A stretch of 64,000 bases of DNA, taken from an uncultured Pseudomonadales bacterium (lineage in GTDB: Bacteria > Patescibacteriota > Microgenomatia > UBA1400 > UBA12028). The stretch covers positions 231,671-295,670 of the forward strand of contig CAZDWN010000002.1 in assembly GCA_964509365.1 (NCBI GenBank). The letters are read 5' to 3'. The notes below the pieces were generated by a model. It ran no database searches, was not told where the DNA came from, and worked only from the letters and a program-made list of their open reading frames with translations. Shown one piece after another: positions 1 through 64,000 of this stretch. Position 1 is the stretch's first letter, and every line of letters starts with the position of its first letter. The position numbers were made by a program, and so were the translations under genes.

Positions 1-99
1 TGGAAGCTCGAATTACTTCACTTCCAATATTCCCCATCTGCTCCAAAAAAGAAAGTTCATTCCATCTCCCATTCGCTAGTTGTTCATGTTGAGGTTTCA

Positions 100-465
100 T
101 TAGCTTACAAGCAATGTAACGATTTTTCTAATTTTGCTCTGAATTTCGGGGTCATCAACGCCTCTGCTCATATTATCTTGAGAAGGACGAAGGTTAATCA
201 TTGAATCAAACTCAACAAAGTCTTGATCCTCCATGTCAGGGTACAAGTTAATCCCCCACAAATTCGCCTGATTAGAATCATTTTGCATAAGGTAAGCCTC
301 TTCGTCTGAATGTAACTCTGCTTGCACGACCATAACACCTTTGTTAACGTCCACAACTGCTTTTACAAGATTTCCAAACATTTCGGAAGCAAGTTGCTTT
401 AATTCAGTGCGAGAAATTGGCGATTGAGAAGTGATTAATTTCATAGTCTTTGTATGGCATATCAT
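100..465 (-). CDS. hypothetical protein (121 aa; possible start at Met8, nt 444)
   Basis: Intact ORF with no motif I can recognise. It lies downstream of the tRNA pair on the same strand. Confidence 0.4.
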   Translation of the reverse strand: MICHTKTMKLITSQSPISRTELKQLASEMFGNLVKAVVDVNKGVMVVQAELHSDEEAYLMQNDSNQANLWGINLYPDMEDQDFVEFDSMINLRPSQDNMSRGVDDPEIQSKIRKIVTLLVS

Positions 466-512
466 ACAAAATACTAGTTAATTAATATAGAGTAACTAAA
501 AGCTCATTTTTG

Positions 513-585
513 TGACCCCACCGAGATTCGAACTCGGGTTGCCTGGATGAAAACCAGATTGCCTAGGCCACTAGCAGATGGGGCC
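513..585 (-). tRNA. tRNA-Glu (anticodon UUC)
   Basis: Cloverleaf read by hand. Acceptor GGCCCCA/UGGGGUC, T-loop UUCGAAU, anticodon stem UCUGG/CCAGG with loop UUUUCAU. CCA is not encoded. Confidence 0.85.
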
Positions 586-619
586 AGTCACAAATCTTAA
601 CTTGTTCTTCGATAAAATG

Positions 620-691
620 TGAGACCGGTGAGGATCGAACTCACGACACAGAGCTTAAAAGGCTCCTGCTCTACCACTGAGCTACGGTCCC
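620..691 (-). tRNA. tRNA-Lys (anticodon UUU)
   Basis: 5' end GGGACCGUAGCUCAGUGGUAGAGC. Anticodon stem GGAGC/GCUCU with loop CUUUUAA. T-arm GUGAG-UUCGAUC-CUCAC. Acceptor 3' strand CGGUCUC followed by A. Confidence 0.85.
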
Positions 692-858
692 AAACAAACT
701 CATTTCTTTGCCAATCTCTTCGTCTCGACCCTGACCTGCCTGCAAAGCTTGCAGCATAGCTGCTGCAGGCGGGGCTACCTGTCCGCCAAAACTTTTCGCC
801 ATAGCGGGACGTCGGTGGACGGTCCCAAGACACAGAAAAAACTGCGCCACAGTAGGAT

Positions 859-889
859 ATTGTACCATCTGGTGGGCCAGCGATTCAAT
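859..889 (-). promoter_or_regulatory. Putative sigma70 promoter with extended -10 (TTGAAT, 19-nt spacer, TG-n-TACAAT) driving the tRNA-Lys/tRNA-Glu transcript
   Basis: On the minus strand, TTGAAT is at 884-889 and TGGTACAAT has its -10 hexamer at 859-864. The inferred transcription start is about 160 nt upstream of tRNA-Lys, across a GC-rich palindromic leader. Confidence 0.4.
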
Positions 890-897
890 GAAGTCTT

Positions 898-1167
898 TTA
901 GCGTCGTTTATTGTTTCTCAGGACTAAGGCCGAGTTGTCTTTTGGCTTGAGTAAGTCAATCGCTCCAAAGTACGTAATCTCAAGCTTGTCTTCCCCATAC
1001 GCCGCTTCCATTTGAGGCCATAATCTTCGAATGAGATCGGTTTTATCAGAGTCCGACTTATCTGAGTTATATACAGCCAAGATATGAGATTTCACGAGAT
1101 CGCCCAGTTTCTGTTTTTCCTCTGGGGTTTCAGGTTTTTGTAAAAAATCTCCGTCGATGACATTCAT
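898..1167 (-). CDS. hypothetical small protein (89 aa), immediately downstream of the M16 peptidase gene
   Basis: The ORF starts 5 nt after the stop of the upstream gene on the same strand. I recognise no motif in it. Confidence 0.4.
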   Translation of the reverse strand: MNVIDGDFLQKPETPEEKQKLGDLVKSHILAVYNSDKSDSDKTDLIRRLWPQMEAAYGEDKLEITYFGAIDLLKPKDNSALVLRNNKRR

Positions 1168-1172
1168 AGAAA

Positions 1173-4076
1173 TTATATTACAGTAATGACTTCGGGTTTC
1201 AAATCCTTGATTGCGGCTTTTTGACTGGTGAGGACGACCGTCGGCCCAGACTTGATTGCCTCGAGTACTTTACCGAAAATGTGGAAATCTTTTTCGTTGG
1301 TCGAAAGGATCTGATCCCGAATCTTCTGGCGTCGCTGCTCAGTCATGCCGACGAGATGCCTCGTCAGGGCGATGAACCCCTCAGCATCCGGCAAGACGTA
1401 GTGATCGTAGTCGCTAATGGCGCCAATGACCGCTTTGGTAAGCTCCCCTTCGGTCACCTTGAGCTCCTGCAGATAGGCAGTACTCTCATCAAACGCAGAA
1501 AGAGTCTCATCGATATGAGGATCTCGGTACGAGAGAAACGTAAACGTGCCCGTGATTGTGTCAAATGCCGCAAATGCCCCGTAGGCCCCACCTTTCATCC
1601 GGACACGCTCCCAGAGCCATGAAGTGCGCAAGTATCTGGCAATGAGGATGGCGGATCCATCGAGCGTGTAGCCGGCGTCAAACAAATTGACACCGCGACC
1701 GACATAGTTGACCGTTGTGGGCGCCACCAAGACTTCGTTTGTGGGGACTACTTCCCATTTCCAGACTTGCTCCTCGGGACTGGCAGGGTTAAATTTTGAA
1801 GTTACATTGGACGCCACATCGGCGCCAAGATAGGTGAGTTCCGGATCACTTGTCACATTGACGATGAGATTCTTTTGAGTGATGATCAGCCGTCGAAGCG
1901 TCTCCAGATCACTTTTCACCGATTTCCAATCAGTTTTGACTCGATCGACGAGCTCACGGAGGAAAAAGAGTTGATTGATCCCAGAAAGCTCCTCATCGAG
2001 TTGATCAGATGCACGGAATTGTCGACGAAGTCTTGAATCAGTGAATTGATGTCCACTTTCTAGTACTTCTGCATCAAAGTCAGACTTCTCTTCCAGTACG
2101 AGTTGGAGGAAGCGATCTTTATTCCCGAGGTTTGCATGCAGGAGCGCGTTCGTAAGTAATGCGATCACATCTTTTGCTTGTCCTTCAAGCCATTTGGATC
2201 TCACGATGAGCTTCGCAATGACACTCGTATTGCCTATGTGGTTATTGGTGAAGATTTGCGTCCAAATGCCACCGCTTTGCTTGTTGATGCGATGCACAAA
2301 CTTGTCATAGGACTCATTCGCAGTCCCCATCTCGATGAGTGTTCGCGAGAAAAGCGGAATATAGCGAAGCAAATCCTGTGGGACAGTTTTGAGTTCGAAG
2401 ACGAGGTCCAAGTACACGATGCCGTTGGTAGGAGTCGCGTGCGTGAGGAGTTCATAACCTGACTGCTTGGTGATCTCACTAGGGAACACATGATTTTCTT
2501 TGGCGAGGTCCTCGATCGTGAGTTTTGGCAAGAGCGCGAGTTTCTCTTCACTGTCAGCCGCAGTCTGCAAAGTGATCAACTCTTTGGTGAGAGGCACGAG
2601 TTTCTTTTGTTCCGGGCTCGAAAGCTTTTTGACGCGAGCGGCGACATTTGCAATTTCCAATGCATCGCGTCGCTTTTGCTCATCCTTATCTGGATGCAAG
2701 ATGACGACACTGCGATGCGTATTGTCCAAGAAGTATTTTTGGATCAGTGTCTCAAAGATTTTTGTCCCCGCAGCCAACTCGCCTTTGAGCTGCTTCATAG
2801 CATTTTCAAATGAAAGTGCTTCAAATGGATCGCCTCCATAGAGCCATGATGGCAAGATGCCGTACACCATTGAGAGACCGCGAGGAAATGATCCAGTATT
2901 TTGTTCCCGCAAGGCAAACTCCGTCGTATTCATCGCAGCATCAATCGCATCTTGAGAGATGCCAGTGGCTACCAATGATCGCAACGTCTCAAAAATGATT
3001 GTCTCGACTCGCTTTGCTTGCCGCTCGTCCATGCCTTTTAAGCCCACTGAGTAGATCATTTGCTGCAAATCGCTTTCGATCCCACCTCCAGCGACATCTT
3101 CACCCAAGCCCGATTCGATGAGTTTCTTTCGAAGTGGTGAGGCAGGTGTGCCACTCAAAATAAAGGAGAGGATCTTCAGCCGAAGTGAGAGATCCCGCTG
3201 TGTCGACGAAGGGAGAACCCAGTTGACCGTCGTCATTGCTTTTTTGAGTGGATCTTCATTCTCAGCGATTGGAAGTGGTTCGATCCTCTCAATCGGCGTC
3301 GAGAATGCTGCTTGCATGGGAATGCTTGAGTCGACCGACTTGTATTCAAATTGTGAGAGATACTCGTCAGCGAGCGCGAGCCGAGACAGTTCAGGATCAT
3401 TTCCTGAAAAGTAGATCAGACTATTGCTAGGGTGATAGTAGGTCTCGTGGAATTCTTTGAAGTTCTCGTAGCTTAAATTTGGGATCTGCAGTGGATCTCC
3501 ACCAGAGTCATATTTGTATGGAGTGTCAGGGAGCAAAGAGAGGCGGATCGCATCCCACAATACATTGTCTGGTGATCCGTAAGCACCTTTCATCTCGTTG
3601 TACACGATGCCTCGGTACTCAGGCGTTTTGTCTGAGGATTCCTGATGAATATGCCACCCTTCTTGCATCAGCGTTTCTTTTGAGAGCAATGGGAAAAAGA
3701 CCGCATCCAAATAGACTCGAGTCAGATTGTAGAAATCTTTCTCATTCGTACTGGCGACTGGATACGAGGTCTTGTCAGGAAATGTAAATGCATTGAGGAA
3801 TGTATTGAGCGAGCCTTTGACGAGCTCGATAAACGGTTCTTTTAGTGGGTAGTTTTTCGAGCCGCACAAGACTGAGTGCTCGATGATGTGGGCGATACCA
3901 GTGGAGTCAGTCGGTGGGGTGCGAAACGTGATCGAGAATGACTTATTGATGTCACTATTCACAAGCGAGAGCAGCTGCGCTTTCGTCTTCGTGTGGATAT
4001 ACAGATTTGCGGTCGTCTTTAATTCTGGGATTTCTTGTGATTTTTGCAGGGTAAACCCGTGTGTGTGTTTTGCCAT
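1173..4076 (-). CDS. M16 family metallopeptidase (insulinase/pitrilysin-like, M16C PreP-type long form, 967 aa)
   Basis: Inverted zinc-binding motif HxxEH (HIIEHSVLCGS) near the N-terminus. The long form of about 970 aa is typical of the presequence-protease-like subfamily. Confidence 0.85.
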   Translation of the reverse strand: MAKHTHGFTLQKSQEIPELKTTANLYIHTKTKAQLLSLVNSDINKSFSITFRTPPTDSTGIAHIIEHSVLCGSKNYPLKEPFIELVKGSLNTFLNAFTFPDKTSYPVASTNEKDFYNLTRVYLDAVFFPLLSKETLMQEGWHIHQESSDKTPEYRGIVYNEMKGAYGSPDNVLWDAIRLSLLPDTPYKYDSGGDPLQIPNLSYENFKEFHETYYHPSNSLIYFSGNDPELSRLALADEYLSQFEYKSVDSSIPMQAAFSTPIERIEPLPIAENEDPLKKAMTTVNWVLPSSTQRDLSLRLKILSFILSGTPASPLRKKLIESGLGEDVAGGGIESDLQQMIYSVGLKGMDERQAKRVETIIFETLRSLVATGISQDAIDAAMNTTEFALREQNTGSFPRGLSMVYGILPSWLYGGDPFEALSFENAMKQLKGELAAGTKIFETLIQKYFLDNTHRSVVILHPDKDEQKRRDALEIANVAARVKKLSSPEQKKLVPLTKELITLQTAADSEEKLALLPKLTIEDLAKENHVFPSEITKQSGYELLTHATPTNGIVYLDLVFELKTVPQDLLRYIPLFSRTLIEMGTANESYDKFVHRINKQSGGIWTQIFTNNHIGNTSVIAKLIVRSKWLEGQAKDVIALLTNALLHANLGNKDRFLQLVLEEKSDFDAEVLESGHQFTDSRLRRQFRASDQLDEELSGINQLFFLRELVDRVKTDWKSVKSDLETLRRLIITQKNLIVNVTSDPELTYLGADVASNVTSKFNPASPEEQVWKWEVVPTNEVLVAPTTVNYVGRGVNLFDAGYTLDGSAILIARYLRTSWLWERVRMKGGAYGAFAAFDTITGTFTFLSYRDPHIDETLSAFDESTAYLQELKVTEGELTKAVIGAISDYDHYVLPDAEGFIALTRHLVGMTEQRRQKIRDQILSTNEKDFHIFGKVLEAIKSGPTVVLTSQKAAIKDLKPEVITVI

Positions 4077-4369
4077 AGGAAGAACATGTAGTATACCGCA
4101 CTTACGTCACCCACATGAGAGCGATTTGCAACCCATATCTTGATATAGGCGAGTTATGGGATATAATCGACAATCACAGATTTTCTGTGAACGTAAGTCT
4201 CTTTCTCTGCTTTTTCAATACGAATTTGTTTGAGAGGCGACCTTACAGATCTTTAACATGTGAAGACTGAGTACATCTAGGTGGAAGATTGGAGGCGCAC
4301 TTGCCTCTATTCCTCCACCTAGATAGCCAATTACGGCAAAAGATTTGAGGTGGTTAAGGACGGATCATT

Positions 4370-6040
4370 TTGTTACGTCGGCTCGTGGTTCTGGTCGCTC
4401 TATTGGTGCTGGGAATCCAATTCTCAGCTGTTCAAGCCTGGGGGAGTTGTACTAATCTCAACTTCTCCAGCAATCCTCCTCCGGGAAACGTGCAAGTCGG
4501 CACAACCATATCGTTTTCTGGTACTGCCAGTTGCAGTCCCGGACCGGGTAAATTTCAAGTTGTCGTGTTTATGGGTATCATCGGTAGTTCGGATGGTACT
4601 GGTTCCGTGAACGCGACGTGGGTGGCGAACAATCAATATGGTGGAAACGCTACAGTGCGTTTTTCTGCATATGCTTCTGATGATCCAGGATACTCTCCTG
4701 CGAACGCAGAACTGCAGTACACCATAGTAGCGGCTGGACAATCAGCGCCTCCGCCAGCGAACAATCCGCCTCCTGCAAACAACCCTCCTCCAGCGAATAA
4801 TCCACCGACTAGTTCGAATCTCAATTACTGTGGTCGGTCGGATCAACCCTCTGGCAATTGGGTGAAGACGTTGGCAGAGCCAACGTACATTTATTGGGGC
4901 CAAGGCACGAACACTACAGTAGTGGCATTGGCGCATGCAAATAGCTATTTCGGCGTCTTAGGGACTACCGACAGCTGGACCGAGATTGCAGATGGATTTG
5001 GCATTGGCTGGATCCAGAACGGAAATGGCCAGAGTGAACGAAACATAGGCGGTAGCCAACCCGTAAGTAATCCACCTCCCGCTAATAATGCATACACAGA
5101 TGCGCGTCAAGGCGATGGTGGATTAAATATGATTCGATTCTGTGGCGTTAGCGGTCAACAAGAATGGAACGATGGCCAAAATGCATCAAGTTGGGGCTGC
5201 AACGGTCAACCATTGGATAAGTATCAGATTTGCCAAAAAGTTTGGCCCGATCGTCCATATCCTCGCGTAGTAGGCGGTCTTGCAGGTTTCTCATGTCACT
5301 CAACGCCTCAGACTGTCGAATCTGGCTCGGGCAGTTCTCAACAGCCGGCTAATCCAACTAATGGTGCCACAACAACTTTAAATACCTTGCCGGTCATTGC
5401 GAACTGCAGCACATCGTTTCAGCTCCAGCAGAAAATAGTGGCAAATGGAACTCGAAACATTCGTCGTGGTGCTGGGCTTTCGAACAGCGCCTTTGGAACT
5501 ACGAACGCTAGTACGGTGGTCACTATCACGGAAGGACCTATATGCGTTGATGGATACTATTGGTATAAGATCTCGAATGGATCGAATACCGGTTGGGTCG
5601 CTGTGCAGGACGCAAATGGAAATACCTTTTTCCAAGTCACTTCCGGTACCGTTTCTCAGTCGCCGCCAGTTGGACAAGAAACAGTAATTAACTACTTTCC
5701 CAACTTCGACACATCGGGATTGCAAAACTCAGTTACTCAACTGCAATCAAAGTTATCGTATTTAAAACTGACAACACTGCAGTGGTGGAACAGATTCCTT
5801 TATGTAATGGACCCAATCAACAGTTGCAAAGATGCAATACCAGATGCCGTGGCAGCAATTGCAATTTCGGCATATGCATTATATTCGGGGATGTCACCAT
5901 CAGACGCAGCAAACATGGGAGCCGCGACTTTTCTGCAAGGTGCAAACTCAGGTACAGCAAACGATTTTGTCGATTGTTCAATCACAATTGGTGAATACTA
6001 CAATGATTTCCGGTCTCGCATGGCCGAGATTTTGAAGTAA
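4370..6040 (+). CDS. secreted repeat-containing protein with C-terminal SH3b-like module (556 aa, TTG start)
   Basis: N-terminal signal peptide (LVVLVALLVLGIQFSAVQAWG). Tandem PPPANN repeats. Cys-rich, Gly/Asn-rich body. The stretch GYYWYKISNGSNTGWVAVQD resembles a bacterial SH3 domain. AAGGA lies 9 nt upstream of the TTG start. Confidence 0.6.
   Translation: MLRRLVVLVALLVLGIQFSAVQAWGSCTNLNFSSNPPPGNVQVGTTISFSGTASCSPGPGKFQVVVFMGIIGSSDGTGSVNATWVANNQYGGNATVRFSAYASDDPGYSPANAELQYTIVAAGQSAPPPANNPPPANNPPPANNPPTSSNLNYCGRSDQPSGNWVKTLAEPTYIYWGQGTNTTVVALAHANSYFGVLGTTDSWTEIADGFGIGWIQNGNGQSERNIGGSQPVSNPPPANNAYTDARQGDGGLNMIRFCGVSGQQEWNDGQNASSWGCNGQPLDKYQICQKVWPDRPYPRVVGGLAGFSCHSTPQTVESGSGSSQQPANPTNGATTTLNTLPVIANCSTSFQLQQKIVANGTRNIRRGAGLSNSAFGTTNASTVVTITEGPICVDGYYWYKISNGSNTGWVAVQDANGNTFFQVTSGTVSQSPPVGQETVINYFPNFDTSGLQNSVTQLQSKLSYLKLTTLQWWNRFLYVMDPINSCKDAIPDAVAAIAISAYALYSGMSPSDAANMGAATFLQGANSGTANDFVDCSITIGEYYNDFRSRMAEILK
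4745..4810 (+). repeat. 18-nt tandem coding repeat (about 3.5 units) encoding (NNPPPA)n
   Basis: The units cctccgccagcgaacaat, ccgcctcctgcaaacaac and cctcctccagcgaataat can be read directly in the sequence. Confidence 0.8.
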
Positions 6041-6082
6041 TATGTAGAAAGGATATACTGAAACTGTCTTCACACGAATAGC

Positions 6083-6112
6083 AATGGGTGCTCAGGTAAC
6101 TGAGCACCCATT
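6083..6112. other. Perfect 13-bp stem with GUAA tetraloop (AATGGGTGCTCAG-gtaa-CTGAGCACCCATT) between two plus-strand genes
   Basis: The inverted repeat is exact in the sequence. No U-tract follows, so it may be a processing site or a structured RNA rather than a terminator. Confidence 0.5.
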
Positions 6113-6118
6113 CCAAAT

Positions 6119-6715
6119 ATGAAAATGAACTTTAGTAGAACTTATGCCCTAGCTATGGCTACTCATTTAGTTCTAGGCATAGGCTTTCTCATTGGAATGA
6201 TACTAAAAAAAATTGACTTGTTCATATTTTTCTTCTGGTGTATTCCACATTTTTCACTCGCATTTTTTCTGTTTCGGGCGAAAAAAAGCGCCGTACTTGT
6301 GTCTTTATCATTGATGATGACTTACACTTACATTTTCGTACTAGGAAAATCGACAAGCTACGATTTGGTACTCAGTTTTATTGCCGTTGGGGCATATTTA
6401 CTCTTAGTGGTGAATTTTCTGATAAGCGATTCCTCCTTTTCAGTCAATCGGACTAAATCTTTATTATTCACAGCGATGCTATTATTTCTCTCATTCTTTC
6501 TCTCGTTGCCATCAACATTATTTTTCCAATCGTCAAACGCCTTTACTTCATCAAGTGGAGTATTCATTTTCTTATTTTGGGTATTTGTTTGCAAATACTT
6601 ACAACGCAAAAATAAAGTTAGAGCGCCTTCAGATCTTGCTCCAGTTCTACTGACGACTGTGACACAGCTCATTGCTCTATTGATTCTTACTTCGTATTTG
6701 GTTTTATTTCGTTAA
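6119..6715 (+). CDS. hypothetical polytopic membrane protein (198 aa) in an AT-rich island
   Basis: About 5-6 hydrophobic helices. The local GC content is clearly lower than that of the flanking genes. Confidence 0.45.
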   Translation: MKMNFSRTYALAMATHLVLGIGFLIGMILKKIDLFIFFFWCIPHFSLAFFLFRAKKSAVLVSLSLMMTYTYIFVLGKSTSYDLVLSFIAVGAYLLLVVNFLISDSSFSVNRTKSLLFTAMLLFLSFFLSLPSTLFFQSSNAFTSSSGVFIFLFWVFVCKYLQRKNKVRAPSDLAPVLLTTVTQLIALLILTSYLVLFR

Positions 6716-6733
6716 TTGTGAGCAGTTTTACTC

Positions 6734-7270
6734 TCACTTGACAAAAATTGAAGTTACTTGGGTATAGGAAATGGGACCCACGAATCTTGAGTCAACTGAA
6801 TACTCTCTGTTATCACCCAATATAAACAACTCATTATCACTGAGCTTCCACTTAGAAGTTGACGAAATATTTGTCAAATTTTGGGAAAAAAGGTACGGCT
6901 CGTCGAGCTTACTCCCATTTAAATAAATGATCTTATTTATCACTTCAACAGAATCACCACTTGTGGCAATAATTCGCCCTAAGTGATCCGCATCTTTAAA
7001 AAGCTCATACTCTTTGTCGCTGGTGTACGCATTTCGACCGAAGTGATACGTGACAATTTCATCTTTTTTAAGGTTGCGCTTTTCCTCTAGAGTCAAATCC
7101 CGGACAGATATTCTTGAGTCTTTTTTTATCGTCGGTTCCATCCCATTCCCAAGCATGCTAATCTCTCGGACTGGCCGTTCTGTCTCAGAAACTGTGGTTG
7201 CTCTTTGACTTGTGGTGCAAGCAGCAAACAGAAGAGGTGCCATCAAAAATACGGCAAGATATTTTTTCAT
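6734..7270 (-). CDS. lepB: signal peptidase I family (S26) with a lipoprotein-type N-terminus
   Basis: Catalytic Ser box GNGMEPTI and box E GDNREYSVDSRFVGPI. The N-terminus MKKYLAVFLMAPLLFAAC carries a lipobox Cys. Confidence 0.7.
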   Translation of the reverse strand: MKKYLAVFLMAPLLFAACTTSQRATTVSETERPVREISMLGNGMEPTIKKDSRISVRDLTLEEKRNLKKDEIVTYHFGRNAYTSDKEYELFKDADHLGRIIATSGDSVEVINKIIYLNGSKLDEPYLFSQNLTNISSTSKWKLSDNELFILGDNREYSVDSRFVGPISYTQVTSIFVK

Positions 7271-7343
7271 AGAGAATTATTATATCCCATGGGCATGAAA
7301 ACCACTGCTGCACATAGTTTCTGCTTCAAAAGGAACGAGAAAT

Positions 7344-7700
7344 TTAGTTTTTGGTGATGGAAGAGATCACCTTTTGCACTTGCTTCTTGATCTTCATCGA
7401 GCGCTTGCCGATGCGATCACGCATGTAGTAGAGCTTGGCGCGTCGGACATCACCTTTGGTGAGGATGTCGATACTCGCCAATGCTGGGGACGCGATCGGA
7501 ACGATACGCTCGACTCCGATAGCTCCGGCTGCGATCTTACGGACAGTAAATGCTTTTCCTGCTTCACGATTGTCGACAGCGATGATGATCCCTTCGAAAT
7601 ACTGTTGACGGGTCTTGTCACCTTCGACGACATTGAAACCGACTTTGACTGAGTCACCGACGGAAATAGATTGGTTATTATAAGTAAAGTACTTGGCCAT
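7344..7700 (-). CDS. rplS: 50S ribosomal protein L19
   Basis: Typical bL19 sequence in both length and conserved residues (VGDSVKV...GDVRRAKLYY). Confidence 0.9.
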   Translation of the reverse strand: MAKYFTYNNQSISVGDSVKVGFNVVEGDKTRQQYFEGIIIAVDNREAGKAFTVRKIAAGAIGVERIVPIASPALASIDILTKGDVRRAKLYYMRDRIGKRSMKIKKQVQKVISSITKN

Positions 7701-7845
7701 ACGAATTCTTTATTTTTTTCTGCGATAGCAGAATACTCAAGTAACATGATGTCCACCGAAGCTGACCGAATCGCAATATGGCCGAATAGGCCCAATAATT
7801 GCGAACTCGCTGTCGCGAAGGAGGAGCAATCAAGGTGTCATTATA

Positions 7846-8439
7846 TCAAGACTTCGAGTAGGTTTCAATCTGCAGCTTGGTGAAGCCCAGAGAAACCAAG
7901 TTTTCATGGATTTGCTTCAGATTGTCACCTTTTGAGTGCCACAGCCCAAGGAGCGCTTGGATCGTTTCCCTGACTTCCCAGGGGAAAATGACCCAAGCTT
8001 CACTATCGCCGACATAGAAATCAGGCGTTACCTTGGTCCAGGGCTTGCGAAACAGGGTTGCGAGCTTCACATCTTTTGGAGCTTGAGCTGAGAGATACTG
8101 TGAAATGAACAGCAGCGTTTCTCCGCTGTCAGCCAGATCATCGACCACGAGGACACGCTCATCTTTGATCGTCGCCGCCAAAGGCTGAATGACGACAGGT
8201 GTGGCGGTCTTTTCATTGATGCCAGTATACATCTCTGTCTGGATGACGCTAATTTTCTTGACCGCGAGCGCATCACCGAGCGCTTGAGTAATGGAGACGC
8301 CGCCTCGAGCCAAGGCGATCAGGCGGTCGTATTTTTGATTCGTCGCCAAAATTTGCTGGGCCAGTTTAAAGGTCAAATCACCAATATCATCCCAAGAGAT
8401 GACTTCATAGGCCTGATCATGGATTGTCTGTGTGATCAT
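7846..8439 (-). CDS. phosphoribosyltransferase (purine PRTase-like, type I PRT fold)
   Basis: PRPP-binding motif VLVVDDLADSGETL. Confidence 0.7.
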   Translation of the reverse strand: MITQTIHDQAYEVISWDDIGDLTFKLAQQILATNQKYDRLIALARGGVSITQALGDALAVKKISVIQTEMYTGINEKTATPVVIQPLAATIKDERVLVVDDLADSGETLLFISQYLSAQAPKDVKLATLFRKPWTKVTPDFYVGDSEAWVIFPWEVRETIQALLGLWHSKGDNLKQIHENLVSLGFTKLQIETYSKS

Positions 8440-8720
8440 GTTTCCTCAGTAGAAGGAATAAGGATGACTTTTTTTCCCATCTCTAGATAAATAGCTGCTA
8501 TTTCTGGGTTCCTCGTAACAATAGGTCGAGGAGGTGGAAGCGGGCATTCCTCCAATCGTTGAAGCCCCGCTTTGAACTGACGAATTTGTTCTTCCCAGTA
8601 CTCAATCTCCTCTGGAGTACATTTCATTTCTACAAAAACAGGAGTTGCGCCCATTTCGACAAGCGTGTCAAAAACTTCTTTATTATGCACGACTGGGCTG
8701 TATGTTCGCTTTTCTCCCAT
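8436..8720 (-). CDS. hypothetical protein (94 aa), translationally coupled to the PRTase
   Basis: 4-nt ATGA overlap with the downstream gene. No motif I can recognise. Confidence 0.4.
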   Translation of the reverse strand: MGEKRTYSPVVHNKEVFDTLVEMGATPVFVEMKCTPEEIEYWEEQIRQFKAGLQRLEECPLPPPRPIVTRNPEIAAIYLEMGKKVILIPSTEET

Positions 8721-8738
8721 ATTTTCCCTTACTACATA

Positions 8739-10475
8739 CTACTTGCTACTGTCTACTTTTTTGGAAGCAGCTATAAATTCCAAAAACAACGGGTGTGGGT
8801 GCAACGGTGTCGACTTATATTCCGGATGCCCTTGGGTGCCCACAAAGAATGGATGCATCTCTTTTGGCAACTCGATCAGCTCAACCAAGTTTTCTTTGAC
8901 CGAACGACCGGAGACGATCACTCCTCGCTTCTCAAGCTCTGGCATGAACTCATCGTTACACTCGTAGCGATGACGATGGCGCTCGGAGGTGAGACCTTTG
9001 GCTTCATCGATCATTTGGCCATGTTTTTGGTACGCATCGAATGCAATCGTCCCGGGTTTGACGATGCAGTCCCAAGCTCCAAGTCTCATGGTCCCACCGT
9101 ACGCTCGATTTTCGAGCACTCGTTTTTGCTCAGGGATCATATGGACGACTTGATGAGGAGAGTTCGGGTCGACTTCTTGCGTATGCGCATCTTTCCAGCC
9201 GACGACATTGCGAGCAAATTCCACTATCGCGAGCTGCATCCCGTAGCACAAGCCCAAGTACGGCACTTTTTGCTCTCGGGCATATTGGACACTACGGATT
9301 TTCCCCTCCACTCCACGCTCACCCCAACCGATGGGGACGATGAGCCCGTTCAACGGTCCAAAGAACTTTGAAAGCTCTTCATTGGAATCTTTCCCCTCCT
9401 TTTGCATGCGCTCGACCTTGGCTGCATCGACCCAGACGATCTCTGTCTCGACTTCTTCTTCACTACTGGCATGGCGCAACGCGTCAATCAACGCAGCATA
9501 GCTATCTTTGAGCTGATAATCTCCAGTAGCGAGATACTTACCGACGATTGCGACTCGGATCGTCTTTTTCTTGGCGCTGGTGGCTTTTTTTACCATCACT
9601 TCCCAATCTGGCAAAGAGACGAGTGGAGTCAATGAAGTATCTGGATTGATTTTGAGTTCTTCGAGGATGAGATCGTCAAATTGTTGATCCCGAAACGTCA
9701 GTGGGATCTCATAGACGTTGTCGACATCAGGAGCGTCGATAATATGTGAGCTTTCGACATTACAAAAGAGTGCAAATCGGTCACGGCGACGCTGATCCAT
9801 ACTCTTTGCGGCTCGAGCGACGATGAAATCTGGTTGGATGCCGAGTGAGTTGAGTGTATGGACTGAAAGTTGTGTGGGTTTGGTTTTTGGCTCACCAATG
9901 TGCGCTGGAGTGGGTAAGTAACTGACGTGCACATGGATGACTCGTTGCTTATGTGCATAGCGCAGCATGCGTGAAGCTTCGTAATAGAGGATATTGAGAT
10001 ACTCTCCGACTGTACCGCCCAGTTCTACTAAGACGATTTGCGCTTTATCCTTTTCTGCAGCGAGATTGATCCGGCCGATGATCTCGTCACAGACATGCGG
10101 CATCTCGACATCTTCCCCATTGTACCCAAATGCACGCTCTCGATCGATGACAGCCTTGTAGATTTGTCCCATGGTCACGAAGTTTGGTTTCCCAAGCTCT
10201 TGACCTAGGAATTTTTCATACGTCCCCAGATCCATGTCGGACTCGGTCCCGTCATTGCACAAAAATGGATCACCATGTTCTATAGGGTTGATTAGGCCTG
10301 AGTCTATATTGAGATAGTTCTCACATTTTACGACGGTGACACGAAAGCCTTTGGCTTTGAGGAGCAAACCGAGTGAGGCGGTGACGACGCCTTTCCCGAG
10401 CGAGGAGAGGACTCCACCAGAGATAAAAATGTATTTGAGATCTTTATGGGTTTTGGGTTTGTCTGTTTGAGGCAT
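8739..10475 (-). CDS. pyrG: CTP synthase (start at the internal Met, MPQTDK...)
   Basis: N-terminal KYIFISGGVLSSLGKG and the C-terminal glutamine amidotransferase region GLCYGMQ. The chosen start avoids an overlap with dnaE. Confidence 0.9.
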   Translation of the reverse strand: MPQTDKPKTHKDLKYIFISGGVLSSLGKGVVTASLGLLLKAKGFRVTVVKCENYLNIDSGLINPIEHGDPFLCNDGTESDMDLGTYEKFLGQELGKPNFVTMGQIYKAVIDRERAFGYNGEDVEMPHVCDEIIGRINLAAEKDKAQIVLVELGGTVGEYLNILYYEASRMLRYAHKQRVIHVHVSYLPTPAHIGEPKTKPTQLSVHTLNSLGIQPDFIVARAAKSMDQRRRDRFALFCNVESSHIIDAPDVDNVYEIPLTFRDQQFDDLILEELKINPDTSLTPLVSLPDWEVMVKKATSAKKKTIRVAIVGKYLATGDYQLKDSYAALIDALRHASSEEEVETEIVWVDAAKVERMQKEGKDSNEELSKFFGPLNGLIVPIGWGERGVEGKIRSVQYAREQKVPYLGLCYGMQLAIVEFARNVVGWKDAHTQEVDPNSPHQVVHMIPEQKRVLENRAYGGTMRLGAWDCIVKPGTIAFDAYQKHGQMIDEAKGLTSERHRHRYECNDEFMPELEKRGVIVSGRSVKENLVELIELPKEMHPFFVGTQGHPEYKSTPLHPHPLFLEFIAASKKVDSSK

Positions 10476-10486
10476 AGGGTATTGTA

Positions 10487-13400
10487 TCAAGAGGATAAGA
10501 TTTTGTGTACCGTTTCTTGCGTTTCTTGATTCCAAGCGACGGTATACGGCAAACGCATGACCGTTTGCGCATCACCGTTCGGGATGACCACGGACAGCAT
10601 ATCCGGACCTGGCACTGATTTCAAATAGGTACCGATCTCTTGCAGTTTTTCTTTTGGTACTCCTCGTGGGATCGTCAACACCGCTCCTGCCGCCACTTGT
10701 GGGACGATGACTTGAGGCTCCCTCGCTTTTTCCACTTGCAGCGAGAGTTTCTCTTCGCGCAACGACAATTTGCCTTTGAATATGACAATCCCATCTTTTT
10801 TGAAAAATTCTTTGCACTGGGCATACGTTCGAGGGAATGCGACAAATTCTAGACTCCCGGTTCCATCTTCCAGTGTCCCAAAACACATTTCTTCCTGCTT
10901 CACTTTCGTCAGCACGGTGCGGACAGAGGAGATATAGCCTCCGAGTGTGACGACTTTCTCTGCATCGATACTCGGGTCGAGTGCGCCGATCTTATGTGAC
11001 GTCATCTTTCCCACTTCTTCGAGAGCATCGGCCATCGGATGTCTCGTGAGATAAAATCCCAAGAGCTCTTTTTCAAACGAAAGAAGTTCACCTTGCGGAT
11101 ACTCAGGAAGCTTCTCAAATGTATCTTGCGCACTTTGCTTTTCTTCGATCCCTGTGAAGAGTCCATCTTGCCCTTCCACTTCGCCGGTCAGCCCTCCGAC
11201 ATTTGCGCGGATTGATTCCAAATTCTCAAGCATCGACGAGCGAGTCGAAAATGAATCAAATGCGCCCACTCGGATCAAACTCTCAAGTACTTTTTTATTG
11301 ATCTTCCGACTGTCACTCCGCTGCAGGAAATCAGTAAACGAGACAAATGGTCCAGCTTTGCGGGCCTCCACCATACTTTCGATAGCTGCCTCACCGACGT
11401 TTTTGATGGCTGACAAACCAAATCGAATTGCACCGTCATCGATCGAAAATCGAACCGCTGATTTGTTTATTTCAGGCGGGAGGACATTGATTCCCATGCG
11501 ACGACAATCCGCTACTGCTTGAGCGGTTTTCTCTTCTTTCCCTGCGCCCAAAGAGTTACTTTCTACCGAGAGCACGGCGCACATATACTCGATGGGGTAA
11601 TTCGCTTTCATCCAGCCTGTGTAATACGAGATCATGGCATAACTCGCACTATGAGCCTTGTTGAATCCATAGCCTGCAAATTTCTCAATAAATCCCCAAA
11701 CGGTATCTATAGTCTTTTGATCGTACCCTTTGGCCTTGGCACCCTTTCCGAACTTTTCCTTTTCTTTGACCATGATCTCGATCTTTTTCTTTCCGATGGC
11801 TCTTCGCAATTCATCCGCTTGCCCGAGACTAAAACCCGCCATGACGCTCGCAGCTTGCATACACTGCTCTTGGTACAGCAAGATGCCGTAGGTGTCTTTG
11901 AGCACCGGTTCGAGATCTGGATGCGGATACTTGATGGACTTGGGATCTTGTTTACCAGCGATAAAGTCATCGATCAGCGCCATTGGACCAGGTCGATAGA
12001 GCGCGACCATAGCGGTAAGGTCAGAGAAGACGCTCGGTTTGAGGCCTCGTGCCAGCTTACGCATGCCGCCCGACTCCATTTGAAAGATACCGGTAGTCTC
12101 TCCCGACGCGATCATTTCGAAGACTTTTTTGTCGTCGAGTGGCACAGTTGCCAGCTCTACGGTTTTTCCTTGCGTTTCTTTGATGACGCGGATCGCTTCT
12201 TCGAGAATCGACAAGTTACGAAGACCCAAGAAATCCATCTTCAAGACACCGATCGCTTGATTACTGATATTGAGATCCAAGACTCGCATGTCATATTGCG
12301 TGACGATTTTTCCCGTCTTGTTATCTTTTTGGATCGGGGTGTACTCGATCAGCGGCTTATCAGAGATCAAGACGCCAGCGGCGTGCACACTCGTGTGTCT
12401 TGCGTTGCTTTCGACACGCATTGCAAGATCGAGCAATTGTTTGTACTTTGGCTGTTCGTAAAATGCTTGAAGTTCTGGGACACTTTGGAGGGCGTCGATA
12501 ATATGGACGACGTGGCCTTGAATTGGATCTGGAATCAGCTTGGCGATACGATCTGTCTCAGTGAAACTTAATCCCATCACGCGCCCGATATCACGGAGCG
12601 CTGCTCGACTTTCCATGCGTCCAAACGTGATGATTTGCGCGACTTTGTCGGCTCCATATTTTTGAGTGACGTAGGCGATCACTTCATCGCGTCGGTTATC
12701 TGCAAAATCGATATCGATATCTGGAGTACTGGATCGCTCTGGATTCATGAACCGTTCAAACGGCAGATCATGCACAAATGGATCCAGCGTTGTGATATTG
12801 AGAGAGTACGCAAGCATTGATCCTGCTGCACTTCCGCGACCAGGGCCAACGAAGATTCCATTATCTTTGGACCAGTTGACGAAATCTTGCACGATCAAAA
12901 AGTACGTTAGATAGCCTTTTTCCCCAATGACATCGATCTCATAATTGAGACGAGCGGCGACTGATGGGAGACTTCGCCCGTCAGGATGGATACGGAGGTC
13001 GTCACTTCGAAAATTGATATGCTCACTGATTCCAGGGTATCTATTTTCCAGTCTGCTAAATGCCAGTTTCTGAGTGAAGGTTTGCGGCGTGTCACCTTCT
13101 GGGATCTCAAAGATCGGGAAATGCGCTTTGCCAAGTGGGATTTCGAGATTACATTTGTCTGCAATTGCCATTGTATTCGCAACTGCGTCAGGAACTGCTG
13201 CAAAATCTATCGCCATCTCTTCTTGTGATTTGAGGTAAAAATCTGTTCCCGTCATCTTCATGCGATCGGTATCGCTGAGGAGTTTACGAGTCCCAATACA
13301 CAGGAGTGCATCTTGCGCAGGTGCGTCAGATTGACTGACATAGTGAGCATCATTCGTGGCGACGAGTGGGATCCCAAGTTCTCGTGAGAGCTTGATCATC

Positions 13401-13966
13401 TCCTCACAGTGTTTCTCGACTTCTGGGATCTCGGGATGATGTTGGATCTCTATGTAGAAGTCTTCACCAAAAAGATCTCGGTATTTTTTGAGTTCCTCAA
13501 CACACTCATCGCGCAGTCCGCTCATGAGGAGTTTACTAAATCGACTCGCAAGACAGCCAGACGTGACAATGAGGCCTTCGTGATATTTTGAAAGCGTTTC
13601 AAAATCAAACCGTGGTTTATACGAAAACCCCCGAAGATGAGCCTCACTGGTCAGCTTGAGGAGGTTTTGATACCCGACGTAGTTTTTGGCGAGCAGCAAG
13701 ATATGAAACTGATCTGCGCCTGGTTTTGCCTGTTTCTCTTCCATCGACCTGGCAGACATGTAGCCTTCGATCCCAATGATTGGTTTGAGTCCCTTATCTT
13801 TCGCTTTATTGTAAAAATGCACCGCACCATACATGACCCCGTGGTCAGTGATCGCGACAGCAGTTTGACCGTCGTCAGCTACTCGATCGAGAATATCAGG
13901 GATTTTCGAGAGCCCGTCGAGCAATGAGTACTCGGTGTGGACATGCAGATGGGTAAATGTCGCCAT
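10487..13966 (-). CDS. dnaE: DNA polymerase III alpha subunit
   Basis: PHP domain at the N-terminus (HLHVHTEYSLLDG). The 1159-aa length and polymerase core motifs fit DnaE. Confidence 0.9.
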   Translation of the reverse strand: MATFTHLHVHTEYSLLDGLSKIPDILDRVADDGQTAVAITDHGVMYGAVHFYNKAKDKGLKPIIGIEGYMSARSMEEKQAKPGADQFHILLLAKNYVGYQNLLKLTSEAHLRGFSYKPRFDFETLSKYHEGLIVTSGCLASRFSKLLMSGLRDECVEELKKYRDLFGEDFYIEIQHHPEIPEVEKHCEEMIKLSRELGIPLVATNDAHYVSQSDAPAQDALLCIGTRKLLSDTDRMKMTGTDFYLKSQEEMAIDFAAVPDAVANTMAIADKCNLEIPLGKAHFPIFEIPEGDTPQTFTQKLAFSRLENRYPGISEHINFRSDDLRIHPDGRSLPSVAARLNYEIDVIGEKGYLTYFLIVQDFVNWSKDNGIFVGPGRGSAAGSMLAYSLNITTLDPFVHDLPFERFMNPERSSTPDIDIDFADNRRDEVIAYVTQKYGADKVAQIITFGRMESRAALRDIGRVMGLSFTETDRIAKLIPDPIQGHVVHIIDALQSVPELQAFYEQPKYKQLLDLAMRVESNARHTSVHAAGVLISDKPLIEYTPIQKDNKTGKIVTQYDMRVLDLNISNQAIGVLKMDFLGLRNLSILEEAIRVIKETQGKTVELATVPLDDKKVFEMIASGETTGIFQMESGGMRKLARGLKPSVFSDLTAMVALYRPGPMALIDDFIAGKQDPKSIKYPHPDLEPVLKDTYGILLYQEQCMQAASVMAGFSLGQADELRRAIGKKKIEIMVKEKEKFGKGAKAKGYDQKTIDTVWGFIEKFAGYGFNKAHSASYAMISYYTGWMKANYPIEYMCAVLSVESNSLGAGKEEKTAQAVADCRRMGINVLPPEINKSAVRFSIDDGAIRFGLSAIKNVGEAAIESMVEARKAGPFVSFTDFLQRSDSRKINKKVLESLIRVGAFDSFSTRSSMLENLESIRANVGGLTGEVEGQDGLFTGIEEKQSAQDTFEKLPEYPQGELLSFEKELLGFYLTRHPMADALEEVGKMTSHKIGALDPSIDAEKVVTLGGYISSVRTVLTKVKQEEMCFGTLEDGTGSLEFVAFPRTYAQCKEFFKKDGIVIFKGKLSLREEKLSLQVEKAREPQVIVPQVAAGAVLTIPRGVPKEKLQEIGTYLKSVPGPDMLSVVIPNGDAQTVMRLPYTVAWNQETQETVHKILSS

Positions 13967-13970
13967 TCGC

Positions 13971-15617
13971 CTATCCTACGAAAAAATCAGGGAAAAGAGA
14001 AGTGGTTATCTCTGACACATCGGTTCTCAGTTCTTCGACATCGTCAGTGAGCCGACCAAGGTACACTTTCGACAACGACTGAGCCAAGGCAGCTATGAGG
14101 CTCGTGTCCTTTGTATAGGTCTCGATGTCGTGTGCAGAGACTTGGTGACTGGCTCCAAAGTCTTGTAAAGACTTACGAATCATATCTGCAACAAGAGCTT
14201 GAATTGTTGTAGAGAATTCTTTTGCTCTAGTATCTTTCAGATCATCAAGAGTGAAAAATTCGACTTTCTCGGCCAATGTTACGTGGGAGGTCTCAAATGT
14301 ACTCAATAATTCTTTGTATCGACTCTTTTCGGCTGAAGTGAAGAGTCCGGTACCTATTTTCGATGGATCTGCGAAATCGCGAATTTCTTTGAGTCGTTGT
14401 ATCTCAGCCGGAAGTGAAGTAAGTATCTTAGTTGCATACGCATGTATCGACGCACCGACGCCTCTCTCCGGTACGGCCTGCAAAGATCGTATGAAATCAG
14501 CAAATTCCTCAGTACTTGGATTTGACAAGAAATCTATGCAGTCGCTCATGCCAAAAGGTAGTGCCGGACTCTCTCCACGTCGGACAGTCTGGAATTCAGT
14601 GATGATGGAGCTAAACTCATTTCGAATGGCTTTCAGCTTAGAATTCTTTTCCATGGATTTCGCTAGAAGCGACACCGCATCGCACTGCCATGAAGCTCGA
14701 TCGACCAGAAGATTTGGATTGTCACTGACCAAGGTTTCAATCACTTTTGGAAATAGCTCGCCGATAAATTCTTGACTCATTGAATCTGATACGACATGAT
14801 TCTCGCGAGTGATGAGTTTACCTAACGACTCTGTCAACGTAGATTTATGCTGAAGTTGCAAACGGCAATCACCGGAACGCACTTCTTGCAGAACCTCTTC
14901 ACATGTAGCAGGAGTCAAGGCCGTCGTAAGTATTGATGCCCGCTCGTTTTTATACAACATAGAAAGCTTTTCTTGGATTGCTTTGTCGAGTGCTTGCACG
15001 ATATCGTCTCTTTTTTCATCAATCGATGAAGCGAGCTGCGCTATCTGCGTTTCATTCCAATCTTCAGTTACATCGCCAAATCCAAAATACTCAACAAAGT
15101 CGTTTGCATTATCGCTATCCAAGTCATCCAATTCATCGTGAACTGTATTGAGCGTTTGCATGAGCACTTTCATCAATTCTACGTTCGTGACCTCAAGTTC
15201 AGGATGAAGCTCACTCTTAATTTCCCGAAAAAATTCAAGCTTCGATTCATACGCAGCATTGAAATGTTCAAGAAGATGATCACTGCATGTGGCTGAGGGA
15301 TTTTCGCAAACTGAAATCACCTCCAATGCCACTGTTTCCTTTGCGATTTGCTCATCGGAAATCAGTTGTAGCCAAACAAATGTATTATTTTCACCCATAC
15401 ACAGAAGCAATTTGCGAGATTCCTCGAAAACGTAAGTAAATTGAAGGCCTTCCCCAAACGCCTCCCGCAATAGCGCATAAATCTGGTCGAGGGTGTATCG
15501 AACGTTGCCAACTTCGAAAGTATGACAATCCACCCACAAATTATCGGCAAATAGCTTATAGAGTGGTTGCTCTTCCCAATCTTCAGTTGAACGATTGTTT
15601 TCAGTGGAATTAGGCAT
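13971..15617 (-). CDS. hypothetical acidic protein (about 548 aa from Met41) between dnaE and gatB
   Basis: Long intact ORF with no recognisable motif, in operon context with housekeeping genes. Confidence 0.5.
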   Translation of the reverse strand: MPNSTENNRSTEDWEEQPLYKLFADNLWVDCHTFEVGNVRYTLDQIYALLREAFGEGLQFTYVFEESRKLLLCMGENNTFVWLQLISDEQIAKETVALEVISVCENPSATCSDHLLEHFNAAYESKLEFFREIKSELHPELEVTNVELMKVLMQTLNTVHDELDDLDSDNANDFVEYFGFGDVTEDWNETQIAQLASSIDEKRDDIVQALDKAIQEKLSMLYKNERASILTTALTPATCEEVLQEVRSGDCRLQLQHKSTLTESLGKLITRENHVVSDSMSQEFIGELFPKVIETLVSDNPNLLVDRASWQCDAVSLLAKSMEKNSKLKAIRNEFSSIITEFQTVRRGESPALPFGMSDCIDFLSNPSTEEFADFIRSLQAVPERGVGASIHAYATKILTSLPAEIQRLKEIRDFADPSKIGTGLFTSAEKSRYKELLSTFETSHVTLAEKVEFFTLDDLKDTRAKEFSTTIQALVADMIRKSLQDFGASHQVSAHDIETYTKDTSLIAALAQSLSKVYLGRLTDDVEELRTDVSEITTSLFPDFFVG

Positions 15618-15667
15618 AACAAGTCCTAGAAGTAAAATGTGATTATACTCCAAAGATTTGACGAAGC

Positions 15668-16978
15668 TTACCTGAGTGAATCGCGAAGCGCATTCATGAG
15701 AACCGTGGTATCGACATTGCCGAGTTTCTTTTTGCACATGCCTACGAGGAAGCCAATAACTTGTTGCTTCCCGGCTTTGTAGTCAGCGACTGCTTTTGGA
15801 TTTTGTGAGATTACTTCTTGGATGGCCGCACCTAGCGTAGAGTCATCTATGGAGCTCGTTTGCGATAAATCCTTTGACGCAGCGATGAGTGAAGCGGCAT
15901 CATTCGACATCAGAATCTTTTTGTTGACGAGTTGCGTGACGAGTTTAAGCGCATCAGGATAAGATGCGAGCACTTCATCAATGATTGCTACATTGGCAGG
16001 ATCTTCCGATAGGATAGCTGCTTCGGTAGGTTTCATTCCCTTTTGGATCCACTCGGCGATCACTTGGTCAGGAAGTTTCGGCAAAGAAAGCTTCAGTTCA
16101 TCGATGTATCCTTGCGTGAAATGCACCGGTGGAAGATCGGGATCAGGGAAATATCGGTAATCTTCAGCTGATTCTTTGGACCGCTGGGCGAAGGTTTGAT
16201 TTTTGTTTTCATTCCATCCGCGTGTCTCTTGCGTCGGCAACTTAGTCATTTCACGTATTTCACTCTGACGAATCATTTCGTACGCAATTGCCTTTTCTAT
16301 GTATCGAAATGAGTTCAGGTTTTTGACCTCAACCTTGTAATCAGGAAGCTTTCCCTTTTGCCTTTCACCTTCAGTTTGTACACTGATGTTCGCTTCCAGC
16401 CGCATCGATCCTTTTTCCATGTCCGCCAGACTCACATCCAAATACTTGATGAGTTGATGGATTTTCTTGGCATATGCTTTTGCTTGCTCAGGTGAATGAA
16501 TGTCAGGTTCGGTCACAATCTCGACCAAAGGGACTGAGGATCGGTTGAAGTCAATCAAGCTTACTTTTTTTCCATCAATTTCTTGATGTGATAACTTTGC
16601 GGTATCCTCTTCCAAGTGCACACGGGTGATACGTACGTCGCCAAATTCAGTTTTCACTAAGCCTTTGACACACAGCGGCTGATCATACTGAGAAATCTGA
16701 TACCCCTTCGGCAAATCAGGATAAAAATAGTGCTTGCGATCAAATTTTGAAAACAGCGCAATTTCACATCCGAGTGCTTGACCGATCTTGATCGTCCATT
16801 CGATCGCCTGCTTGTTCGCGACTGGTAGCGCACCAGGCATACCAAGGCAAACTGAGCAGGTGTAAATGTTCGGTTCTTTGGCACCAAATGGGTCATTCAC
16901 ACATCCACAAAACATTTTACTTTTTGTCTTGAGCTCTACGTGTATTTCGATGCCGACGATGAGAGAGTACTTTGAATC
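15668..16978 (-). CDS. gatB: aspartyl/glutamyl-tRNA amidotransferase subunit B
   Basis: GIEIHVEL...MFCGC...CSVCLGMPGALP, typical of GatB. Confidence 0.9.
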   Translation of the reverse strand, partial: DSKYSLIVGIEIHVELKTKSKMFCGCVNDPFGAKEPNIYTCSVCLGMPGALPVANKQAIEWTIKIGQALGCEIALFSKFDRKHYFYPDLPKGYQISQYDQPLCVKGLVKTEFGDVRITRVHLEEDTAKLSHQEIDGKKVSLIDFNRSSVPLVEIVTEPDIHSPEQAKAYAKKIHQLIKYLDVSLADMEKGSMRLEANISVQTEGERQKGKLPDYKVEVKNLNSFRYIEKAIAYEMIRQSEIREMTKLPTQETRGWNENKNQTFAQRSKESAEDYRYFPDPDLPPVHFTQGYIDELKLSLPKLPDQVIAEWIQKGMKPTEAAILSEDPANVAIIDEVLASYPDALKLVTQLVNKKILMSNDAASLIAASKDLSQTSSIDDSTLGAAIQEVISQNPKAVADYKAGKQQVIGFLVGMCKKKLGNVDTTVLMNALRDSLR

Positions 16979-16982
16979 CATA

Positions 16983-18392
16983 CTATTTTGTCCACGAATT
17001 AAAATGTGAATTTTCTTCAAATACTTGTCCGACGCGTATCACTCGTTCTTCTTGCCACATTGGAGCGACGATATTGAGTCCAAGATACAAGTTCGTCTGC
17101 TCATCGTGTGCCATGGGGACATTGAGCCCAGTCAGTCCACTGATGGAGCTGGGTTCCATCAGCATATCTTCGAGTTCACCAAACATAGGATTGTCTCCGC
17201 TTGCACCGAGCTTTTGAGCGTATCCTGGTGACGATGGCGAGATCAAGACATCGTAGGACTTGAACAATTCTTCAAAGTTCTTGCGGTACATCGTGCGCAC
17301 TTGCTGTGCTTTCACATAATATTTATCTGCGTACCCTTTCGAGAGCGTGAAGGTCCCAAGCATCAGTCGACGACGCGCTTCTGTCCCGAAATTTGAGCGG
17401 TCTTGCCCATAGCGAACTCCATCATATCTTCCTAGATTACTGCTGACTTCAGAGCGCTGTACGACTGTATACACTGCGATCGACAGATCTGGAGACAAGA
17501 TTTTTCCCGACTCGAGCGTCTCAGACAATGCAATATGATCCACAATTGCACCGTTGGCTTCCAATATTTTGCCAGCTGCCTCGACGGCAATGGCCGCAGG
17601 AGTCCCAACGAGTTGCGAGTGATCAATATAGACGATTCCGATACGGAGTCCTTTGACTCCTTGCGTGAGTGCGTTCGTGAAATCTGGGACTGCTTGGGTA
17701 GAAGTCGTCCCATCATACGGGTCATGACCAGCGATATGATTGAGCAAGATCGCACAATCTCCGACCGTTTTTCCCATCGGACCAGGACTATCGAGTGATG
17801 AGCCCATCGCCACTACTCCGTATCGACTACAGCGACCATACGTGGGCTTGAGGCCGACAATGCCGCACCACGAGGATGGTTGCCTGATAGAGCCAGCAGT
17901 TTCTGACCCTATACCAGCGATACACAGATCGTCCGCCACGGCAGCAGCGGTCCCTCCTGAAGATCCTCCAGGAAGATATTCCGGATTACGAGGGTTTTTG
18001 GTGACGCCAAAATCTGAGGTCTCGGTACTACTTCCATGCGCAAACGCATCCATATTTGTCTTGCCAAGGATCGTCGCTCCCGCAGACGTCACTTCCTTCG
18101 TCACTGTCGATTCATACGGTGGGATAAATCCACGGAGGATATTTGAACTTGCTGTCGTCTCGATGCCGGTTGTCAAGAAATTGTCTTTGACCGCGATTGG
18201 AGCACCAGCGAGTGGTAAAGCTTTCCGTTCTTCCGCTTGAGTTTTTGCATCCGGGTTTTGTGCCAAATATACGTTGTATTTTGGATTATCAGCTGCAATC
18301 GCCGCTTGGATTTCAGTCACGACTTCACTTGGTGAAATTTCCTTGGCTTTTACTTTTTCGAGATATTTTTTTAGTGTTAATTCTCTGTACAT
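16983..18392 (-). CDS. gatA: aspartyl/glutamyl-tRNA amidotransferase subunit A (amidase signature)
   Basis: Gly/Ser-rich amidase-signature sequence GGSSGGTAAAVA. Confidence 0.9.
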   Translation of the reverse strand: MYRELTLKKYLEKVKAKEISPSEVVTEIQAAIAADNPKYNVYLAQNPDAKTQAEERKALPLAGAPIAVKDNFLTTGIETTASSNILRGFIPPYESTVTKEVTSAGATILGKTNMDAFAHGSSTETSDFGVTKNPRNPEYLPGGSSGGTAAAVADDLCIAGIGSETAGSIRQPSSWCGIVGLKPTYGRCSRYGVVAMGSSLDSPGPMGKTVGDCAILLNHIAGHDPYDGTTSTQAVPDFTNALTQGVKGLRIGIVYIDHSQLVGTPAAIAVEAAGKILEANGAIVDHIALSETLESGKILSPDLSIAVYTVVQRSEVSSNLGRYDGVRYGQDRSNFGTEARRRLMLGTFTLSKGYADKYYVKAQQVRTMYRKNFEELFKSYDVLISPSSPGYAQKLGASGDNPMFGELEDMLMEPSSISGLTGLNVPMAHDEQTNLYLGLNIVAPMWQEERVIRVGQVFEENSHFNSWTK

Positions 18393-18416
18393 ATTTGTAA
18401 CCGAATTTCTTTTCTT

Positions 18417-18716
18417 TTACTCTCCTATCAGTTGATCGACGACAATATATCCTGCATGCGTTCGTTTTGCGTTCGAAAGTGCTTGCGCTTGGGTAAACAT
18501 TCGCTCGGGAGCCACGACATCTTCACGAAAAACATTTTCAAGACCGGTCACTTGATTGGTTGGAGCGATACCCGTCGTATCGACTCGGTTGAGATTCTCG
18601 ACGACACCAAGCGTGGTCGTAAATCCAGCTGCAAGTTTGATACTTTCTTCTGAAGTGATTGGGATATTTGCAAGTTGTGAGATGTGATCGACCAATTTTG
18701 GATCAATGACGGACAT
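18417..18716 (-). CDS. gatC: aspartyl/glutamyl-tRNA amidotransferase subunit C
   Basis: About 99 aa and located directly upstream of gatA. The C-terminal region is GatC-like. Confidence 0.7.
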   Translation of the reverse strand: MSVIDPKLVDHISQLANIPITSEESIKLAAGFTTTLGVVENLNRVDTTGIAPTNQVTGLENVFREDVVAPERMFTQAQALSNAKRTHAGYIVVDQLIGE

Positions 18717-18763
18717 ATCATCGTATTGTAAGACACAACTCATCTCAAGCCAAGTGAGAAACC

Positions 18764-19135
18764 CTAGGATTGCAAGACACCTTTGTAATAGTTTTTCAGA
18801 AGTGCCGTTGCACGCGGTGAATGATCACGTCCTCGCCCACCCATGCTATGAAAGGCGCTGGTCGCATCGTGGCCGCACTGATTTGCAATTGCCGAGACAC
18901 CACCAGGATGCACAGTGAGATATGCACTTAGATCGTAGACATTTCCGTCCAGGCTGACCCAACAATCGGATGTCGACGTATGAGAGGCGATATCACTTGC
19001 AGTAAACCCAGCAAGTTTCCCGCTCGTAGTTTGGCCAGCCGTGGCCAAAGGACTAGTTGACGCTTGGGTGGTTGCATTGGTGCATCCAGATAACATCAAT
19101 GAGGCGATGAGAAGGATTGAAAGTGATTTCTTCAT
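18764..19135 (-). CDS. cytochrome b5-like heme-binding domain lipoprotein (about 124 aa)
   Basis: Lipobox LMLSGC. The stretch VYDLSAYLTVHPGG...GHDATSAF matches the cytochrome b5 heme-ligand motifs (HPGG plus a second His). Confidence 0.6.
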   Translation of the reverse strand: MKKSLSILLIASLMLSGCTNATTQASTSPLATAGQTTSGKLAGFTASDIASHTSTSDCWVSLDGNVYDLSAYLTVHPGGVSAIANQCGHDATSAFHSMGGRGRDHSPRATALLKNYYKGVLQS

Positions 19136-19163
19136 TCCCAGATCATAGCTGTGCAGTTTGAGA

Positions 19164-20090
19164 TCAAGCTGAGCGGAGTCGTTTGATCCGGTCTTCGATC
19201 GGAGGATGCGTGCTGAAGAGTCCTGCAAACCAGCCGACGCTTCCTCCTGAGAAATTCGATTTCGGAGTATCTGTATGAAATGGGCTATGGATATAAAGAT
19301 GGGCCGTGGCATTGTTTGCCGCTTCCAATGGCTCTTGATCTTTCTCGAGCTTCTCAAGCGCTCTTGCCAAGCTTTCAGGATATTTCGTGAGTCCGGCACC
19401 AGATGCATCCGCGAGATATTCTCGATTGCGAGACACCGCCAGTTGGATGAGTTGCGCAATGAGAGGAGAGAGCAAAGCAAACAACATCCCGAGCACGAAA
19501 AAGATCATTCCGATTTGACCGCTTTCATTGTCTCGACTTCGACGACGACCTCCAAACGAGGACATTCGCAAGAACCAGTTGGCGAGTAATGCAATGAGTC
19601 CGACGAGGATCGTGACGATGGACATGAGGCGCGTATCGTAATTTCGGACATGTGAGAGTTCATGAGCGATGACACCTTCGAGCTCAGTTCGATCGAGGCG
19701 AGACAAGATTCCTGTTGTCGCGCAGACGACCGCATGTTGAGGATCTCTGCCCGTTGCAAATGCATTCATGGCGGAGTCTTCAATCACGTACAGTTTGGGC
19801 ATTGGCATGCCGGCCGCGAGGGTAAGATTTTCCGTCACCGTATACAGTATGAAATCCGTTTTCCGATTAGCCGGCCTGGCACCGGACATAGTCAAGATGA
19901 CTTTGTCGGAGAAATAGTAGCTTCCCAAGCTCATGATCCCTGAAAAGATAAGAGCCAACGGGACAAAACTTGGATCGAGTCCAAATCCTTGCACCATGAA
20001 ATACACTGCCGTCACAATAAATGCGACGAACAAGATCATGATGAGCCATGATTTTCGCTTATTGGCATCGATTTGCTGGTAAAAGTTCAT
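19164..20090 (-). CDS. htpX: HtpX-like M48 zinc metalloprotease
   Basis: HELSH motif (HExxH) and N-terminal transmembrane helices. Confidence 0.8.
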   Translation of the reverse strand: MNFYQQIDANKRKSWLIMILFVAFIVTAVYFMVQGFGLDPSFVPLALIFSGIMSLGSYYFSDKVILTMSGARPANRKTDFILYTVTENLTLAAGMPMPKLYVIEDSAMNAFATGRDPQHAVVCATTGILSRLDRTELEGVIAHELSHVRNYDTRLMSIVTILVGLIALLANWFLRMSSFGGRRRSRDNESGQIGMIFFVLGMLFALLSPLIAQLIQLAVSRNREYLADASGAGLTKYPESLARALEKLEKDQEPLEAANNATAHLYIHSPFHTDTPKSNFSGGSVGWFAGLFSTHPPIEDRIKRLRSA

Positions 20091-20536
20091 ACATCCTCTA
20101 GTTTGTCGACCAACATACTGACGTCTGTTGCTGCAAGTGCGTTTTGTTTCAGTTCCGCATGGACTCTTCTCGCGAGGTCGACATGTGTATCCCAGACTCC
20201 TTGTTCGAAAGGAAAAGTGGATCGACTGAGTTTATTCACATAGAGTTCGAGCGCGACCCAAGCTGCCCGATATAGCTTCGATGGATCGACATCGCTGTAC
20301 TTTGCCACATACTCAGTCCCACTCATATGAGTATCGAGTAGATCCAAGCGGATCTTCTTCAAATTCACTTCGTCCAACCCTAAACCAACCAACGTGTTCG
20401 CAATATGAAAGTGGTCCTCGAGAAGTTCTCGGTTTCTCGCGTCGATTCTTGGATTTTCTGCATCCACTGACCACGAAGTCAATGCTTGTACGAGTTTGCG
20501 AAATCTAGGGAACTTTTCTGAGTCATTTCGTTCCAT
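20087..20536 (-). CDS. hypothetical soluble protein (149 aa) between lemA and htpX
   Basis: 4-nt overlap with htpX. No motif I can recognise. Confidence 0.45.
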   Translation of the reverse strand: MERNDSEKFPRFRKLVQALTSWSVDAENPRIDARNRELLEDHFHIANTLVGLGLDEVNLKKIRLDLLDTHMSGTEYVAKYSDVDPSKLYRAAWVALELYVNKLSRSTFPFEQGVWDTHVDLARRVHAELKQNALAATDVSMLVDKLEDV

Positions 20537-20540
20537 AGAA

Positions 20541-21125
20541 TTATAAGTTCACTTTGACATCATGAGTCTCAGCTTCACTGACTTCCATGTGAGCCCCGGT
20601 CATTGGAGTCGCGACGCCAGCTTTCTTTTGAAAATTGAACGCATTGGCGATCAAGTTACTCGGGAAGGTGACACGCATTTGGTTGTATTGCTGCGACAAA
20701 TCGATGACCGATCGTCGTGCATACATGAGCTTATCGGCAGTGTCGCGAAGTTCAGCCATGAGGTCAGTGACGACGGTGTTCCCTTTGATCTCAGGATTAC
20801 TTTCCACCATGATTGAAAGTTTGCCAGTCATCCCATTGACAGCTTCTTCGACCTTATCGAGAGACTTCCCTGATTTGTCACTGACTGCAGAGTCGACGGC
20901 TTTGCGAGCACTGGTGATCGACGCATAGATGTCTTTTTCATGCGTGAGATATCCTTTGACGCTTGCCTCGAGATTTGGGATCAAGTTCGCTTGGCGCTTC
21001 AGCTGGTTCCCGATTTCCTGCACCGCGGCTTCGATCCGCGTATCTGTAGTCTGAAATGTGTTATACACACTTCCGACATAGAGCAGAATTGCGATGACGA
21101 CCACACCTGGTAATAGTAAACCCAT
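20541..21125 (-). CDS. lemA: LemA family protein
   Basis: N-terminal TM helix followed by the LemA-type conserved region (YNTFQT...RQANLIPNL...VTFPSNLIANAF). Confidence 0.75.
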   Translation of the reverse strand: MGLLLPGVVVIAILLYVGSVYNTFQTTDTRIEAAVQEIGNQLKRQANLIPNLEASVKGYLTHEKDIYASITSARKAVDSAVSDKSGKSLDKVEEAVNGMTGKLSIMVESNPEIKGNTVVTDLMAELRDTADKLMYARRSVIDLSQQYNQMRVTFPSNLIANAFNFQKKAGVATPMTGAHMEVSEAETHDVKVNL

Positions 21126-21218
21126 ATGGACCTCCTTTGGTTCGCCAGAGCTAATTGCGACGGCGACCTTCGACTATACAAGCTCATTGTATCAAGTTTT
21201 GTCCAATGATACAGTCTA

Positions 21219-21473
21219 GTGATCATGGCCTACTCTTCACAATCAGGGATTGAAGTCCCAATCGCAAATGTCATGGATGATAGCCAAGTAGACAAGCTTA
21301 TCAGCGGTACCTTAACCAAAGCTGAGCAAGAAGCCATTTCTCATGCGATCTTACAATACCTCGTAGGCGAAGGTTTTGGTCCCGAAAATGGAGTCGAAGG
21401 TATCGAAGGTTGGAATATCGATACTCTCAATCCACTTTCGCTGATTGTGCATCTTGCCCAAAAGCAGCAATAA
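21219..21473 (+). CDS. hypothetical small protein (84 aa)
   Basis: ORF only. Confidence 0.3.
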   Translation: MIMAYSSQSGIEVPIANVMDDSQVDKLISGTLTKAEQEAISHAILQYLVGEGFGPENGVEGIEGWNIDTLNPLSLIVHLAQKQQ

Positions 21474-21518
21474 GCCCACTTTCCTATCCGCCCATTTTCA
21501 TGTTAAAATACGACTCTG

Positions 21519-21592
21519 GCTCCCGTGGTCTAGCGGTCTATGACGACTCCCTGTCACGGAGTAAACCACCGGTTCGAATCCGGTCGGGAGCG
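21519..21592 (+). tRNA. tRNA-Asp (anticodon GUC)
   Basis: Anticodon stem ACUCC/GGAGU with loop CUGUCAC. T-arm ACCGG-UUCGAAU-CCGGU. Acceptor GCUCCCG/CGGGAGC. Confidence 0.8.
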
Positions 21593-21708
21593 CAGCGTAA
21601 TAATCCTGCCAAGCAGGATTAAACGCTGCTGGTACGTTTAAATTCGAAGAATTTATTACGTACCGCCTCTCTCTTCCCCAACCCTTGTTTGCTAGAATAT
21701 ATTTTGGT

Positions 21709-21969
21709 ATGTACTATACCTACGTTTTGCAGAGTCAAAAAAACAAAAGCCTCTACATTGGATACACCTCCAATCTTCAAAAAAGATTTCAACAACACAA
21801 TAATGGAGAAAGTCAGTCAACAAGGCCATTTCGACCATATGTTCTTATCTTCTATGAAGCTTTTCTCAAACAAAAAGATGCAAAGAATCGAGAAATATAT
21901 TTAAAAGGCGGATACGGCAGAAGGAGTCTAGCTGCTTTGCTCAAAGATTTTTTATCCTCTCCCTCTTGA
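21709..21969 (+). CDS. GIY-YIG nuclease domain protein (about 86 aa)
   Basis: YTYVLQS...LYIGYTSNLQKRFQQHN, the GIY-YIG core. Confidence 0.65.
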   Translation: MYYTYVLQSQKNKSLYIGYTSNLQKRFQQHNNGESQSTRPFRPYVLIFYEAFLKQKDAKNREIYLKGGYGRRSLAALLKDFLSSPS

Positions 21970-22057
21970 CAACTTCTGTGAAGTTTCGTACGTTGTTTCC
22001 TAACATACCTCTGCTGCCCTCAGGGGAAAATATTCACCTCACTACAAAGGAGATTGT

Positions 22058-22732
22058 ATGGCAGCAGCAAAAAATCAAGCGACTTCAGTAGATACTCTGA
22101 AGACGTATGAGTCCCAGATCAGCACCGTATTTGGGTTCATCATCGTGGTGGCGATCGGTATCGGGCTGCTTTTCTTGCTTCGTCGCACGACCTCAAAGTC
22201 AAATCCTCAGATTTCAGACAGTGGAAAGCAAACGACCGCAGAAAACCTCATGAAAGATGAGACGTCGGCTGCTGGCAAATACATTGTGAAAAAAGGAGAC
22301 CATCTCTGGAAGATTGCTGAAAGTGAGATGAAGGATGGCTATCAGTGGGTCACCATCGCAAATGCGAATGGCATCAAAGCTCCATACGTCGTCAAAGAAG
22401 GCCAATCACTGACGATTCCAAGCCCGGATCCAAAACTTGAAAACTTGATGGTCAAAGCGACGTCTGCTCCTGCAGTAGCCAAGCCAGTCGCGACGGTCGC
22501 CCCGACTCCAAAAAGTGAAGCTCCAGTAGCTCAAGCACCAACGACCTCTGTGACTCCATCTGGATCAGTTCATACAGTCGCGGTTGGTGAAAATCTCTGG
22601 AAGATAGCGGTCGCTGAATACAAAGATGGCTACAAATGGGTCGAGATTTATAGAGCAAATAAGAAGTTAATCGGGAGTAATCCAGGAATTATTCGAGTCG
22701 GACAACAGTTGACACTTCCAAGTGGCAAATAG
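22058..22732 (+). CDS. membrane-anchored protein with two LysM peptidoglycan-binding domains
   Basis: TM helix, then two LysM-like repeats (YIVKKGDHLWKIA... and HTVAVGENLWKIA...). AAGGAG ribosome-binding site. Confidence 0.75.
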   Translation: MAAAKNQATSVDTLKTYESQISTVFGFIIVVAIGIGLLFLLRRTTSKSNPQISDSGKQTTAENLMKDETSAAGKYIVKKGDHLWKIAESEMKDGYQWVTIANANGIKAPYVVKEGQSLTIPSPDPKLENLMVKATSAPAVAKPVATVAPTPKSEAPVAQAPTTSVTPSGSVHTVAVGENLWKIAVAEYKDGYKWVEIYRANKKLIGSNPGIIRVGQQLTLPSGK

Positions 22733-22744
22733 GACAAGAAACTA

Positions 22745-22778
22745 TGGGCCCCTTGGAACTCTCCAGGGGGCCTTTTTT
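22745..22778 (+). terminator. Rho-independent terminator after the LysM gene
   Basis: GGCCCCCTTGGA-ACTC-TCCAGGGGGCC followed by TTTTTT. Confidence 0.75.
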
Positions 22779-22939
22779 ATGAAAGAAAATGACGAGAACG
22801 ATACTAGCGAATCAAGAGTACACCGCATGATCCAATCCATCATACGACAACTCCAAGCAGAGCGTGACGGCGGAGAATTAGATCCCGAGTCTGATGCTGA
22901 ATAATTTTCAAAAAATTGATACAATCGGATGATAAAAGT

Positions 22940-23010
22940 GCGGGATTAGTATAGTGGTAATATATATCCTTCCCAAGGATAAGCGAGGGGTTCGATTCCC
23001 CTATCCCGCT
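22940..23010 (+). tRNA. tRNA-Gly (anticodon CCC)
   Basis: Acceptor GCGGGAU/AUCCCGC. Anticodon stem UAUCC/GGAUA with loop UUCCCAA. T-arm AGGGG-UUCGAUU-CCCCU. Confidence 0.85.
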
Positions 23011-23026
23011 CCCGTAGCATGAAAGT

Positions 23027-23097
23027 GCCTCCTTAGTTCAGTGGCAGAACAGCGGTATCGTAAACCGCGGACGTCAGTTCGATTCTGACAAGAGGCT
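23027..23097 (+). tRNA. tRNA-Thr (anticodon CGU)
   Basis: Anticodon stem GCGGU/ACCGC with loop AUCGUAA. T-arm GUCAG-UUCGAUU-CUGAC. Confidence 0.8.
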
Positions 23098-23153
23098 CTA
23101 TGTACTCAAGACTTGCACATCACGAAGAAAACCACTTGGTCCGACAAATTCTC

Positions 23154-23804
23154 ATGTTGTTTGGAGCAAGCATCGGCTTGATCGTGTTGTTCTTGCTCGT
23201 CATTCTTCCTGCGTTCATCAAGTTCTTGGCCTTTCGAAATTTCTCATCGAAGATTACGTATTCGCAAGACAGCGTCATCACCTCCAAACCGTTTTTGACC
23301 CAGCCGTTTGAAGCGACCAACAGTGCAACTCTCAAATTAACAGGGAGCGCACAGGCAGGTCAAAAGATTGTCTTACTACAAAATGGGTCGCCAGGGCCAG
23401 AGACAAAAGCCGCTGACGATGGCTCCTTTGCATTCACAGGTGTGACACTCGAATCAGGACAGAATACATTTACGACCGTCGCACAAAATGACAACGGCGA
23501 TCGCAGTAACCCATCCAATGCGGTGGTGATCTCCTTCGTGAAAGATGCTCCCAAACTCACGGTCGACACTCCAACCAATGACAGTACGATTTCTCAGCGA
23601 AAACAAAACCCGATCACGGTCAAAGGAAAAGCTGACGTCGGTGACAAAGTGTATATTGCTGACCGACTGATCTTCGTCTCAGCGGATGGGAGTTTTACTA
23701 GTCAAGTCCAACTCAATGAAGGCGATAACACGATTACCGTCAAAGCCGTCAACGCTGCTGCAGTCGAGACTTCTCTCGATATCCTTGTGCACTTCTCGCC
23801 ATAA
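23154..23804 (+). CDS. membrane-anchored extracellular protein with Ig-like/Big-type beta domains (ORF could begin at 23100)
   Basis: N-terminal TM helix. Repeated beta-rich modules (GKADVGDKVYIADRLIFVSADGSFTSQVQLNEGDNTITVKAVN). Confidence 0.5.
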   Translation: MLFGASIGLIVLFLLVILPAFIKFLAFRNFSSKITYSQDSVITSKPFLTQPFEATNSATLKLTGSAQAGQKIVLLQNGSPGPETKAADDGSFAFTGVTLESGQNTFTTVAQNDNGDRSNPSNAVVISFVKDAPKLTVDTPTNDSTISQRKQNPITVKGKADVGDKVYIADRLIFVSADGSFTSQVQLNEGDNTITVKAVNAAAVETSLDILVHFSP

Positions 23805-24936
23805 TGACGGCGAGTATGATCAGTACAAATGGATAAAAAAACGTATTCGTAAACAATGCGTGCACCCCAACTGCCAGGAGCACCGCCTGGACCTCAACAC
23901 TTCCCTGACTTACTTTCAAAAGCTGCCATACAATGCTCAACGATATTCCCACGCCAATAACTCCTAGAGAAGTAAAGAGAAACACATACGAGTTCTCAGC
24001 TGCGCTCGAATGATTGGGGACGACCGCATTGTAAAGGAGCGTGGTAGGGTTCTGTTCCTTTTTCCAATACCACCCCTTCCCGATGACTCCATCACTTAGT
24101 GAAAACTGTGAAAAGGATCCCGTAACGCTATCAATACGTGAAACTACGCTCGCTGTACGCTCCAGTTTTACTCCTTCTCCTCCTGGTCGTGGTAAGAGCA
24201 CCATTCCGAGTAGAAAGAGCGGAAGTAAGAAGAGCACGATTTTGTTCTTGAGCTTCCATGCAAGAAGAAGTGTCATGACGAGATACGCCAGATATGAAGC
24301 TCGAGAGTACGTTAGTAAAAGTGCCACAGTCATTGTAAGCAGAAGTGTGGAGTTGACCCAGTTGCGTCTGCGAATCCACTCCACGAGTACTACCGCAATG
24401 CCAATCACCAGCATGATCCCCGTAAATCCTGGGTCAAAGAGTGTGGATATCAATCGAAAGTAGTGATCATCCCATCCCAGTAACTGCAGACCTCTGGTAT
24501 CTGGGATCGCCACATATTGGAAAAAGCCAAGTATGGCTATGAGACTTACCACAGAGACCAGCCATGTCTGGATCTCACGAGCTGTAAGTGTCTTTTCCCG
24601 AATCAGTAGATAGATGACGAGTCCAAGCGCAATAATGTTGTCTAGTCGAAGCAGATATAAACTGACGACAAGCAGTTGATGAAAGTCCGGCCAAAAATGC
24701 ATCAAACTAGTCGCGAAGATCCATGCGTTGAGTGCGACAAAGAGTTGAGCGAGTCGAGATGAGGAAAGTTGTCTCCAATTCACCTTACGATACAGCAAGT
24801 ACGTCACCCACATCATGGGTATCAGGATATCTTGAAAATAAATGGCAGTCGCACCTAACAGCTCAAATCGTCCAAATTGTCCGAGGACGAGACATCCTCC
24901 GAGTGTGAGAAACAAGATTCGAAAGTAGGATCTCAT
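23749..24936 (-). CDS. O-antigen ligase/Wzy_C family polytopic membrane protein (possible polymerase, ligase or O-oligosaccharyltransferase)
   Basis: Ten or more TM helices, with an LLTYSRASYLAYLV motif resembling the Wzy_C/RfaL signature. Confidence 0.65.
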   Translation of the reverse strand: MRSYFRILFLTLGGCLVLGQFGRFELLGATAIYFQDILIPMMWVTYLLYRKVNWRQLSSSRLAQLFVALNAWIFATSLMHFWPDFHQLLVVSLYLLRLDNIIALGLVIYLLIREKTLTAREIQTWLVSVVSLIAILGFFQYVAIPDTRGLQLLGWDDHYFRLISTLFDPGFTGIMLVIGIAVVLVEWIRRRNWVNSTLLLTMTVALLLTYSRASYLAYLVMTLLLAWKLKNKIVLFLLPLFLLGMVLLPRPGGEGVKLERTASVVSRIDSVTGSFSQFSLSDGVIGKGWYWKKEQNPTTLLYNAVVPNHSSAAENSYVFLFTSLGVIGVGISLSIVWQLLKVSQGSVEVQAVLLAVGVHALFTNTFFYPFVLIILAVIMARSAQGYREKSRLQQR

Positions 24937-25700
24937 GAGCGTGTCCTCAGTCTTTCAAGCAGTTTGATGCGAACACACAAGGAATGGAAACTCATCATCC
25001 AGGCCATGATGAGGCCAGGATATCCATCAAGCATTCCAAACCTGACAATATAGTTTTGCACAAACTTCGCTAGTGGGAATACAAAGAGCTGGAAGTACGC
25101 CGTACTTCGTCTGGCTTTACTACTTCTCTCTATGACCTCGAGCTGGGTGTAGCGATTAATCTTCTCAAAGAAGCTCTCAAGTGTCGGGTGAGGGAAATGA
25201 AGGATCTCTCCGACTAATGTGTCAGTGTGCCCGCTTATGTTCCATGTCTCATGCACTGATCGCACCCATTTGCCAGTATCTTTCCTTGCGAATCGCAACA
25301 GTTTCGTATGCGATGTTTCCCCGTAATACAGTCGCTTGCCCATAAAAAAGTCACGCCGATTGATGAAAAACCCATTCACCAGTTTGGACTCCCAGTGACC
25401 ATCAAGCAGCTCCTGACTCAACTCTTTCGTGACGACCTCATCGACGTCGACAAAAAGGATCCATTCTGTCCTGACATACTCCAGTAAGAAATTTCGCTTG
25501 TGAGAAAAGTTGATATCGGCAGGAAGTTTGATTACATCCGCGTGGTAGTGTTTTGCGATGACAATGGAGTCATCTGTTGAGTTGTCATCGCCGACAATGA
25601 TATTTTCACAAAAGTCGAGAGACTCAAGACAATGAGTGAGCGTCAATGCTCCGTTCTTACACAAGACGATCGCAGTGATATTAGTAGGCTTTGGCATAAA
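24933..25700 (-). CDS. glycosyltransferase family 2
   Basis: ITAIVLCKNGALTL...IIVGDDNSTDDS, the GT2 DxD region. Confidence 0.75.
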   Translation of the reverse strand, partial: FMPKPTNITAIVLCKNGALTLTHCLESLDFCENIIVGDDNSTDDSIVIAKHYHADVIKLPADINFSHKRNFLLEYVRTEWILFVDVDEVVTKELSQELLDGHWESKLVNGFFINRRDFFMGKRLYYGETSHTKLLRFARKDTGKWVRSVHETWNISGHTDTLVGEILHFPHPTLESFFEKINRYTQLEVIERSSKARRSTAYFQLFVFPLAKFVQNYIVRFGMLDGYPGLIMAWMMSFHSLCVRIKLLERLRTRS

Positions 25701-27168
25701 CTTTTTGACTATCAAGTTCTCGGACCCAGTACGCCCCAAGATCGATCACGTTTCCTTGGTCGATCCATCGTCGCTTGGCTTCCTCTGGTCGATCGATACG
25801 AAATCGAGCACAATCGGGACCTTGAGTCCGGGAGTCGATGGCGATGAGGTATTCCAAATGATTATAGAGTGTCGGAAAGGTCGCGTCTCGTTCAAGTGAT
25901 TCGAGTATGATGCAGCGATTGCCGGCTAATGTAAAAAGTGAGTCGACAATGTGCTGTTGCGTCCCTATGCTTGGCCCAAATCGTTTGTCACCCCAATTTG
26001 ATTCGTTTGTCTGCAGAAGAAAGAATGTATTCATTTCAAGATGCTTCGCTGAGAGTGCCAGTGAAGTGAAGAGTACCAATGTAAGAAACACTCCGACGTT
26101 TCGATTGATTTTGCGAAGCCCACTAGCGATCATCATCGTCACACTCGGTGCCAATAGCGGTATATATGCTTCCGATGGGACCCTGTGGATCACGAGTCCG
26201 ACTGCCAAGATACAGCTACTCGCACCGACGATTCGCGACAGTAGATTACTTTTTCTCCACGTCCACACACAGATGCCAGCGCAGAGGACTATGATGCTCA
26301 GCCACAGCCACTGATCCATCGCAATTCCATTTTGAGTGAAGAGCGATACAAACAGCTTGATCAAATCTTGGATTTTTGCTCCAGATCCGCCATCGGTCAA
26401 ACTATTTTTTGTAAATGGCAGCAGCGCAGTTACGATCTTATACCCCACCCAAACCGCAAATCCTCCAAGCTGAGCAAATTGATGAGTAAGGTCAAACACG
26501 ATTTGAGGAAGTAAACCGATAGCGAGTCCAAGCCCAATCGGAAGTGTCCTGACCAGTTGGGAGCGACTCGGCCACGTTTGCTTCATTTTCACGAGAGGGA
26601 TCAACAGAATGAGTGGAAAAGCCGCAAGCTCAAACTGAAACACCAGTGCAAAGGCGAGTCCTGCCCCAAAAGCCGCCCACTTCTCACCTCGTGCAAATCT
26701 GACAATTTGCCACAGGAAGATGCAGACAAACAATGGAATCGGGACGATGTGATATGGCATCCGACTGTGGAGAATCAACATGGGAAGCAGAGAAAACAGC
26801 AGTGCTGCGAGTGTAGCTGTTCTGACGGAATCATAGGTAGCGACCAGGAGATAGAGTGCGACAATTGCCGCCAGTCCAAACGCGCTTGCCAGTAGTCCCA
26901 TCGCGAGGATTGATCCGTGGCTCAGCCAATAGGTGATCGCCAAAAAGTAAATAAACAATGGACCTTGCTTGAATCTCGGGATACTTGAAGGGATGCCCAG
27001 TAACGGGACGTGACCAAGTTCGACCATCTCTTTCGCGACCAGCGCATCTCGTCCTTGGTCTCCGACAAAGATCATTTGCGACGAAATTGAGTGGACGCGA
27101 AGAACCGTCGCAAGTGCGAGGATGAGGAAGAATATCCAATGAGTCCGAATCGCAAACCAAATTCTCAT
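25681..27168 (-). CDS. GT39/GT83-like (PMT/ArnT-type) membrane glycosyltransferase
   Basis: Polytopic protein with an N-terminal loop motif FVGDQGRD, followed by a C-terminal soluble domain. Confidence 0.6.
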   Translation of the reverse strand: MRIWFAIRTHWIFFLILALATVLRVHSISSQMIFVGDQGRDALVAKEMVELGHVPLLGIPSSIPRFKQGPLFIYFLAITYWLSHGSILAMGLLASAFGLAAIVALYLLVATYDSVRTATLAALLFSLLPMLILHSRMPYHIVPIPLFVCIFLWQIVRFARGEKWAAFGAGLAFALVFQFELAAFPLILLIPLVKMKQTWPSRSQLVRTLPIGLGLAIGLLPQIVFDLTHQFAQLGGFAVWVGYKIVTALLPFTKNSLTDGGSGAKIQDLIKLFVSLFTQNGIAMDQWLWLSIIVLCAGICVWTWRKSNLLSRIVGASSCILAVGLVIHRVPSEAYIPLLAPSVTMMIASGLRKINRNVGVFLTLVLFTSLALSAKHLEMNTFFLLQTNESNWGDKRFGPSIGTQQHIVDSLFTLAGNRCIILESLERDATFPTLYNHLEYLIAIDSRTQGPDCARFRIDRPEEAKRRWIDQGNVIDLGAYWVRELDSQKVYAKAY

Positions 27169-28439
27169 ACTGATTGCTCTGCAGCTACTTGCACGAGAGC
27201 AGGATTTGGGACGGATTTACTTTTGGCTACTTTCATTGCCTGCCAGATGAAAAGCGGTTGGATCAGAAGTCTCGAGGCGACGACTGCATAGGCGGCACCA
27301 TGGAGACCAAACTGATGAGTGAACCACCACATGAGGATGAGCATCGCAGTGAGACCAATCGCATACAGCGCGACGAGCGATCGGATCCAGTTACGGGCAA
27401 GAAACAATGGATTGATAAGCGTGTCCATCCCAGTGATAAAGGCACAGATCGATAGTGGCAAAAACAACTCAAGCGACGGTCTCCACTTTTCTTTGAGTAA
27501 ATAGATCAGTGCACCCTGCACAATCGTGGTATTGAGAGCGATCGTGGGGATGAGCATCAGTACGGCTGCAGGGAGAATGAGCTTGATGACGGCCCGCTTC
27601 ATTCGATCAGGTTCGTCGACCAGTCTTCCATAGATCGGCAACAGGACTTGTGAAAATGCCGTCCCGACCTCTGCGATCAGACTGCGAGTGAGATTAAAGG
27701 CAGTTTGATAAAAGCCTAGAGCGGTTGCCCCGAGGACTCTGCCAACTATGATGTTGTCAAAATTTTGCTCTGCATACGTGATGATCCCAACTGCATTGAT
27801 CCACTTCCCTGGCGTGATGATCGCTTCATACACTTTTTTATCAAAATGAAGTTTTGGTCGTTGTTTGATGAACACAAACGAGTAGACCACTTCGGCAAAA
27901 GCCGCCAAGATCATCGCATAGATCAGACTGTCTGCATTGTGAAAGACGCGTACAAAAAGTATTGCGGAGACTGCATCGACAATGGTCAATCCAATACGCA
28001 AATATGCTTCTTTATTAAACTCAAGATTTTTGACATACATCGCCTCGGCTGGATTGATGAAACCTTTGATTACTGGGATCACAGCAGCCAGTAGCATGAG
28101 GGGAAACAACCCCTGATCATGGAAAAACACTGGAGCTAAAAATGCGAACGCAAGGAGCACAGCTCCTATCAAGAAGCCTCTCACCATGGAGACAATATAT
28201 GCAGTATCGAGGTAGTAGCTTAAGGGCTTGCTATCTTTGATCAGGACGACATTGATCCCCGTCTCTGTGAGCATCTCCAGGAGTCCGAGAGCGATGGCTG
28301 CCAGTCCAAACAATCCGACTTCACGAGGTGAGAGGTACCGATATGCAAAGAGGACTTTGGCAAAGACAATTGCTTTTGCCCCATACCGGAATGCACCGAT
28401 CCAGCCTAATCCCTTCAAGAAATCTTTTGTATACCCCAT
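27165..28439 (-). CDS. Wzx-like polysaccharide flippase (MOP superfamily)
   Basis: About 12 TM helices with a polysaccharide biosynthesis protein-like N-terminus. 4-nt overlap with the downstream GT39 gene. Confidence 0.65.
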   Translation of the reverse strand: MGYTKDFLKGLGWIGAFRYGAKAIVFAKVLFAYRYLSPREVGLFGLAAIALGLLEMLTETGINVVLIKDSKPLSYYLDTAYIVSMVRGFLIGAVLLAFAFLAPVFFHDQGLFPLMLLAAVIPVIKGFINPAEAMYVKNLEFNKEAYLRIGLTIVDAVSAILFVRVFHNADSLIYAMILAAFAEVVYSFVFIKQRPKLHFDKKVYEAIITPGKWINAVGIITYAEQNFDNIIVGRVLGATALGFYQTAFNLTRSLIAEVGTAFSQVLLPIYGRLVDEPDRMKRAVIKLILPAAVLMLIPTIALNTTIVQGALIYLLKEKWRPSLELFLPLSICAFITGMDTLINPLFLARNWIRSLVALYAIGLTAMLILMWWFTHQFGLHGAAYAVVASRLLIQPLFIWQAMKVAKSKSVPNPALVQVAAEQSV

Positions 28440-28482
28440 AGCATTGATTGTACGACAAAATAGGCTAAACTGATAAAACAAT

Positions 28483-28875
28483 ATGAAGGAACTCGACGAA
28501 AGTGCTCGGGTACGCGAGACACCACAGCACGGATGGAGATTTGGCGGTTTATCACCTGATGATCGAGCCAAACATCTTCAAGGACTACGCGAGCTGTACC
28601 GCGCTGAGTTACACAATCGCACAAATGCACTTTCTCCAGTCTCACTGCTTCTCGATACCATTTTCGAGATTTTACTCAGTACACTACGAGGTGAAGAGCA
28701 TACAAAGACATCTTCTCGGCTTTTAAGCGAGTGTGGCTTGGGAGATATTGTAATGGAGTTTCGACAGCAACTTCGTACAGAACAAATCCCAAAAAAGTTG
28801 ACCGACGAACATATGGTGCTGTTACGTGAACTTATGGAAAGTAAAGTATTTTTTATTCTTGAGGCTTTTAAGTAA
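28483..28875 (+). CDS. hypothetical protein (130 aa), the only plus-strand gene inside the glycosylation island
   Basis: Intact ORF that overlaps the 3' end of the next minus-strand gene by 8 nt. No motif I can recognise. Confidence 0.4.
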   Translation: MKELDESARVRETPQHGWRFGGLSPDDRAKHLQGLRELYRAELHNRTNALSPVSLLLDTIFEILLSTLRGEEHTKTSSRLLSECGLGDIVMEFRQQLRTEQIPKKLTDEHMVLLRELMESKVFFILEAFK

Positions 28876-29782
28876 AGCGTGCGCTTACACTCCCTAGCAC
28901 TGTCCCCCACATGACTGCGAAATCACTAACCACTTGGAGGAGAGGAAGCCAACCAAGCGCTTGCGGATCATTGACGTACCGGTAGTTTTTCTGGATAGCA
29001 TAGGCAAAGTACACAAGTAGAGCACCGATACCGAATGCCCAGTACCAGACTCCTACTGCTATTAGCAGCAGATATCGAAGATATATGGTGAGCACTTTCG
29101 GTCGAAAAGTCCGAGAATACGCATCTCCAAATGCATGCTCAAAGATCATGCGGGCAAATGCCCAGAGGTTTTTCCTCGGTCTCCACGTGACGATGGCCGC
29201 GGGCACGACGGTGATGGGTATGTGCTTCGCTTGAAGTCGCCTGGCGAACTCATAGTCTTCGGCATAGCGATAGTGTTCATTAAACGTTCCTACCTTCTCC
29301 CAAGCGGTCTTGGTGATCCCCATGCTTCGTGTTGCAGGTAAAAATGACTCGGTGTTGATCTTGTCAGGCATGACCAACACATATGGGATCTCGCACTTCT
29401 CAAATACGGATGAGTACTCCCCTTCGTAATACCCCGCGACGACATCAGATTTTTCAAAGCCTTTGATCATGTGCGCCACCCAATCAGGATGGAGGACGCA
29501 ACCCGCGTCGGTGATGAGGATATGCTCGTACGTCGCGGCCTCGATCGCTCGATTCCTTCCGACAGCTCGATTGGCACTTTGATGGAGCGTTATGATTTTG
29601 ACATCTGTACCCGATTTCTTGATCTCACTCACATCCCATGAGGCCGTGGGGAATGCCGAGTTCTCGCCAGCAACGGTGATGATGAGCTCGTCCACTTTTC
29701 GGGTTTGATTAGCAATTGAATCCAAAAGCCTGCTAATTGTTTTCGTTTCGTTTTTAGTCGTTATGATCAAGCTAATTCTCAT
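28868..29782 (-). CDS. glycosyltransferase family 2 with C-terminal TM helices
   Basis: ISLIITTKNE...ITDAGCVLHPDW, GT2 motifs. Confidence 0.7.
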   Translation of the reverse strand: MRISLIITTKNETKTISRLLDSIANQTRKVDELIITVAGENSAFPTASWDVSEIKKSGTDVKIITLHQSANRAVGRNRAIEAATYEHILITDAGCVLHPDWVAHMIKGFEKSDVVAGYYEGEYSSVFEKCEIPYVLVMPDKINTESFLPATRSMGITKTAWEKVGTFNEHYRYAEDYEFARRLQAKHIPITVVPAAIVTWRPRKNLWAFARMIFEHAFGDAYSRTFRPKVLTIYLRYLLLIAVGVWYWAFGIGALLVYFAYAIQKNYRYVNDPQALGWLPLLQVVSDFAVMWGTVLGSVSARFT

Positions 29783-29783
29783 A

Positions 29784-30797
29784 CTAATTCCATTTCCACA
29801 ATTTCTTGTACTTGAGATACACTCGATTCCACGTTTGCTGACGTGCCCATTGGTATGCATCATCAATTTGTTTTGTGTAGTCTTCGCTTTTGATCAAAGT
29901 CAGCGCTTGTTTGAGCTCAAGCTCCGAACGGACGATGACCATGTCTTGGGAGCGAGGATGTGCCATCAGGTAATCTACTTTTAGTTCGTCAGCAGCGTAT
30001 GCGACGACGAGAGTCCTGCATTGCATTGCCTCCACAATAGCCAGATAGGATGAGACACACGCGATGTCGTACTGTGGGAAAACGGCACAGCTATCGTCGA
30101 TAGTGCCAAGTTTTGACCCTGGTCCGAACATGTCCAACTGGCAATTGTCCAGTGACCTGATTACGTTCTCATAGATCCTTGCTCCCGTGTCTTGACTGAT
30201 TCTCCCGACGAAGACTCCTCTGATTTTTTTGGATTTTGGTAATTGGATTTTGAAATTTGGTAGACATTCTCCTCCTCCATACGTCACTTCGTCAGGTTTG
30301 GTGCCGTACCATTTCTCGATCCAGTATCCGACTGCCATGCTACCACTCGTCCAACGTTGGATCATCTGTCTAGTCCGCTTCGCTTTCGGATCAATGTAAA
30401 GCTCACGGCCTTCGCCCGCCGAAGTCTTGACGGAGGAGGGCTCAAAGCCATGGTACGTGATATAGACTTTTTTCCACGGAAACAGGATTCGGATTGGCCA
30501 ATACCAGAAGAAGACGTCGTGGATCTGGATGACGTCAGCTTGGATAAACGTCAATATGTGGGCCAGCATCCAGCTCCAGATCTCGATCCGTGCTTGGATT
30601 TTGCCTCCATTCGCAGTCACTCGGTGGACATTCACTCCATCGATTACTTCCTCGCTCTTAAGCTGCGAGTCGTGTTTGAGCGTGAATACGTCAACATGAT
30701 GACCGTCCTTGATCGCTTCCCTCGATATGCCAGACACATGTTTTTCTACTCCTCCGATGTGAGGGGCATACAGCCTGCATATCATTACAATCTTCAT
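29784..30797 (-). CDS. glycosyltransferase family 4 (GT-B fold)
   Basis: MKIVMICRLYAPHIGGVEKHV, the GT4 N-terminal signature. Confidence 0.7.
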   Translation of the reverse strand: MKIVMICRLYAPHIGGVEKHVSGISREAIKDGHHVDVFTLKHDSQLKSEEVIDGVNVHRVTANGGKIQARIEIWSWMLAHILTFIQADVIQIHDVFFWYWPIRILFPWKKVYITYHGFEPSSVKTSAGEGRELYIDPKAKRTRQMIQRWTSGSMAVGYWIEKWYGTKPDEVTYGGGECLPNFKIQLPKSKKIRGVFVGRISQDTGARIYENVIRSLDNCQLDMFGPGSKLGTIDDSCAVFPQYDIACVSSYLAIVEAMQCRTLVVAYAADELKVDYLMAHPRSQDMVIVRSELELKQALTLIKSEDYTKQIDDAYQWARQQTWNRVYLKYKKLWKWN

Positions 30798-30798
30798 A

Positions 30799-31602
30799 TT
30801 AGGTTTTCCGACAGAGTATTAGAATGTTATTGGGTTGCCATTTTGTTTGAAGAATGTACTTCGCAATAAATTTCTTCAAAAAGTATAACTTTGAAAACGC
30901 GTAGAAGACTTCAAAGCGCAAAATTTTAAACCCTGCAATTGTTAACTCAGCAAAAATCAATTCAGGTAGGTAGCATCGTAAATGTTCATTCGGATTATTT
31001 GGAAACATATTCTCAAGGCCTTCGTTCATTGGTACAGAAACTAGAAGATATCCGTCTTTTTTTAGCATATTGCTTAGATTCCCAAGTGCTTGGAATGTGT
31101 GTATTGGAGAAATATGTTCAAGAACCTCAAAAATACTAACAATTTCGTACGCATTTTTGTCATTTGAATGTAATCTTGCCAGAATATCTCGTTTGTCAAA
31201 TCTGAATCTAGGGAATTTCTTTGTCAATTTATCTAATGATTTTTGAGCCAAATCTACGCCCGTATGAGAGAAGTTCACATTTAATTTAGAAATCAAACTC
31301 TCAAAATTTCCATCGCCACAGCCGACATTGAGAGTAGATGCTTCTTCCGTTACAATGTCCGAAAACCACTTTGCAGCAGTATTATTTCTATCAATTTCCA
31401 TGAAGTTCTTTAGCTTTTTCTCGTGTGTGGACGAGAATTTATTGTCCCAAAAATCACCCGTATTTTTATTTTCTAGAAGTATCTTAGTCGAGTAAGTCAC
31501 TTTTAGTTCATCCAGCTTTCTATCACGAGCGAGAATGTTGCGCTTAGATTCCATTTCAAAATATCTTCGTGCATTATTTGTTATTGACATTGTTTTAATC
31601 AT
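30799..31602 (-). CDS. class I SAM-dependent methyltransferase (AT-rich gene)
   Basis: Motif [13 protein letters not shown]. The gene has a distinctly low GC content. Confidence 0.65.
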
Positions 31603-31624
31603 AGATTTAGGATCAAGCTTACTG

Positions 31625-33538
31625 ATGAGCTATATTGCGCATAGACTAAGCGTTGCAATATTATTCTTTTCACTTTTAATTTACACAACAACAAAAATTG
31701 CTTTTGCTTCAACTATTATCTTTCAAGATGATTTTAGTGCTGGCCTGACTAAATGGGAACAGACAGAATCAGATGGGACAGTTTGGTCAGTCGCTAATGG
31801 ACGAGCTTATATCTCAACGTTCGGAAGTTCGAAAATTCATCAGCTATTACCGAAAATTTCAGAATGGAACGACCATTACACCAATCTTGATATCAATTTT
31901 GATCTTCTATCCACAAGTGGCTCAGATAAGAATTTCATTCTGAGATACAGATTTCCGGATGATTTTTACGAATTACATTTCAATGATAGTGTAGTTGCGC
32001 TTGACAGAACGCTTCCTTCGAACTCATACACGGCGCCCTTCACATTTGGCAACAATCTTGAGAGACATGTGGAGGTAAAGTACCGTATTGAGTCAATTGA
32101 AGTTTTTGTTGATGGCACACTTATAGCAACAAATTTAGATGCTTCCAATCCATACAACACAGGTCGAATCGGGTTGAGAGTGGCAAATTACAATAATGTT
32201 TACTTTGACAATATTGTGGTGACGGGGGAGGATCCGGTCCCCACCCCTACTCCTAGCCCAACTCCTACCGCAGTGCCAACTACGACGCCGACAGCGACAC
32301 CAGCTCCCACCACGACACCGACTCCTACTCCAATCGTGACTGCCAGCCCGTCGCCAACACTAAGTCCGACGCCGACTCCATTGCCAACTCCGTACGTCTT
32401 TCCTGCCTTTTACCAAACAGATCCACTATGGAAGTCCGAGACTTATGACAATGCGTCGACTTGGAATCTGCTCGATCCTTCCTTCGGTCGCTGGGGGTGC
32501 GCTGTGACGTCTGCCGCGATGATCCTCAAATACTACGGCATCGCTACTTTGCCAAATGGACTTGGTACGACACCAGGGAATTTGAATGTGTGGCTGAAAT
32601 CGTATCCTGGTGGATACGTGAATGAAGGCTTGCTCAACTGGCAAGCGGTCTCAAAAGTGACTGCGCTCATGCATATTACGAATCCGTTTTGGACCAAACT
32701 CGAATATAGTTGGGGTAATGGCTCCCTCTCGGCACTTTCGACTGAACTCACCAGTGGCCGCCCCACTATCTTGCAAGTCCTCCCAGGGCATTTTGTAACC
32801 GCGTATCAGCTGGGCAGCGCAAACAAAATCGATATCGTCGACCCATACTTTGCAAAGACGACACTAGCGCAATACGGAAGTACTTTTGTCTCCATGCGAA
32901 AGTTTCAACCATCATTTACAGACTTAAGTCACTTGACGTTGTATCTGAGCGAAGATAACCAGATATCTCTGGAGCGACAAAAAGGCAACAGATTTGAACT
33001 CACGTCCGCCAATAGCTTCACGGAACAACTCTGGGGGCAGCCAGGCAATGTCCCATCGGGTCCGATCAGTCGAGTGCTCGATCTTGCCAGGCCAGAGGAC
33101 GGAAAATATCGCTACAAGTTTTCTAAAAAAACAGCAGGCATGACTCGCTTCACATATTTTTCGACGAATAGAGACGGTGAGCAAAGCAGCCAAAGTGGCA
33201 AATTACTCGTTGGCAAAGATCCAAGATACGCCACACTGACCTATGTGAAGTCAGCTACCAGCTCTGCAGAGCTATCATTCCTTGTCGACTTTGACACGCT
33301 GGACCAAGATTATGAGATCGCCAAAGTGAGCGGGGGAGTCAGACAAAAATATGACTGCAAAGATATTACGGTACTTCTCCATTTGGCAGATGCGTTCTAT
33401 CCACGCAATCGTCTAGCTTCACGGGCGGGCTTCGAGCTCTTCGTACGAGCGTATGAAGCGCAACGTTCACGGTTCGAAACTGAAGTGTACGCTCTTATCC
33501 AGCAAGATATCCTTCGAGCCAGATCTCAGCTATTCTAA
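31625..33538 (+). CDS. secreted multidomain protein: LamG/concanavalin-like domain, Pro/Thr linker, peptidase C39-like (papain-fold) domain, and a C-terminal domain (ORF could begin at 31535)
   Basis: Signal peptide [31 protein letters not shown]-rich linker ([21 protein letters not shown]...). The stretch [18 protein letters not shown] matches the catalytic-Cys region of C39 peptidases. Confidence 0.6.
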
Positions 33539-33642
33539 AGGCACCCCCTTGCTTCTATTTACCAGAGGATCCATTCTATTGACTTGGCATTCTCTCGAAT
33601 TCTTCTGATATACTCTGGCCGTACTGTCGACAGGAGATCACT

Positions 33643-34389
33643 ATGCCCGAATATGGAAAAAAGACACCCGACGAAATCAAAAAAGAAATTCTCAAGCATT
33701 CACTTGAAAAGAATCCTAATATTCCGAATGTGATTGCGTCTGCCATCTTCAATGGAAGCGATCAAAAAATATACGAGTTGAACGATACAGAACTCGCTCA
33801 GCTACTGCGCACATCCCCAAAACAGAAAATAAATGAATTCTATGATGAACTTCTGCTACATCCAGAACGCTATAATGACGAGTATATCAACCTCGTTTTG
33901 GCACCGTATGGGTATTCCTCAGAAGAATTACATATTTTTTTACAAATCATTCGAAAATCAATTTCCATTCAGACTTCAGCAAGGATTCAAACGATAGATT
34001 ATGCTCACAAAAGTGCAGAAGAACTCATGCACATCGCCACTTCACCGCGCGAGCCTGCCATAGTTGAATTTACATTTTTTCATAAGGAGTTTTTACATAC
34101 AATTGGCGAACTCGCTTATATTCTGGAGCTTTGCGATGACCCAAGGACCTTTAATCGCTTAGGAATACTCCCAACAGGGATGATCAACAAACTGCTTCTC
34201 ATCGAGAGTAATGACTGGCTTCATGATCGAATCATCGCTATCCAAAAGAATATGATCACACGAGCAGAGAATGACAATATACGCAAAATTCCGAGAACAA
34301 TTACTGATCGTGAAGTCCAGTCATACCGGACGTATTTAGTAAAGGAAGCCGAAAGACTCAGCGTACTTCAGGCTCCAAAATCACCATAA
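33643..34389 (+). CDS. hypothetical protein (248 aa), AT-rich
   Basis: ORF only. Confidence 0.4.
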   Translation: MPEYGKKTPDEIKKEILKHSLEKNPNIPNVIASAIFNGSDQKIYELNDTELAQLLRTSPKQKINEFYDELLLHPERYNDEYINLVLAPYGYSSEELHIFLQIIRKSISIQTSARIQTIDYAHKSAEELMHIATSPREPAIVEFTFFHKEFLHTIGELAYILELCDDPRTFNRLGILPTGMINKLLLIESNDWLHDRIIAIQKNMITRAENDNIRKIPRTITDREVQSYRTYLVKEAERLSVLQAPKSP

Positions 34390-34403
34390 GTTATACTATA
34401 CGA

Positions 34404-35522
34404 ATGGCTTTTGATTGGTTTTCGCTCCCACGTCCGATTGTAGGACTCTCCGCGATGGATGGGGTGACTGATGCAGCGATGCGTCAGATCACCAAAGAAG
34501 TCTCTGACCCCACCTTCATGGTGACGGAGTTTACCTCTGCAGATGGCCTGGCCTATGGCGTGAGCAAGTTGCTTCGCGATTTCTACTTCACTCCGGCGCA
34601 GCGTCCGCTGATCGCGCAAATTTTTGGTGCAGATCCAGAGAAATTTTATATAGCTTCGGTTATTTGTTGCTACTTGGGATTTGATGGCATTGACATCAAT
34701 ATGGGGTGTCCCGCCGATTCCATCGCCAAAAAAGGTGGGGGAGCATCACTCATTCTAAACCCTCCACTTGCCAAAGAGATTGTGCGACATGTACAGCGAG
34801 CAGTAGAGGATTGGACAAATGGGATTCAAATTGAAGATGTTCATTTGAAACCTGAATTTGAGAAGCTCCTCAAAGATCGAATTTCACTCTCCCCTGACGA
34901 CTCATCACTCTCCACTCGTTCCAGGTCTCCCCTGCCGATCTCGATTAAGACTCGCATTGGGTATGACCATCCCGTGACGGTCGAATGGGTGAAGCATCTG
35001 CTCGAAGTCTCCCCTGCTGTTATCACGCTGCACGGTCGTACACTCGAGCAGCATTATGGTGGTGAGGCGAATTGGGATGAGATCACCAAGGCATCGGAGT
35101 ATGTACACTCGCAAACAAAGCAGACGCTCTTATTTGGAAATGGTGATTTGACGACGCCAGAGCAAATAGTTGAAAAGACAAAAGCATCAAGAGTCGATGG
35201 AGTTTGGATTGGTCGTGCGGCGATGGGCAATCCCTGGATCTTCAAGCAATACAGACAATTTTTGGCCGCAGGATCATATGACTCACCATCGCTTGATGAG
35301 CGATTTGAGGTTGCGATCCGACATGCCGAGATCTTTGAACAGTACAATCGGACAGCCTTTGCAGATGATCCGTATCCGTTCCTCAATATGCGAAAGCACT
35401 TGGGATGGTACGTCAAAGGATTTCCCAATGCGACTGAAGCGCGAGCGAAGTTGTTCCAATCAAACTCCCCTGATGACGTCAGGACAATCCTACAATCGAT
35501 TCGGACTTCTTCCGCTGTGTGA
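34404..35522 (+). CDS. tRNA-dihydrouridine synthase (Dus family) carrying an internal Ser-rich insertion
   Basis: GLSAMDGVTDAAMRQI...IDINMGCPA motifs of the Dus family. Confidence 0.8.
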   Translation: MAFDWFSLPRPIVGLSAMDGVTDAAMRQITKEVSDPTFMVTEFTSADGLAYGVSKLLRDFYFTPAQRPLIAQIFGADPEKFYIASVICCYLGFDGIDINMGCPADSIAKKGGGASLILNPPLAKEIVRHVQRAVEDWTNGIQIEDVHLKPEFEKLLKDRISLSPDDSSLSTRSRSPLPISIKTRIGYDHPVTVEWVKHLLEVSPAVITLHGRTLEQHYGGEANWDEITKASEYVHSQTKQTLLFGNGDLTTPEQIVEKTKASRVDGVWIGRAAMGNPWIFKQYRQFLAAGSYDSPSLDERFEVAIRHAEIFEQYNRTAFADDPYPFLNMRKHLGWYVKGFPNATEARAKLFQSNSPDDVRTILQSIRTSSAV

Positions 35523-35594
35523 TTTGGCTCACCGCCACTCCGTCTTTTCTGTGGTATTCTTCCTCTTTCGCCTTACCGGCAGATTGGAGTTTGT

Positions 35595-35924
35595 ATGGGA
35601 AGTAGAATTGAAAGTCTGATCCGAAAACATCATCAAGAGCAAGCGGATTCAAGATTCCGCATTGTCAGAGTGACACATGAAGTCATTCAAAAAGCCACAT
35701 ATGGAGTTTTAACTGAAAAAGAAGTGCAATTGCTTCGTAAGGAAGTACTCTTTCTCGTAAATAATGAAGCCGAAAATGTGGATCTTCCGATTAGTTCACC
35801 TAGAGCTGTACACAACGCTAGTGACGAGGTGATCGATGCAAAAAATGTATTAAAGACCAGGCCGGAAAAACAATTCGGTCCAATCATTTTCAATGCTATT
35901 GATCGAGGCATGAATAGAGAGTAG
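35595..35924 (+). CDS. hypothetical small protein (109 aa)
   Basis: ORF only. Confidence 0.3.
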   Translation: MGSRIESLIRKHHQEQADSRFRIVRVTHEVIQKATYGVLTEKEVQLLRKEVLFLVNNEAENVDLPISSPRAVHNASDEVIDAKNVLKTRPEKQFGPIIFNAIDRGMNRE

Positions 35925-35934
35925 TAACTCCGAT

Positions 35935-36957
35935 TTATCGGGATGCCAAAGTGAGATTTGGATCGCGGTCAAAGTCCAGAGAATTGGGTTCATGGTGAGC
36001 AGCGGCAATACCGATCATGGCAGCATTGTCGGTGCACAACCGAGAAGTGTAAGGGAAATAGACAGGTAGATCATGACTTTTCCCAAAGGCCCGTAGTGCC
36101 TTCCGCACTTCAAGATTTTTGATCACTCCACCTCCCACGATGATCGAGGTGAGCTCTCTATTTGCGATCGCATACTCGAGTTTCTCAGTAAGATGTTTGA
36201 TCGCGGCGGTTTGAAATGCCAGTGCGATATCAGCGATGTTTTGCCGTGTGAGGTTGGGATACGATGCGACGATCCGTGACGCTGCCGTCTTGAGTCCCGA
36301 AAAACTCATATCACTACTATGGATTTGGCGCATCGGGACCGGAAACTTCACAGCTCCCGGAGTCCCTTCCCTGGCAATCTTCTCAAGGAAAGGTCCAGCC
36401 GGATATCCGAGCCCTAGCATTCTTCCGATCTTGTCATAGGCTTCCCCCATCGCATCATCCAATGTCTTCCCCACGATCTCATACTCTCCAACCGCTTTTG
36501 CATAGACAAATTGCGTATTTCCTCCTGAAAGTATCACACCCATGATCGGAAATTGAGAATTGAAAATTGAAAATTGAGAATTCTTTCGTTTTGGCTGCGC
36601 CAAAAACGAAAGCAAGTGTCCTTCTAGATGATTGACCGCGATGATTGGCTTTTTATACTTCAGTGCCAGTTCTTTTGCTTTGGCGATGCCCACCTCCAGA
36701 CAAATCGAAAGACCTGGTCCTCGGGTGACCGCGATGCGATCGATGTCGTCCCAAGTTTTGTGAGCCCGTTTGAGCGCGAGCGCTATCACCGCATCGATAT
36801 GATCTTCATGAGATTTTCGAGCCAGTCGAGGCACGATGCCTCCATATTCCAGATGGAGTGAGAGGTCGGTTGTCAGGACATTCGAGAGGATGGTCGTGTC
36901 TTGCGTGACTGCGACGGCAGTGTCATCAAAGGAGGTGTCGATAGCGAGCATGGTCAT
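35935..36957 (-). CDS. tsaD: tRNA N6-adenosine threonylcarbamoyltransferase
   Basis: MLAIDTSFDDTAVAV...HLEGH...VILSGG, as in TsaD. The gene contains a heptanucleotide-repeat-encoded insertion KNSQFSIFNSQF. Confidence 0.85.
   Translation of the reverse strand: MTMLAIDTSFDDTAVAVTQDTTILSNVLTTDLSLHLEYGGIVPRLARKSHEDHIDAVIALALKRAHKTWDDIDRIAVTRGPGLSICLEVGIAKAKELALKYKKPIIAVNHLEGHLLSFLAQPKRKNSQFSIFNSQFPIMGVILSGGNTQFVYAKAVGEYEIVGKTLDDAMGEAYDKIGRMLGLGYPAGPFLEKIAREGTPGAVKFPVPMRQIHSSDMSFSGLKTAASRIVASYPNLTRQNIADIALAFQTAAIKHLTEKLEYAIANRELTSIIVGGGVIKNLEVRKALRAFGKSHDLPVYFPYTSRLCTDNAAMIGIAAAHHEPNSLDFDRDPNLTLASR
36549..36583. repeat. 5 x 7-nt tandem array (GAAATTG AGAATTG AAAATTG AAAATTG AGAATTC) inside tsaD
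   Basis: Direct reading of the sequence. It encodes KNSQFSIFNSQF in-frame. Confidence 0.75.
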
Positions 36958-38030
36958 ACAGTGTAGGAAATGAGGCGATCATTCTCGGCCTCACCGAGTT
37001 TGATATGCACACGGATGATTTTTGCTTGGGCCTCATATTTTTTGAAGTCATCATGGAATCGATCCGCCCACTCGAGCGCAATGACTGCATTTGTAGTGAT
37101 TGCATCATCAAGTCCGATATCAGTGAGTTCATGAAAGTGCTGAAGTTTCCAGCAGTCGATATGGACAAATGTCCCCGGCATGCTTTCATTTTCAAATTCA
37201 AATTCATTCGCGATCGCATACGTCGGCGAGCTCACCGACTCCGTGATACCCAGGCCTTTAGCAATTCCTTGGATGGCGTGCGTCTTCCCGGCCCCCATCT
37301 CACCAGAAAACAAAAAGAAGACTGGAGTGTAGGTGTAGTACGAGCGAAATCGCTTCACAAATTGGGTAAACCAGTTCACTGTCTCTTCTTCACTGTGGCT
37401 GACATACGTCTCCGATGAGACAAAGTTTGCCGCTCCTTGCCGCAGTACTTGGATATCGTCCACCGTTGTGTCGATGACCGTGCTCGGTTCATTGTGTGGC
37501 AGTTCGCCGATATCGATCACCAAATCAATGAGCGCCTGCTGCGACTGCGAAGTATTGTCGAGGATGTCTTGGATCGTGTAGGGTCGCTTTTTGTTTGAAG
37601 CATTGGCGCCAGTCGCGCTGATACCGTGTCCAAACGCAGCGATCAGAGCAAGTGCCAGATCGTGTTTTGGGATACGGATACCTATTTTCCCATCTGTAGA
37701 CGCGATGCCAGGGGCGACCACGCCGTTTCCAGTGGAGATCACTGTGACTGGCCCTGGCAAGAATCGCTCATACACACCCTCAGCAGTATGATTGAGCGAT
37801 ACATATCGCTGCGCCATTGTCTTGTCAGTGACGGCGACAGAGATTGGCTTGCCGTCTCGTTTGCCTTTGTAGTCGAGGAGTTTTTGGACCGCTTCAGAGT
37901 TTTCCACATCGACCGCGACTCCATACGTCGTCTCCGTCGGATAGATGACGATTCCTCCAGACCGCAAGACACGTACCGCTTCACTGAGAATGTCTGCTTC
38001 CTTGGTGGTTTTCGATTGGATGATCGTCAC
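36954..38030 (-). CDS. fusion protein: TsaC/Sua5/YrdC threonylcarbamoyl-AMP synthase (N-terminal) plus TsaE/YjeE P-loop ATPase (C-terminal)
   Basis: N-terminus IVIYPTETTYGVAVD, the YrdC motif. C-terminus FSGEMGAGKT...SPTYAIANEF...HIDCWKL, the TsaE Walker A and conserved motifs. Confidence 0.75.
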   Translation of the reverse strand: MTIIQSKTTKEADILSEAVRVLRSGGIVIYPTETTYGVAVDVENSEAVQKLLDYKGKRDGKPISVAVTDKTMAQRYVSLNHTAEGVYERFLPGPVTVISTGNGVVAPGIASTDGKIGIRIPKHDLALALIAAFGHGISATGANASNKKRPYTIQDILDNTSQSQQALIDLVIDIGELPHNEPSTVIDTTVDDIQVLRQGAANFVSSETYVSHSEEETVNWFTQFVKRFRSYYTYTPVFFLFSGEMGAGKTHAIQGIAKGLGITESVSSPTYAIANEFEFENESMPGTFVHIDCWKLQHFHELTDIGLDDAITTNAVIALEWADRFHDDFKKYEAQAKIIRVHIKLGEAENDRLISYTV

Positions 38031-38056
38031 TTGGGTATTATACTATCTTCTTACCT

Positions 38057-38410
38057 ATGGCAGTCATCGAAGCGAAATTTTCTAGCCCGCTCCTCATTCC
38101 TCAAGGCAAAGATGTACTCAAATTTGGAGCTCAATATGTGGATGATGCTAGGTTGACTCAATACATTCCTCCGGAGGGAGCAGTCATCAAGACCCCGAGT
38201 CTGTACAAACCAGATCATCTCTTTGATCTTCGGACAATCGATGACTTCAAAGCTCTTCTTCGAGTTTCGAGTCCATATGACAAACTTATCGAAGAAATCT
38301 TGCTGACAGAAGATAATCCCATTTATGCCGTCTCTGGACGGGATTTTCTTGATCAGCAGTTGCTCTTTTCTTTGATATTCATTTGGGACCTGGAAGATCC
38401 GACTAAATAG
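38057..38410 (+). CDS. hypothetical protein (117 aa)
   Basis: ORF only, with no obvious ribosome-binding site. Confidence 0.3.
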   Translation: MAVIEAKFSSPLLIPQGKDVLKFGAQYVDDARLTQYIPPEGAVIKTPSLYKPDHLFDLRTIDDFKALLRVSSPYDKLIEEILLTEDNPIYAVSGRDFLDQQLLFSLIFIWDLEDPTK

Positions 38411-38451
38411 TTCAATCACTTCGAAGTCCTGGTATAATTAAGAGTAGGAAA

Positions 38452-38528
38452 TGGACTTGTAGCTCAGCTGGTTAGAGCGCACGATTCACATTCGTGAGGT
38501 CAGAGGTTCGATCCCTCTCAGGTCCACC
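38452..38528 (+). tRNA. tRNA-Val (anticodon CAC), CCA encoded
   Basis: GGACUUGUAGCUCAGCUGGUUAGAGC. Anticodon stem CACGA/UCGUG with loop UUCACAU. Ends in ACCA. Confidence 0.85.
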
Positions 38529-38586
38529 AAAAAAAATCGCTGTTTGGAAAATAAGACTCCAACGTCACTGTAGTATACTGACTCGT

Positions 38587-39252
38587 ATGTGCGGTGCATT
38601 TGGACTGGAATATATTTTTGATATCGGACTCGCTGAGCGATACTCCTTTACATCTTCAGAAAAAATGCTCGCCGACATCGAAGCATTTCGTTTTAATCCT
38701 CATAGTGAGATCCCCACGGTCTCCCGAAATAGCCCAAATAAGCTGGTGATGCGGTACTGGTCGATCATCCCTCCATGGATCCAGGACCCAAAGGATCTCA
38801 AATATCCTACGTTCAATGCGCGATCTGAAACCCTTCGCGAGAAACCCACCTACAAGCCAGCTTGGGACAAAGGTCAGCGATGCCTCATTATCGCCACACA
38901 ATTTTACGAGTGGCATCGAGTGTACGACAAAACCGGGAAAAAAGTGCTCCAGCGTACTCCCTACACATTTCGGGTACGCGGTGAAAAAACATTTGCGATG
39001 GCTGGACTTTGGTCGACGTGGAAAGACTTTGAATGTACGACCGTGATCACGACCGAAGCCAACAAAGAAATGGCACCAATTCACGATCGATCACCGGTGA
39101 TCTTGACGAAAGAGCAAGAAGAGGTGTGGCTTTCGCACGAGACTTTGCTTGATGATGCATATGCGCTTCTTAAACCTCCAAAAGATGGGACGCTTGAGCT
39201 ATGTGAAGGATTGCAGTCCTCCCCTTGCAACCCGTCTACGACACAGGGATAA
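38587..39252 (+). CDS. SOS-response-associated peptidase (SRAP/YedK/HMCES family, abasic-site processing)
   Basis: Begins MCGAF, so the catalytic Cys is at position 2. The SRAP fold length fits. Confidence 0.7.
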   Translation: MCGAFGLEYIFDIGLAERYSFTSSEKMLADIEAFRFNPHSEIPTVSRNSPNKLVMRYWSIIPPWIQDPKDLKYPTFNARSETLREKPTYKPAWDKGQRCLIIATQFYEWHRVYDKTGKKVLQRTPYTFRVRGEKTFAMAGLWSTWKDFECTTVITTEANKEMAPIHDRSPVILTKEQEEVWLSHETLLDDAYALLKPPKDGTLELCEGLQSSPCNPSTTQG

Positions 39253-39261
39253 TCAATCTCT

Positions 39262-39840
39262 ATGGAACCTACCTTGACTCGCCGCATTGGTGCATTCTTC
39301 CTTGACATGATTGAGACTATCGTCATTGCGCTTTCGATTTTCTTAGTCATCTACTTGTTTTTGATGCAGCCGCACCAAGTCTCCGGACTTTCCATGTTCC
39401 CAAACTTTCACGATAAAGAATATATTTTGACCGATAAAGTGAGTTACAAATTGGGAGATCCCAAGCGAGGAGATGTCGTGGTCTTTCATGCACCTGCTGC
39501 CGCAAACTGTCCGCAAGGGACTGGCTGCGACTTCATCAAGCGAGTGATCGCCGTGCCTGGAGAAACGATCGAACTTCGTGATCATGTCTACTATGTAAAT
39601 GGTCAGCCGCTTGCAGAGCCGTACATCCCACCAGAAAATGTCACCAACCCGGGACCATACATCGAAGGACGCGTGGTGACACTTGGTCCTGACGAATACT
39701 TTGTCTCAGGCGACAATCGACCTCACAGTAGTGACAGCCGCGTGTGGGGACCGATCGGCAAAGAGGAGATTGTGGGTCGCGGATTCTTCCGCTACTGGCC
39801 AGCAGATCGCATCGGCTTCCTGCCAAAAGTCTCGTATTAA
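39262..39840 (+). CDS. lepB: signal peptidase I (S26)
   Basis: SGLSMFPN Ser box, GDNRPHSSDSR box E, N-terminal TM anchor. Confidence 0.85.
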   Translation: MEPTLTRRIGAFFLDMIETIVIALSIFLVIYLFLMQPHQVSGLSMFPNFHDKEYILTDKVSYKLGDPKRGDVVVFHAPAAANCPQGTGCDFIKRVIAVPGETIELRDHVYYVNGQPLAEPYIPPENVTNPGPYIEGRVVTLGPDEYFVSGDNRPHSSDSRVWGPIGKEEIVGRGFFRYWPADRIGFLPKVSY

Positions 39841-39927
39841 TCAAAAATTTCTCACTTTGCATTGTCATCCTGGTTTATCCAGGATCGATCTCTGTTTGGA
39901 ATGATTCCGGACGTGCCGGAATGACGG

Positions 39928-40839
39928 CTATGACTCACCAATGACGATTTCCGTGGTTTGGAATGAGTCCAATGTATAGGTTGGACGATTTGGATCTTCC
40001 GGTGGCAAAGGACCTTCAGTCATTTGCAAGATCTTATTCACGTATCGCTTCGTCTCGTGAGGACTTCCTTTGAAAATAAACTCAAGTTTCGTCAATTGTC
40101 GTGATTGATGCACTTTGATCTTCGAAGAATCTCCAAAATACTTTTGTAGTTTGTCCTGCCATTCATCAAGTTCTTCCGAGACCATGTATGGTGAAAAGCC
40201 TATCATTTTTGGAAGTGGTTGATCGGTTTTGGCTTTGACACGACGAGCAATTTCCTCCGTTCGACGGACCGATGCATCTTCTTTTAATACTTGCTTGTAC
40301 GCTTCCACCAATGCTTTGGGATCTTCGATCGAACTTAACGCTCTGGCGTGCCCTTCGGTAATTGCGCCGGAGAGCAATCCATCTTTGAGCGCATCCGGCA
40401 TCGCCAGTAGTCTCATCGTATTTGAGACATACGACTGCGATTTACTCAGTCGATCTGCTATCTGCCCTACGGTGAGATGAAAGTCGTCCATGAGTCGTTT
40501 GAAGGCGTTGGCACGGTCGAGAGGGGGAAGATCGACGCGTTGTACGTTTTCAATGATTGCCATTTCGAGCATTCCTTTTGGTGAAGTCTCTTTGACGATA
40601 CATGGCACTTCTGCAAGGCCAGCCATTTTTGCAGCTCGCCAACGACGCTCGCCCGCGACGATTTGATATCCCGCTGGAGTATGAGCCACGACAAGCGGCT
40701 CCAAGACACCATGAGCTCGGATCGAGTCTGAGAGTTCCTGGACTTCGAGCTCGTCAAATGCGCCACGTGGCTGCAGTGGGTTTGGTTGTAAGAAATCAAG
40801 CGCAATGTAGGTAATTTTTGAATTTTGTGAGTCAGGCAT
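39928..40839 (-). CDS. parB: ParB/Spo0J family partition protein (start at the Met preceded by AAAGGAG)
   Basis: ParB box GERRWRAA and a helix-turn-helix region. Confidence 0.8.
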   Translation of the reverse strand: MPDSQNSKITYIALDFLQPNPLQPRGAFDELEVQELSDSIRAHGVLEPLVVAHTPAGYQIVAGERRWRAAKMAGLAEVPCIVKETSPKGMLEMAIIENVQRVDLPPLDRANAFKRLMDDFHLTVGQIADRLSKSQSYVSNTMRLLAMPDALKDGLLSGAITEGHARALSSIEDPKALVEAYKQVLKEDASVRRTEEIARRVKAKTDQPLPKMIGFSPYMVSEELDEWQDKLQKYFGDSSKIKVHQSRQLTKLEFIFKGSPHETKRYVNKILQMTEGPLPPEDPNRPTYTLDSFQTTEIVIGES

Positions 40840-40934
40840 ACGGCTCCTTTCATGTCGCTTCAGATCCTTACTGTAATCCGAAGGCATTCCCGTGTAAAGA
40901 GTGAAATAAACAAGCCTGCCCCGTAAATACATTC

Positions 40935-41645
40935 GTGTTGTACGGGGGTACAATAGAACCTATGCACACTGCCGATATCCAAGGGCTTCATTTCACCTAT
41001 CCAGACCAACTCGAGTTTGAGACGTTGGTGGAAGAGGCGTTCAAAAAACATAGTTACTATGTGGATCTCGATACGCAGACGCCGACGATCATCGATGCAG
41101 GCGCAAATATTGGCACCAGTGCGTTGTACTTTCACAAGCTCTATCCAAAAGCCAAGATCATCAGTATCGAGCCCAACCCCCGAAACTTAGAGTACTTAAA
41201 GCAAAATCTCAATGACAATGACATCACCAATGTGACGATCGTACCGAAGGCACTGGTGGGAAAAGATGGTGAGCCGACAGTAACCTTGTATGTGCATCCT
41301 CGATGGGGAGTATTTTCAAGTCTCAAAGCCAAAGGCTGGTCACAGGATCAAGAAATGACTCCAGTCGAAGTCGAAACAGTCAAACTTTCGCAACTCATTA
41401 CTGGACCAGTGGATATTCTCAAAGTCGATATCGAAGGAGCGGAAGAAGAAGTTTTAAGAGAAGCCAAAGATAGTCTTCGCTTTGTCTCGCATCTCTTGCT
41501 TGAGTATCATGAGACGCGAAAAGGCCAAGTCGAGCACATGCAGCGCTTCCTGGCAGACCAGTTCAAAGAGATTACGGTGACGAAAGATGAGCGAAAAGAA
41601 AAGAATCGTGAGCACCAGCTCTACCTAATCGAAGCGAACAAATAA
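40935..41645 (+). CDS. FkbM family methyltransferase (start possibly at 40962)
   Basis: IIDAGANIGTSALYF motif. Confidence 0.6.
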   Translation: MLYGGTIEPMHTADIQGLHFTYPDQLEFETLVEEAFKKHSYYVDLDTQTPTIIDAGANIGTSALYFHKLYPKAKIISIEPNPRNLEYLKQNLNDNDITNVTIVPKALVGKDGEPTVTLYVHPRWGVFSSLKAKGWSQDQEMTPVEVETVKLSQLITGPVDILKVDIEGAEEEVLREAKDSLRFVSHLLLEYHETRKGQVEHMQRFLADQFKEITVTKDERKEKNREHQLYLIEANK

Positions 41646-41652
41646 TTTTCGA

Positions 41653-41841
41653 TCACTTCGTCGCCCAATATATTTTAGGTAGCCAGTAGAAGATGAATAT
41701 GCCCATAAATGCACAGAACAGGAGTACTGCCACTAAAATAGCGAGTAGCCATTTTCTGTTGCGTGAATAAAAAGTGCTCTTTTGAAGTTCCTCTGTCAGT
41801 TTTTGTTGATCAGCCAAAAGCTCATCGAGGGGATCAGACAT
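41653..41841 (-). CDS. small membrane protein (62 aa)
   Basis: Single C-terminal TM helix. Sits downstream of rpmA. Confidence 0.3.
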   Translation of the reverse strand: MSDPLDELLADQQKLTEELQKSTFYSRNRKWLLAILVAVLLFCAFMGIFIFYWLPKIYWATK

Positions 41842-41850
41842 AAAGAAATA

Positions 41851-42096
41851 TTATTTGACGTTGATGACGGTGCGGCCGAACTTTTTAGAAAAAGTGACGA
41901 CGCCTTTGATCATGGCGAAGATCGTATGATCTCGTCCGACGCCGACGCCAGTACCTGGTTTGTAAGTCGTCCCACGTTGGCGGACGATCAATTGACCGAC
42001 ATCGATGACTTGTCCACCTGACTTCTTCAAGCCCAAGCGCTTGCCTCGACGTTGATGATGTTGTCTGGTAGATCCACCGGCTTTGACGTGTGACAT
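41851..42096 (-). CDS. rpmA: 50S ribosomal protein L27
   Basis: MSHVKAGGSTRQ...GRDHT, typical of bL27. Confidence 0.9.
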   Translation of the reverse strand: MSHVKAGGSTRQHHQRRGKRLGLKKSGGQVIDVGQLIVRQRGTTYKPGTGVGVGRDHTIFAMIKGVVTFSKKFGRTVINVK

Positions 42097-42122
42097 ACAA
42101 AATAGCTGTTAGTTATTAGCTG

Positions 42123-43280
42123 TTAGCTTTTAGTTTTAAGTTGAAAGACAAAAACTTCGCGTTTTGTCGTCGCATCTGGTCTATCATAGATGAGGCCAGA
42201 GAATACACTATTGTATCCGTAGGCCTCGAGTCTGTCAACCAGAGGTGCGAGGGTATACACGGTCTTTTTGATCTCGATTCGTGGAAGTGCAATAGCGATT
42301 CTACTTCCCGGCTCCATGACGGTCGCCAATTGTTTGAACGCTCCGAGGTACAGCTTTTCTAGTCCTTTAAAGATATTTGGGACTGCACCTGGCTTTGGCT
42401 TCAATGCTCCCAAGTATCCTTCCGCGGCGACGCCGTGTACTTTTCCACCGATCATTTCTGGTTTTAGATGGGCGACGTCACTCGTGGCGACTGCAAATTG
42501 ACTCGTCAACTTGTATTGCCCGATGAGCCACTCAGCATTTTTCTGTGTTTGGCCGACCGCTTCGACACGTAGATCGGTACCTACTCCAGTATACCCAAGC
42601 ATCATGGCTTCCATGACCACGGTACCCGTTCCGCAAAATGGATCCAAAAGTCGTTTCCCTTCACCACCTTGTGGCAAAGCGAGGTTGACGAGGATTCTGG
42701 CAATTTTTGGAGGGAGCATGCCGTGTTGGCGATCTGCGGCTGGCTTCATGCGATCGCGGACTGTCCAGTCATCGATATTTTGGATGGCTATGGTGTATCC
42801 GATGTAGGTGACTGCTTTTTCGCGGACGATGACGCATTCCTCGACATTTTGATGGAGGAGGACACTCGCTCCGAGTCCGGCGCGTGTCCCTTCGACAAAT
42901 CGCACGGTATATCCGGTATCTTTGAGAGCTTCTTTGATACGGTAGTGGTCCACGGCTTTGAGAGTATCTCTCCCGATCTCAGCCAGTCCAAACCAGATTT
43001 TCTGTTTTTCTTTGCCAAGTTTCTCAAGAATTGTGACACATTTGGTTTCCAATTCTTCAGTCGATGGCTCACTTAAGGTCTCTTCGATCACTGAAATCTT
43101 TAAAGTACCCCCGAGGATTGCCTGCAACTGCGTCGCTTCTACTAGCGAGAGGTTGGCGACTTTGATGATGGTCGGCGTGATGGTCTCGATGGTCGCTTCA
43201 TTGTAGCGAGCATGCAAGACCGTCTCGAGCTCTGCAAAAGCAAGCTCGTGAGTACGGCCAATGAAGAATAAAAATTCCAT
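42123..43280 (-). CDS. THUMP-domain SAM-dependent RNA (m2G-type) methyltransferase (RlmL/Trm14-like)
   Basis: LLDPFCGTGT motif I and an N-terminal THUMP-like region. Located between rplU and rpmA. Confidence 0.65.
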   Translation of the reverse strand: MEFLFFIGRTHELAFAELETVLHARYNEATIETITPTIIKVANLSLVEATQLQAILGGTLKISVIEETLSEPSTEELETKCVTILEKLGKEKQKIWFGLAEIGRDTLKAVDHYRIKEALKDTGYTVRFVEGTRAGLGASVLLHQNVEECVIVREKAVTYIGYTIAIQNIDDWTVRDRMKPAADRQHGMLPPKIARILVNLALPQGGEGKRLLDPFCGTGTVVMEAMMLGYTGVGTDLRVEAVGQTQKNAEWLIGQYKLTSQFAVATSDVAHLKPEMIGGKVHGVAAEGYLGALKPKPGAVPNIFKGLEKLYLGAFKQLATVMEPGSRIAIALPRIEIKKTVYTLAPLVDRLEAYGYNSVFSGLIYDRPDATTKREVFVFQLKTKS

Positions 43281-43334
43281 ATATCTAAGGGTAAAAGGGA
43301 AAGGACAAAGGGTAAAGTAGGAACCCTGCTCGCT

Positions 43335-43649
43335 TTAGGCTTTTATCGAAACAATTTCCACGGTCGTTAATGGCTGTCGGTGTCCTCGCACTTTGTGCTG
43401 GCGTGACTTGGCCTTAAATGTCGCGACGCGGATCTTCTCTCCTTTGTTGTGGGTGATCACTTTCGCCTGGACAGTCGCACCGGTGACGAGTGGAGCACCG
43501 ATACTTCGGGTCTCTCCATCGACGACGAGTAAGACGTCTGGGATAGTAATAACATCATTTTCAGCGGCTTCGAGACGGTTCACCTCGAGTGTTTCACCGA
43601 CGGTGACGACGTGTTGCTTGCCACCAAGGGAAATAACTGCGTAGTTCAT
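43335..43649 (-). CDS. rplU: 50S ribosomal protein L21
   Basis: MNYAVISLGGKQHVV..., typical of bL21. The start was chosen at the internal Met. Confidence 0.85.
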   Translation of the reverse strand: MNYAVISLGGKQHVVTVGETLEVNRLEAAENDVITIPDVLLVVDGETRSIGAPLVTGATVQAKVITHNKGEKIRVATFKAKSRQHKVRGHRQPLTTVEIVSIKA

Positions 43650-43711
43650 ACTGCTTCCTTTCAAAATCTTTCGAGTGTGTAGTATATCAGGAGATCCCCA
43701 AGAGTGCAAAG

Positions 43712-44785
43712 CTAGGTAAGAAAGCCTATATTGAGGTCCGGATAGATGTGTCGGACGCCTCGATGGAATCGGATTGCCATCGCCAAAAAGATGGCTAAGG
43801 AGACAAAAGAGCTCCCTCCCGAAGACAAAAATGGCAATGGGATGCCAGTCACCGGAGCAAGTCCGATATTCATAAATACATGGACAAATGTCTGGAACGC
43901 GAGCGCGCTGATGAGCGAGAATCGTAAGACTTGGTCAAATGCTCCCAAAAGTTGAATGTTCCAGAGGAGGACTGAAAATAGCGTCGCATAAATTGCGAGC
44001 AGCAAAAGGACTCCGACGAAGCCTGTCTCTTCGGCATAGGAAGCAAAGAAAAAGTCAGTATGATGCTCCGGAAGAAATCGCAGGTTTGTCTGCACGCCAT
44101 GCCCGATGCCACGTCCCCAAAACTTCCCAGATCCGACAGTGATGATCGCTTGATCGGCATTGTATCCGCTTCCCTGCTGGTCACTTGTGCCCACAAATGA
44201 GAAGAGTCGCTGTTTTTGATACGGATAGAGGACAAAATTCCATGCGACGACTGAGAGCAAGACGCCGAGCACGACCCAGGGGATGAGCAAGGTCAGTTTC
44301 GAGATTGAATACAGACAGACACCTGCCGCGATGGCTGCGAGCACGAGACTACTGCCAAGATCGGGCTGCAAGAGGACCATGCCGGCATACAGCCCTGCGA
44401 GCGCAAAGTATCCCAGCAACTGCCTGTGTGATTTGAGTCCATAGCGAGTGACATAGGTACATAGCGTGAGGGCGAGCACTGGTTTGGCGATCTCTGAGAC
44501 TTGGATGCGGACTGGACCGATCGAAAACCATCTCGATGCGCCTTTCGCTGTATACCCGATCACCAGCGTGAAGAGCAGCATGATCGCAACGATGAGATAC
44601 ATGGGGATCACCGAGAGCCGGAACAATCGTCGCGGGACATACTGGATGGCGACATACACGATCAGTCCCATGGCGGCAAAGAGCAATTGACCGTTGGCTT
44701 CCTTTGGAGAGACGCTCCAGAGCATGAGAGACGAGATTCCACCCAAGAGGGCGAGCAAAAAACCGATGAATATGCGTCTATCCAT
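43712..44785 (-). CDS. SEDS family protein (RodA/FtsW-like peptidoglycan glycosyltransferase)
   Basis: Polytopic, with SEDS conserved motifs (…GSGKFWGRGIGHGVQ…). Confidence 0.8.
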   Translation of the reverse strand: MDRRIFIGFLLALLGGISSLMLWSVSPKEANGQLLFAAMGLIVYVAIQYVPRRLFRLSVIPMYLIVAIMLLFTLVIGYTAKGASRWFSIGPVRIQVSEIAKPVLALTLCTYVTRYGLKSHRQLLGYFALAGLYAGMVLLQPDLGSSLVLAAIAAGVCLYSISKLTLLIPWVVLGVLLSVVAWNFVLYPYQKQRLFSFVGTSDQQGSGYNADQAIITVGSGKFWGRGIGHGVQTNLRFLPEHHTDFFFASYAEETGFVGVLLLLAIYATLFSVLLWNIQLLGAFDQVLRFSLISALAFQTFVHVFMNIGLAPVTGIPLPFLSSGGSSFVSLAIFLAMAIRFHRGVRHIYPDLNIGFLT

Positions 44786-44807
44786 AGGCTACTGATAGTA
44801 GCAGCCT

Positions 44808-45179
44808 TTACTTCTGGATTATAGAGAGAAAGTTACCGTCTGGATCTTTAAACCAAGCGATGACTGGCTTGCCGCGAGCGATTCCTTTTTCATCAGTCTT
44901 CATCCATTCAGTATCATACTGCTCAAAGGTGACGCCTTTTGAGATGAGTTCATCGACTGTCTCATCGATATTATCGACTGGAAAGTTGAGGACAGTATAG
45001 GTCGCTGGTTCATGATTTGGTTTTGGATAGATGAAGACGTGGGCTCCAGTGGAAAAATGAAGTTCAAGCCCTTCTGGTTGCTCTTTGACATCGAGGCCGA
45101 GTGTATCCTTGTAAAAGGTTTTCGCCTTGGCGATATCTTTGACAGAGAAGCCGGAGAAAGCAGGAGAATTTTGTAGCAT
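44808..45179 (-). CDS. VOC/glyoxalase family protein
   Basis: Small beta-alpha-beta-beta-beta protein with a glyoxalase-like sequence. AAGGAGG ribosome-binding site. Confidence 0.6.
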
Positions 45180-45212
45180 ATCTATTTAGTATACCTCCTT
45201 AACTAATTTAAT

Positions 45213-45284
45213 GTCATCCTGAGCAGCCAAGCCTGCCTACCGGCAGGCAGGTGTATTCACTTGGCGGTCGAATGGATAGTTTTC
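45213..45284. repeat. Structured repeat element copy A: GTCATCCTGAGC, a hairpin with a TACC loop, then GGTCGAATGGATAGTTTTC
   Basis: Shares both termini with copies B and C. The nested inverted repeat is AGCCAAG-GCCTGCC-tacc-GGCAGGC-...-CTTGGC. Confidence 0.7.
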
Positions 45285-45847
45285 TCTGTAATTTCTGAAG
45301 CTTTCATATTTTCATGATCATTTTTGTGATCACGAATGTAAAACTCTTTGGTCATCAAACGTTTGAAGTCTGATACGCGCGATACAAACTCAGTTTGATT
45401 GAGATGATCGAGTTCGTGTTGGATGACCCGAGCAAGGATCCCATCGCAGGTCAATTGAAATTTGCCTCCATTCTCATCGCATGCTTCGACTGTAATTTTC
45501 TGTGACCGCTTCACTGGACCAAATATTTGAGCATTGCTGACACTCCCACAACCTTCGAAGATGACGTTTTTCTTCGTTGACGATTGTACAATTTTTGGAT
45601 TGATATACACCCTGAAGATATCACTTTGGTTTTTGGGTCGGGATTCAGTCTCCCTTGGTTCAGTCACAAAGATCTGGTAGTTTTCGCCGATTTGTGGAGC
45701 TGCCATGCCGACAAGCTCTTCTTTGATCATCGTATCGCGAAGATCAGCGATCACATGCTGGATTTTCGGATCATGAAAATCAGTCACCTGTTTATTTTCT
45801 GCGTGTAACTTTGGATCCCCGATTTGGACAGTTTGACGAATGGACAT
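45257..45847 (-). CDS. def: peptide deformylase (the C-terminal 10 codons are encoded by repeat copy A)
   Basis: GMAAPQIG, EGCGS and HELDH motifs. Confidence 0.85.
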   Translation of the reverse strand: MSIRQTVQIGDPKLHAENKQVTDFHDPKIQHVIADLRDTMIKEELVGMAAPQIGENYQIFVTEPRETESRPKNQSDIFRVYINPKIVQSSTKKNVIFEGCGSVSNAQIFGPVKRSQKITVEACDENGGKFQLTCDGILARVIQHELDHLNQTEFVSRVSDFKRLMTKEFYIRDHKNDHENMKASEITEKTIHSTAK

Positions 45848-45848
45848 A

Positions 45849-46490
45849 TTATTTAAATCCGTGCTCAAATATTGCTTCGGCTAATTTCTGGTGCCCAGCA
45901 CTATTCCAGTGCACACCATCTACATCACTTGATTCGACTAGGATTGCAGCGTCAATAAAGCTGCAGTTCTCTACTCTTTGCGACATCGGTTCGTACAGTT
46001 GAGCCAATTTTTCGGACTTCTCTTTCGCACCCGCATAGAGTTCAGGCCGTACCTCTTTTACAATTGGAGGAGAAATGAGAATAATTTTTGGCTTTGGTAG
46101 AGCGACATTTGCACAAAACGCATCGACTTTCTGAATCAACTGTTCCATGCCTTTTCCAATTTGCTCTGCAGAGCGGTTGTACTTAGTCTTCATATCATTC
46201 GTTCCAAGCATGATGATGAGCACATCGATGGGATTATGTGTCTCAAGAATTGGCATAAACAGCTTAAGTCCATTTCGCATTGGTTTTGATTGGTCGGGAT
46301 CATCGAGGTCAATCGTTCGGCTATTGAGTCCTTCCTCGATAATCTCATAGGCGGTACCTAGCTGTTCTTGAAGGATGCCAGTCCAGCGCACTGAAAGTGG
46401 ATACCGTTCGGTCTTTGAACCAGGAATTTTTCCCCATGTGTTTGAGTCGCCAAAACAAAGTACTCGCTTCGCGTTCACATTTGTATTCAT
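45849..46490 (-). CDS. SGNH/GDSL hydrolase
   Basis: FGDSNT block I and GTND block. Confidence 0.7.
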   Translation of the reverse strand: MNTNVNAKRVLCFGDSNTWGKIPGSKTERYPLSVRWTGILQEQLGTAYEIIEEGLNSRTIDLDDPDQSKPMRNGLKLFMPILETHNPIDVLIIMLGTNDMKTKYNRSAEQIGKGMEQLIQKVDAFCANVALPKPKIILISPPIVKEVRPELYAGAKEKSEKLAQLYEPMSQRVENCSFIDAAILVESSDVDGVHWNSAGHQKLAEAIFEHGFK

Positions 46491-46525
46491 GGCAGAAGTA
46501 TAGCAAAGCGAATATACTTATTTTT

Positions 46526-46900
46526 ATGAGAAAAATACTCAGACAAATTACTTCGCATTTGCATTTTCATATCACAGGTGTCCATCCGCCTGACGGATTT
46601 ATACCTGCTTTGGAGACGCTACTGTTACTTCTCGCATCTGGCACGATGTTTTACTCACATTTTGAAGGCTGGTCGTACTTTGATTCGTTTTACTTTACGG
46701 TCGTCACGATCACGACAGTCGGGTATGGTGACTTGCATCCTACGTCGACTCTTTCCAAGAGCTTTACCATGCTACTGATCTTCATGGGAGTGGGGTTGGG
46801 CTTGTACGTGATCACTACCTTCGCTGAGAGTGTCCGTAATGGACGTGAGCGAAGACTCGAACGATTGGAATCACTTCTCAAAAAAACCACTGCTATTTAG
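46526..46900 (+). CDS. minimal two-TM K+ channel (pore signature TVGYGD)
   Basis: TTVGYGD selectivity filter flanked by two hydrophobic helices. Confidence 0.65.
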   Translation: MRKILRQITSHLHFHITGVHPPDGFIPALETLLLLLASGTMFYSHFEGWSYFDSFYFTVVTITTVGYGDLHPTSTLSKSFTMLLIFMGVGLGLYVITTFAESVRNGRERRLERLESLLKKTTAI

Positions 46901-49836
46901 ATTTTCGTAATACTTGCTTCGCCGACGGTGAGATTGCGGACCAGAGTCTTCGCTTTGAGCTCGGATTCAAATTGTGAGGGCCAAGACGGCAAGGTCGCAT
47001 CGACGAGATCACCGACATCGACACCAGGGGTCGCTTTGCGCAGGTCTTGGATCGTGCGGACGGCTTCTCGCATCTCCCCTTCCGCGATCAATTCTGGCGT
47101 CAGTGTCTTATCGAGTGAGACAACCAGCTTTTCTTTGTCGACTTTCTGCTCATATTTTTTGATGTTGGTTTCCGCGAGAATGACTTTCCACACATCATCA
47201 CCTAGTTCCATTGGGACAAAGCCGACGATCTTCGCGAGCGGTTGACGTAGTTTGATACTGTGAGTCTTGCGGATTCGATGTGCATCTTCGACGACACTTT
47301 GAGCGACTTTCATCTCAGATTCGAGTTTGTCATTCATGAAGACTTCCAAATCCACGAGATTTGGCCAGTCAGTCAAGTGAATAGATTCGCCGGATTCACT
47401 GATCCCTTGATAGATGAGCTCTGTGGTGAACGGGATAAATGGTGCAAACAGCTTGCAGAGCGTGACCAAGGCGCGAGCCAAGATGTCTTTGCTCTCTGGA
47501 TACTTGTCTTCTTTGAGCCGTTCTCTCGAGAGTCTGACATACCATGTGGAAAACTCAGCGGTGAAATCCATCAAGAGTCTCGTCGCTAAGACTACATCAT
47601 ATTCATCCATTGCAATCGTGACATCGCGGACGACATGCGCCAGTCGTGAGAGCAACCAACGATCAAGTACATGCAGAGTTGAGAGTTGATAGTTTACGGT
47701 CCTTGCTTTCACTTTCCCCTTTGCGCTTTCCCCTTTGCTCTTCCCGTAGAGCGCATAGAACCCATACACATTCCAGAGAATATTCATCACTTTGTTTTGG
47801 ATCTCATGCACTGACTTCTCAGCAAAATTGAGATTTTCTCCACGCATGATTGGACTGCTCATCAAATACAAACGGAGAGAATCCACTCCATATTTGTTGA
47901 TGACGTCCATCGGATCAGGATAATTTTTCTTACTCTTGCTCATCTTCGTCCCATCTTCAGCGAGGATTGTCCCTGTCGTGAGACTATTCTCAAATGCATT
48001 TGACCCGAAGATCCCGACAGAGAGGACGTGCATGCAGTAAAACCAAGCTCTTGTCTGTGCGATATATTCAGTGATGAACTGCGCCGGATAGGCACCTTCA
48101 AACTTCTCTTTATTTTCAAACGGATAATGGATCTGCGCAAATGGCATCGATCCTGACTCGACCCAACAATCAAACACTTCAAAGATACGTTTTCCTTTGA
48201 TCGTTTTTTCGTCATCGATCCATAGTTCGATATCATCGATGAATTCACGATGAAGATCAGTGACTTGTGAAGCTCTGTTTGGATCCACGGCCCATTTTTT
48301 GAGCTCCTCGACTGATCCAACTACTCTCCAAAGCGGTTTCTTCCCTTGACCCGCCGAAGTCCCGTCCTGCGGGACGGAGGAGGTCCAGATGGGCATTGGT
48401 GTCCCCCAGTATCGACTTCGTGATACATTCCAATCTGGCGCTGTCTCGATCCCTTTGCCAAATCTGCCGTACTTGAGATGTTCAGGGAACCAATTGATAT
48501 TTTCATTGGCAGCGCTCATTGCTGGTTTGAGTGATTGCACATCGATAAACCAAGCAGGCATGGCATTGAAGTAGAGAGGAGTGCCACAGCGATAGCAAAA
48601 TGGATATGAGTGAGTGAAGTGATTGGCATTGAGGACTAGTCCTCGCTGTGTTAAGTCTTCGACGACCCAATTTTCTGATTTTTTATAAAATTGCCCAGCG
48701 AGCGGTGTGACGAAGTCGAAGAATTTTCCCTGATCATCGAGTGTCGGGACGCATGGCAAGTCTCGCTCCAGTGCGAGCTTGTAGTCATCTTCTCCGAAGA
48801 TCGCTGCCGTGTGTACGATACCGGATCCATCCTCAAGACTCACAAAGTCAGCAGTGGTCATGTAGAAGGCTTTTTTTCCTTCCAGTGGCATGTATGGATA
48901 CAGCCGCTCATATTCCATGCCTGCGAGTTCTGATCCTTTTACTGTTTTGATCACTTCGGCTTTCTTGGATCCCAACAGGTGTTCGATGTGTCCAAGTCGC
49001 TCTTTCGCTACCCAGTAGTATTCTTTTTCGTTGGTTTGTTCATTGAGATGCTCGATCATCGAGTACTCAGCATTTGGAAGTACCGCCAATGCGACGTTTC
49101 CCGGCAAGGTCCATGGCGTCGTCGTCCAAGCCACGAAATATGAGTTGAGAGTTGAGAGTTCAGAGTGGAGAGAGTTTTTTTTCACTTTGAACTTTACGTA
49201 GACGCTCCAATCCTCGACATCTTTGTAGGAGTTGTCCATGGCTATTTCAAAGTTTGAGAGTGGCGTACTGCAGCGAGGACAATACAAGATCACTTTTCTT
49301 CCCTGGTAGACGAGACCTTTGTCATAGAGCTGCTTAAATCCCCACCATACGCTCTCCATGAATGTGGAGTCCATGGTTTTGTAGTTATTGTCAAAATCGA
49401 CCCATCGACCAAGACGTTCGATCGTTTTCTTCCATTCCTTATCGTATTTCATGATGGAAGCACGACAAGCAGCGTTGAAGGTATCGATCCCTAGCTCTTC
49501 GATCCCTTTCTTTCCCCCTTTGAGGCCAAGTTCTTTTTCGATGGCGTTCTCGATAGGTACTCCATGACAGTCCCATCCCCATACGCGCTCGACGCGCTTG
49601 CCTTTCATCGTCTGGTAGCGAGGGATGACATCTTTGCTCGTGGAGCTCAACAAATGCCCATAATGTGGTAATCCATTTGCAAATGGAGGCCCATCGTAGA
49701 AAATGTACGGATCATCCGCAGGACGATTCTCAACAGATTTTTTGAATGCATCAGAGTCGTTCCAAAATTGGAGCACTTCTTCTTCAAGTTTCGCAAAATC
49801 CGGTCGCCCTGGTGTATATGAAGGTAGTTTTTTCAT
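46897..49836 (-). CDS. ileS: isoleucyl-tRNA synthetase
   Basis: HIGH (PHYGHLL) and KMSKS motifs. 979 aa. Contains two heptanucleotide-array insertions. Confidence 0.9.
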   Translation of the reverse strand: MKKLPSYTPGRPDFAKLEEEVLQFWNDSDAFKKSVENRPADDPYIFYDGPPFANGLPHYGHLLSSTSKDVIPRYQTMKGKRVERVWGWDCHGVPIENAIEKELGLKGGKKGIEELGIDTFNAACRASIMKYDKEWKKTIERLGRWVDFDNNYKTMDSTFMESVWWGFKQLYDKGLVYQGRKVILYCPRCSTPLSNFEIAMDNSYKDVEDWSVYVKFKVKKNSLHSELSTLNSYFVAWTTTPWTLPGNVALAVLPNAEYSMIEHLNEQTNEKEYYWVAKERLGHIEHLLGSKKAEVIKTVKGSELAGMEYERLYPYMPLEGKKAFYMTTADFVSLEDGSGIVHTAAIFGEDDYKLALERDLPCVPTLDDQGKFFDFVTPLAGQFYKKSENWVVEDLTQRGLVLNANHFTHSYPFCYRCGTPLYFNAMPAWFIDVQSLKPAMSAANENINWFPEHLKYGRFGKGIETAPDWNVSRSRYWGTPMPIWTSSVPQDGTSAGQGKKPLWRVVGSVEELKKWAVDPNRASQVTDLHREFIDDIELWIDDEKTIKGKRIFEVFDCWVESGSMPFAQIHYPFENKEKFEGAYPAQFITEYIAQTRAWFYCMHVLSVGIFGSNAFENSLTTGTILAEDGTKMSKSKKNYPDPMDVINKYGVDSLRLYLMSSPIMRGENLNFAEKSVHEIQNKVMNILWNVYGFYALYGKSKGESAKGKVKARTVNYQLSTLHVLDRWLLSRLAHVVRDVTIAMDEYDVVLATRLLMDFTAEFSTWYVRLSRERLKEDKYPESKDILARALVTLCKLFAPFIPFTTELIYQGISESGESIHLTDWPNLVDLEVFMNDKLESEMKVAQSVVEDAHRIRKTHSIKLRQPLAKIVGFVPMELGDDVWKVILAETNIKKYEQKVDKEKLVVSLDKTLTPELIAEGEMREAVRTIQDLRKATPGVDVGDLVDATLPSWPSQFESELKAKTLVRNLTVGEASITKI
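47706..47747. repeat. About 5-6 x 7-nt tandem array (TTTCCCC TTTGCGC TTTCCCC TTTGCTC TTCCCGT) inside ileS
   Basis: Direct reading of the sequence. It encodes YGKSKGESAKGKVKA in-frame. Confidence 0.7.
49142..49176. repeat. 5 x 7-nt tandem array (GAGTTGA GAGTTGA GAGTTCA GAGTGGA GAGAGTT) inside ileS
   Basis: Direct reading of the sequence. It encodes KKNSLHSELSTLNSY in-frame. Confidence 0.75.
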
Positions 49837-49861
49837 ACGTATGTCTAGCCTATTTTAGGTA

Positions 49862-49892
49862 TAAAAAAAGCACTCCACAATAGAGTGCTTAA
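49862..49892 (-). terminator. Terminator-like hairpin plus U-run in the ileS 5' leader (AAGCACUC-UAUUGUG-GAGUGCUU UUUUUU)
   Basis: Read on the minus strand. It lies only about 25 nt upstream of the ileS start codon. Confidence 0.55.
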
Positions 49893-50038
49893 GGATCCGA
49901 CTCTCGCCAGATGTACCGTCCTAAAAATCTTTTCCAGCGATTACGGGCATACCCGAGGGGTTTTACTTGTTTTCTTCCCCCAGCTTGATTGGTGATAGCC
50001 AATCTCAAACGCTTTTGAAACTGTAGTATAGCAGAAAA

Positions 50039-50299
50039 CTAGTCCTCACTCAAAAAAACCTTGATTTTCTCGATTCCTGGATGCGGGTCTCGAATGTGGC
50101 TCACAAGCTTTCCTTTGTGCGCAGGCGATTGAGTTACCTGGTCCATATACGATTGCGCCATTGCAAAAAGAAAAAAGACATCTGATTGATTGATTTCACC
50201 AGCAAGCAGTCTTTCAGAAAATCCTTCAGGTTCACTTCCGCTGCTTGTATGCTTCAAAAGACTGTCTACAGGAATAGAAAAAGGTTTTCCTTCAGGCAT
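50039..50299 (-). CDS. hypothetical small protein (86 aa) translationally linked downstream of ftsZ
   Basis: GGGAGA/AAGGAAA ribosome-binding site 12 nt after the ftsZ stop. Confidence 0.45.
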   Translation of the reverse strand: MPEGKPFSIPVDSLLKHTSSGSEPEGFSERLLAGEINQSDVFFLFAMAQSYMDQVTQSPAHKGKLVSHIRDPHPGIEKIKVFLSED

Positions 50300-50311
50300 A
50301 AATTTCCTTTC

Positions 50312-51589
50312 TTATCTCCCTTGTCTTAGGAATGCAGGGATATCAAACTCATCATCCAGATCATCAGGCTTGCGCTTGGCAGGCTCTGGCGCAGCCACCG
50401 GCTCTGGAGCTCGCTGGGTCGGTTGCGAGCTAAATTGACTTGGCATTGAGTTTTGAGGTTGAGACGAAAAGATTGATACGGGTTGCGGCGCTGGCTGCAC
50501 CGGTAGACCTTGGCTGTATTGTGTCGGCGAATTGGCTTGTGGAGGAGCGGAAAATGTCGGAGCTGGATTTGCATTTGGTTGCCCAAAGTTGCCAAATGAT
50601 CGACGCATGAATCCAGCTCCATACTTAAATCGATTTTCATCAAATCCAGTGGCGATCACCGAGATCTTGAGATTGTTTCCCATTTTTTCGTCGACCGTCG
50701 CCCCAAAAATGATATTGGCGTCAGGATCACTTGCTTGCGTGATGACTTGTGATGCCTCGGCAATTTCTTGCAGTCCCATGTCGGCGCCGCCAGTGATGAT
50801 GTACAGGACGCCCTTGGCTCCTTCGATCGAGACTTCTAAAAGTGGCGATGAGATTGCAGCTCGCGCTGCCGTCGTGGCTCGGTTTTCTCCACTCGCTTGA
50901 CCGATACCCATGAGTGCAGTGCCCGAGTCACTCATGATCGTCTTCACATCCGCAAAGTCGACGTTGACCAATCCTGGGACGGTGATGAGATCAGAGATAC
51001 CTTGGACGCCTTGCCCCAAGATATTGTCAGCAAGCCTAAAAGCATCCATGAGCGTCATCTTCCGATCGACGACATCAAGCAATCGTTGATTTGGGATGAC
51101 GATCAGCGTATCGACTTTGTCTTTGAGCAACTCGATTCCCTCTTCCGCCACCGTTCCTCGACGCACTCCCTCAAATCCAAATGGTTTGGTGACGACAGCG
51201 ACAGTGAGCGCTCCTGACTCTTTTGCTACTTCAGCGATGATAGGTGACGCTCCAGTACCAGTGCCTCCGCCCATGCCAGAGGTGATGAACACCATGTCAG
51301 TGTCGTAGAGGAGTTCTTTGATCTTCTCGCGTGACTCTTCGGCTGCTTGCCTACCGACTTCTGGATCAGCTCCAGACCCCAGTCCGCGAGTAAAATTGTT
51401 CCCAATTTGAAGTTTTGTCTCTGCTTTATTGTTCAATAGCGCTTGTACATCCGTATTGATCGCTACAAATTCGACGCCACCAATTTGGCTCGATTGAATC
51501 ATGGAGTTGATTGCGTTGCCTCCACCACCGCCGACGCCAAGTACTTTAATTTTTGCAAACTGATTATTGGTTGGTTTTACGAGTGCCAT
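50312..51589 (-). CDS. ftsZ: cell division GTPase FtsZ
   Basis: GGGTGTG tubulin signature and a Q/P/S-rich C-terminal linker. Confidence 0.95.
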
Positions 51590-51784
51590 AGAATTATTTC
51601 TAGTGTACCAGCTTTGCGCGTCTTTACTAAGAGATGTTTATGTTTTTATAGATCAATGCTTTTTATATATTCGAACAGTATTTGAGTTCGAAAAAGAGAA
51701 AAGCACAAATCATTCCCAAATTTGGCCCATCATAATCACTAAGGAAATCTTTTGCAAGAGAGAAAAAAATCTTGAATTGGCAAT

Positions 51785-51890
51785 GTCATCCTGAGCACTC
51801 AAGTGTACTCACATGAGGGTCGAATGGATAGTTTTCGAAAACTATCTTTCGGCTACCATGCTCGTGCCTCGCTTAGTCGCTCAAGATGAC
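51785..51890. repeat. Structured repeat element copy B plus an inverted partial second copy (head-to-head), intergenic between ftsA and ftsZ
   Basis: GTCATCCTGAGC, then CTCAAGTG-tact-CACATGAG, then GGTCGAATGGATAGTTTTC. This is followed by GAAAACTATC...GCTCAAGATGAC, the inverted termini. Confidence 0.7.
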
Positions 51891-51908
51891 AAACAATAAT
51901 GGAGGACG

Positions 51909-53237
51909 TTAGGGTAATAGTGATTTAAGAAGACTGACGATCTTGCCGCCAGCTCCCCCAGCTTTTGAAGAAAAGACTGAAGCCAAGCTGCCAGTATTGA
52001 ATTTCGATCCGCCACCACTTCCTCGTTTGATCTCTTCACCGCCTTTTTGTCTGCCATACAGTACCAGCCCGACCGATGCAGCGTACTGTGGATTCTCTAT
52101 GTCTTCAAGTAATCCCGTTACTCCACTTGGAGCACCGACGCGAGTCGATAGAGATAGCGTTCGTTTGCAGACTTCCACGATACCAGCAGTTTGTGCACCA
52201 CCACCAGTGAGCACGACTCCAGCGGGGACGAGTGAAAACAATTTTTCTTTTTCGAGTTCTTTTCCGACCATCTCAAAGATCTCTCGCATGCGAGGAAGCA
52301 TGATATTATCGATGACGACTTTTCGTGACAAGCGTTCGACTTCCGGGATACCGACTGCGCGCGAATCGATTTCATCTTCTCTGCGAAGTCGCTCTCGCTT
52401 TTGATCTCTCGTCTCTCCTTCTGGCCCAGGCGATGACTCGCCGACCATAGTCGACATAAAGAGTTTGAGTTTTTCGGCGGAGGCAAGACTGACGTGGGTA
52501 CCAAGGGCGATATCTTGAGTGATATGTCGAGCTCCGATCGGGAGCACACTTGAATACGTGAGCGCTCCTTCGACAAACACCGCCATTGAAGTAGATCCTG
52601 CACCGATGTCGAGTAAGACTACTCCCAACTCTTTTTCGGTCTCAGTGAGCGTAGAGAGGGACGCCGCGAGCCCACTAAACACAAATCCACTGACGCTGAC
52701 TCCCACTTCAGAGAGACATTTCGTGACATTGCGTAGCGCGATCGATGAGACCGTGATGATATGAGCCTCAGCCTCCAGACGGATTCCACTCATACCGACG
52801 GGGTCTTTGATCCCTTCCTGGCCATCGACCTGAAACTCACGAGGGATGACATGGACGATTTCACGTGAGGATGGTAAGGAGATCGCGCGTGCAGCTTCGA
52901 TCACTCGATCGACATCCGATGGTGAGATCTCCCCATCTGGATTCGCAACCGCGACGACACCCTTGGAATTTTGACTGCTGACTTGACTGCCTGAGATGGA
53001 GACGTATGCGCTTGAGACGCCAAAGCCTGCCATCCGCTCCGCGCTATCGAGCGACTGCGTGATGCATTCGATGGCATCATCAAGATCGATAATTTGACTT
53101 TTTTTTATGCCACGACTGGGAATACTCGAGATGCCTAAGACTTGGAGATTATCGTTTTCAGCCGACGTCCCGACGATGAGTGTGCACACTTTTTCGGTTC
53201 CGATGTCGATAGCGGTGAGGACGGTTTGTTTAGGCAT
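51909..53237 (-). CDS. ftsA: cell division protein FtsA
   Basis: Actin-fold motifs LTAIDIGT and VLTGGGA. Confidence 0.9.
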   Translation of the reverse strand: MPKQTVLTAIDIGTEKVCTLIVGTSAENDNLQVLGISSIPSRGIKKSQIIDLDDAIECITQSLDSAERMAGFGVSSAYVSISGSQVSSQNSKGVVAVANPDGEISPSDVDRVIEAARAISLPSSREIVHVIPREFQVDGQEGIKDPVGMSGIRLEAEAHIITVSSIALRNVTKCLSEVGVSVSGFVFSGLAASLSTLTETEKELGVVLLDIGAGSTSMAVFVEGALTYSSVLPIGARHITQDIALGTHVSLASAEKLKLFMSTMVGESSPGPEGETRDQKRERLRREDEIDSRAVGIPEVERLSRKVVIDNIMLPRMREIFEMVGKELEKEKLFSLVPAGVVLTGGGAQTAGIVEVCKRTLSLSTRVGAPSGVTGLLEDIENPQYAASVGLVLYGRQKGGEEIKRGSGGGSKFNTGSLASVFSSKAGGAGGKIVSLLKSLLP

Positions 53238-53241
53238 GTAA

Positions 53242-53964
53242 CTAATTGCTATACTGCAGGACTGGTCGATCAAATCGTAAATCTACTCGAGCAGGTTTCT
53301 GTTCTATTGTAGGGCTCACGAGAAGTAATTGTAAAGAGTGAAGCTGCTCATCCAATGATGATTGAGAGACGATGGCTGTGAGCTTTCGCTCGGTATCGAT
53401 CTCGATCTCATCACTCTTGCGGATCACAATTTGACTCACCGATGTGGTTTTACAAAACTCCAGAAGTTTAGTATACACGGCATACTTGTCTTGCGACAGC
53501 ACCGTGGCGTCATCAAGGGCAGAGAGAGTAAGATCAGTAATAGCAAGAGTTGCTGAGGGACTGCTGAGGGCGTCAGCTGGCGTCCGCTTCATGGTGAGGT
53601 CAGTGTAGACGACGGCAGCTGATTGTCGTGCTTCGTCAGTAAATATAGTCGTGAGGGTCTCTTGATTTTGAATGTGCACTTGTATCGTTTGAGGATACTT
53701 CTTACGGATAAACACTTTTTTCCCAAGTATTTTCGGAGTCATCGTCTCAAATAAAGACCTCCCTTTGTACATCGAAAGCGTATCCATAAACGACATATCA
53801 CATTGTTGGCCATCCTGCGTGCATTCGATGTTCACTACCCGAAAATAGCGATACACACTAAAAGTGCCAAGCAGAAGACAGACAAGTACCAGCCCAATGG
53901 TCGCAAGAAGCAGTGGAGAGAAATGGAACTTGCGAGATGAATGTTGGTACACACGGGAAGCCAT
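53242..53964 (-). CDS. ftsQ: FtsQ/DivIB-like cell division protein
   Basis: N-terminal TM helix, POTRA-like region, and a position between murG and ftsA. Confidence 0.6.
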   Translation of the reverse strand: MASRVYQHSSRKFHFSPLLLATIGLVLVCLLLGTFSVYRYFRVVNIECTQDGQQCDMSFMDTLSMYKGRSLFETMTPKILGKKVFIRKKYPQTIQVHIQNQETLTTIFTDEARQSAAVVYTDLTMKRTPADALSSPSATLAITDLTLSALDDATVLSQDKYAVYTKLLEFCKTTSVSQIVIRKSDEIEIDTERKLTAIVSQSSLDEQLHSLQLLLVSPTIEQKPARVDLRFDRPVLQYSN

Positions 53965-53968
53965 CCCA

Positions 53969-55078
53969 TCATTCTAGCAGTTTTATCAGACGATTCGTCC
54001 CGTTCTTGATAAGAAGATTTGATTCTTCTCCCATGTGTTTTTTATACTCGTCGTAGCTGCGATCCATCTCCACGATACTGCTCCACAACGTTTCAGGCAA
54101 CAAATCTTTTTGATGAATGAGTTTTGCAGCGCCGACATGCACGAGATGCGAGGCATTCTTGTATTGCTCGTCTTTGTATGCGAATGCGAGAGGGATAAAG
54201 ATGGCGGGCGTGGCCGCAAGTATGAGCTCTTGGACCGTATTGGCTCCAGCTCGGCTGACGACGATTCGTGCATTACGAAGCAAGTAACTCACCTCACGCT
54301 CTTCGATCCATTCTCTGACCGTATAATTATCTTGTACTTCGGAAGGAAGTTTCAAGCGCTCTGTCTCCAAGTCTTTCATTACTTGAAAATCGACGGAGAC
54401 TCCACATTGATGGACGACGTAATACTCTCTGACGAGTTTTGGCAAAATCGACACAATTGTTTGATTGATGACATGGGAGCCTTGCGATCCTCCGGTGACA
54501 TACAAAATTGGTTTGGTTTTTTGAGCTCCCGTAAACCATGATGGAGCAGTCTTGTACTCACGAAACAACACTTCTCGGATCGGATTACCGGTGACGATTG
54601 TTTTCCCAGGCAAGAAATATTGGATTGAATCTTCATGAGCCACTGCCACTTTGTCTGCGATCCAGCCGATCACTTGATTTGCCAATCCAGCGACTCGCGT
54701 CTGCTCATGAGTGATCACTTTCGCACCAAAGAGTTTACCGATGAGACATGCAGGAAATGCGAGGTATCCTCCAAATGAAAGCACCACATCAGGTTTTACT
54801 TTCTTGTATTCACTCGCAACTTGCCACAAAGATTGGGGAAACTTTAGTATTTCAAAGAGATTCTCAAATACATGTGTTCTGTGAAATTTCGAAGCTTGAA
54901 TTGGAACAAAGCGAATGTGTCGATCCTCGATCTCCTGACGTTCTCGTGAAATTTGCCCCGTTTTTGTTTGAGAGAATTCTCGACCGAAAAAAATGATCGT
55001 GGATTCATTGCGTTTTTGCAATTCATCGATGACCGCGAGCGCGGGAGTGAGATGACCACCGGTTATATAAATAGTCAT
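53969..55078 (-). CDS. murG: undecaprenyldiphospho-muramoylpentapeptide beta-N-acetylglucosaminyltransferase
   Basis: MTIYITGGHLTPALAV N-terminus and dcw-cluster context. Confidence 0.85.
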   Translation of the reverse strand: MTIYITGGHLTPALAVIDELQKRNESTIIFFGREFSQTKTGQISRERQEIEDRHIRFVPIQASKFHRTHVFENLFEILKFPQSLWQVASEYKKVKPDVVLSFGGYLAFPACLIGKLFGAKVITHEQTRVAGLANQVIGWIADKVAVAHEDSIQYFLPGKTIVTGNPIREVLFREYKTAPSWFTGAQKTKPILYVTGGSQGSHVINQTIVSILPKLVREYYVVHQCGVSVDFQVMKDLETERLKLPSEVQDNYTVREWIEEREVSYLLRNARIVVSRAGANTVQELILAATPAIFIPLAFAYKDEQYKNASHLVHVGAAKLIHQKDLLPETLWSSIVEMDRSYDEYKKHMGEESNLLIKNGTNRLIKLLE

Positions 55079-55080
55079 AG

Positions 55081-56220
55081 TTATGTACGGTTATTTGTGT
55101 AGCGACGCCCTTTTGAGAGGTGAGATCGCGACGACGCTTCCGATTCGACTGGGATACCGATCAAGATCCCCACTGCACTACACAGTGACAACAGCGCGGT
55201 GCCCCCATACGAGATAAATGGGAGGGGTACACCGGTCAGCGGAATCAGCGCGACGACAGAGCTTAAATTGACGAGGACTTGGGCAGCGATCCACGTCATG
55301 ATGCCAGTACCAAGGAGGTACGATTGCTCATCGTCATGCACTGCCCTGACTTTTTCCCCCACCTTCGAGCAGAGTGCGATGTATCCGATAATAATGATAC
55401 CACATCCCACAAACCCAAACTCTTCCGCCAAGATCGCAAAGATCGAGTCCGTACTGGCTTCGGGGATGTAGCGATACTTTTGCTTGGATTTCCCGAGACC
55501 TTGGCCAAAAAGCCCGCCATTTCCAAGTGCGATGGTGATTTGATGGATGTGATATGACTTTCCCTGGGGATCACTGTCAGGATCAAGAAAAGTCGTGACC
55601 CGTTGCATGCGATACGGAGAGATAGCGATCAAAATGAGGATGCCAAGTCCCCCGCCGACTGCCAACCACGCCAAATGCTTCAGCGGCTTGCCCGCGACGA
55701 CATACATGCCGGTCGCGATCGAGAGAATGATCAGCCCACTTCCGAGATCCGGCTGCAGCATAATGAGTCCAAACATCCCGCCGACTAGAAGCGCGAAGCT
55801 CAAAAACCTGCGAGGTTTGGTCAGCCAAGTAGAGAGATAGAGCACCAGTCCCATCTTCATGAGTTCGGATGGTTGGAATGAAAATCCAGCGAGCGAGATC
55901 CATCGCCTGGCTCCTCCTATCCGTACCCCAAGCCCTGGGATCAAGACTCCAATGAGCAGCAACAGTGCCACACCAAATATCAGCGGACCGACCTTGAGCC
56001 AAAATGAAGTTGGAATTTTTGAGACGATAAAGAGAGCGATGATCGATATCGCAGCCCAGAGTGCTTGCGACCGTACGTAGTAAAACGAATCATGAAATGT
56101 CACAAAACTCTCGACGACCGAGACGTTGTACACCATGAGCACTCCGAAGAGAATGAAGCCGAGGACAAATGCCAGTATGGTCCAGTTCCATGACCGTACG
56201 ATGCGGAGGGCAGCTGTCAT
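55081..56220 (-). CDS. ftsW: SEDS protein FtsW (lipid II polymerase)
   Basis: SEDS motifs and a position between murD and murG. Confidence 0.8.
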   Translation of the reverse strand: MTAALRIVRSWNWTILAFVLGFILFGVLMVYNVSVVESFVTFHDSFYYVRSQALWAAISIIALFIVSKIPTSFWLKVGPLIFGVALLLLIGVLIPGLGVRIGGARRWISLAGFSFQPSELMKMGLVLYLSTWLTKPRRFLSFALLVGGMFGLIMLQPDLGSGLIILSIATGMYVVAGKPLKHLAWLAVGGGLGILILIAISPYRMQRVTTFLDPDSDPQGKSYHIHQITIALGNGGLFGQGLGKSKQKYRYIPEASTDSIFAILAEEFGFVGCGIIIIGYIALCSKVGEKVRAVHDDEQSYLLGTGIMTWIAAQVLVNLSSVVALIPLTGVPLPFISYGGTALLSLCSAVGILIGIPVESEASSRSHLSKGRRYTNNRT

Positions 56221-56230
56221 AGTTCCCTCC

Positions 56231-57436
56231 TTATGGCGCGTTCACACTTTCTATCCATTTTTTATATTGTCGACTCCGATCGGCATAATCTTCAAACAAT
56301 CCAAACGACGGTGATGCAGTCGACATGAGTACACTTGACCCGCTTGGAGTCAGTGCATACGCCTGAGTGATTGCCTCTTCCATGGACTGCACTGGTACGC
56401 ACTTGATCGAAGGAGCCAGCGCAGAGACGAGATCTGCGATGATTGCTCCTGTGGTCGGAAAGTGTATCAATGTGTGGACGGTTGATGTCGCGATTTTTGT
56501 GGCGAGCGCATCATATGATTGATGTCGATCAAATCCTCCGACGATGAGAGTCGCGAGGTGTGGCGTCGAATCGATCGCTAAGATCGTCGCTTCAGGGATC
56601 GTCGCCACAGCGTCATCGTAAAACGAAATGCCACGTTGTTCAGCCACTTTCTCCATGCGACCAGGAAGAGTCTTCAGCGTGGACAGAGCCTCTTTAATTT
56701 GTTTTTCAGATGCCTTGCGTTCGCGAGCGATCAGCACTGCTGGAATGTAATTGGTTGGCACGTCCAGAAGCTTCGCATTATATGGAATTCGTTTGGAGCG
56801 AACTTCGCTCAAGAGCGCGACGAGGTTTGGATACTCATCTCGATACAAACACAAATCAGTTTCCGTCTGTAACAGAAACAGATGTTGCTTGGCTCTGGTG
56901 TATTCTTCCATGGTGTCGTAATAGTCCAAATGATCCTGATACAGTGATGTGAAGACGGCGATATGCGTCCCGCGATGCAGTGACTCAGTTTGAAATGCGC
57001 TCATCTCAAACACTGCGGTCGTCTCGTCATCCATTTGATCGACAAAATCAAGGGCTGGTCTGCCGATATTTCCGATGAGCACTGCATGATGGCCAAGCGC
57101 GTTGAGGACGTGGGCGATCGCATGAGCCGTCGTGCTCTTGCCTTTGGTCCCAGTCACTGCGATGGTTTGCTCGCCAAACAGTTGCGTAAAGAGATCAGCT
57201 TGACTGGTCAAATAGGATTTTGACGATAGCGTGAGAAATTTTTTGGGGATGCCCGGTGATTTGAAAACGACATCTACACTTGGGACATCAAAGTGGTCTT
57301 GGTGATTCTCAAAAATGAAGACTTTGGTATGCGGGAAGTACTTTCGCAAAAACTGGGTCGTGCTTTTTCCCTCGCGACCGTTCCCGACGATTGCGATGCT
57401 TTGAGCGCTAGTGAGCCAGTCAGGAAAATCAGGCAT
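56231..57436 (-). CDS. murD: UDP-N-acetylmuramoylalanine--D-glutamate ligase
   Basis: Mur ligase P-loop VTGTKGKSTT. Position between mraY and ftsW. Confidence 0.8.
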   Translation of the reverse strand: MPDFPDWLTSAQSIAIVGNGREGKSTTQFLRKYFPHTKVFIFENHQDHFDVPSVDVVFKSPGIPKKFLTLSSKSYLTSQADLFTQLFGEQTIAVTGTKGKSTTAHAIAHVLNALGHHAVLIGNIGRPALDFVDQMDDETTAVFEMSAFQTESLHRGTHIAVFTSLYQDHLDYYDTMEEYTRAKQHLFLLQTETDLCLYRDEYPNLVALLSEVRSKRIPYNAKLLDVPTNYIPAVLIARERKASEKQIKEALSTLKTLPGRMEKVAEQRGISFYDDAVATIPEATILAIDSTPHLATLIVGGFDRHQSYDALATKIATSTVHTLIHFPTTGAIIADLVSALAPSIKCVPVQSMEEAITQAYALTPSGSSVLMSTASPSFGLFEDYADRSRQYKKWIESVNAP

Positions 57437-58709
57437 AGTGTTGTAAGAGCAATGGTAACTCTTTTCCTTCTCGTCTGTGTAGTGCCATCTTGAGTGCTTC
57501 GATTGATTCCGATCGAGTACCGACACATTCAAACGGTTTGAACTCAACTTTCCCTAGGAGTGCATCGAAATGTGGTATCAAATGATCTTGATTCATCACA
57601 TCAGATCGAAAGATGCGGGCGATTGTCTCATCATCGAGATATGCTGAGAGCAGCAACGCGACAAAGGCACATTTTCCACATTTTCCGCACCACACGTTGT
57701 CTTTTTGGCCGACATTGCAGCTATGGAACACTTCAAAATATTCTGGAAAAGTGACAAATTTTTCCATGATCGCCAGTTCATTCATCGAACGCAAATAACT
57801 AAAATATCGTGGTGAGCTCGATCCAAACAGTGAAGTGACATACGACTGAAAGTCGCGTTCAAATTCTACTGATTTGGAGTACTGGTGATTAATATCGATT
57901 CCTTCCCAAGTTCCTGTCGGCTCGTTACTGCTCGATTCATTCGAGATCGCGATCTGGGGTATCTCATACAGTCGTGCAGTCAGTATCGTAAAAAATGCGA
58001 GCACTGATGAGAATGGAGTATGCCCATTGGGATGACCTTCACTATTCAGTTCACTGAGACGAGAGTCTAGCGTTCGTGAAAAGACGATATCACCAAGTCT
58101 CGGATGTCTGGATCCAAACAGATCGATGACGTCTGCAGATGATCCCTTGAGTCCTGACCAGGTGTAGATGGCTCGACCCTCAACGGCCAGCAACTCTAGT
58201 GTCACGATCGAATCTTTGCCTCCACCTACTGGGACCAGCACAGCTGATAGCTTAGAGCTTGTAGCTTCTAGCTTGTCATCCTGAGCGACCTGGTACTCCA
58301 GGCGGTCGAAGGATAGTTTTCTTTCCGTGCTTTTGAATTCCGGCTTGAACGGCTTAATCTTATTTTGATAGAAAAATTCTCCGAGTCCAAAGTAAAACAG
58401 CTTTTGCCAAAATTGGATTTGAGTTGCATCTAAGTTCCCGCACTGGATCTCTATCGTCGGAGATAAAAATGCTTTCCAGTAGCTGGGGATCTCGGCGATT
58501 CCAAGTTGGAAGATATACTCATCGAGTTCAGGTTTTGAGATCTTTTTAACCATCTCTTCAGTCACACCTGAGATCGTATCGACAGTCGTCAGTTTCTCAT
58601 CGCCACAAGAGAACTGAAATGAGAGCTCGATTAGACCCGGCTTTAATTCGTATGAGTATGAGTCATACGAAAACAGAGGATACGTTTTTTGTAATTCTTC
58701 GAATGTCAT
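57429..58709 (-). CDS. hypothetical PP-loop (SGGxDS-type) ATP pyrophosphatase-like protein with CxxCGKC motif, inserted in the dcw cluster
   Basis: LVPVGGGKDS matches the PP-loop. A C-terminal WCGKCGKC cysteine cluster is present. The gene contains repeat copy C and a heptamer array in-frame. Confidence 0.5.
   Translation of the reverse strand: MTFEELQKTYPLFSYDSYSYELKPGLIELSFQFSCGDEKLTTVDTISGVTEEMVKKISKPELDEYIFQLGIAEIPSYWKAFLSPTIEIQCGNLDATQIQFWQKLFYFGLGEFFYQNKIKPFKPEFKSTERKLSFDRLEYQVAQDDKLEATSSKLSAVLVPVGGGKDSIVTLELLAVEGRAIYTWSGLKGSSADVIDLFGSRHPRLGDIVFSRTLDSRLSELNSEGHPNGHTPFSSVLAFFTILTARLYEIPQIAISNESSSNEPTGTWEGIDINHQYSKSVEFERDFQSYVTSLFGSSSPRYFSYLRSMNELAIMEKFVTFPEYFEVFHSCNVGQKDNVWCGKCGKCAFVALLLSAYLDDETIARIFRSDVMNQDHLIPHFDALLGKVEFKPFECVGTRSESIEALKMALHRREGKELPLLLQHYA
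58242..58276. repeat. 5 x 7-nt tandem array (AGCTGAT AGCTTAG AGCTTGT AGCTTCT AGCTTGT) abutting repeat copy C inside the PP-loop gene
   Basis: Direct reading of the sequence. It encodes KLEATSSKLSAV in-frame. Confidence 0.7.
58275..58321. repeat. Structured repeat element copy C, in-frame inside the PP-loop gene
   Basis: GTCATCCTGAGC, then CCTGG-tact-CCAGG, then GGTCGAAGGATAGTTTTC. Compensatory stem changes relative to copies A and B. Confidence 0.7.
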
Positions 58710-58761
58710 ATTCTGTCTTTGTAGGGGTTTGATTTATCAAACCCAAAGAACATTTCAATTT

Positions 58762-59805
58762 TTATAGTAGCGATATCCACAGTCCGATAAGCGTGAGGAT
58801 GAGGCCAGCGAGCCAGGCACGAGCGACGATCTTCGGTTCTTCCCAGCCGATATATTGAAGATAGAGATGAAATGGAGCGACCGGAAATATTTTCTTTTTC
58901 ATGATCGCTTTGGACAACAGCTGCATCCCACTCGTCAGTACCTCCACAAAGAAAAGTCCACCGATGACGACGAGTCCGACGGTCTTGCCGAGCAGAAGCC
59001 CGACGACCGCTAGAGTCGCACCAAAAGCGAGTGCTCCCACATCACCCATCCAGATACGTGCAGGATTCACATTGAAATACAAAAATGCGATCAATGATCC
59101 GATCCACAGTGAAATAAAAACTGAGAGCGGAGTATCTAAGATCGATGCCGACAAGATCCAGAATCCAAACAAACAGATCATCAAGATGCCAGCGGCGAGG
59201 CCGTCAAGTCCATCTGTAATATTGACTGCGTTCGCAAACGAGACGATGGTAAATGCAGCAAATGGCACATAGACCCATCCAAGATTGAGGGTTCCTAGGA
59301 ATGGAATATGCAGAAACGAGATCCCTAACCAGTTGTAGAGCATGAGTGCGATCGCAAATCCCAGTATCCACTGTAAGGTAAATTTATGGATCAAACGCAT
59401 CCCAAAGAACTTCGCTTTTTCAAATCCAAAAAACTTCTTTGCATCGTCGTAGAGACCAAGTGCACCAAACGACAGCAAAGTAAAAAACAAGATGACGACT
59501 TCAGGCTTCAAGGGATACACCGGTAAGATGGGGAAGCCAGACATCTGCATGAGCCAAAGGACGATCGGTGACAATAGCGCGACGACAGCGATGATCAGTG
59601 CTCCGCCACCGACAGGTGTCCCTGCTTTGTGTTGGTGAAAGCGATCAAAGATCGGACTTCGTTTCCCTAATGCGTCGATGGTAGTTTGCTTTTGCCTCTG
59701 AAATTTGATGCGATACAGCATGTTGATAAACGGCACAATGAGCAAACTCGTGGCAACAAACGAGATGATCACATTCCCAAGGTAGAAAGAAAGTGCGCTA
59801 TTCAT
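58762..59805 (-). CDS. mraY: phospho-N-acetylmuramoyl-pentapeptide transferase
   Basis: Polytopic, with conserved MraY Asp-rich loops. Confidence 0.85.
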   Translation of the reverse strand: MNSALSFYLGNVIISFVATSLLIVPFINMLYRIKFQRQKQTTIDALGKRSPIFDRFHQHKAGTPVGGGALIIAVVALLSPIVLWLMQMSGFPILPVYPLKPEVVILFFTLLSFGALGLYDDAKKFFGFEKAKFFGMRLIHKFTLQWILGFAIALMLYNWLGISFLHIPFLGTLNLGWVYVPFAAFTIVSFANAVNITDGLDGLAAGILMICLFGFWILSASILDTPLSVFISLWIGSLIAFLYFNVNPARIWMGDVGALAFGATLAVVGLLLGKTVGLVVIGGLFFVEVLTSGMQLLSKAIMKKKIFPVAPFHLYLQYIGWEEPKIVARAWLAGLILTLIGLWISLL

Positions 59806-59827
59806 ACGGCTCGACTGATCTCCTGGT

Positions 59828-61156
59828 CTACTGGTCTACTTGTCTAACTATCTTTGCTCCCATACTATTAAATTGTTCATCCAGATGCTCGTATCCTCGA
59901 TCGATTTGGCTTTTCGGATCACGGAGGATCGTCTCCCCAGTTGCACTCATCCCTGCGATCATGAGCGTAGCTCCGTGACGAAGATCCTTCACATCAAATG
60001 CTCCGCCGACGAGCGAGGCCGGACCGGTGATCCTTGCAGCATGAAGATCTGTTGCCGATCGATCCTTCCAATTAAAGTTATAGACTGATTCTGGGTCAGT
60101 GACAATCGGATTGTAGAGCTCGATATCTGCACCCATTGAGACGAGCGCAGGCACGTACTGGAATCGACTTTGAGAGATCGTCTCATGCACGGTGCTGACT
60201 CCATATGCCTGTGTCATGAGGATGACCCACAGTGGTTGCCAATCAGTCATAAAGCCCGGGAATATGGCAGTCTCGACATCGATCGCTTGCAGTGGCCCTT
60301 TATAAAAAAAGCGTATTCCGAAATCACCGACTTGCACTCCTGCACCGATCAGTTCAAGTTTTTCCAAGAAGCTCTCTAAGTCTTTGGCTTTGGCGTTTTC
60401 GACGACGATATCGCCTTTTGTGGCAAGCGCTGCGACTGCAAACGAGACGATTTGATTGCGGTCTGGCAAGATCTTATGGGTGGCCCCATGTAAGACGTCG
60501 ACACCCTCGATCTCGATGATTCGATTTGGAAGTCGTTTGATTTTCCCGCCCATGGCATTTAAGAATACGATGAGGTCATCTATTTCTGGTTCTTCAGCAG
60601 CATTTTCAAGAATTGTTTTGCCTTTGGCACGCACAGCAGCAAGAAGAAGTGTCTCAGTCCCCGTGTGAGTATTTTTCTCAAAACGATAGGTAGTACCCAC
60701 GAGCTCATTTGCAGTACAGATGATCAGTCCATCCTTTTGTTCGACGGTCACTCCAAGCGCTCGCAACCCATCAAAGTGGCGTTCGAGTGGACGCTTGCCG
60801 ATCTTGTCTCCACCTGGTTCGGGGACGACTGCTTTGCCGAATTTATGAAGGAATGCAGGGATAAACATGGTCGAGGCACGAGATGCTTCTCCATGCGTCG
60901 AGTCTACTTCAAAGTGCGTCAACCCCTCAGGGTCGACCACGTAGCATCGCTCACCGACTTCTTCGGCTCTGGCTCCAAGACTATTGATCAGTTTGGCGAC
61001 GAGCGCGACATCACTGATATGAGAAAAATTTAAAATCCTTGAGGGCGAGTCTGCCATCAGTGCCGCGATCATCAGTTTATAGGAAGCATTTTTGGCACCG
61101 CCGACGCGCACAGATCCGAAAAGTGGAGTGTTTCCCTGGACGCGAAAAGTCGGCAT
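59828..61156 (-). CDS. murA: UDP-N-acetylglucosamine 1-carboxyvinyltransferase with Asp at the fosfomycin-target Cys position
   Basis: The EPT fold. The motif reads PEPGGDKIGKRP, aligned to E. coli LPGGCTIGARP. Confidence 0.85.
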   Translation of the reverse strand: MPTFRVQGNTPLFGSVRVGGAKNASYKLMIAALMADSPSRILNFSHISDVALVAKLINSLGARAEEVGERCYVVDPEGLTHFEVDSTHGEASRASTMFIPAFLHKFGKAVVPEPGGDKIGKRPLERHFDGLRALGVTVEQKDGLIICTANELVGTTYRFEKNTHTGTETLLLAAVRAKGKTILENAAEEPEIDDLIVFLNAMGGKIKRLPNRIIEIEGVDVLHGATHKILPDRNQIVSFAVAALATKGDIVVENAKAKDLESFLEKLELIGAGVQVGDFGIRFFYKGPLQAIDVETAIFPGFMTDWQPLWVILMTQAYGVSTVHETISQSRFQYVPALVSMGADIELYNPIVTDPESVYNFNWKDRSATDLHAARITGPASLVGGAFDVKDLRHGATLMIAGMSATGETILRDPKSQIDRGYEHLDEQFNSMGAKIVRQVDQ

Positions 61157-61236
61157 AGAGTCCTATTGTACCCTTTTGAGGTAGATTTGTACTAGTCTCT
61201 CAGGATCCACTCGAGGTAGGCGTGTGCCCAATTTGC

Positions 61237-61265
61237 TTGCATTCGGTTTCCATTCGGCCTATAAT
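61237..61265 (+). promoter_or_regulatory. Consensus-like sigma70 promoter: TTGCAT, 17-nt spacer, TATAAT
   Basis: Hexamers at 61237-61242 and 61260-61265. An AGGAAAGGAGG ribosome-binding site follows. Confidence 0.55.
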
Positions 61266-61293
61266 CCACTTTTTAGTAGGAAAGGAGGCCTAT

Positions 61294-61482
61294 ATGGCAA
61301 ATCCTAGAGAAGGTGGAATGAGAGTTCCTGAGGAATTTGTGGAGTTGATCGAACAACGTCCACAAGAAAACCCTGAGCTCACAGTCAGTAAGGTCCAGCA
61401 AGAAGTTGCTAAAGACCCACGAAGTACCGTTCATCAAGCTGAGCGTACCGCATATGTAATTGATCGTGAGATTCAGGACTAA
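61294..61482 (+). CDS. hypothetical small protein (62 aa), a monocistronic unit antisense to the mur cluster
   Basis: Strong promoter, a strong SD 6 nt upstream of the ATG, and a strong terminator immediately downstream. Confidence 0.5.
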   Translation: MANPREGGMRVPEEFVELIEQRPQENPELTVSKVQQEVAKDPRSTVHQAERTAYVIDREIQD

Positions 61483-61498
61483 TTCAGTGAATTTTACT

Positions 61499-61530
61499 GC
61501 CCCTCGGTTTCGACCGGGGGGCTTTTTTTA
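61499..61530 (+). terminator. Rho-independent terminator (GCCCCTCGG-TTTCGA-CCGGGGGGC followed by TTTTTTTT)
   Basis: GC-rich 9-bp stem followed by a U8 run. Confidence 0.8.
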
Positions 61531-61533
61531 TGC

Positions 61534-62643
61534 CTACAAATTTTGGGCGATGAGTCGCTTGAGCTCATCAAGCCCCTCTCCCGTCTTTGCCGACACGAGC
61601 ACATGCCGTGTCCCCAGGAATTTTTCACGCAGGAGTTTTTTTTCTTCACTGCCCAAGTTGTCTATTTTATTGAGCACGAGCACTGGCTCTTGATACGCCG
61701 GCAACTCTTTGAGGATTTCTTTGACTGTCTCTATCTTCGAATCGATCCTCGCATCACTCGCATCGATGACATGGAGGAGGACATCTGCCTGAATACTCTC
61801 TTGGAGCGTCGAGCGGAATGCATTGATGAGCAATGGAGGCAATTCATCGATAAAGCCAATGGTGTCAGAGATGAGGACATCACCGTCGACTTTTGGGATG
61901 TGTACTTTCCCCAACACGCTATCAAGCGTCGTGAACAACTGTGAATTTTCCTGCTTTTCTTTCCCTGTCAGCAAATTAAATAGCGTTGTCTTCCCGGCAC
62001 TCGTATAGCCGACCAGCGCAGCAGTTCGGACACCGCTTCGTCGACGATCATTTATGCGACTTTGCGCCATCTTCGAACGATGAGCAAGCTCTGTCTCTAT
62101 TTGTTGCACCCGTCGTTTGATATGTCTGCGCTCTATCTCACTATTTGTCTCACCAGCTCCTCGCGTCCCGATCCCTCCGCCTTGTTTGGAGAGCACCGTG
62201 CCACCGAGACCATAGATACGCGGTCCAATATGCTTGATTCTGGCAAGTTCGATCTGTAGTTTTGCTTCGGTCGTTTTTGCGTGCATTTCAAAAATAGCGA
62301 GGATGAGACCGACGCGGTCCCAGACTTTGATCAGTCGATTGACCGGCCAGAGTGCCTGTTCGAGACGAAACAGTTGTCCTGGTTTCACGATGTCATTGAG
62401 GACGACGACATCTATTTTTTCATCCTCGACGAGATGTGTGAGCCATTCGACTTTGCCTCCACCGATATAGGTCCCTGCATGCGGCGTCGGGCGGTGTTGT
62501 GTGGATTTGGCCACCACGAGACCACCGGCAGTGTCGACAAGGGCTTCGAGCTCTTCCATGTCTTTGAGAGCTTTTTCCTCGTACTCATGTCGGGTGATCA
62601 CTTGCAGTAATACAAATCGAAGTTGTTGGTGTTGTGTGGTCAT
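61534..62643 (-). CDS. hflX: GTPase HflX
   Basis: HflX N-terminal domain plus the G-domain motifs GYTSAGKTTL and DTIG. Confidence 0.85.
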   Translation of the reverse strand: MTTQHQQLRFVLLQVITRHEYEEKALKDMEELEALVDTAGGLVVAKSTQHRPTPHAGTYIGGGKVEWLTHLVEDEKIDVVVLNDIVKPGQLFRLEQALWPVNRLIKVWDRVGLILAIFEMHAKTTEAKLQIELARIKHIGPRIYGLGGTVLSKQGGGIGTRGAGETNSEIERRHIKRRVQQIETELAHRSKMAQSRINDRRRSGVRTAALVGYTSAGKTTLFNLLTGKEKQENSQLFTTLDSVLGKVHIPKVDGDVLISDTIGFIDELPPLLINAFRSTLQESIQADVLLHVIDASDARIDSKIETVKEILKELPAYQEPVLVLNKIDNLGSEEKKLLREKFLGTRHVLVSAKTGEGLDELKRLIAQNL

Positions 62644-63641
62644 TGGATGAAAAACACTTCGCGCTCGAGTTTGATCCCGAACTTGTCTTGCACTTTTTGC
62701 TCTACTTTAGTTGCGAGTGCATCAATATCTTCACTTGTAGCAGCTCCAAGATTGATGATATATGTCGCGTGCTTGTCACTGACTTGCGCTCCACCGACAG
62801 TCGTCCCTTTCAATCCCGCTTGATCGATCAAAAATCCCGCTGCAATTTGCGTGACGTTGTGTTCGGTTTTCACTGCCTCCTTCGGAACTGTAATCTGTGC
62901 GCTGATCGCTGTGAGCTGTTCGCTGGATATCGCAGGGTTTCGAAACATGCACCCAGTACTCGGGACCCCGATCGGTTGCGTTGCGACGCGCTTCTTTGCC
63001 GCCTCTAGCATTTTTTCTTGGATATGCACTTGGTCACCCTTATAGAGTTCAAACGTCGCTCGCAGGACTATCGCTGGCACTTCATGAAAGATGGAGTAGT
63101 CATACCCAAACTTCAGCTGCTCTTTTGGCCAAACTTCCCGCTTCCCTTCCGGAGTGCAGACTTCGACATGGAGAATACTGTTTCCGATGAGTTCATGAAG
63201 CGTAAAATGCGAGTTGTTGACGATCGCCCCTCCGATCGTCCCTGGCACGCCCACAAAATATTCCAAGCCCGTGAGTCCAGCAGACATGGTGTCATTTGCA
63301 AACATGGCTGTGATGACGCCACTGTCCGCTGTCGCACGCACTTTCTCTGTGCCTTCCACTGGATTGAACTCCAGTGATTTCGTTTTGTTGATGATCACAA
63401 GTTTCTGGATGCCAGCATCTGAGATGACAGTATTACTCGCGCCGCCAAGCACGACAAACGGCACCGCATGGATAAAACAAAACGAACACAAGTCATAGAG
63501 CTCGTCTACGTTGTGAAGCTCTACGAAGAGCTGCGCCGGTCCTCCGACTTTCATATACGTGAAGGAAGCGAGTGGCACATCTTGCATGAGCGGCAGATGA
63601 GGAAATGAGGTAATGATGGTATCAATTTCTTTTTGTTGCAT
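62640..63641 (-). CDS. murB: UDP-N-acetylenolpyruvoylglucosamine reductase
   Basis: FAD-binding GGASN region and a MurB C-terminal domain. Confidence 0.8.
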   Translation of the reverse strand: MQQKEIDTIITSFPHLPLMQDVPLASFTYMKVGGPAQLFVELHNVDELYDLCSFCFIHAVPFVVLGGASNTVISDAGIQKLVIINKTKSLEFNPVEGTEKVRATADSGVITAMFANDTMSAGLTGLEYFVGVPGTIGGAIVNNSHFTLHELIGNSILHVEVCTPEGKREVWPKEQLKFGYDYSIFHEVPAIVLRATFELYKGDQVHIQEKMLEAAKKRVATQPIGVPSTGCMFRNPAISSEQLTAISAQITVPKEAVKTEHNVTQIAAGFLIDQAGLKGTTVGGAQVSDKHATYIINLGAATSEDIDALATKVEQKVQDKFGIKLEREVFFIQ

Positions 63642-63665
63642 AGTGAGTTTTTACTGATCTCCTGA

Positions 63666-64000
63666 TCACCTGGTCTCCTGGTCCACTGATATCTTCTCAT
63701 ATACTTTATAAATATCCCCAGCTCCCATAGTGATAAAAACATCGGTTGACTTTAGAATTTCTGGAATTCGCCCTGCGAGTTCATTATAATTTGACACTTG
63801 GCATTGGACATTCGTCATTCGCGAAGCGAGCAGGCTTGAACTCACACTCGGATCCTCCTGTTCTCTTGCACTAGCAAAAATGTCGAGCAAGATGACCTCA
63901 TCTGCCAGTGATAATGAGCTCACAAATCCATCAAATAATGCCTTGGTGCGAGAGTACGTATGAGGCTGAAATGCCACGACGACGCGTTTCCCTGGTCGCC
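63666..64000 (-). CDS. murC: C-terminal part of a Mur ligase (probably UDP-N-acetylmuramate--L-alanine ligase). The gene continues beyond the window.
   Basis: Mur ligase C-terminal domain sequence. Lies upstream of murB. Confidence 0.5.
   Translation of the reverse strand, partial: RPGKRVVVAFQPHTYSRTKALFDGFVSSLSLADEVILLDIFASAREQEDPSVSSSLLASRMTNVQCQVSNYNELAGRIPEILKSTDVFITMGAGDIYKVYEKISVDQETR

Follow-up and report, generated by a model that had tools for sequence, protein, structure and literature searches.

We propose that the hairpin repeats in this window (the whole 64-kb stretch of Patescibacteria, or CPR, DNA that was analysed) are REP-like, non-autonomous copies of repeats that are partnered with small, single-domain GIY-YIG nucleases, that is, members of the class of the Ssn-related motifs (SRM) and the Neisseria Transformation Sequence (NTS); we give this reading a probability of about three in four. 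We would classify the element as a longer variant, not catalogued before, of the Ssn hairpin repeats described in 2025, and not as a new RNA family; a conspicuous CPR repeat can now be assigned to a mechanism class known only since that year. The argument is built on the fold and its covariation, on the conservation of a tag and an internal loop, on distribution across phyla and on random orientation with respect to genes; also on the bracketing of small GIY-YIG genes by the repeats, on the homology of one such gene product (from locus L033) to SsnA, and on the gain and loss of copies between relatives. For the folding and nicking of single-stranded DNA we draw on the work in Neisseria.

Repeat copies in the cell-division gene cluster

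Three intact copies, all on the plus strand, and one decayed, inverted copy on the minus strand are found in the window, with the following scores against a covariance model:

45213-45284, plus strand: copy A, long form (58.0 bits)
51785-51836, plus strand: copy B, long form (63.9 bits)
51838-51890, minus strand: copy B', decayed and inverted (38.4 bits, E 5e-8)
58275-58321, plus strand: copy C, long form (70.8 bits)

All of them follow a common plan of a GTCA tag, a short stem (P1, ATCC(T)/(A)GGAT), an internal loop (TGAGC...G-TCGAA) and an apical hairpin (P2) that varies. The 12-mer GTCATCCTGAGC has exact matches at 45213, 51785 and 58275 on the plus strand, and a form with one mismatch, GTCATCTTGAGC, lies at 51879-51890 on the minus strand, within B'; the window's remaining matches with two mismatches do not rise above background. 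A, B and C share the right end GGTCGAA(T)GGATAGTTTTC. To train the covariance model we used B, C and 11 copies on other Patescibacteria contigs, leaving out A and B'; run with its filters off, it found four significant sites in the 64 kb, namely A, B, C and B', far above the next match at 14.8 bits. This bears out the claim of the first-pass annotation that the window holds a structured repeat family with conserved ends.

The copies differ in what lies between these ends. Copy A runs from GTCATCCTGAGC through a 43-nt branched middle (AGCCAAG/CTTGGC around GCCTGCC-TACC-GGCAGGC, with a small side hairpin) to TCGAATGGATAG and TTTTC. The middle of copy B, of 23 nt, reads ACTCAAGTG-TACT-CACATGAGGG, and its stem CTCAAGTG/CACATGAG contains one A.A mismatch, so that it is not the perfect hairpin that had been annotated; the middle of copy C, of 19 nt, reads GACCTGG-TACT-CCAGGCGG. 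Copy B' reads GTCATCTTGAGC ... GCCGAAAGATAGTTTT and has lost its apical hairpin; its right end is GCCGAAAGATAG, which makes ATCTT/AAGAT a compensatory version of ATCCT/AGGAT, and thus P1 has been kept. When folded as single-stranded DNA and compared with shuffles, A (z -3.8) and C (z -4.2) stand out, B is weaker (z -1.7) and B' alone forms no stable hairpin (z +0.7), while the B+B' composite folds as one large palindrome on either strand (z about -4.8 on the plus and about -5.0 on the minus strand). B and B' abut tail-to-tail, with their TCGAA sides facing each other, and not head-to-head as had been described; nor do all copies share one orientation, since B' is opposite to A, B and C.

A second tail-to-tail pair, of short hairpins, lies between convergent ORFs:

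39864-39886, plus strand: GTCA-tagged hairpin GTCATCCTGG-TTTAT-CCAGGAT-C, whose 7-bp stem is perfect and is followed by a C (14.8 bits; fold z -4.5)
39903-39925, minus strand: GTCA-tagged hairpin (C)GTCATTCCGG-CACGT-CCGGAAT-C (fold z -2.8)

The GTCA tag is present in all four copies of the long element and in both of these short hairpins, each of which also carries a C after its palindrome. The hairpin at 39864-39886 has an NTS-like form without the TGAGC/TCGAA loop, and that at 39903-39925 is very close to the Neisseria NTS CGTCATTCCCGCGMAVGCGGGAATC (PMC11893778).

In the manner of REP sequences, the long copies are dispersed over a cluster of cell-division genes in a Patescibacteria (CPR) genome, where the genes around A, B/B' and C are all on the minus strand:

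44808-45179, minus strand: glyoxalase-family protein
45257-45868, minus strand: peptide deformylase
50312-51589, minus strand: FtsZ
51909-53273, minus strand: FtsA
57429-58709, minus strand: MurL, UDP-MurNAc-L-Ala-L-Glu epimerase (PF26298/PF26299), with its nearest named relatives in Candidatus Woesebacteria and Patescibacteria

Relative to every host gene in the window, A, B and C run antisense. Copy A, upstream of the glyoxalase-family ORF, lies antisense over the 3' end of the deformylase ORF and provides its final codons and stop. Copy B sits in the ftsA-ftsZ spacer, antisense to both genes, and B' is in sense orientation directly after ftsA, 18 nt from the ftsA stop, and is followed by TTTTC; a GTCATCTTG remnant occupies the same relative place as B' in a relative (L078). 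This position does not support the link to ftsZ promoters that the first-pass annotation had drawn, as the B/B' pair directly follows the ftsA stop and ftsZ has another palindrome closer to it, one that is conserved in relatives.

Copy C lies inside the MurL ORF, antisense to it, and is translated there (as ...ERKLSFDRLEYQVAQDDKLE... / ...KLSFDRLEYQVAQDDK...), the resulting peptide belonging to a hypervariable linker that precedes the PP-loop motif. Copy C is missing from the nearest MurL homologs (70-74% identical), one of which, that of the relative L076, has a GTAG-tagged, REP-like hairpin in the same linker; the MurL of L078, a more distant homolog (54% identical), contains the element in decayed form at almost the same position. 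The linker is thus a permissive site, which palindromic elements have entered repeatedly. The relatives L076 and L077 have no copy in the syntenic region of +-10 kb, and the copies of L078 are at other places: copies are gained and lost between relatives. A check for target-site duplications at A, B/B' and C saw none, with no direct repeats flanking the copies, and the GC skew is too weak to tell which strand is the lagging-strand template.

Covariation and distribution of the element across phyla

A scan of representative genomes for both termini with a gap of 8-38 nt (GTCATCCTGAGC-N8-38-TCGAA(N)GGATAG) yielded 75 genome loci that carry the core, from more than a dozen phyla. The hosts include Bacteroidota, Patescibacteria, Deltaproteobacteria, Chloroflexi, Firmicutes, Nitrospirae and Planctomycetota, as well as Alpha- and Gammaproteobacteria, Gemmatimonadota, Eremiobacterota and others. 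Nearly all 75 loci have a hairpin in the middle. The description of these middles as entirely different holds across phyla, where they are unrelated, but not within the Patescibacteria subfamily, where they are related (CCTGG/CCAGG, CCAGG/CCTGG, CCAAG/CTTGG); conversely, the TACY loop that was said to cap every hairpin is a feature of the Patescibacteria subfamily only (with apical loops TAYT, TAAT or TAAC) and does not hold beyond it. The 3' side runs on as GGATAGTTTT in Patescibacteria copies, with a T-run after the hairpin, and as GGATAGAC in the other phyla, where the flanks pair with each other (they are inverted and stem-forming, not direct).

There is also a minimal form, with only 3-4 nt between TGAGC and TCGAA, and the consensus of 142 distinct copies of it is (T)GTCA-NNN-TGAGC-(TTG/GGAG/CTG/GTAG/GAAG)-TCGAA-N'N'N'-(T/C). 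The tag is well kept among these 142 (G in 118, T in 121, C in 119 and A in 118), and the invariance of TGAGC and TCGAA themselves follows from the selection of copies, as the search pattern required both cores. Viral contigs gave no long form, and their matches to the minimal pattern are mostly due to chance (P1 is paired in 25 of 128, and an ssn-like gene is absent from all of those loci). A literature search with the literal 12-mer returned primer matches only.

P1 is paired in 94.1% of cells among 63 distinct minimal copies, compared with 81.4% in shuffles, none of 500 of which reached as high a value; cells with a double change number 59, against 14 in shuffles, and slid controls are paired at 47% at most. 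The variants of P1 include TCC/GGA, CCC/GGG, TGC/GCA, CAC/GTG, GTC/GAC, CGC/GCG and GGC/GCC. In P2, three of the five pairs show compensatory changes among 13 long copies from Patescibacteria. Such strong covariation of both stems confirms selection on structure, as the first-pass annotation had concluded. Between the stems, the internal loop TGAGC / G-TCGAA can form a U-A pair, tandem G.A pairs, a G-C pair, a bulged T and a C-G pair. Within inner P1, the tagged strand has 11 T.G wobbles compared with at most 3 non-pairs, and this favouring of the tagged strand is an indirect hint that the element acts as a single strand, on that strand.

Selection on structure was originally offered with three readings, namely a structured RNA, a REP/MITE-like element and a protein-recognised DNA structure, of which our results favour the latter two. 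That the hairpins are instead cis-acting structured RNAs within dcw operon transcripts (as terminators, as processing or stabilising hairpins, as protein-binding motifs with tandem G.A pairs or as terminators of antisense transcripts) we think very improbable. It would account for the covarying stems and conserved internal loop, for the T-run after the hairpin in Patescibacteria and for the place of B', in sense orientation after ftsA with TTTTC following. However, the orientation of copies relative to their neighbouring genes is random over the 75 loci (same/same 19, anti/anti 18, divergent 15, convergent 12), and most copies are intergenic; together these argue against a cis-acting RNA. In the window, moreover, none of A, B and C lies in the sense direction of a host gene, C is inside a coding sequence, and the sole copy in sense orientation, B', is the one that has lost its hairpin. 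A terminator scan of 51500-52000 found nothing, which, with the antisense position of A, B and C to their genes, led us to reject an intrinsic terminator.

Rfam provides no support for an RNA either. With Rfam 15 and gathering thresholds the whole window gave six tRNAs only, and no match fell on the element in the region of copy B at E-values up to 10, nor in 8 other loci with about 25 copies at E-values up to 1. Hammerhead and other small self-cleaving ribozymes were rejected on the lack of a CUGANGA...GAAA three-way junction and of any Rfam match, and a K-turn or box C/D-like motif on the lack of a 3-nt bulge, the loop being plain tandem G.A with a one-base bulge. The described relatives of the element are, finally, not bound as RNA (PMC11893778). 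The random orientation, the lack of an Rfam match and the lack of a terminator thus speak for a REP-like element of DNA and against a cis-regulatory RNA.

Small GIY-YIG genes bracketed by the repeats

Those described relatives are the repeats of Neisseria studied by Chenal et al. (Nat Commun 2025; PMC11893778), who defined the NTS, CGTCATTCCCGCGMAVGCGGGAATCYRG, as a subset of the dRS3 repeats, 28 nt in length, and placed it in the broader class of SRM, which are 20-50 nt long. NTS repeats flank ssnA, a 94-aa single-domain GIY-YIG gene, in an NTS-ssnA-NTS arrangement that resembles an insertion sequence, and flanking SRMs occur at 71% of ssnA homologs (PMC11893778). SsnA recognises the NTS hairpin solely in single-stranded DNA and cuts it a few nucleotides 5' of the tag; it accepts neither the reverse strand nor dsDNA or RNA as substrate. 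The GTC before the palindrome governs cleavage and the C after it governs binding, no other base being as critical to binding by SsnA in N. meningitidis, where the system reduces integration of transforming DNA (all PMC11893778).

Our finding from the 75 loci points to the same kind of partner. An unbiased all-against-all comparison of their ORFs identified one family that is adjacent to the element, found in seven genomes, and it is GIY-YIG (PF01541, E 1e-14 to 1e-20), its members being 93-108 aa long after trimming of N-terminal extensions derived from the repeats; the other ORF clusters consist of ABC ATPases and syntenic genes. Six of the seven GIY-YIG genes have the element some 20-190 nt upstream, on their own strand. 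The example nearest to the window is L033, from the Patescibacteria MAG DATIJC01, in which a GIY-YIG gene is flanked by an inverted pair of long-form copies of the same subfamily as those in the window, with the upstream copy about 20 nt from the gene; this is the one locus at which the long Patescibacteria subfamily is tied to a nuclease gene. The GIY-YIG genes of L001 and L071 are likewise flanked on both sides.

Starting instead from the proteins, we sampled 80 metagenome loci of small GIY-YIG genes, and these contain 87 TGAGC/TCGAA elements, compared with 5 in shuffles. Copies on the same strand as the gene peak at 0-100 nt upstream of its start (15 copies), and inverted copies at 1-100 nt downstream of its stop (21 copies). 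Generic GTCA-tagged hairpins behave similarly, with 28 of 65 loci having one upstream (4 in shuffles), 19 of 65 an inverted one downstream (3) and 14 of 65 having both (1).

Could the hairpins be mainly operators or autoregulatory sites of the GIY-YIG gene, acting in DNA or in the 5'-UTR, with the dispersed copies as by-products that have no nuclease-dependent activity? The sharp same-strand peak at 0-100 nt upstream of the gene start is what such sites would produce. We nevertheless find this very improbable: the inverted peak immediately after the stop is just as sharp, many copies have no GIY-YIG gene near them, and the Neisseria repeats have been shown to be cleavage-directing sites (PMC11893778).

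As to the nucleases themselves, the reference was the gonococcal ssnA (94 aa), which we recovered from a chromosome filed among plasmid records and whose flanks, 1.5 kb to either side, together contain 9 exact NTS copies. Over 87 aa, the L033 protein shares 41% identity with the gonococcal one, and SsnA is the best match of the proteins from L029, L033 and L065, at 39-41% identity. The other four of the seven (L001, L011, L037 and L071) score higher against UPF0213 proteins (PDB 1zg2, 1ywl) than against SsnA. Sorted crudely by the better of these two scores, the 80 metagenome genes include 30 that are SsnA-like and 47 that are UPF0213-like, and the two groups are flanked by GTCA hairpins at the same rate (66% and 70%). 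As more than half of the element-linked nucleases are nearer to UPF0213, the partner may not be Ssn in the strict (cd10448) sense.

No nuclease gene is bracketed by these hairpins within the 64-kb window, which has one GIY-YIG gene:

21709-21969, plus strand: GIY-YIG gene of 86 aa, a candidate only

Its product is 36% identical to gonococcal SsnA over 64 aa and is without the C-terminal EKQLKxWxRxxK motif, and no GTCA hairpins flank the gene. Its homologs form another, highly conserved Patescibacteria subfamily, found after a tRNA gene and with a pair of different conserved hairpins that are not GTCA-tagged. We conclude that this gene is probably not the cognate nuclease.

Considering these loci together with the Neisseria system, we suggest how the repeats may work. 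The active (plus) strand of a copy comprises the 5' GTC(A) tag, P1 (an A plus 3 nt that covary freely), the internal loop and an optional P2 of any sequence. By analogy with Neisseria, when the DNA becomes single-stranded in replication, uptake or repair, the tagged strand would fold to a hairpin; a cognate Ssn-type nuclease would bind this by sequence and shape and would nick a few nucleotides 5' of the GTC tag, with no action expected on dsDNA, RNA or the opposite strand. The nuclease gene typically sits within an inverted pair of hairpins, their TCGAA sides toward the gene, and the B/B' pair has that same bracket geometry with no gene inside, like a MITE or a REPIN. Copies spread to permissive sites, such as intergenic spacers, gene ends and one protein linker, and we infer from the Neisseria work that those in the window are non-autonomous derivatives.

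Wider reach and comparison with known systems

The SRM class appears broader than published in sequence form (the G.A loop and an apical hairpin that varies), in host range (with Patescibacteria, Bacteroidota and many other taxa) and possibly in enzyme partner (UPF0213-like). Tentatively, and with somewhat less than even confidence, we would go further and regard the TGAGC/TCGAA hairpins as a separate, very large specificity class that the SRM pattern misses, present in most phyla including the CPR, with both SsnA-like and UPF0213/YhbQ-like nucleases as partners; the apical hairpin would then be free to vary because recognition would rest on the tag, the geometry of P1 and the G.A loop. Were this true, the UPF0213 proteins, long of unknown function despite solved structures, would be hairpin-directed ssDNA nucleases, and the repeats would be the source of a large part of those spurious peptides in metagenome proteomes that derive from repeats (AQDDK, VILSEAKNL and the like). 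The remaining interest of the element lies here, in a very widespread form which the published definition misses and in a second nuclease clade that may share it.

For annotation, the repeats extend or interrupt ORFs (the tail of the deformylase, the linker of MurL) and seed spurious peptides, and they may also break assemblies. For biotechnology, each pair of hairpin and nuclease is a candidate site-specific ssDNA nuclease of new specificity. Patescibacteria are thought to rely on imported DNA, and so the cutting of tagged ssDNA could matter for their recombination.

Among known repeats, integron attC sites are similar in having conserved ends, a variable middle and a conserved fold, and in being recognised as a folded single strand. 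We rejected them because their core sites are absent: there are no RYYYAAC/GTTRRRY cores here, nor a cassette array or an integrase, and the context is a housekeeping operon. The Rickettsia palindromic elements (RPE) that Ogata et al. are said to have described in 2000 are reportedly 100-150 bp long, confined to Rickettsia, and inserted in frame in genes, where they are translated; we know of no nuclease partner for them. Copy C resembles them as a palindromic repeat that is in frame, and translated, at a permissive surface or linker position of a protein gene, but it is the only intragenic copy here. TIGR-Tas arrays, which have unpaired dual spacers between CCA/UG boxes and lie beside Nop-domain genes (PMC12045711), were also rejected, since the variable parts of our element are paired and its copies dispersed.

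The REP/REPIN/BIME sequences and their RAYT partners (Nunvar 2010; Bertels & Rainey 2011; Di Nocera 2013, PMC3733652) are closer, being short tagged palindromes that act as ssDNA hairpins, occur as inverted doublets, flank their own nuclease gene (as in a REPtron) and occasionally insert into coding regions. Least probable of all, in our view, is that the window repeats are themselves classical REP/REPINs mobilised by a RAYT (an IS200/IS605-type Y1 transposase), or MITEs of a DDE insertion sequence: short, mostly intergenic palindromes with tail-to-tail doublets and occasional intragenic copies would be expected of either, and the true GTAG-tagged REP in the MurL linker of L076 shows that such elements circulate in these genomes, but the described REP superfamilies are tagged with GTAG or CGTC (PMC3733652) and the repeats here with GTCA, GIY-YIG is the only recurrent adjacent family, with no transposase cluster in the 75-locus neighbourhood comparison, and A, B/B' and C have neither terminal inverted repeats beyond the hairpin nor target-site duplications. 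The partner of our element is thus a GIY-YIG nuclease where that of REPs is an HUH/Y1 transposase, and its core is kept across phyla where REP families are species-specific.

This leaves the SRM/NTS class, to which we assign the element, and with which the comparison is most detailed. The first-pass annotation knew of no described family with these termini, and this stands insofar as the exact termini and the long form fall outside the published search sequence, HGTCWYN(0-2)YYVSBRHN(0-5)WNVSBRGN(0-2)RNCYNB (PMC11893778): this pattern matches the Neisseria NTS but neither the minimal form nor any of A, B, B' and C, and its matches in all the loci that we fetched equal the shuffled expectation. 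Further differences are that the present element has the TGAGC/G-TCGAA internal loop, with its potential for tandem G.A pairs and a bulged T, where the NTS is a continuous stem; that the long form has A-G after the palindrome (GGAT-A-G) where Neisseria has C; that many of its partners are nearer to UPF0213 than to SsnA; and that its host here is a CPR bacterium, in which cleavage is proposed by analogy only. Its optional, free-sequence apical hairpin brings it to 47-72 nt compared with the 28 nt of the NTS; B and C are within the 20-50 nt range of SRMs and copy A (about 67-72 nt) is above it. The likenesses are of a more basic kind, and on them the annotation's view of a family without described kin gives way: both have a 5' (C/T)GTCA tag that confers orientation and is followed by a hairpin-forming palindrome, both are multi-copy and mostly intergenic, with clusters and inverted pairs, and in both (for our element, in related loci and not in the window) small single-domain GIY-YIG genes are bracketed by the repeats on both sides.

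Copies of hairpin repeats read as protein

Window 45257-45868: peptide deformylase ORF, 203 residues
L076 10395-10422, antisense strand: GTAG-tagged REP-like hairpin GTAGGGGCGTGATTCATCACGCCC, in the MurL linker

The Pep_deformylase domain stops at residue 170 of the deformylase ORF, and the final 9 residues (EKTIHSTAK), together with the stop codon, are encoded by copy A of the GTCA-tagged element; thus the annotated deformylase C-terminus is repeat-derived. A coding sequence is also entered in MurL, where the 74%-identical relative L076 carries a hairpin with a different tag (GTAG, REP-like), read there as the peptide GVMNHAPT. This hairpin occupies the same linker position as copy C does in the window, and so one permissive site in an essential gene has taken in repeats of two different ssDNA-hairpin classes.

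Duplicated, arrayed and inverted forms in other genomes

L051, L011, L074, L027, L056, L015: genome loci with duplicated element halves
L020 1280-2440: non-coding tandem array, Marinoscillum sp.
L003, L027, L038, L064, L069, L072, L089: subtype with the reverse complements of both cores in its middle (CCTTCGAC...GCTCAGGAC)

In about one fifth of the matches, the 5′ half of the element (flank plus GTCATCCTGAGC) is tandemly repeated 2-3 times, with a period of 23-35 nt, before a single 3′ half; in some matches it is the 3′ half that is duplicated instead. Slippage at the hairpin, or a nuclease-linked rearrangement, could lie behind these duplicated halves.

Larger units are repeated in the Marinoscillum array, each of 326-366 nt and each containing one ATCC-type and one ATGG/CCAT-type element (GTCATGGTGAGC..TCGAACCAT); its best-conserved segment is present in 4 copies and its other segments in 3. 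This array is a clear example, within one locus, of compensatory change in stem P1. Because it holds both of them in its middle, the subtype with reverse-complemented cores has two possible folds, a single long hairpin or a pair of hairpins; this suggests that an inverted copy is nested in it.

Among the database records, PLSDB entries NZ_CP119140.1 and NZ_CP119142.1 are mislabelled, being two 2.17-Mb Neisseria gonorrhoeae chromosomes entered as plasmids.

A palindrome upstream of ftsZ

Window 51716-51745, - strand: conserved ATGATGGGCCAAATTTGGGAATGA, with palindrome CCCAAATTTGGG inside, upstream of ftsZ
L076 17478-17505 and L078 17268-17295: near-identical versions in two relatives

The relatives' versions differ from it at a few positions, L078 reading GATGACCCCAAATTTGGGATAG for instance. 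This conserved sequence is separate from the GTCA-tagged repeat, and probably serves as a promoter or regulator site for ftsZ.

The tRNA-linked GIY-YIG gene

Window 21519-21969: tRNA gene, two hairpins and GIY-YIG gene

The window's GIY-YIG gene (86 aa) is preceded by a tRNA gene and two hairpins, whose outer sequences are conserved (AGCGTAA...AACGCTGC; ACGTTTAAATT..CGAAG..AATTTATTACGT) and whose inner stems are variable. The same order is found in 3 further Patescibacteria contigs (L160, L161, L165); in L162 a tRNA gene adjoins the GIY-YIG gene, though the hairpin pair was not observed at that locus. Homologs across the phylum share 64-80% identity, many of them carried on contigs of less than 1.5 kb. 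This arrangement looks like a second, different partnership of hairpin and GIY-YIG protein, tied to tRNA genes.

Follow-up and report, generated by a model that had tools for sequence, protein, structure and literature searches.

Locus and gene content

The locus examined here raises the question of what is encoded by the ORF that lies between mraY and murD, and what such a protein does in a cluster of cell-wall genes. We use "the window" for the whole 64-kb stretch of DNA that was analysed. A previous reading of this DNA, made without database searches (hereafter, the sequence-only reading), had described at this junction a 426-aa ORF with the motifs VPVGGGKDS and WCGKCGKCAF. The ORF list of the window does contain it, with both motifs, on the minus strand, and we named it murL according to the family assignment described below (Table 1).

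Table 1. Genes of the murL locus and features of the MurL protein, in window coordinates
Feature	Position	Strand	Evidence or remark
mraY	58762..59805	minus	Pfam Glycos_transf_4, TIGR00445; upstream of murL
murL	57429..58709	minus	ATG ORF, 426 aa; NCBIfam NF041275, and Pfam MurL_N/MurL_epimerase_C on the identical protein
murL stop/murD start overlap, 8 nt, ATGCCTGA	57429..57436	minus	sequence
murD	56231..57436	minus	TIGR01087, 261 bits, above cutoff
ftsW	55081-56220	minus	Pfam FTSW_RODA_SPOVE; downstream dcw context
murG	53969-55078	minus	Pfam Glyco_transf_28, Glyco_tran_28_C; downstream dcw context
MurL N-terminal domain, aa 1-135	58305..58709	minus	invariant Y77-W78-K79, W101, G108, E111, N116
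PP-loop VPVGGGKDS, aa 159-167	58209..58235	minus	invariant in 106 sequences
Cys cluster C331-x9-C341-x2-C344-x2-C347 (SCNVGQK...WCGKCGKC), putative Zn(Cys)4 site	57669..57719	minus	four Cys invariant
WCGKCGKCAF, aa 340-349	57663-57692	minus	sequence motif within MurL
KPFECVGT, aa 391-398, including C395	57516..57539	minus	family conservation

We took murL to be genuine, as opposed to an ORF that arose by chance, since a database search returned more than 7,391 homologues of its product and an exhaustive search grouped the family into 2,352 clusters at 50% identity. The nearest named homologue belongs to Candidatus Woesebacteria (about 54% identity). Neither the PP-loop motif nor the Cys motif varies in an alignment of 106 homologues. 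An Rfam scan of the window gave tRNAs only, with rRNA absent.

The mraY-murD junction had been taken to be normally contiguous; the two genes are directly adjacent in E. coli, so that a locus with murL between them truly differs from that of E. coli. Relatives with 74% and 54% identity keep the order mraY-murL-murD-ftsW-murG, as do four CPR-type genomes, and the placement in the dcw cluster, the conservation of which the sequence-only reading had proposed to check, is therefore shared by relatives. The start of murD is most likely the ATG at 57436 (giving a protein of 401 aa) and not the TTG at 57547, because this ATG lies over the murL stop, in agreement with the overlaps of 11-14 nt found in relatives (20 nt in X. 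sacchari). The 8-nt overlap of the window suggests translational coupling of the two genes.

The association with murD extends well beyond this locus. Among the matches listed, which are a biased sample as regards taxon counts, of 80 genome loci in Bacteroidota, Bacillota and CPR, 63 have murD directly downstream of murL. Natural fusions of MurL with a Mur ligase are common and occur in both orders (the protein P0050 is a MurL-Mur ligase fusion in the opposite order); some join MurL and MurD in a single ORF, and Mur-ligase domains were found on either side of MurL in all nine long representatives tested.

Assignment to the MurL family

The sole NCBIfam match of the window protein was the MurL profile NF041275 (E-value 1.4e-65, 221.6 bits), with residues 12-417 aligned to positions 9-401 of the 447 of the profile. 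This score falls far under the equivalog cutoff of 700 bits, a result to be expected when a model trained on Xanthomonadales scores a protein that belongs to another phylum and is only 30% identical; as a consequence, automatic annotation would leave the protein unnamed. The Pfam families PF26299 (MurL_N) and PF26298 (MurL_epimerase_C) are both assigned to an identical database protein (P0001) and to 120 of 120 listed homologues. A scan with a Pfam-A release predating these families gave no domain match in the murL ORF, and we attribute this result to the age of the release and not to an orphan protein.

In a direct comparison with the PGAP-annotated MurL of Xanthomonas sacchari, the window protein showed 30% identity over 96% coverage. 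The two have in common the PP-loop, all five of the conserved Cys and most of the other invariant motif residues, and GGGKDS, NGH, SNE, NHQxSK, FE, SCN, WCxxCxKC and KPFECVG are present in both the window and the Xanthomonas protein. The MurL of X. oryzae (XOO_1319) has the same two-domain architecture and length class, and the profile match of the window protein is near full-length; in Xanthomonas, too, murL is followed by murD with overlapping stop and start codons, and the partner ligase carries MurD2-type residues. The main differences are that the window protein lacks the 30-40 aa or so that extend the C-terminus of many family members, and that its murL-murD pair occupies the canonical place of murD within the dcw cluster; in Xanthomonas, Bacteroidales and Clostridia, by contrast, the two genes stand alone as a cassette. 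Judged by the nearest named homologue, the host probably belongs to the CPR/Patescibacteria, a group missing from the published MurL distribution.

We take the family to be EC 5.1.1.23. MurL epimerises L-Glu to D-Glu on the cell-wall precursor after MurD2 has added L-Glu, and it has been assayed with the enzymes of Xanthomonas oryzae, Micromonospora and Salinispora (PMC8788868, PMC5808125); none of the assayed enzymes reported in these papers comes from CPR, Bacteroidota or Bacillota. On the basis of these data we predict, with a probability of roughly nine in ten, that the window gene pair encodes a distant MurL epimerase and a MurD2-type ligase, which together take the place of MurI and MurD in supplying the stem peptide with D-Glu. 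The net result, D-Glu at position 2, is common to both routes. MurI, a cofactor-independent racemase with two Cys, works reversibly on free glutamate; MurL works on the ligated product, in one direction and at the expense of ATP. Neither Asp_Glu_race nor Aminotran_4 was found among the ORFs of at least 190 aa within the 64-kb window, so that no candidate for murI or a D-amino-acid aminotransferase was seen among them. The sequence-only reading had regarded the protein as uncharacterised and its activity as novel, and this view has to be abandoned: the family is characterised (PMC8788868, PMC5808125) and covered by NF041275, PF26299 and PF26298, and the MurL route here is a known pathway in a new lineage, not a new activity.

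The adjacent MurD

We compared the window MurD with other ligases at E. coli positions 182, 319, 348, 414 and 416, where it has D/V/R/P/F, against E/I/R/P/F in X. sacchari MurD2 and D/K/K/A/L in E. coli MurD. It therefore matches the Xanthomonas MurD2 type at four of the five diagnostic positions. Over the whole protein its identity to X. sacchari MurD2 is only 24.5%, about the same as that to E. coli MurD (24.4%). The residues R358, P433 and F435 of X. oryzae MurD2 are Arg, Pro and Phe in the window MurD. The Arg at the position of E. coli K348 (X. oryzae R358; GGFDR in the window) is present in 63 of 63 MurL-linked MurDs and in X. sacchari MurD2. At the position of E. coli K319 the window MurD has Val, the 63 MurL-linked MurDs all have I, L or V, and X. 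sacchari MurD2 has Ile, whereas Lys is found in E. coli MurD and in three solved D-Glu ligases (4buc, 3lk7, 7sy9). The loss of this Lys is a signature derived in the present analysis, and together with the Arg at K348 we propose it as a simple sequence signature for MurD2-type ligases. Pro and Phe at the positions of X. oryzae P433 and F435 (E. coli A414 and L416) are found in SPSF in the window and in APSF in X. sacchari.

According to a review, R358K and E197D change the stereospecificity of MurD2, E197D alone having a partial effect and the full switch requiring E197D/R358K; K319T makes E. coli MurD accept L-Glu; and P433 and F435 do not determine the specificity of MurD2. The one diagnostic position at which the window MurD departs from the MurD2 type is that of X. 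oryzae E197 (E. coli D182), which is Asp (QDH) and not Glu. In the 63 MurL-linked MurDs this position is Glu in 57 and Asp in 6, the latter from separate lineages; the close relatives L001 and L002 have Asp here. Given the reported effect of E197D, the window MurD could be less strictly specific for L-Glu. In database records, PGAP labels MurD2-type ligases as D-glutamate ligases.

Domains and fold of MurL

In reviews up to 2021 MurL was described as lacking any known domain, with its mechanism unclear, and our search of the open-access literature on MurL in Patescibacteria or on a MurL structure found nothing relevant. The AF2 model of the window protein has a pLDDT of 93 and a pTM of 0.91, with the N-terminal domain at a pLDDT of 93-95 in the AF2 models, and residues 141-148 form a disordered linker. 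In the model the PP-loop follows the strand 156-160 and opens the helix 165-176; its residues P160, G162-G164, K165, D166 and S167 are invariant in the 106 sequences. Further downstream, K391, C395 and G397 are invariant in the same set, and P392, F393, E394, V396 and T398 are at least 90% conserved.

A PDB sequence search with the single window protein gave no match. The MurL family profile matched the SGGKDS PP-loop of TtuA with an E-value of 1.4e-3, and most of the top Foldseek matches of the model in the PDB were PP-loop enzymes (TtuA, YcfA-ATP, MnmA/TrmU, argininosuccinate synthase and GMP synthase), with probabilities up to 1.0 but a best E-value of only 4.6e-4 and a TM-score of about 0.25 on the query. 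With the AF2 model of the N-terminal domain alone, Foldseek gave no significant PDB match and only a faint RNase-H-like topology (E-value at least 6e-3, TM-score below 0.45). Together with the invariant GGGKDS, the matches to TtuA and the other PP-loop enzymes make the assignment of the C-terminal domain to the PP-loop ATP-pyrophosphatase fold well supported, as had been proposed from the motif. Neither of the outcomes named beforehand as refuting that idea was observed: the protein did not fall into a family that lacks the ATP-PPase fold, and its gene is not missing from the dcw cluster of relatives.

The Cys cluster had been likened to the zinc or Fe-S site of QueC/TtcA-type enzymes. When we aligned MurL with E. 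coli QueC by hhalign, the PP-loop (SGGQDS in QueC) and the four Cys were in register, with a probability of only 7% and an E-value of 0.0048, and the QueC motif TCYNGFKGDGCGHCAAC, which we take to be its Zn site, fell on the MurL Cys cluster in this low-probability alignment. Moreover, the window protein has no QueC family hit in Pfam or NCBIfam. The in-register alignment speaks for the likeness, but the score is weak; the cluster most likely binds a structural Zn as in QueC, although neither this Zn site nor a specific kinship of MurL with QueC is proven.

With QueC, TtuA, TtcA, MnmA, argininosuccinate synthase and GMP synthase, MurL shares a PP-loop of the SGGxDS type, placed behind the first strand of a Rossmann-like core, and ATP-to-AMP chemistry. 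With QueC it also shares the spacing of the Cys cluster but for one residue (C-x8-C-x2-C-x2-C in QueC, C-x9-C-x2-C-x2-C in MurL) and, presumably, the adenylation of a carboxylate. It differs from QueC and the other PP-loop enzymes in having no significant sequence-family membership among them, in its additional domain at the N-terminus and helical region at the C-terminus, and in its chemistry, which is a stereoinversion with hydrolysis on a UDP-sugar dipeptide and not the transfer of N or S. MurL would resemble QueC at the adenylation step and is not a member of the QueC family.

Proposed mechanism

The X. oryzae enzyme uses one ATP per turnover, releases AMP, needs Mg2+ and shows no D-to-L back-reaction (PMC8788868, PMC5808125), and this published ATP-to-AMP chemistry agrees with the PP-loop ATP-pyrophosphatase fold and the QueC-like Cys4 cluster. 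From the fold and the motifs, we propose that the GGGKDS of the C-terminal domain would hold the beta and gamma phosphates, while the UDP-MurNAc-dipeptide is probably bound by the N-terminal domain, in which YWK and GLGEFxYxN are invariant. The alpha-carboxylate of the terminal L-Glu would attack the alpha-phosphate, giving an acyl-adenylate and PPi; carboxylate adenylation is common chemistry of QueC and asparagine synthetase. Adenylation would acidify the C-alpha proton of L-Glu, and inversion may then take place by deprotonation and reprotonation (candidate residues being the invariant C395, H230, H275, K279, E258 and E284) or via an oxazolone. Hydrolysis of the D-adenylate would free the product and AMP, making the reaction irreversible. 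For C395, a role as catalytic acid/base is a candidate one, which we infer from conservation.

Alternative explanations

The sequence-only reading had suggested a precursor-modifying enzyme, with AsnB/LtsA-like amidation as the example, or a tRNA-modifying one. The first part stands insofar as MurL acts on a soluble peptidoglycan precursor, whereas the amidation gives way to the ATP-dependent L-to-D epimerisation of the MurL family. An amide-forming PP-loop enzyme working on the Glu or mDAP of a precursor would fit the fold and the place of the gene in the lipid I/II operon, and carboxylate adenylation is the first step of amidation as well, but we consider it very unlikely, because the homology to MurL is full-length and includes most of the invariant motif residues, the conserved partner, often fused, is MurD, and those members of the family that were assayed in vitro catalyse epimerisation, not amidation (PMC8788868, PMC5808125). 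In addition, there is no glutaminase domain in Pfam or NCBIfam and no partner gene for one in the conserved neighbourhoods; the absence of an Ntn Cys2 glutaminase had been noted before, and follows from the N-terminus itself, which reads MTFEEL. A tRNA- or nucleoside-modifying enzyme (TilS, TtcA/TtuA, QueC or MnmA-like) that is in the dcw cluster by chance, for which we found no evidence, would account for TtuA, MnmA and YcfA being the closest solved structures and for the QueC-like Cys cluster. This similarity is remote (11-14% identity, E-value at best 4.6e-4) and does not extend beyond the nucleotide-binding core, those families give no Pfam or NCBIfam match, and linkage and fusion with MurD in three phyla argue for a role in peptidoglycan, so that such an identity is hardly credible at all. 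Both identities were rejected for the murL product.

A different possibility is that MurL is paired with a MurD that has kept, or gone back to, D-Glu or dual specificity, and that it serves to correct or salvage mis-ligated L-Glu by epimerisation, without being the sole source of D-Glu. The Asp at E. coli position 182 in the window MurD, L001 and L002 and the shift of stereospecificity caused by E197D in MurD2 (review) point in this direction. However, at the four remaining diagnostic positions the window MurD is of the MurD2 type, with Arg at 348 and no Lys at 319, the effect of the single E197D is partial and the complete switch required E197D/R358K (review), the tight translational coupling is kept, and no murI was found in the 64-kb window. 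We therefore regard a salvage role as unlikely, and retain MurL and a MurD2-type ligase as the route to D-Glu at this locus.

Distribution and implications

The MurL family spans Bacteroidota, Bacillota and CPR, and is far broader than its published distribution. We lean slightly towards a wider proposal, namely that MurL is a QueC-like PP-loop/Zn(Cys4) carboxylate-adenylating enzyme, and that the MurD2/MurL route is not confined to a few genera but would be, for many CPR/Patescibacteria and for large gut and rumen groups of Bacteroidales and Clostridia, the standard way to the D-Glu of their stem peptides, often as a fused MurL-MurD. If this is true, the width of the route undercuts the proposal of a narrow-spectrum antibiotic target; the breadth of MurL in commensal Bacteroidota and Bacillota matters for the use of MurD2/MurL inhibitors as narrow-spectrum agents. 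As regards the window gene, a hypothetical protein has become a specific, testable enzyme, and the PP-loop/Cys4 assignment gives MurL a mechanistic frame, with K165, D166, S167, C331, C341, C344, C347, C395, H230, H275 and K279 as a list of residues for mutagenesis.

As to existing names, several homologues of the window protein are already called MurL in JGI, and the Pfam and KEGG-style annotations indicate that recognition of the family among database curators is already broad.

Assignment of ORF426

The minus-strand cell-wall and division cluster of the window runs murC (partial), murB, hflX, murA, mraY, ORF426, murD, ftsW, murG, ftsQ, ftsA and ftsZ. In E. coli mraY directly adjoins murD, and the extra gene at this junction is therefore a real departure from the E. 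coli arrangement. ORF426 is a real gene, given its homologues: more than 7,391 in a word-indexed search and, when 1.84 billion cluster representatives were searched exhaustively with HMMER, 2,352 at E <= 1e-3 (989 of them at E <= 1e-30). The ORF, its two motifs and its placement between mraY and murD, all described in the sequence-only reading, were thus confirmed.

Features of ORF426, its model and other genes of the window (nucleotide positions, or residues where marked aa)
Feature	Position	Strand	Remarks
ORF426 (murL)	57429-58709	-	426 aa, ATG start
VPVGGGKDS motif of ORF426	aa 159-167		
WCGKCGKCAF motif of ORF426	aa 340-349		
N-terminal domain of MurL model	aa 1-130		
Linker of MurL model	aa 141-148		disordered
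Overlap of murL stop with most plausible murD start	57436..57429		ATGCCTGA
ftsW (dcw cluster)	55081-56220	-	SEDS family (FTSW_RODA_SPOVE)
Second SEDS-family gene	43712-44785	-	rodA-like, ~10 kb from ftsW
HflX-type GTPase gene	61534-62643	-	between murB and murA
Sua5/YciO/YrdC (TsaC-like) + TsaE domains, one ORF	36954-38030	-	directly upstream of tsaD
tsaD	35935-36957		
Surface-polysaccharide cluster	23749-31602	-	Wzy_C-like O-antigen ligase/polymerase, three glycosyltransferases, PMT_2-type transferase, Wzx-like flippase, methyltransferase
588-aa ORF	13971-15737	-	between dnaE and gatB; no Pfam match at E <= 1e-5
248-aa ORF	33643-34389	+	no Pfam match at E <= 1e-5

No match to ORF426 was found in the local Pfam copy. 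The sole NCBIfam match was NF041275 (MurL_Xanthmoales, UDP-N-acetyl-alpha-D-muramoyl-L-alanyl-L-glutamate epimerase; E 1.4e-65, 221.6 bits), aligning aa 12-417 with profile positions 9-401 of 447. This score falls short of the equivalog cutoff (700 bits); the tuning of the model to Xanthomonadales accounts for the missing protein name in the source record. An identical protein (P0001) carries precomputed PF26299 and PF26298 matches, named MurL_N and MurL_epimerase_C in the neighbourhood listing; the same pair occurs in all 120 listed homologues, several of which bear the MurL product name from JGI. Over 96% of its length, the window protein is 30% identical to the PGAP-annotated MurL of Xanthomonas sacchari; the two share the PP-loop, the full set of five conserved cysteines and most of the remaining invariant motif residues. 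The nearest named homologue, from Candidatus Woesebacteria, is about 54% identical, and the window probably comes from a CPR/Patescibacteria genome. Judged from these matches, ORF426 encodes the known epimerase MurL, as a divergent member from a lineage beyond the distribution published so far.

The sequence-only reading had correctly seen a PP-loop enzyme with a QueC/TtcA-like cysteine cluster and a cell-wall precursor as its target. Its view of an uncharacterised protein with a novel activity does not hold, given the NF041275, PF26299 and PF26298 matches, and we dropped both a novel amidotransferase and a tRNA-modifying enzyme, since the protein is assigned to MurL.

X. oryzae has neither glutamate racemase nor D-amino-acid aminotransferase, and two adjacent genes from it complement an E. 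coli D-Glu auxotroph; its MurL uses one ATP, needs Mg2+, releases AMP and does not catalyse the reverse reaction (PMC8788868, PMC5808125). MurL has been published from Xanthomonadales, a small number of Alphaproteobacteria and rare actinobacteria; homologues of low similarity exist in cyanobacteria, a fungus and an amoeba (PMC8788868, PMC5808125). Our results indicate that Bacteroidota, Bacillota and CPR widely use the MurD2/MurL route, in many cases with the two enzymes fused. Glutamate racemase and class-IV aminotransferase domains were absent from window ORFs of at least 190 aa, a weak negative covering 64 kb only. Three Pseudonocardia plasmids (121-385 kb; matches H2-H4) encode MurL homologues of 25-27% identity annotated as hypothetical proteins.

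Linkage and fusion of murL and murD

The order murA-mraY-murL-murD-ftsW-murG-ftsQ-ftsA-ftsZ is retained in relatives of 74% and 54% identity, where murL and murD overlap by 11-14 nt; the gene neighbourhood thus proved conserved. We scanned one genome per GTDB species, obtaining at least 600 matches, and used the best 80 loci (41 Bacteroidota, 34 Bacillota, two named CPR, i.e. Saccharibacteria and Paceibacter, and three unclassified). In 63 of them the next gene downstream, in the same orientation, was a murD homologue; 16 of the remaining 17 had 1.7 kb or more of sequence downstream, hence the absence of murD there is real. These 16 are mostly Bacteroidales, plus two Oscillospiraceae; loci with murL not beside murD include L003, L004, L007, L008, L011-L013 and L019, and in L003 and L004 murL is flanked by a DUF179 gene and a dCMP deaminase and is close to parA/parB. 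The mraY-murL-murD-ftsW-murG order of the window, where the pair is inside the cluster, recurs in four CPR-type loci (L021, L031, L046, L062), whereas in Bacteroidota, Bacillota and Xanthomonas it is a free-standing cassette.

Six of the best 80 loci (L044, L061, L072, L073, L075, L078) have a single MurL-MurD ORF; the one examined, L044:7914-10703, was confirmed as a fusion of 929 aa. Lengths of 790-1,250 aa occur in about 40 of the best 150 cluster representatives (fusions within P0121-P0236). Mur-ligase domains, before or after MurL, were present in all nine of the long representatives that were tested, and in the P0050 fusion the two parts stand in the reverse order. The recurrence of fusions in either order argues strongly that MurL and MurD act consecutively. 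The P0127 fusion has an extra C-terminal M20 peptidase domain. The ligase part of P0224 (932 aa) has a PF01225 Mur_ligase N-domain and strong M and C domain scores, a pattern typically seen in MurC/E/F-type ligases rather than in MurD, and MurL may here be fused to another Mur ligase.

Specificity of the window MurD

According to a review, E197, R358, P433 and F435 of X. oryzae MurD2, the L-Glu-adding partner of MurL, correspond to D182, K348, A414 and L416 of E. coli MurD; E197D and R358K alter MurD2 stereospecificity, the double mutant turning to D-Glu, and K319T makes E. coli MurD accept L-Glu. We aligned E. coli MurD, X. sacchari MurD2, the window MurD and 63 MurL-linked MurDs.

Residues at diagnostic positions (E. 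coli numbering)
Ligase	182	319	348	414	416
E. coli MurD	D	K	K	A	L
X. sacchari MurD2	E	I	R	P	F
Window MurD	D	V	R	P	F

All 63 MurL-linked ligases have Arg at 348 and I, L or V at 319, where E. coli MurD and three other solved D-Glu ligases have Lys; position 182 is Glu in 57 and Asp in six. By alignment, the window ligase matches MurD2 at four of five diagnostic positions, Asp182 being a genuine caveat; Asp recurs there in MurL-linked ligases from unrelated lineages. PGAP labels Xanthomonas MurD2 a D-glutamate ligase (L087:6304-7740, X. sacchari NZ_CP010410), so the window murD annotation would mislead equally. NCBIfam seems to lack a model for MurD2, and L-Glu ligases are consequently mislabelled in a systematic way. 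NZ_CP010410, a 508-kb 'plasmid' record, also holds core genes (aspartate kinase/DAP decarboxylase, SSB).

Fold and putative mechanism

The AlphaFold2 model of MurL, built from 106 sequences, was confident (pLDDT 93.3, pTM 0.91); in its C-terminal alpha/beta domain strand 156-160 leads through the GGGKDS loop into helix 165-176. Foldseek against a PDB copy containing no MurL structure gave mostly PP-loop ATP pyrophosphatases as top matches (TtuA, YcfA with ATP, MnmA/TrmU, a Methanocaldococcus PP-loop protein, argininosuccinate synthase, GMP synthase), as the suspected PP-loop fold would have it, with probabilities up to 1.0, modest E-values (best 4.6e-4) and low TM-scores. No PDB structure was significantly similar to the N-terminal domain. 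The family profile matches TtuA exactly on the PP-loop (E 1.4e-3). A weak hhalign match to E. coli QueC (probability only 7%, E 0.0048) aligns VPVGGGKDS with VFSGGQDS and SCNxGxKxNxWCGxCxKC with TCYNGFKGDGCGHCAAC, placing C331, C341, C344 and C347 on four QueC cysteines.

These QueC cysteines bind Zn. The activity published for MurL under aerobic conditions, with ATP and Mg2+ alone, would be easier to reconcile with a structural Zn than with an oxygen-labile Fe-S cluster. QueC adenylates a carboxylate. MurL could likewise adenylate the Glu alpha-carboxylate through its PP-loop, with stereoinversion at the activated C-alpha, or alternatively through an oxazolone, and a final hydrolysis; the invariant C395 (in KPFECVGT), H230, H275, K279, E258 and E284 are candidate acid/base residues. 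Only the ATP-to-AMP stoichiometry and the direction have been shown experimentally, in other family members (PMC8788868, PMC5808125). The PP-loop/Cys4 frame is modestly useful for the MurL mechanism.

Other genes in the window

The gene content is housekeeping. The TsaC-like/TsaE ORF, next to tsaD, is a fused t6A-synthesis module. In the close relative L001 hflX likewise lies between murB and murA, plus one 237-aa gene between murB and hflX.

Follow-up and report, generated by a model that had tools for sequence, protein, structure and literature searches.

How a structured nucleic acid repeat comes to be read through inside a peptidoglycan gene, and what its peptide does there, is the question raised by positions 58238-58330 of the window, the 64,000-nucleotide stretch of DNA that we analyzed. 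The original prediction was that a repeat copy (copy C) and an adjoining heptamer array are translated in frame at these positions, and the sequence and the codon mapping both agreed with it. The predicted product across repeat and array, ...TE-RKLSFDRLEYQVAQDD-KLEATSSKLSA-VLVPVGGGKDS, is stop-free in its minus-strand open reading frame (ORF) (Table 1).

The host gene is an intact murL homologue

The gene had been assigned to a dcw-type cluster, with the motif VPVGGGKDS placed directly downstream of the repeat and array, and both were seen at the locus. The cluster reads murA-mraY-murL-murD-ftsW-murG-ftsA-ftsZ and occupies a single strand throughout. The ORF matched the NCBIfam MurL model NF041275 over residues 12-417 (E value, 1.4e-65), with a score of 221.6 bits that lies below the Xanthomonadales-specific cut-off of 700. 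An identical database protein (P0001) carries PF26299 and PF26298 (MurL_N and MurL_epimerase_C), and a homologue search with more than 7,000 matches found both Pfam domains in all 120 of the matches listed. This identical fused architecture in homologues indicates one gene rather than two split at the repeat. All of the invariant residues of the MurL family were kept in the window protein in an alignment of 25 homologues, in which P160 and G162-S167 of the VPVGGGKDS motif were invariant. Judged by its sequence, the ORF is thus an intact MurL homologue, a predicted UDP-MurNAc-L-Ala-L-Glu epimerase. Its closest relative in a search among 5.8 billion proteins was 74% identical, and the nearest named homologue came from Candidatus Woesebacteria; a sequence search found no solved MurL structure. 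The murD-type ORF adjoining murL scored 261.9 bits against TIGR01087 (murD), above the cut-off, and counts as a candidate MurD2 partner. MurL and MurD2 together constitute an alternative route to the D-Glu of peptidoglycan (reviewed in PMC8788868 and PMC5808125).

Table 1. Features of the window that bear on the murL repeat, with window coordinates
Feature	Position	Strand	Remarks
Repeat copy A (family X)	45212..45284	+	Centre of 41 nt with sub-hairpin CCTGCCTACCGGCAGGCAGG
Repeat copy B (family X)	51784..51836	+	Between ftsA and ftsZ
Repeat copy B' (family X)	51837..51891	-	Variant GTCATCTTGAGC...CCGAAAGAT with compensated stem change; abuts B tail to tail
murD-type ligase	56231..~57436	-	One flank of murL
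murL homologue (426 aa), host of copy C	57429..58709	-	MurL_N domain, linker and PP-loop epimerase domain
VPVGGGKDS PP-loop-type motif	58209..58235	-	Directly after the heptamer array
Five-unit heptamer array	58242..58276	-	AGCTNNN on plus strand, NNNAGCT on coding strand; codons K146-A156
Residues 131-151, predicted disordered interdomain linker	58257..58319	-	Sole MurL segment with pLDDT below 50
Repeat copy C (family X)	58274..58321	+	48 nt; TGTC tag, outer helix, central hairpin, tail
GTAG-tagged palindrome (family Y)	58721..58744	+	GTAG-GGGTTTGAT-T-TATCAAACCC; between mraY and murL, at 12 nt from the start codon of the latter
mraY	58762..59805	-	Other flank of murL

Copy C belongs to a dispersed hairpin family

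On the plus strand, copy C reads T-GTCATCCTGAGC-GACCTGGTACTCCAGGCG-GTCGAAGGAT-AGTTTTC. It is built from an outer helix (ATCCT-GA-GC paired with TC-GA-AGGAT), a central hairpin (CCTGG-TACT-CCAGG) and the tail AGTTTTC. Three of its six frames are open, and murL reads one of them on the minus strand, where the repeat spans codons K131-D145 in full and reaches two bases into R130 and one base into K146. Copy C shares a 12-nt head and an 18-19-nt tail with copies A and B and with the inverted copy B', and the TGTC head and AGTTTTC tail are present in all four window copies, the centres of which measure 19-41 nt. The tail pattern GGTCGAAKGGATAGTTTTC had two exact matches in the window against 0.04 expected by chance; copy C fits this pattern except for a 1-nt deletion. 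The peptide deformylase gene (45257..45868, minus strand) takes its final nine codons and its stop from copy A, and copies B and B' meet at 51836|51837. No target-site duplication was seen flanking A, B/B' or C.

We scanned one genome per species with the pattern GTCATCCTGAGC-N(10-40)-GTCGAA-N(0-1)-GGAT, which returned at least 120 stretches. The family, termed family X, came to more than 200 copies in at least 120 loci from many phyla. Acidobacteriota made up the majority among the matches listed, which also included Clostridia, Actinomycetota, Fibrobacter, Bacteroidota, Patescibacteria, Proteobacteria, Verrucomicrobiota, and others. From about 200 copies we derived the consensus (T/C)GTC-ATCCT-GA-GC-G(A/G)AG-[centre]-..AG-TC-GA-AGGAT-C(T/C)C, with position -1 being T in 84% and C in 13% of 206 copies. 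The outer helix comprises nine positions, of which 6 and 7 form an invariant tandem G.A/A.G that almost never varies; the main type has C.T at position 9, where variants have C-G or G-C. Among 82 flank types, the first pair was A-U in 55 and the second U-A in 71, with compensated variants of both. Covariation was found in all seven canonical pairs of the outer helix, in rows gathered with a pattern permitting two substitutions per flank. Doubly changed cells numbered 44 compared to 16.3 +/- 2.6 after shuffling (none of 500 shuffles was as high), and slid registers of the helix gave a far lower covariation score. Compensated examples include ATTCT/AGAAT, ATCCC/GGGAT, ATGGT/ACCAT and GTCC../..GGAC, as well as GACC/TGGA at the inner G-C pair.

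The centres of family X are diverse (3-60 nt; median identity, 0.40 at equal length) and fold at -0.35 kcal/mol per nt compared to -0.18 in shuffles. The sub-hairpin of window copy A, CCTGCCTACCGGCAGGCAGG, is also found in a copy from another locus (L073), and CCGCCAG(C/T)TGGCGG serves as an X-type centre in one locus (L107) and as the core of a free-standing palindrome in the murL region of a relative (L006). Because centre modules recur in this way, also as a free-standing repeat, the data suggest that palindromes nest inside family X centres. Inverted pairs are frequent, with plus and minus copies 30-100 nt apart in many loci.

At the gathering threshold, Rfam gave no family X match in the window and 18 family-bearing loci, only tRNAs and riboswitches; relaxing the limit to an E value of 10 around copy C brought chance matches alone. 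A full-text literature search with the head and tail strings retrieved only unrelated primers. By eye, we rejected a hammerhead reading of the CUGA...GAA core, which is missing the G8-A9 and A15.1 positions, and k-turn and attC readings, for which there is no 3-nt bulge and there are no GTT/AAC boxes.

Family X copies also lie in frame in other conserved genes. These are a RecG helicase of Parcubacteria, with a dimer within the helicase core (L083), a leucyl-tRNA synthetase with two copies (L122), the B5 domain of PheT (L010), and a TrpC-TrpF fusion (L100). Pfam domains were recognized on both sides of the in-frame copies in all four of these loci.

The repeat-encoded peptide makes up most of the MurL linker

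An AlphaFold2 model of MurL, based on a 25-sequence alignment, had a mean pLDDT of 90.9 and a pTM of 0.89. Only residues 131-133 and 135-151 fell below a pLDDT of 50. This low-confidence stretch lies in the model between the strands formed by residues 124-127 and 156-160, the latter of which leads into the PP-loop, and it coincides with the peptide encoded by repeat and array. The segment from N-x-I-x-P-F to VPVGGGKDS is the least conserved stretch of MurL among the 25 aligned homologues. The linker is 37 residues long here, compared to 25-46 residues (median, 30) in 97 homologues, and 27 of the 37 are encoded by the repeat or the array. With most of the linker encoded in this way and its total length in the family range, we conclude from the model that the repeat-derived peptide probably now serves as the linker, the native linker sequence having been lost or overwritten. 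The insert would then occupy a structurally tolerant, exposed position. That part of the original prediction which saw a mobile or structured element domesticated as a peptide linker probably holds for most of the interdomain linker.

We compared the linker DNA of the five closest relatives (L001, L003, L004, L005 and L006). L005, at about 54-57% identity, has a family X copy in its MurL linker, with a different central hairpin (...TTCGACC-CCGC-TCT-GCGGG-TCATC-GCTCAGGATGAC). It is 54 nt long including tag and tail, divisible by 3, and has the orientation and frame of the window copy. The linkers of L001 (74%) and L004 (70%) contain a 24-nt GTAG-tagged palindrome, GGG(C/T)(G/T)TGATGAATCA(C/A)(G/A)CCC-CTAC, which codes for G(V/L)MN(H/Q)(A/T)PT. 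A third palindrome, built around CCGCCAGCTGGCGG, occupies the linker of L006 (63%), and no recognizable palindrome was present in that of L003 (72%). Except for that of L001, each linker palindrome of a relative has a further copy in the same locus outside the linker: family X between murA and mraY in L005, the GTAG palindrome in the ftsA-ftsZ spacer of L004 (in the window it lies between mraY and murL), and the third palindrome just upstream of murL in L006. The intragenic copies measure 48 nt in the window, 54 nt in L005 and, for the GTAG palindrome, 24 nt, each a multiple of three; the gene-end copy A measures 73 nt. On this comparison, the MurL linker in this clade is occupied repeatedly by different dispersed palindromes. 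Because the window and L005 copies agree in orientation and frame, there may instead have been a single old insertion that was replaced later in intermediate lineages. A second insertion in the MurL of L005 was considered for a tRNA-like origin, which was not supported.

Relationship to known repeat systems

As Ogata and colleagues reportedly described in 2000, Rickettsia palindromic elements (RPE-1 and relatives) lie in frame in conserved genes and leave the host ORF intact. Such inserts are said to occupy exposed surface sites that tolerate them and to be functionless in themselves. Copy C resembles them in being palindromic and in frame in a conserved gene with an intact ORF and, on the model, at a tolerant position, its peptide being predicted from the ORF. 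It differs in its host, a different organism with a small genome, in its sequence family, and in its length of 48 nt against a reported 100-150 nt for RPE-1.

The repetitive extragenic palindromes (REPs) have been sorted into GTAG- and CGTC-tagged superfamilies by Di Nocera, De Gregorio, and Rocco in 2013 (PMC3733652). CGTC units have a CGTC or TGTC tag (CCTC is allowed), a fully paired stem of 8-9 bp starting A-T, T-A, a loop of 4-5 nt, and a CCA tail, and dimers are frequent. They occur in five phyla, have no associated transposase, and are found inside genes and at ORF ends, to which they can contribute the stop codon. The superfamily includes RPE-4 and RPE-6 of Rickettsia conorii and dRS3 of Neisseria (all PMC3733652). 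Family X shares the unpaired TGTC/CGTC tag, the A-T/T-A stem start, a short 3' tail, inverted pairing, the presence in many phyla, and the location at ORF 3' ends and intragenic sites. With CGTC-4, back-translated from the published peptide WIPWSNHGMT, it has GTC-ATCC...GGAT-CC in common but not the stem. Family X differs from the CGTC REPs in three ways: its helix contains the invariant tandem G.A/A.G and the C.T position, its centre is a hypervariable secondary hairpin of 3-60 nt rather than a 4-5-nt loop, and its tail, instead of CCA, is C(T/C)C in the family at large and AGTTTTC in the window genome. Judged by the text of PMC3733652, family X thus falls, as far as shown, outside the four described CGTC families. 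Because tag, stem start, dimers, and habits match while loop and tail do not and full pairing is doubtful, we treat it as an apparent extended relative, with the behaviour of a CGTC REP or RPE.

Family Y has the GTAG tag and a 9-10-bp palindrome, and it fits the GTAG type of REPs and REPINs that are mobilized by RAYT (TnpA-REP), as far as tag and stem can tell. The B/B' doublet is like a REPIN in that it is inverted and folds as a single long hairpin; family X, unlike the GTAG REPs, has no GTAG tag. Miniature inverted-repeat elements (MITEs), reported from coding regions in Coxiella among others (PMC5896051; reviews, PMC10969869 and PMC3184786), offer a further comparison as short non-autonomous repeats able to add peptide segments. 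MITEs, however, have terminal inverted repeats derived from insertion sequences (IS) and target-site duplications, and no duplication accompanies the copies described here.

A translated element of this sort had been called unusual, and this was not borne out: Rickettsia RPEs, and GTAG and CGTC REPs in many species, already provide documented cases of palindromic repeats lying in frame (PMC3733652). The intragenic REP/RPE-like phenomenon is of an already known kind and introduces no new principle.

Origin of the murL segment

We put the probability at about 80% that copy C is a tolerated, RPE-like insertion of a dispersed stem-loop repeat into the murL linker, where it now serves as linker. 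The repeat would have entered the coding sequence at the unstructured linker between the N-terminal domain and the PP-loop epimerase domain, and copy C would have arrived by insertion rather than by deep inheritance. It would persist because its 48 nt make 16 codons, because it offers a stop-free frame, and because it lies in a linker constrained in length alone. Its peptide would have no specific function beyond spacing, and its hairpin would be a passive passenger of the dcw mRNA. The family may spread, as the analogy with REP/REPIN and IS200/IS605-type elements suggests, via a single-strand hairpin intermediate, either with a tyrosine (HUH) transposase acting in trans or by recombination.

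The peptide could instead be a by-product of selection on RNA. Copies A, B and C might act in the transcripts at the def 3' end, in the ftsA-ftsZ spacer, and inside murL as processing, stabilizing, or attenuating hairpins, or copy C might make translation pause where the two MurL domains meet. The three copies are indeed oriented alike relative to transcription, and hairpins are predicted, copy C at -16.6 kcal/mol and the B/B' pair, as one long hairpin, at about -45 kcal/mol (z, -5.2 to -6.5). Most REPs are located 3' of ORFs and are considered to work at the RNA level (PMC3733652), and in the model the murL copy sits exactly at the domain boundary. However, orthologous murL genes have no element at this site or have unrelated palindromes, and intragenic family X copies elsewhere occur in both orientations. 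The z-scores of single-copy hairpins are modest (-2.0 to -2.9; -2.1 for copy C), and no Rfam family matches. The RNase III cleavage or ribosome pause put forward in the original prediction is not supported, the copy C hairpin in the mRNA being a modest one. We therefore consider a function at the RNA level unlikely.

It is very improbable that the segment is an ancestral linker resembling the repeat by chance, or that the intergenic copies are gene-derived. The family X copy of L005, in the same linker, orientation, and frame, is what such an ancestry would predict, but the closer relatives at 70-74% identity have no family X copy there. Moreover, the family is present in at least 120 loci, in phyla unrelated to murL, and copy C has exactly the head and tail of the intergenic copies, in a linker that otherwise cannot be aligned between orthologues. 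The orthologues pointed the same way: their linkers are unrelated, and several consist of other palindromic repeats. The copy C peptide is therefore not common to orthologues and not ancestral, in line with the view of the segment as a dispersed hairpin repeat rather than an old piece of protein. On the sequences compared, the ancestral-linker reading is largely refuted.

The heptamer array

The five heptamer units read AGCTGAT AGCTTAG AGCTTGT AGCTTCT AGCTTGT. The final TGT forms a 3-nt overlap with the tag T and GT of copy C, and the last unit in coding direction reaches into the conserved beta-strand AVLVP, modelled as strand E156-160. Runs of five identical tetramers, in phase and 5-12 nt apart, occurred twice in the window and in none of 200 first-order Markov simulations, and the tandem repeat (TRF) score of the array was low (37-44). 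We rejected the array as a part of family X: copies A and B have no AGCT, and AGCT within 10 nt upstream of family X copies was only slightly commoner than background (10 of 206 copies versus 2.6%). The array may have formed by replication slippage that amplified a 7-nt unit adjoining the repeat, plausibly starting from a native ...CAGCTGT... where the conserved strand begins; a gain of three units would lengthen the gene by 21 nt (7 codons).

That the array is a contingency (phase-variation) tract, in which gain or loss of one 7-nt unit shifts the frame and switches murL off or on, would fit its position in a coding region, its period not divisible by three, and its statistical reality, but this is exceedingly improbable, since it has just five imperfect units of four different sequences, so few and so imperfect that slippage should be rare, is missing from murL in four of the five closest relatives, whose dcw synteny is conserved throughout, and would at times cost the cell a peptidoglycan precursor enzyme of the dcw cluster, a loss we judge costly.

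Wider implications

Because the MurL linker is made of three palindrome families in close relatives, these data suggest that interdomain linkers take up selfish DNA and that a native linker can be replaced by repeat-derived peptide. The locus offers a clean natural experiment, in which the linker of one essential-pathway enzyme has been filled from three palindrome families in related small-genome bacteria. It would also extend the RPE phenomenon to a lineage near Candidatus Woesebacteria; a limited literature search found no such report, and nothing specific on REPs or intragenic repeats for Candidate Phyla Radiation bacteria.

Family X itself is a very widespread hairpin family, TGTC-ATCCTGAGC...TCGAAGGATC, with strong covariation and no known mobilizing enzyme; the tandem-G.A family was not found in Rfam or in the searchable literature. 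A more far-reaching proposal, which we regard as doubtful, joins three elements. Family X would be a pan-bacterial structured single-strand module (DNA or RNA), the head, tail, and tandem G.A of which are recognized by putative conserved machinery. Its centre would be a landing pad for nesting palindromes, which is proposed because identical sub-hairpins turn up both in unrelated copies and as repeats on their own. Flexible linkers such as that of MurL would be recurrent safe harbours, reached independently by several palindrome families.

For annotation, family X accounts for a class of odd peptide motifs (..SFD..AQDD.., ..LRMT.. and ..VILS..) in predicted proteins and in spurious ORFs.

Family X within other genes

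Family X, the dispersed hairpin-forming repeat with a TGTC tag, was found in frame within other genes among the fetched loci, including RecG, LeuRS, and PheT. Published intragenic REPs show a bias towards DNA-repair and tRNA-related genes, and the hosts of family X echo that bias. The central hairpins of family X reuse small palindromic modules, CCTGCCTACCGGCAGGCAGG and CCGCCAG(C/T)TGGCGG. Because these modules recur in other copies or stand alone, they suggest that in family X palindromes are nested inside palindromes.

Positions of intragenic family X copies, recurring modules, period-7 arrays, and ileS
Feature	Sequence	Position	Frame or strand
Family X in RecG, inverted dimer within helicase core	L083	1528-1640	in frame
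Family X in LeuRS, two copies	L122	2488-2552, 3039-3083	in frame
Family X in PheT B5 domain	L010	4083-4110	in frame
Recurring modules	window	45228-45250	
Recurring modules	L073	5739-5760	
Recurring modules	L006	~327, ~870	
Recurring modules	L107	~140, ~3996	
Period-7 arrays	window	8728-8758, 30227-30260, 36550-36582, 42103-42133	
Period-7 arrays	window	43287-43317, 47675-47742, 49142-49172, 62895-62925	
ileS (isoleucyl-tRNA synthetase)	window	46897..49836	-

Repeats at gene boundaries and in MurL

The peptide deformylase gene draws its final nine codons, which encode EKTIHSTAK, and its TGA stop from repeat copy A (45257-45284); the protein runs about 28 residues past deformylase profiles. At 58721-58744, 12 nt 5' of the murL ATG and in the position expected for a ribosome-binding site, there is a GTAG-tagged palindrome; translated copies of the same family are contained in the MurL linkers of two relatives (L001 and L004). 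The MurL of another relative, P0006, carries a second insertion of about 33 amino acids (TKGTGSPNSMSPIGQLGIEPREYPGSKEMTDGD; L005 10900-11000) in another variable loop. A tRNA gene was looked for and not found, and neither was a second copy.

As listed, the murD ORF begins at a TTG, 119 nt within murL (57429-57547). Since the 402-amino-acid MurD of relatives starts about 10 nt ahead of the murL stop, the comparison suggests that the true murD start would be the ATG at 57436, giving an 8-nt overlap with the end of murL.

Short-period arrays and paired segments in ileS

About 10 short period-7 arrays are dispersed across the window, each of about 31 nt (4.4 units) and with its own unit sequence, and several lie in long ORFs. 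The array at 36551 (AATT phase) passed the test for five identical in-phase tetramers, which none of the 200 first-order Markov simulations did. Related period-8 arrays (units CTGGTCTA / CTGATCTC) cover the junction of the murA stop and mraY start (59806-59874) and adjoin the start of ORF 62640..63641 (63653-63705).

Within ileS, two 51-nt segments (47675-47725 and 49148-49198) are 71% identical, and both terminate in CAACTCT heptamers. Their reading frame is that of the gene, and the peptides they encode, ..KVKARTVNYQLSTL.. and ..KVKKNSLHSELSTL.., fall in two variable loops. The pair may represent an intragenic repeat of a second type in the source genome.
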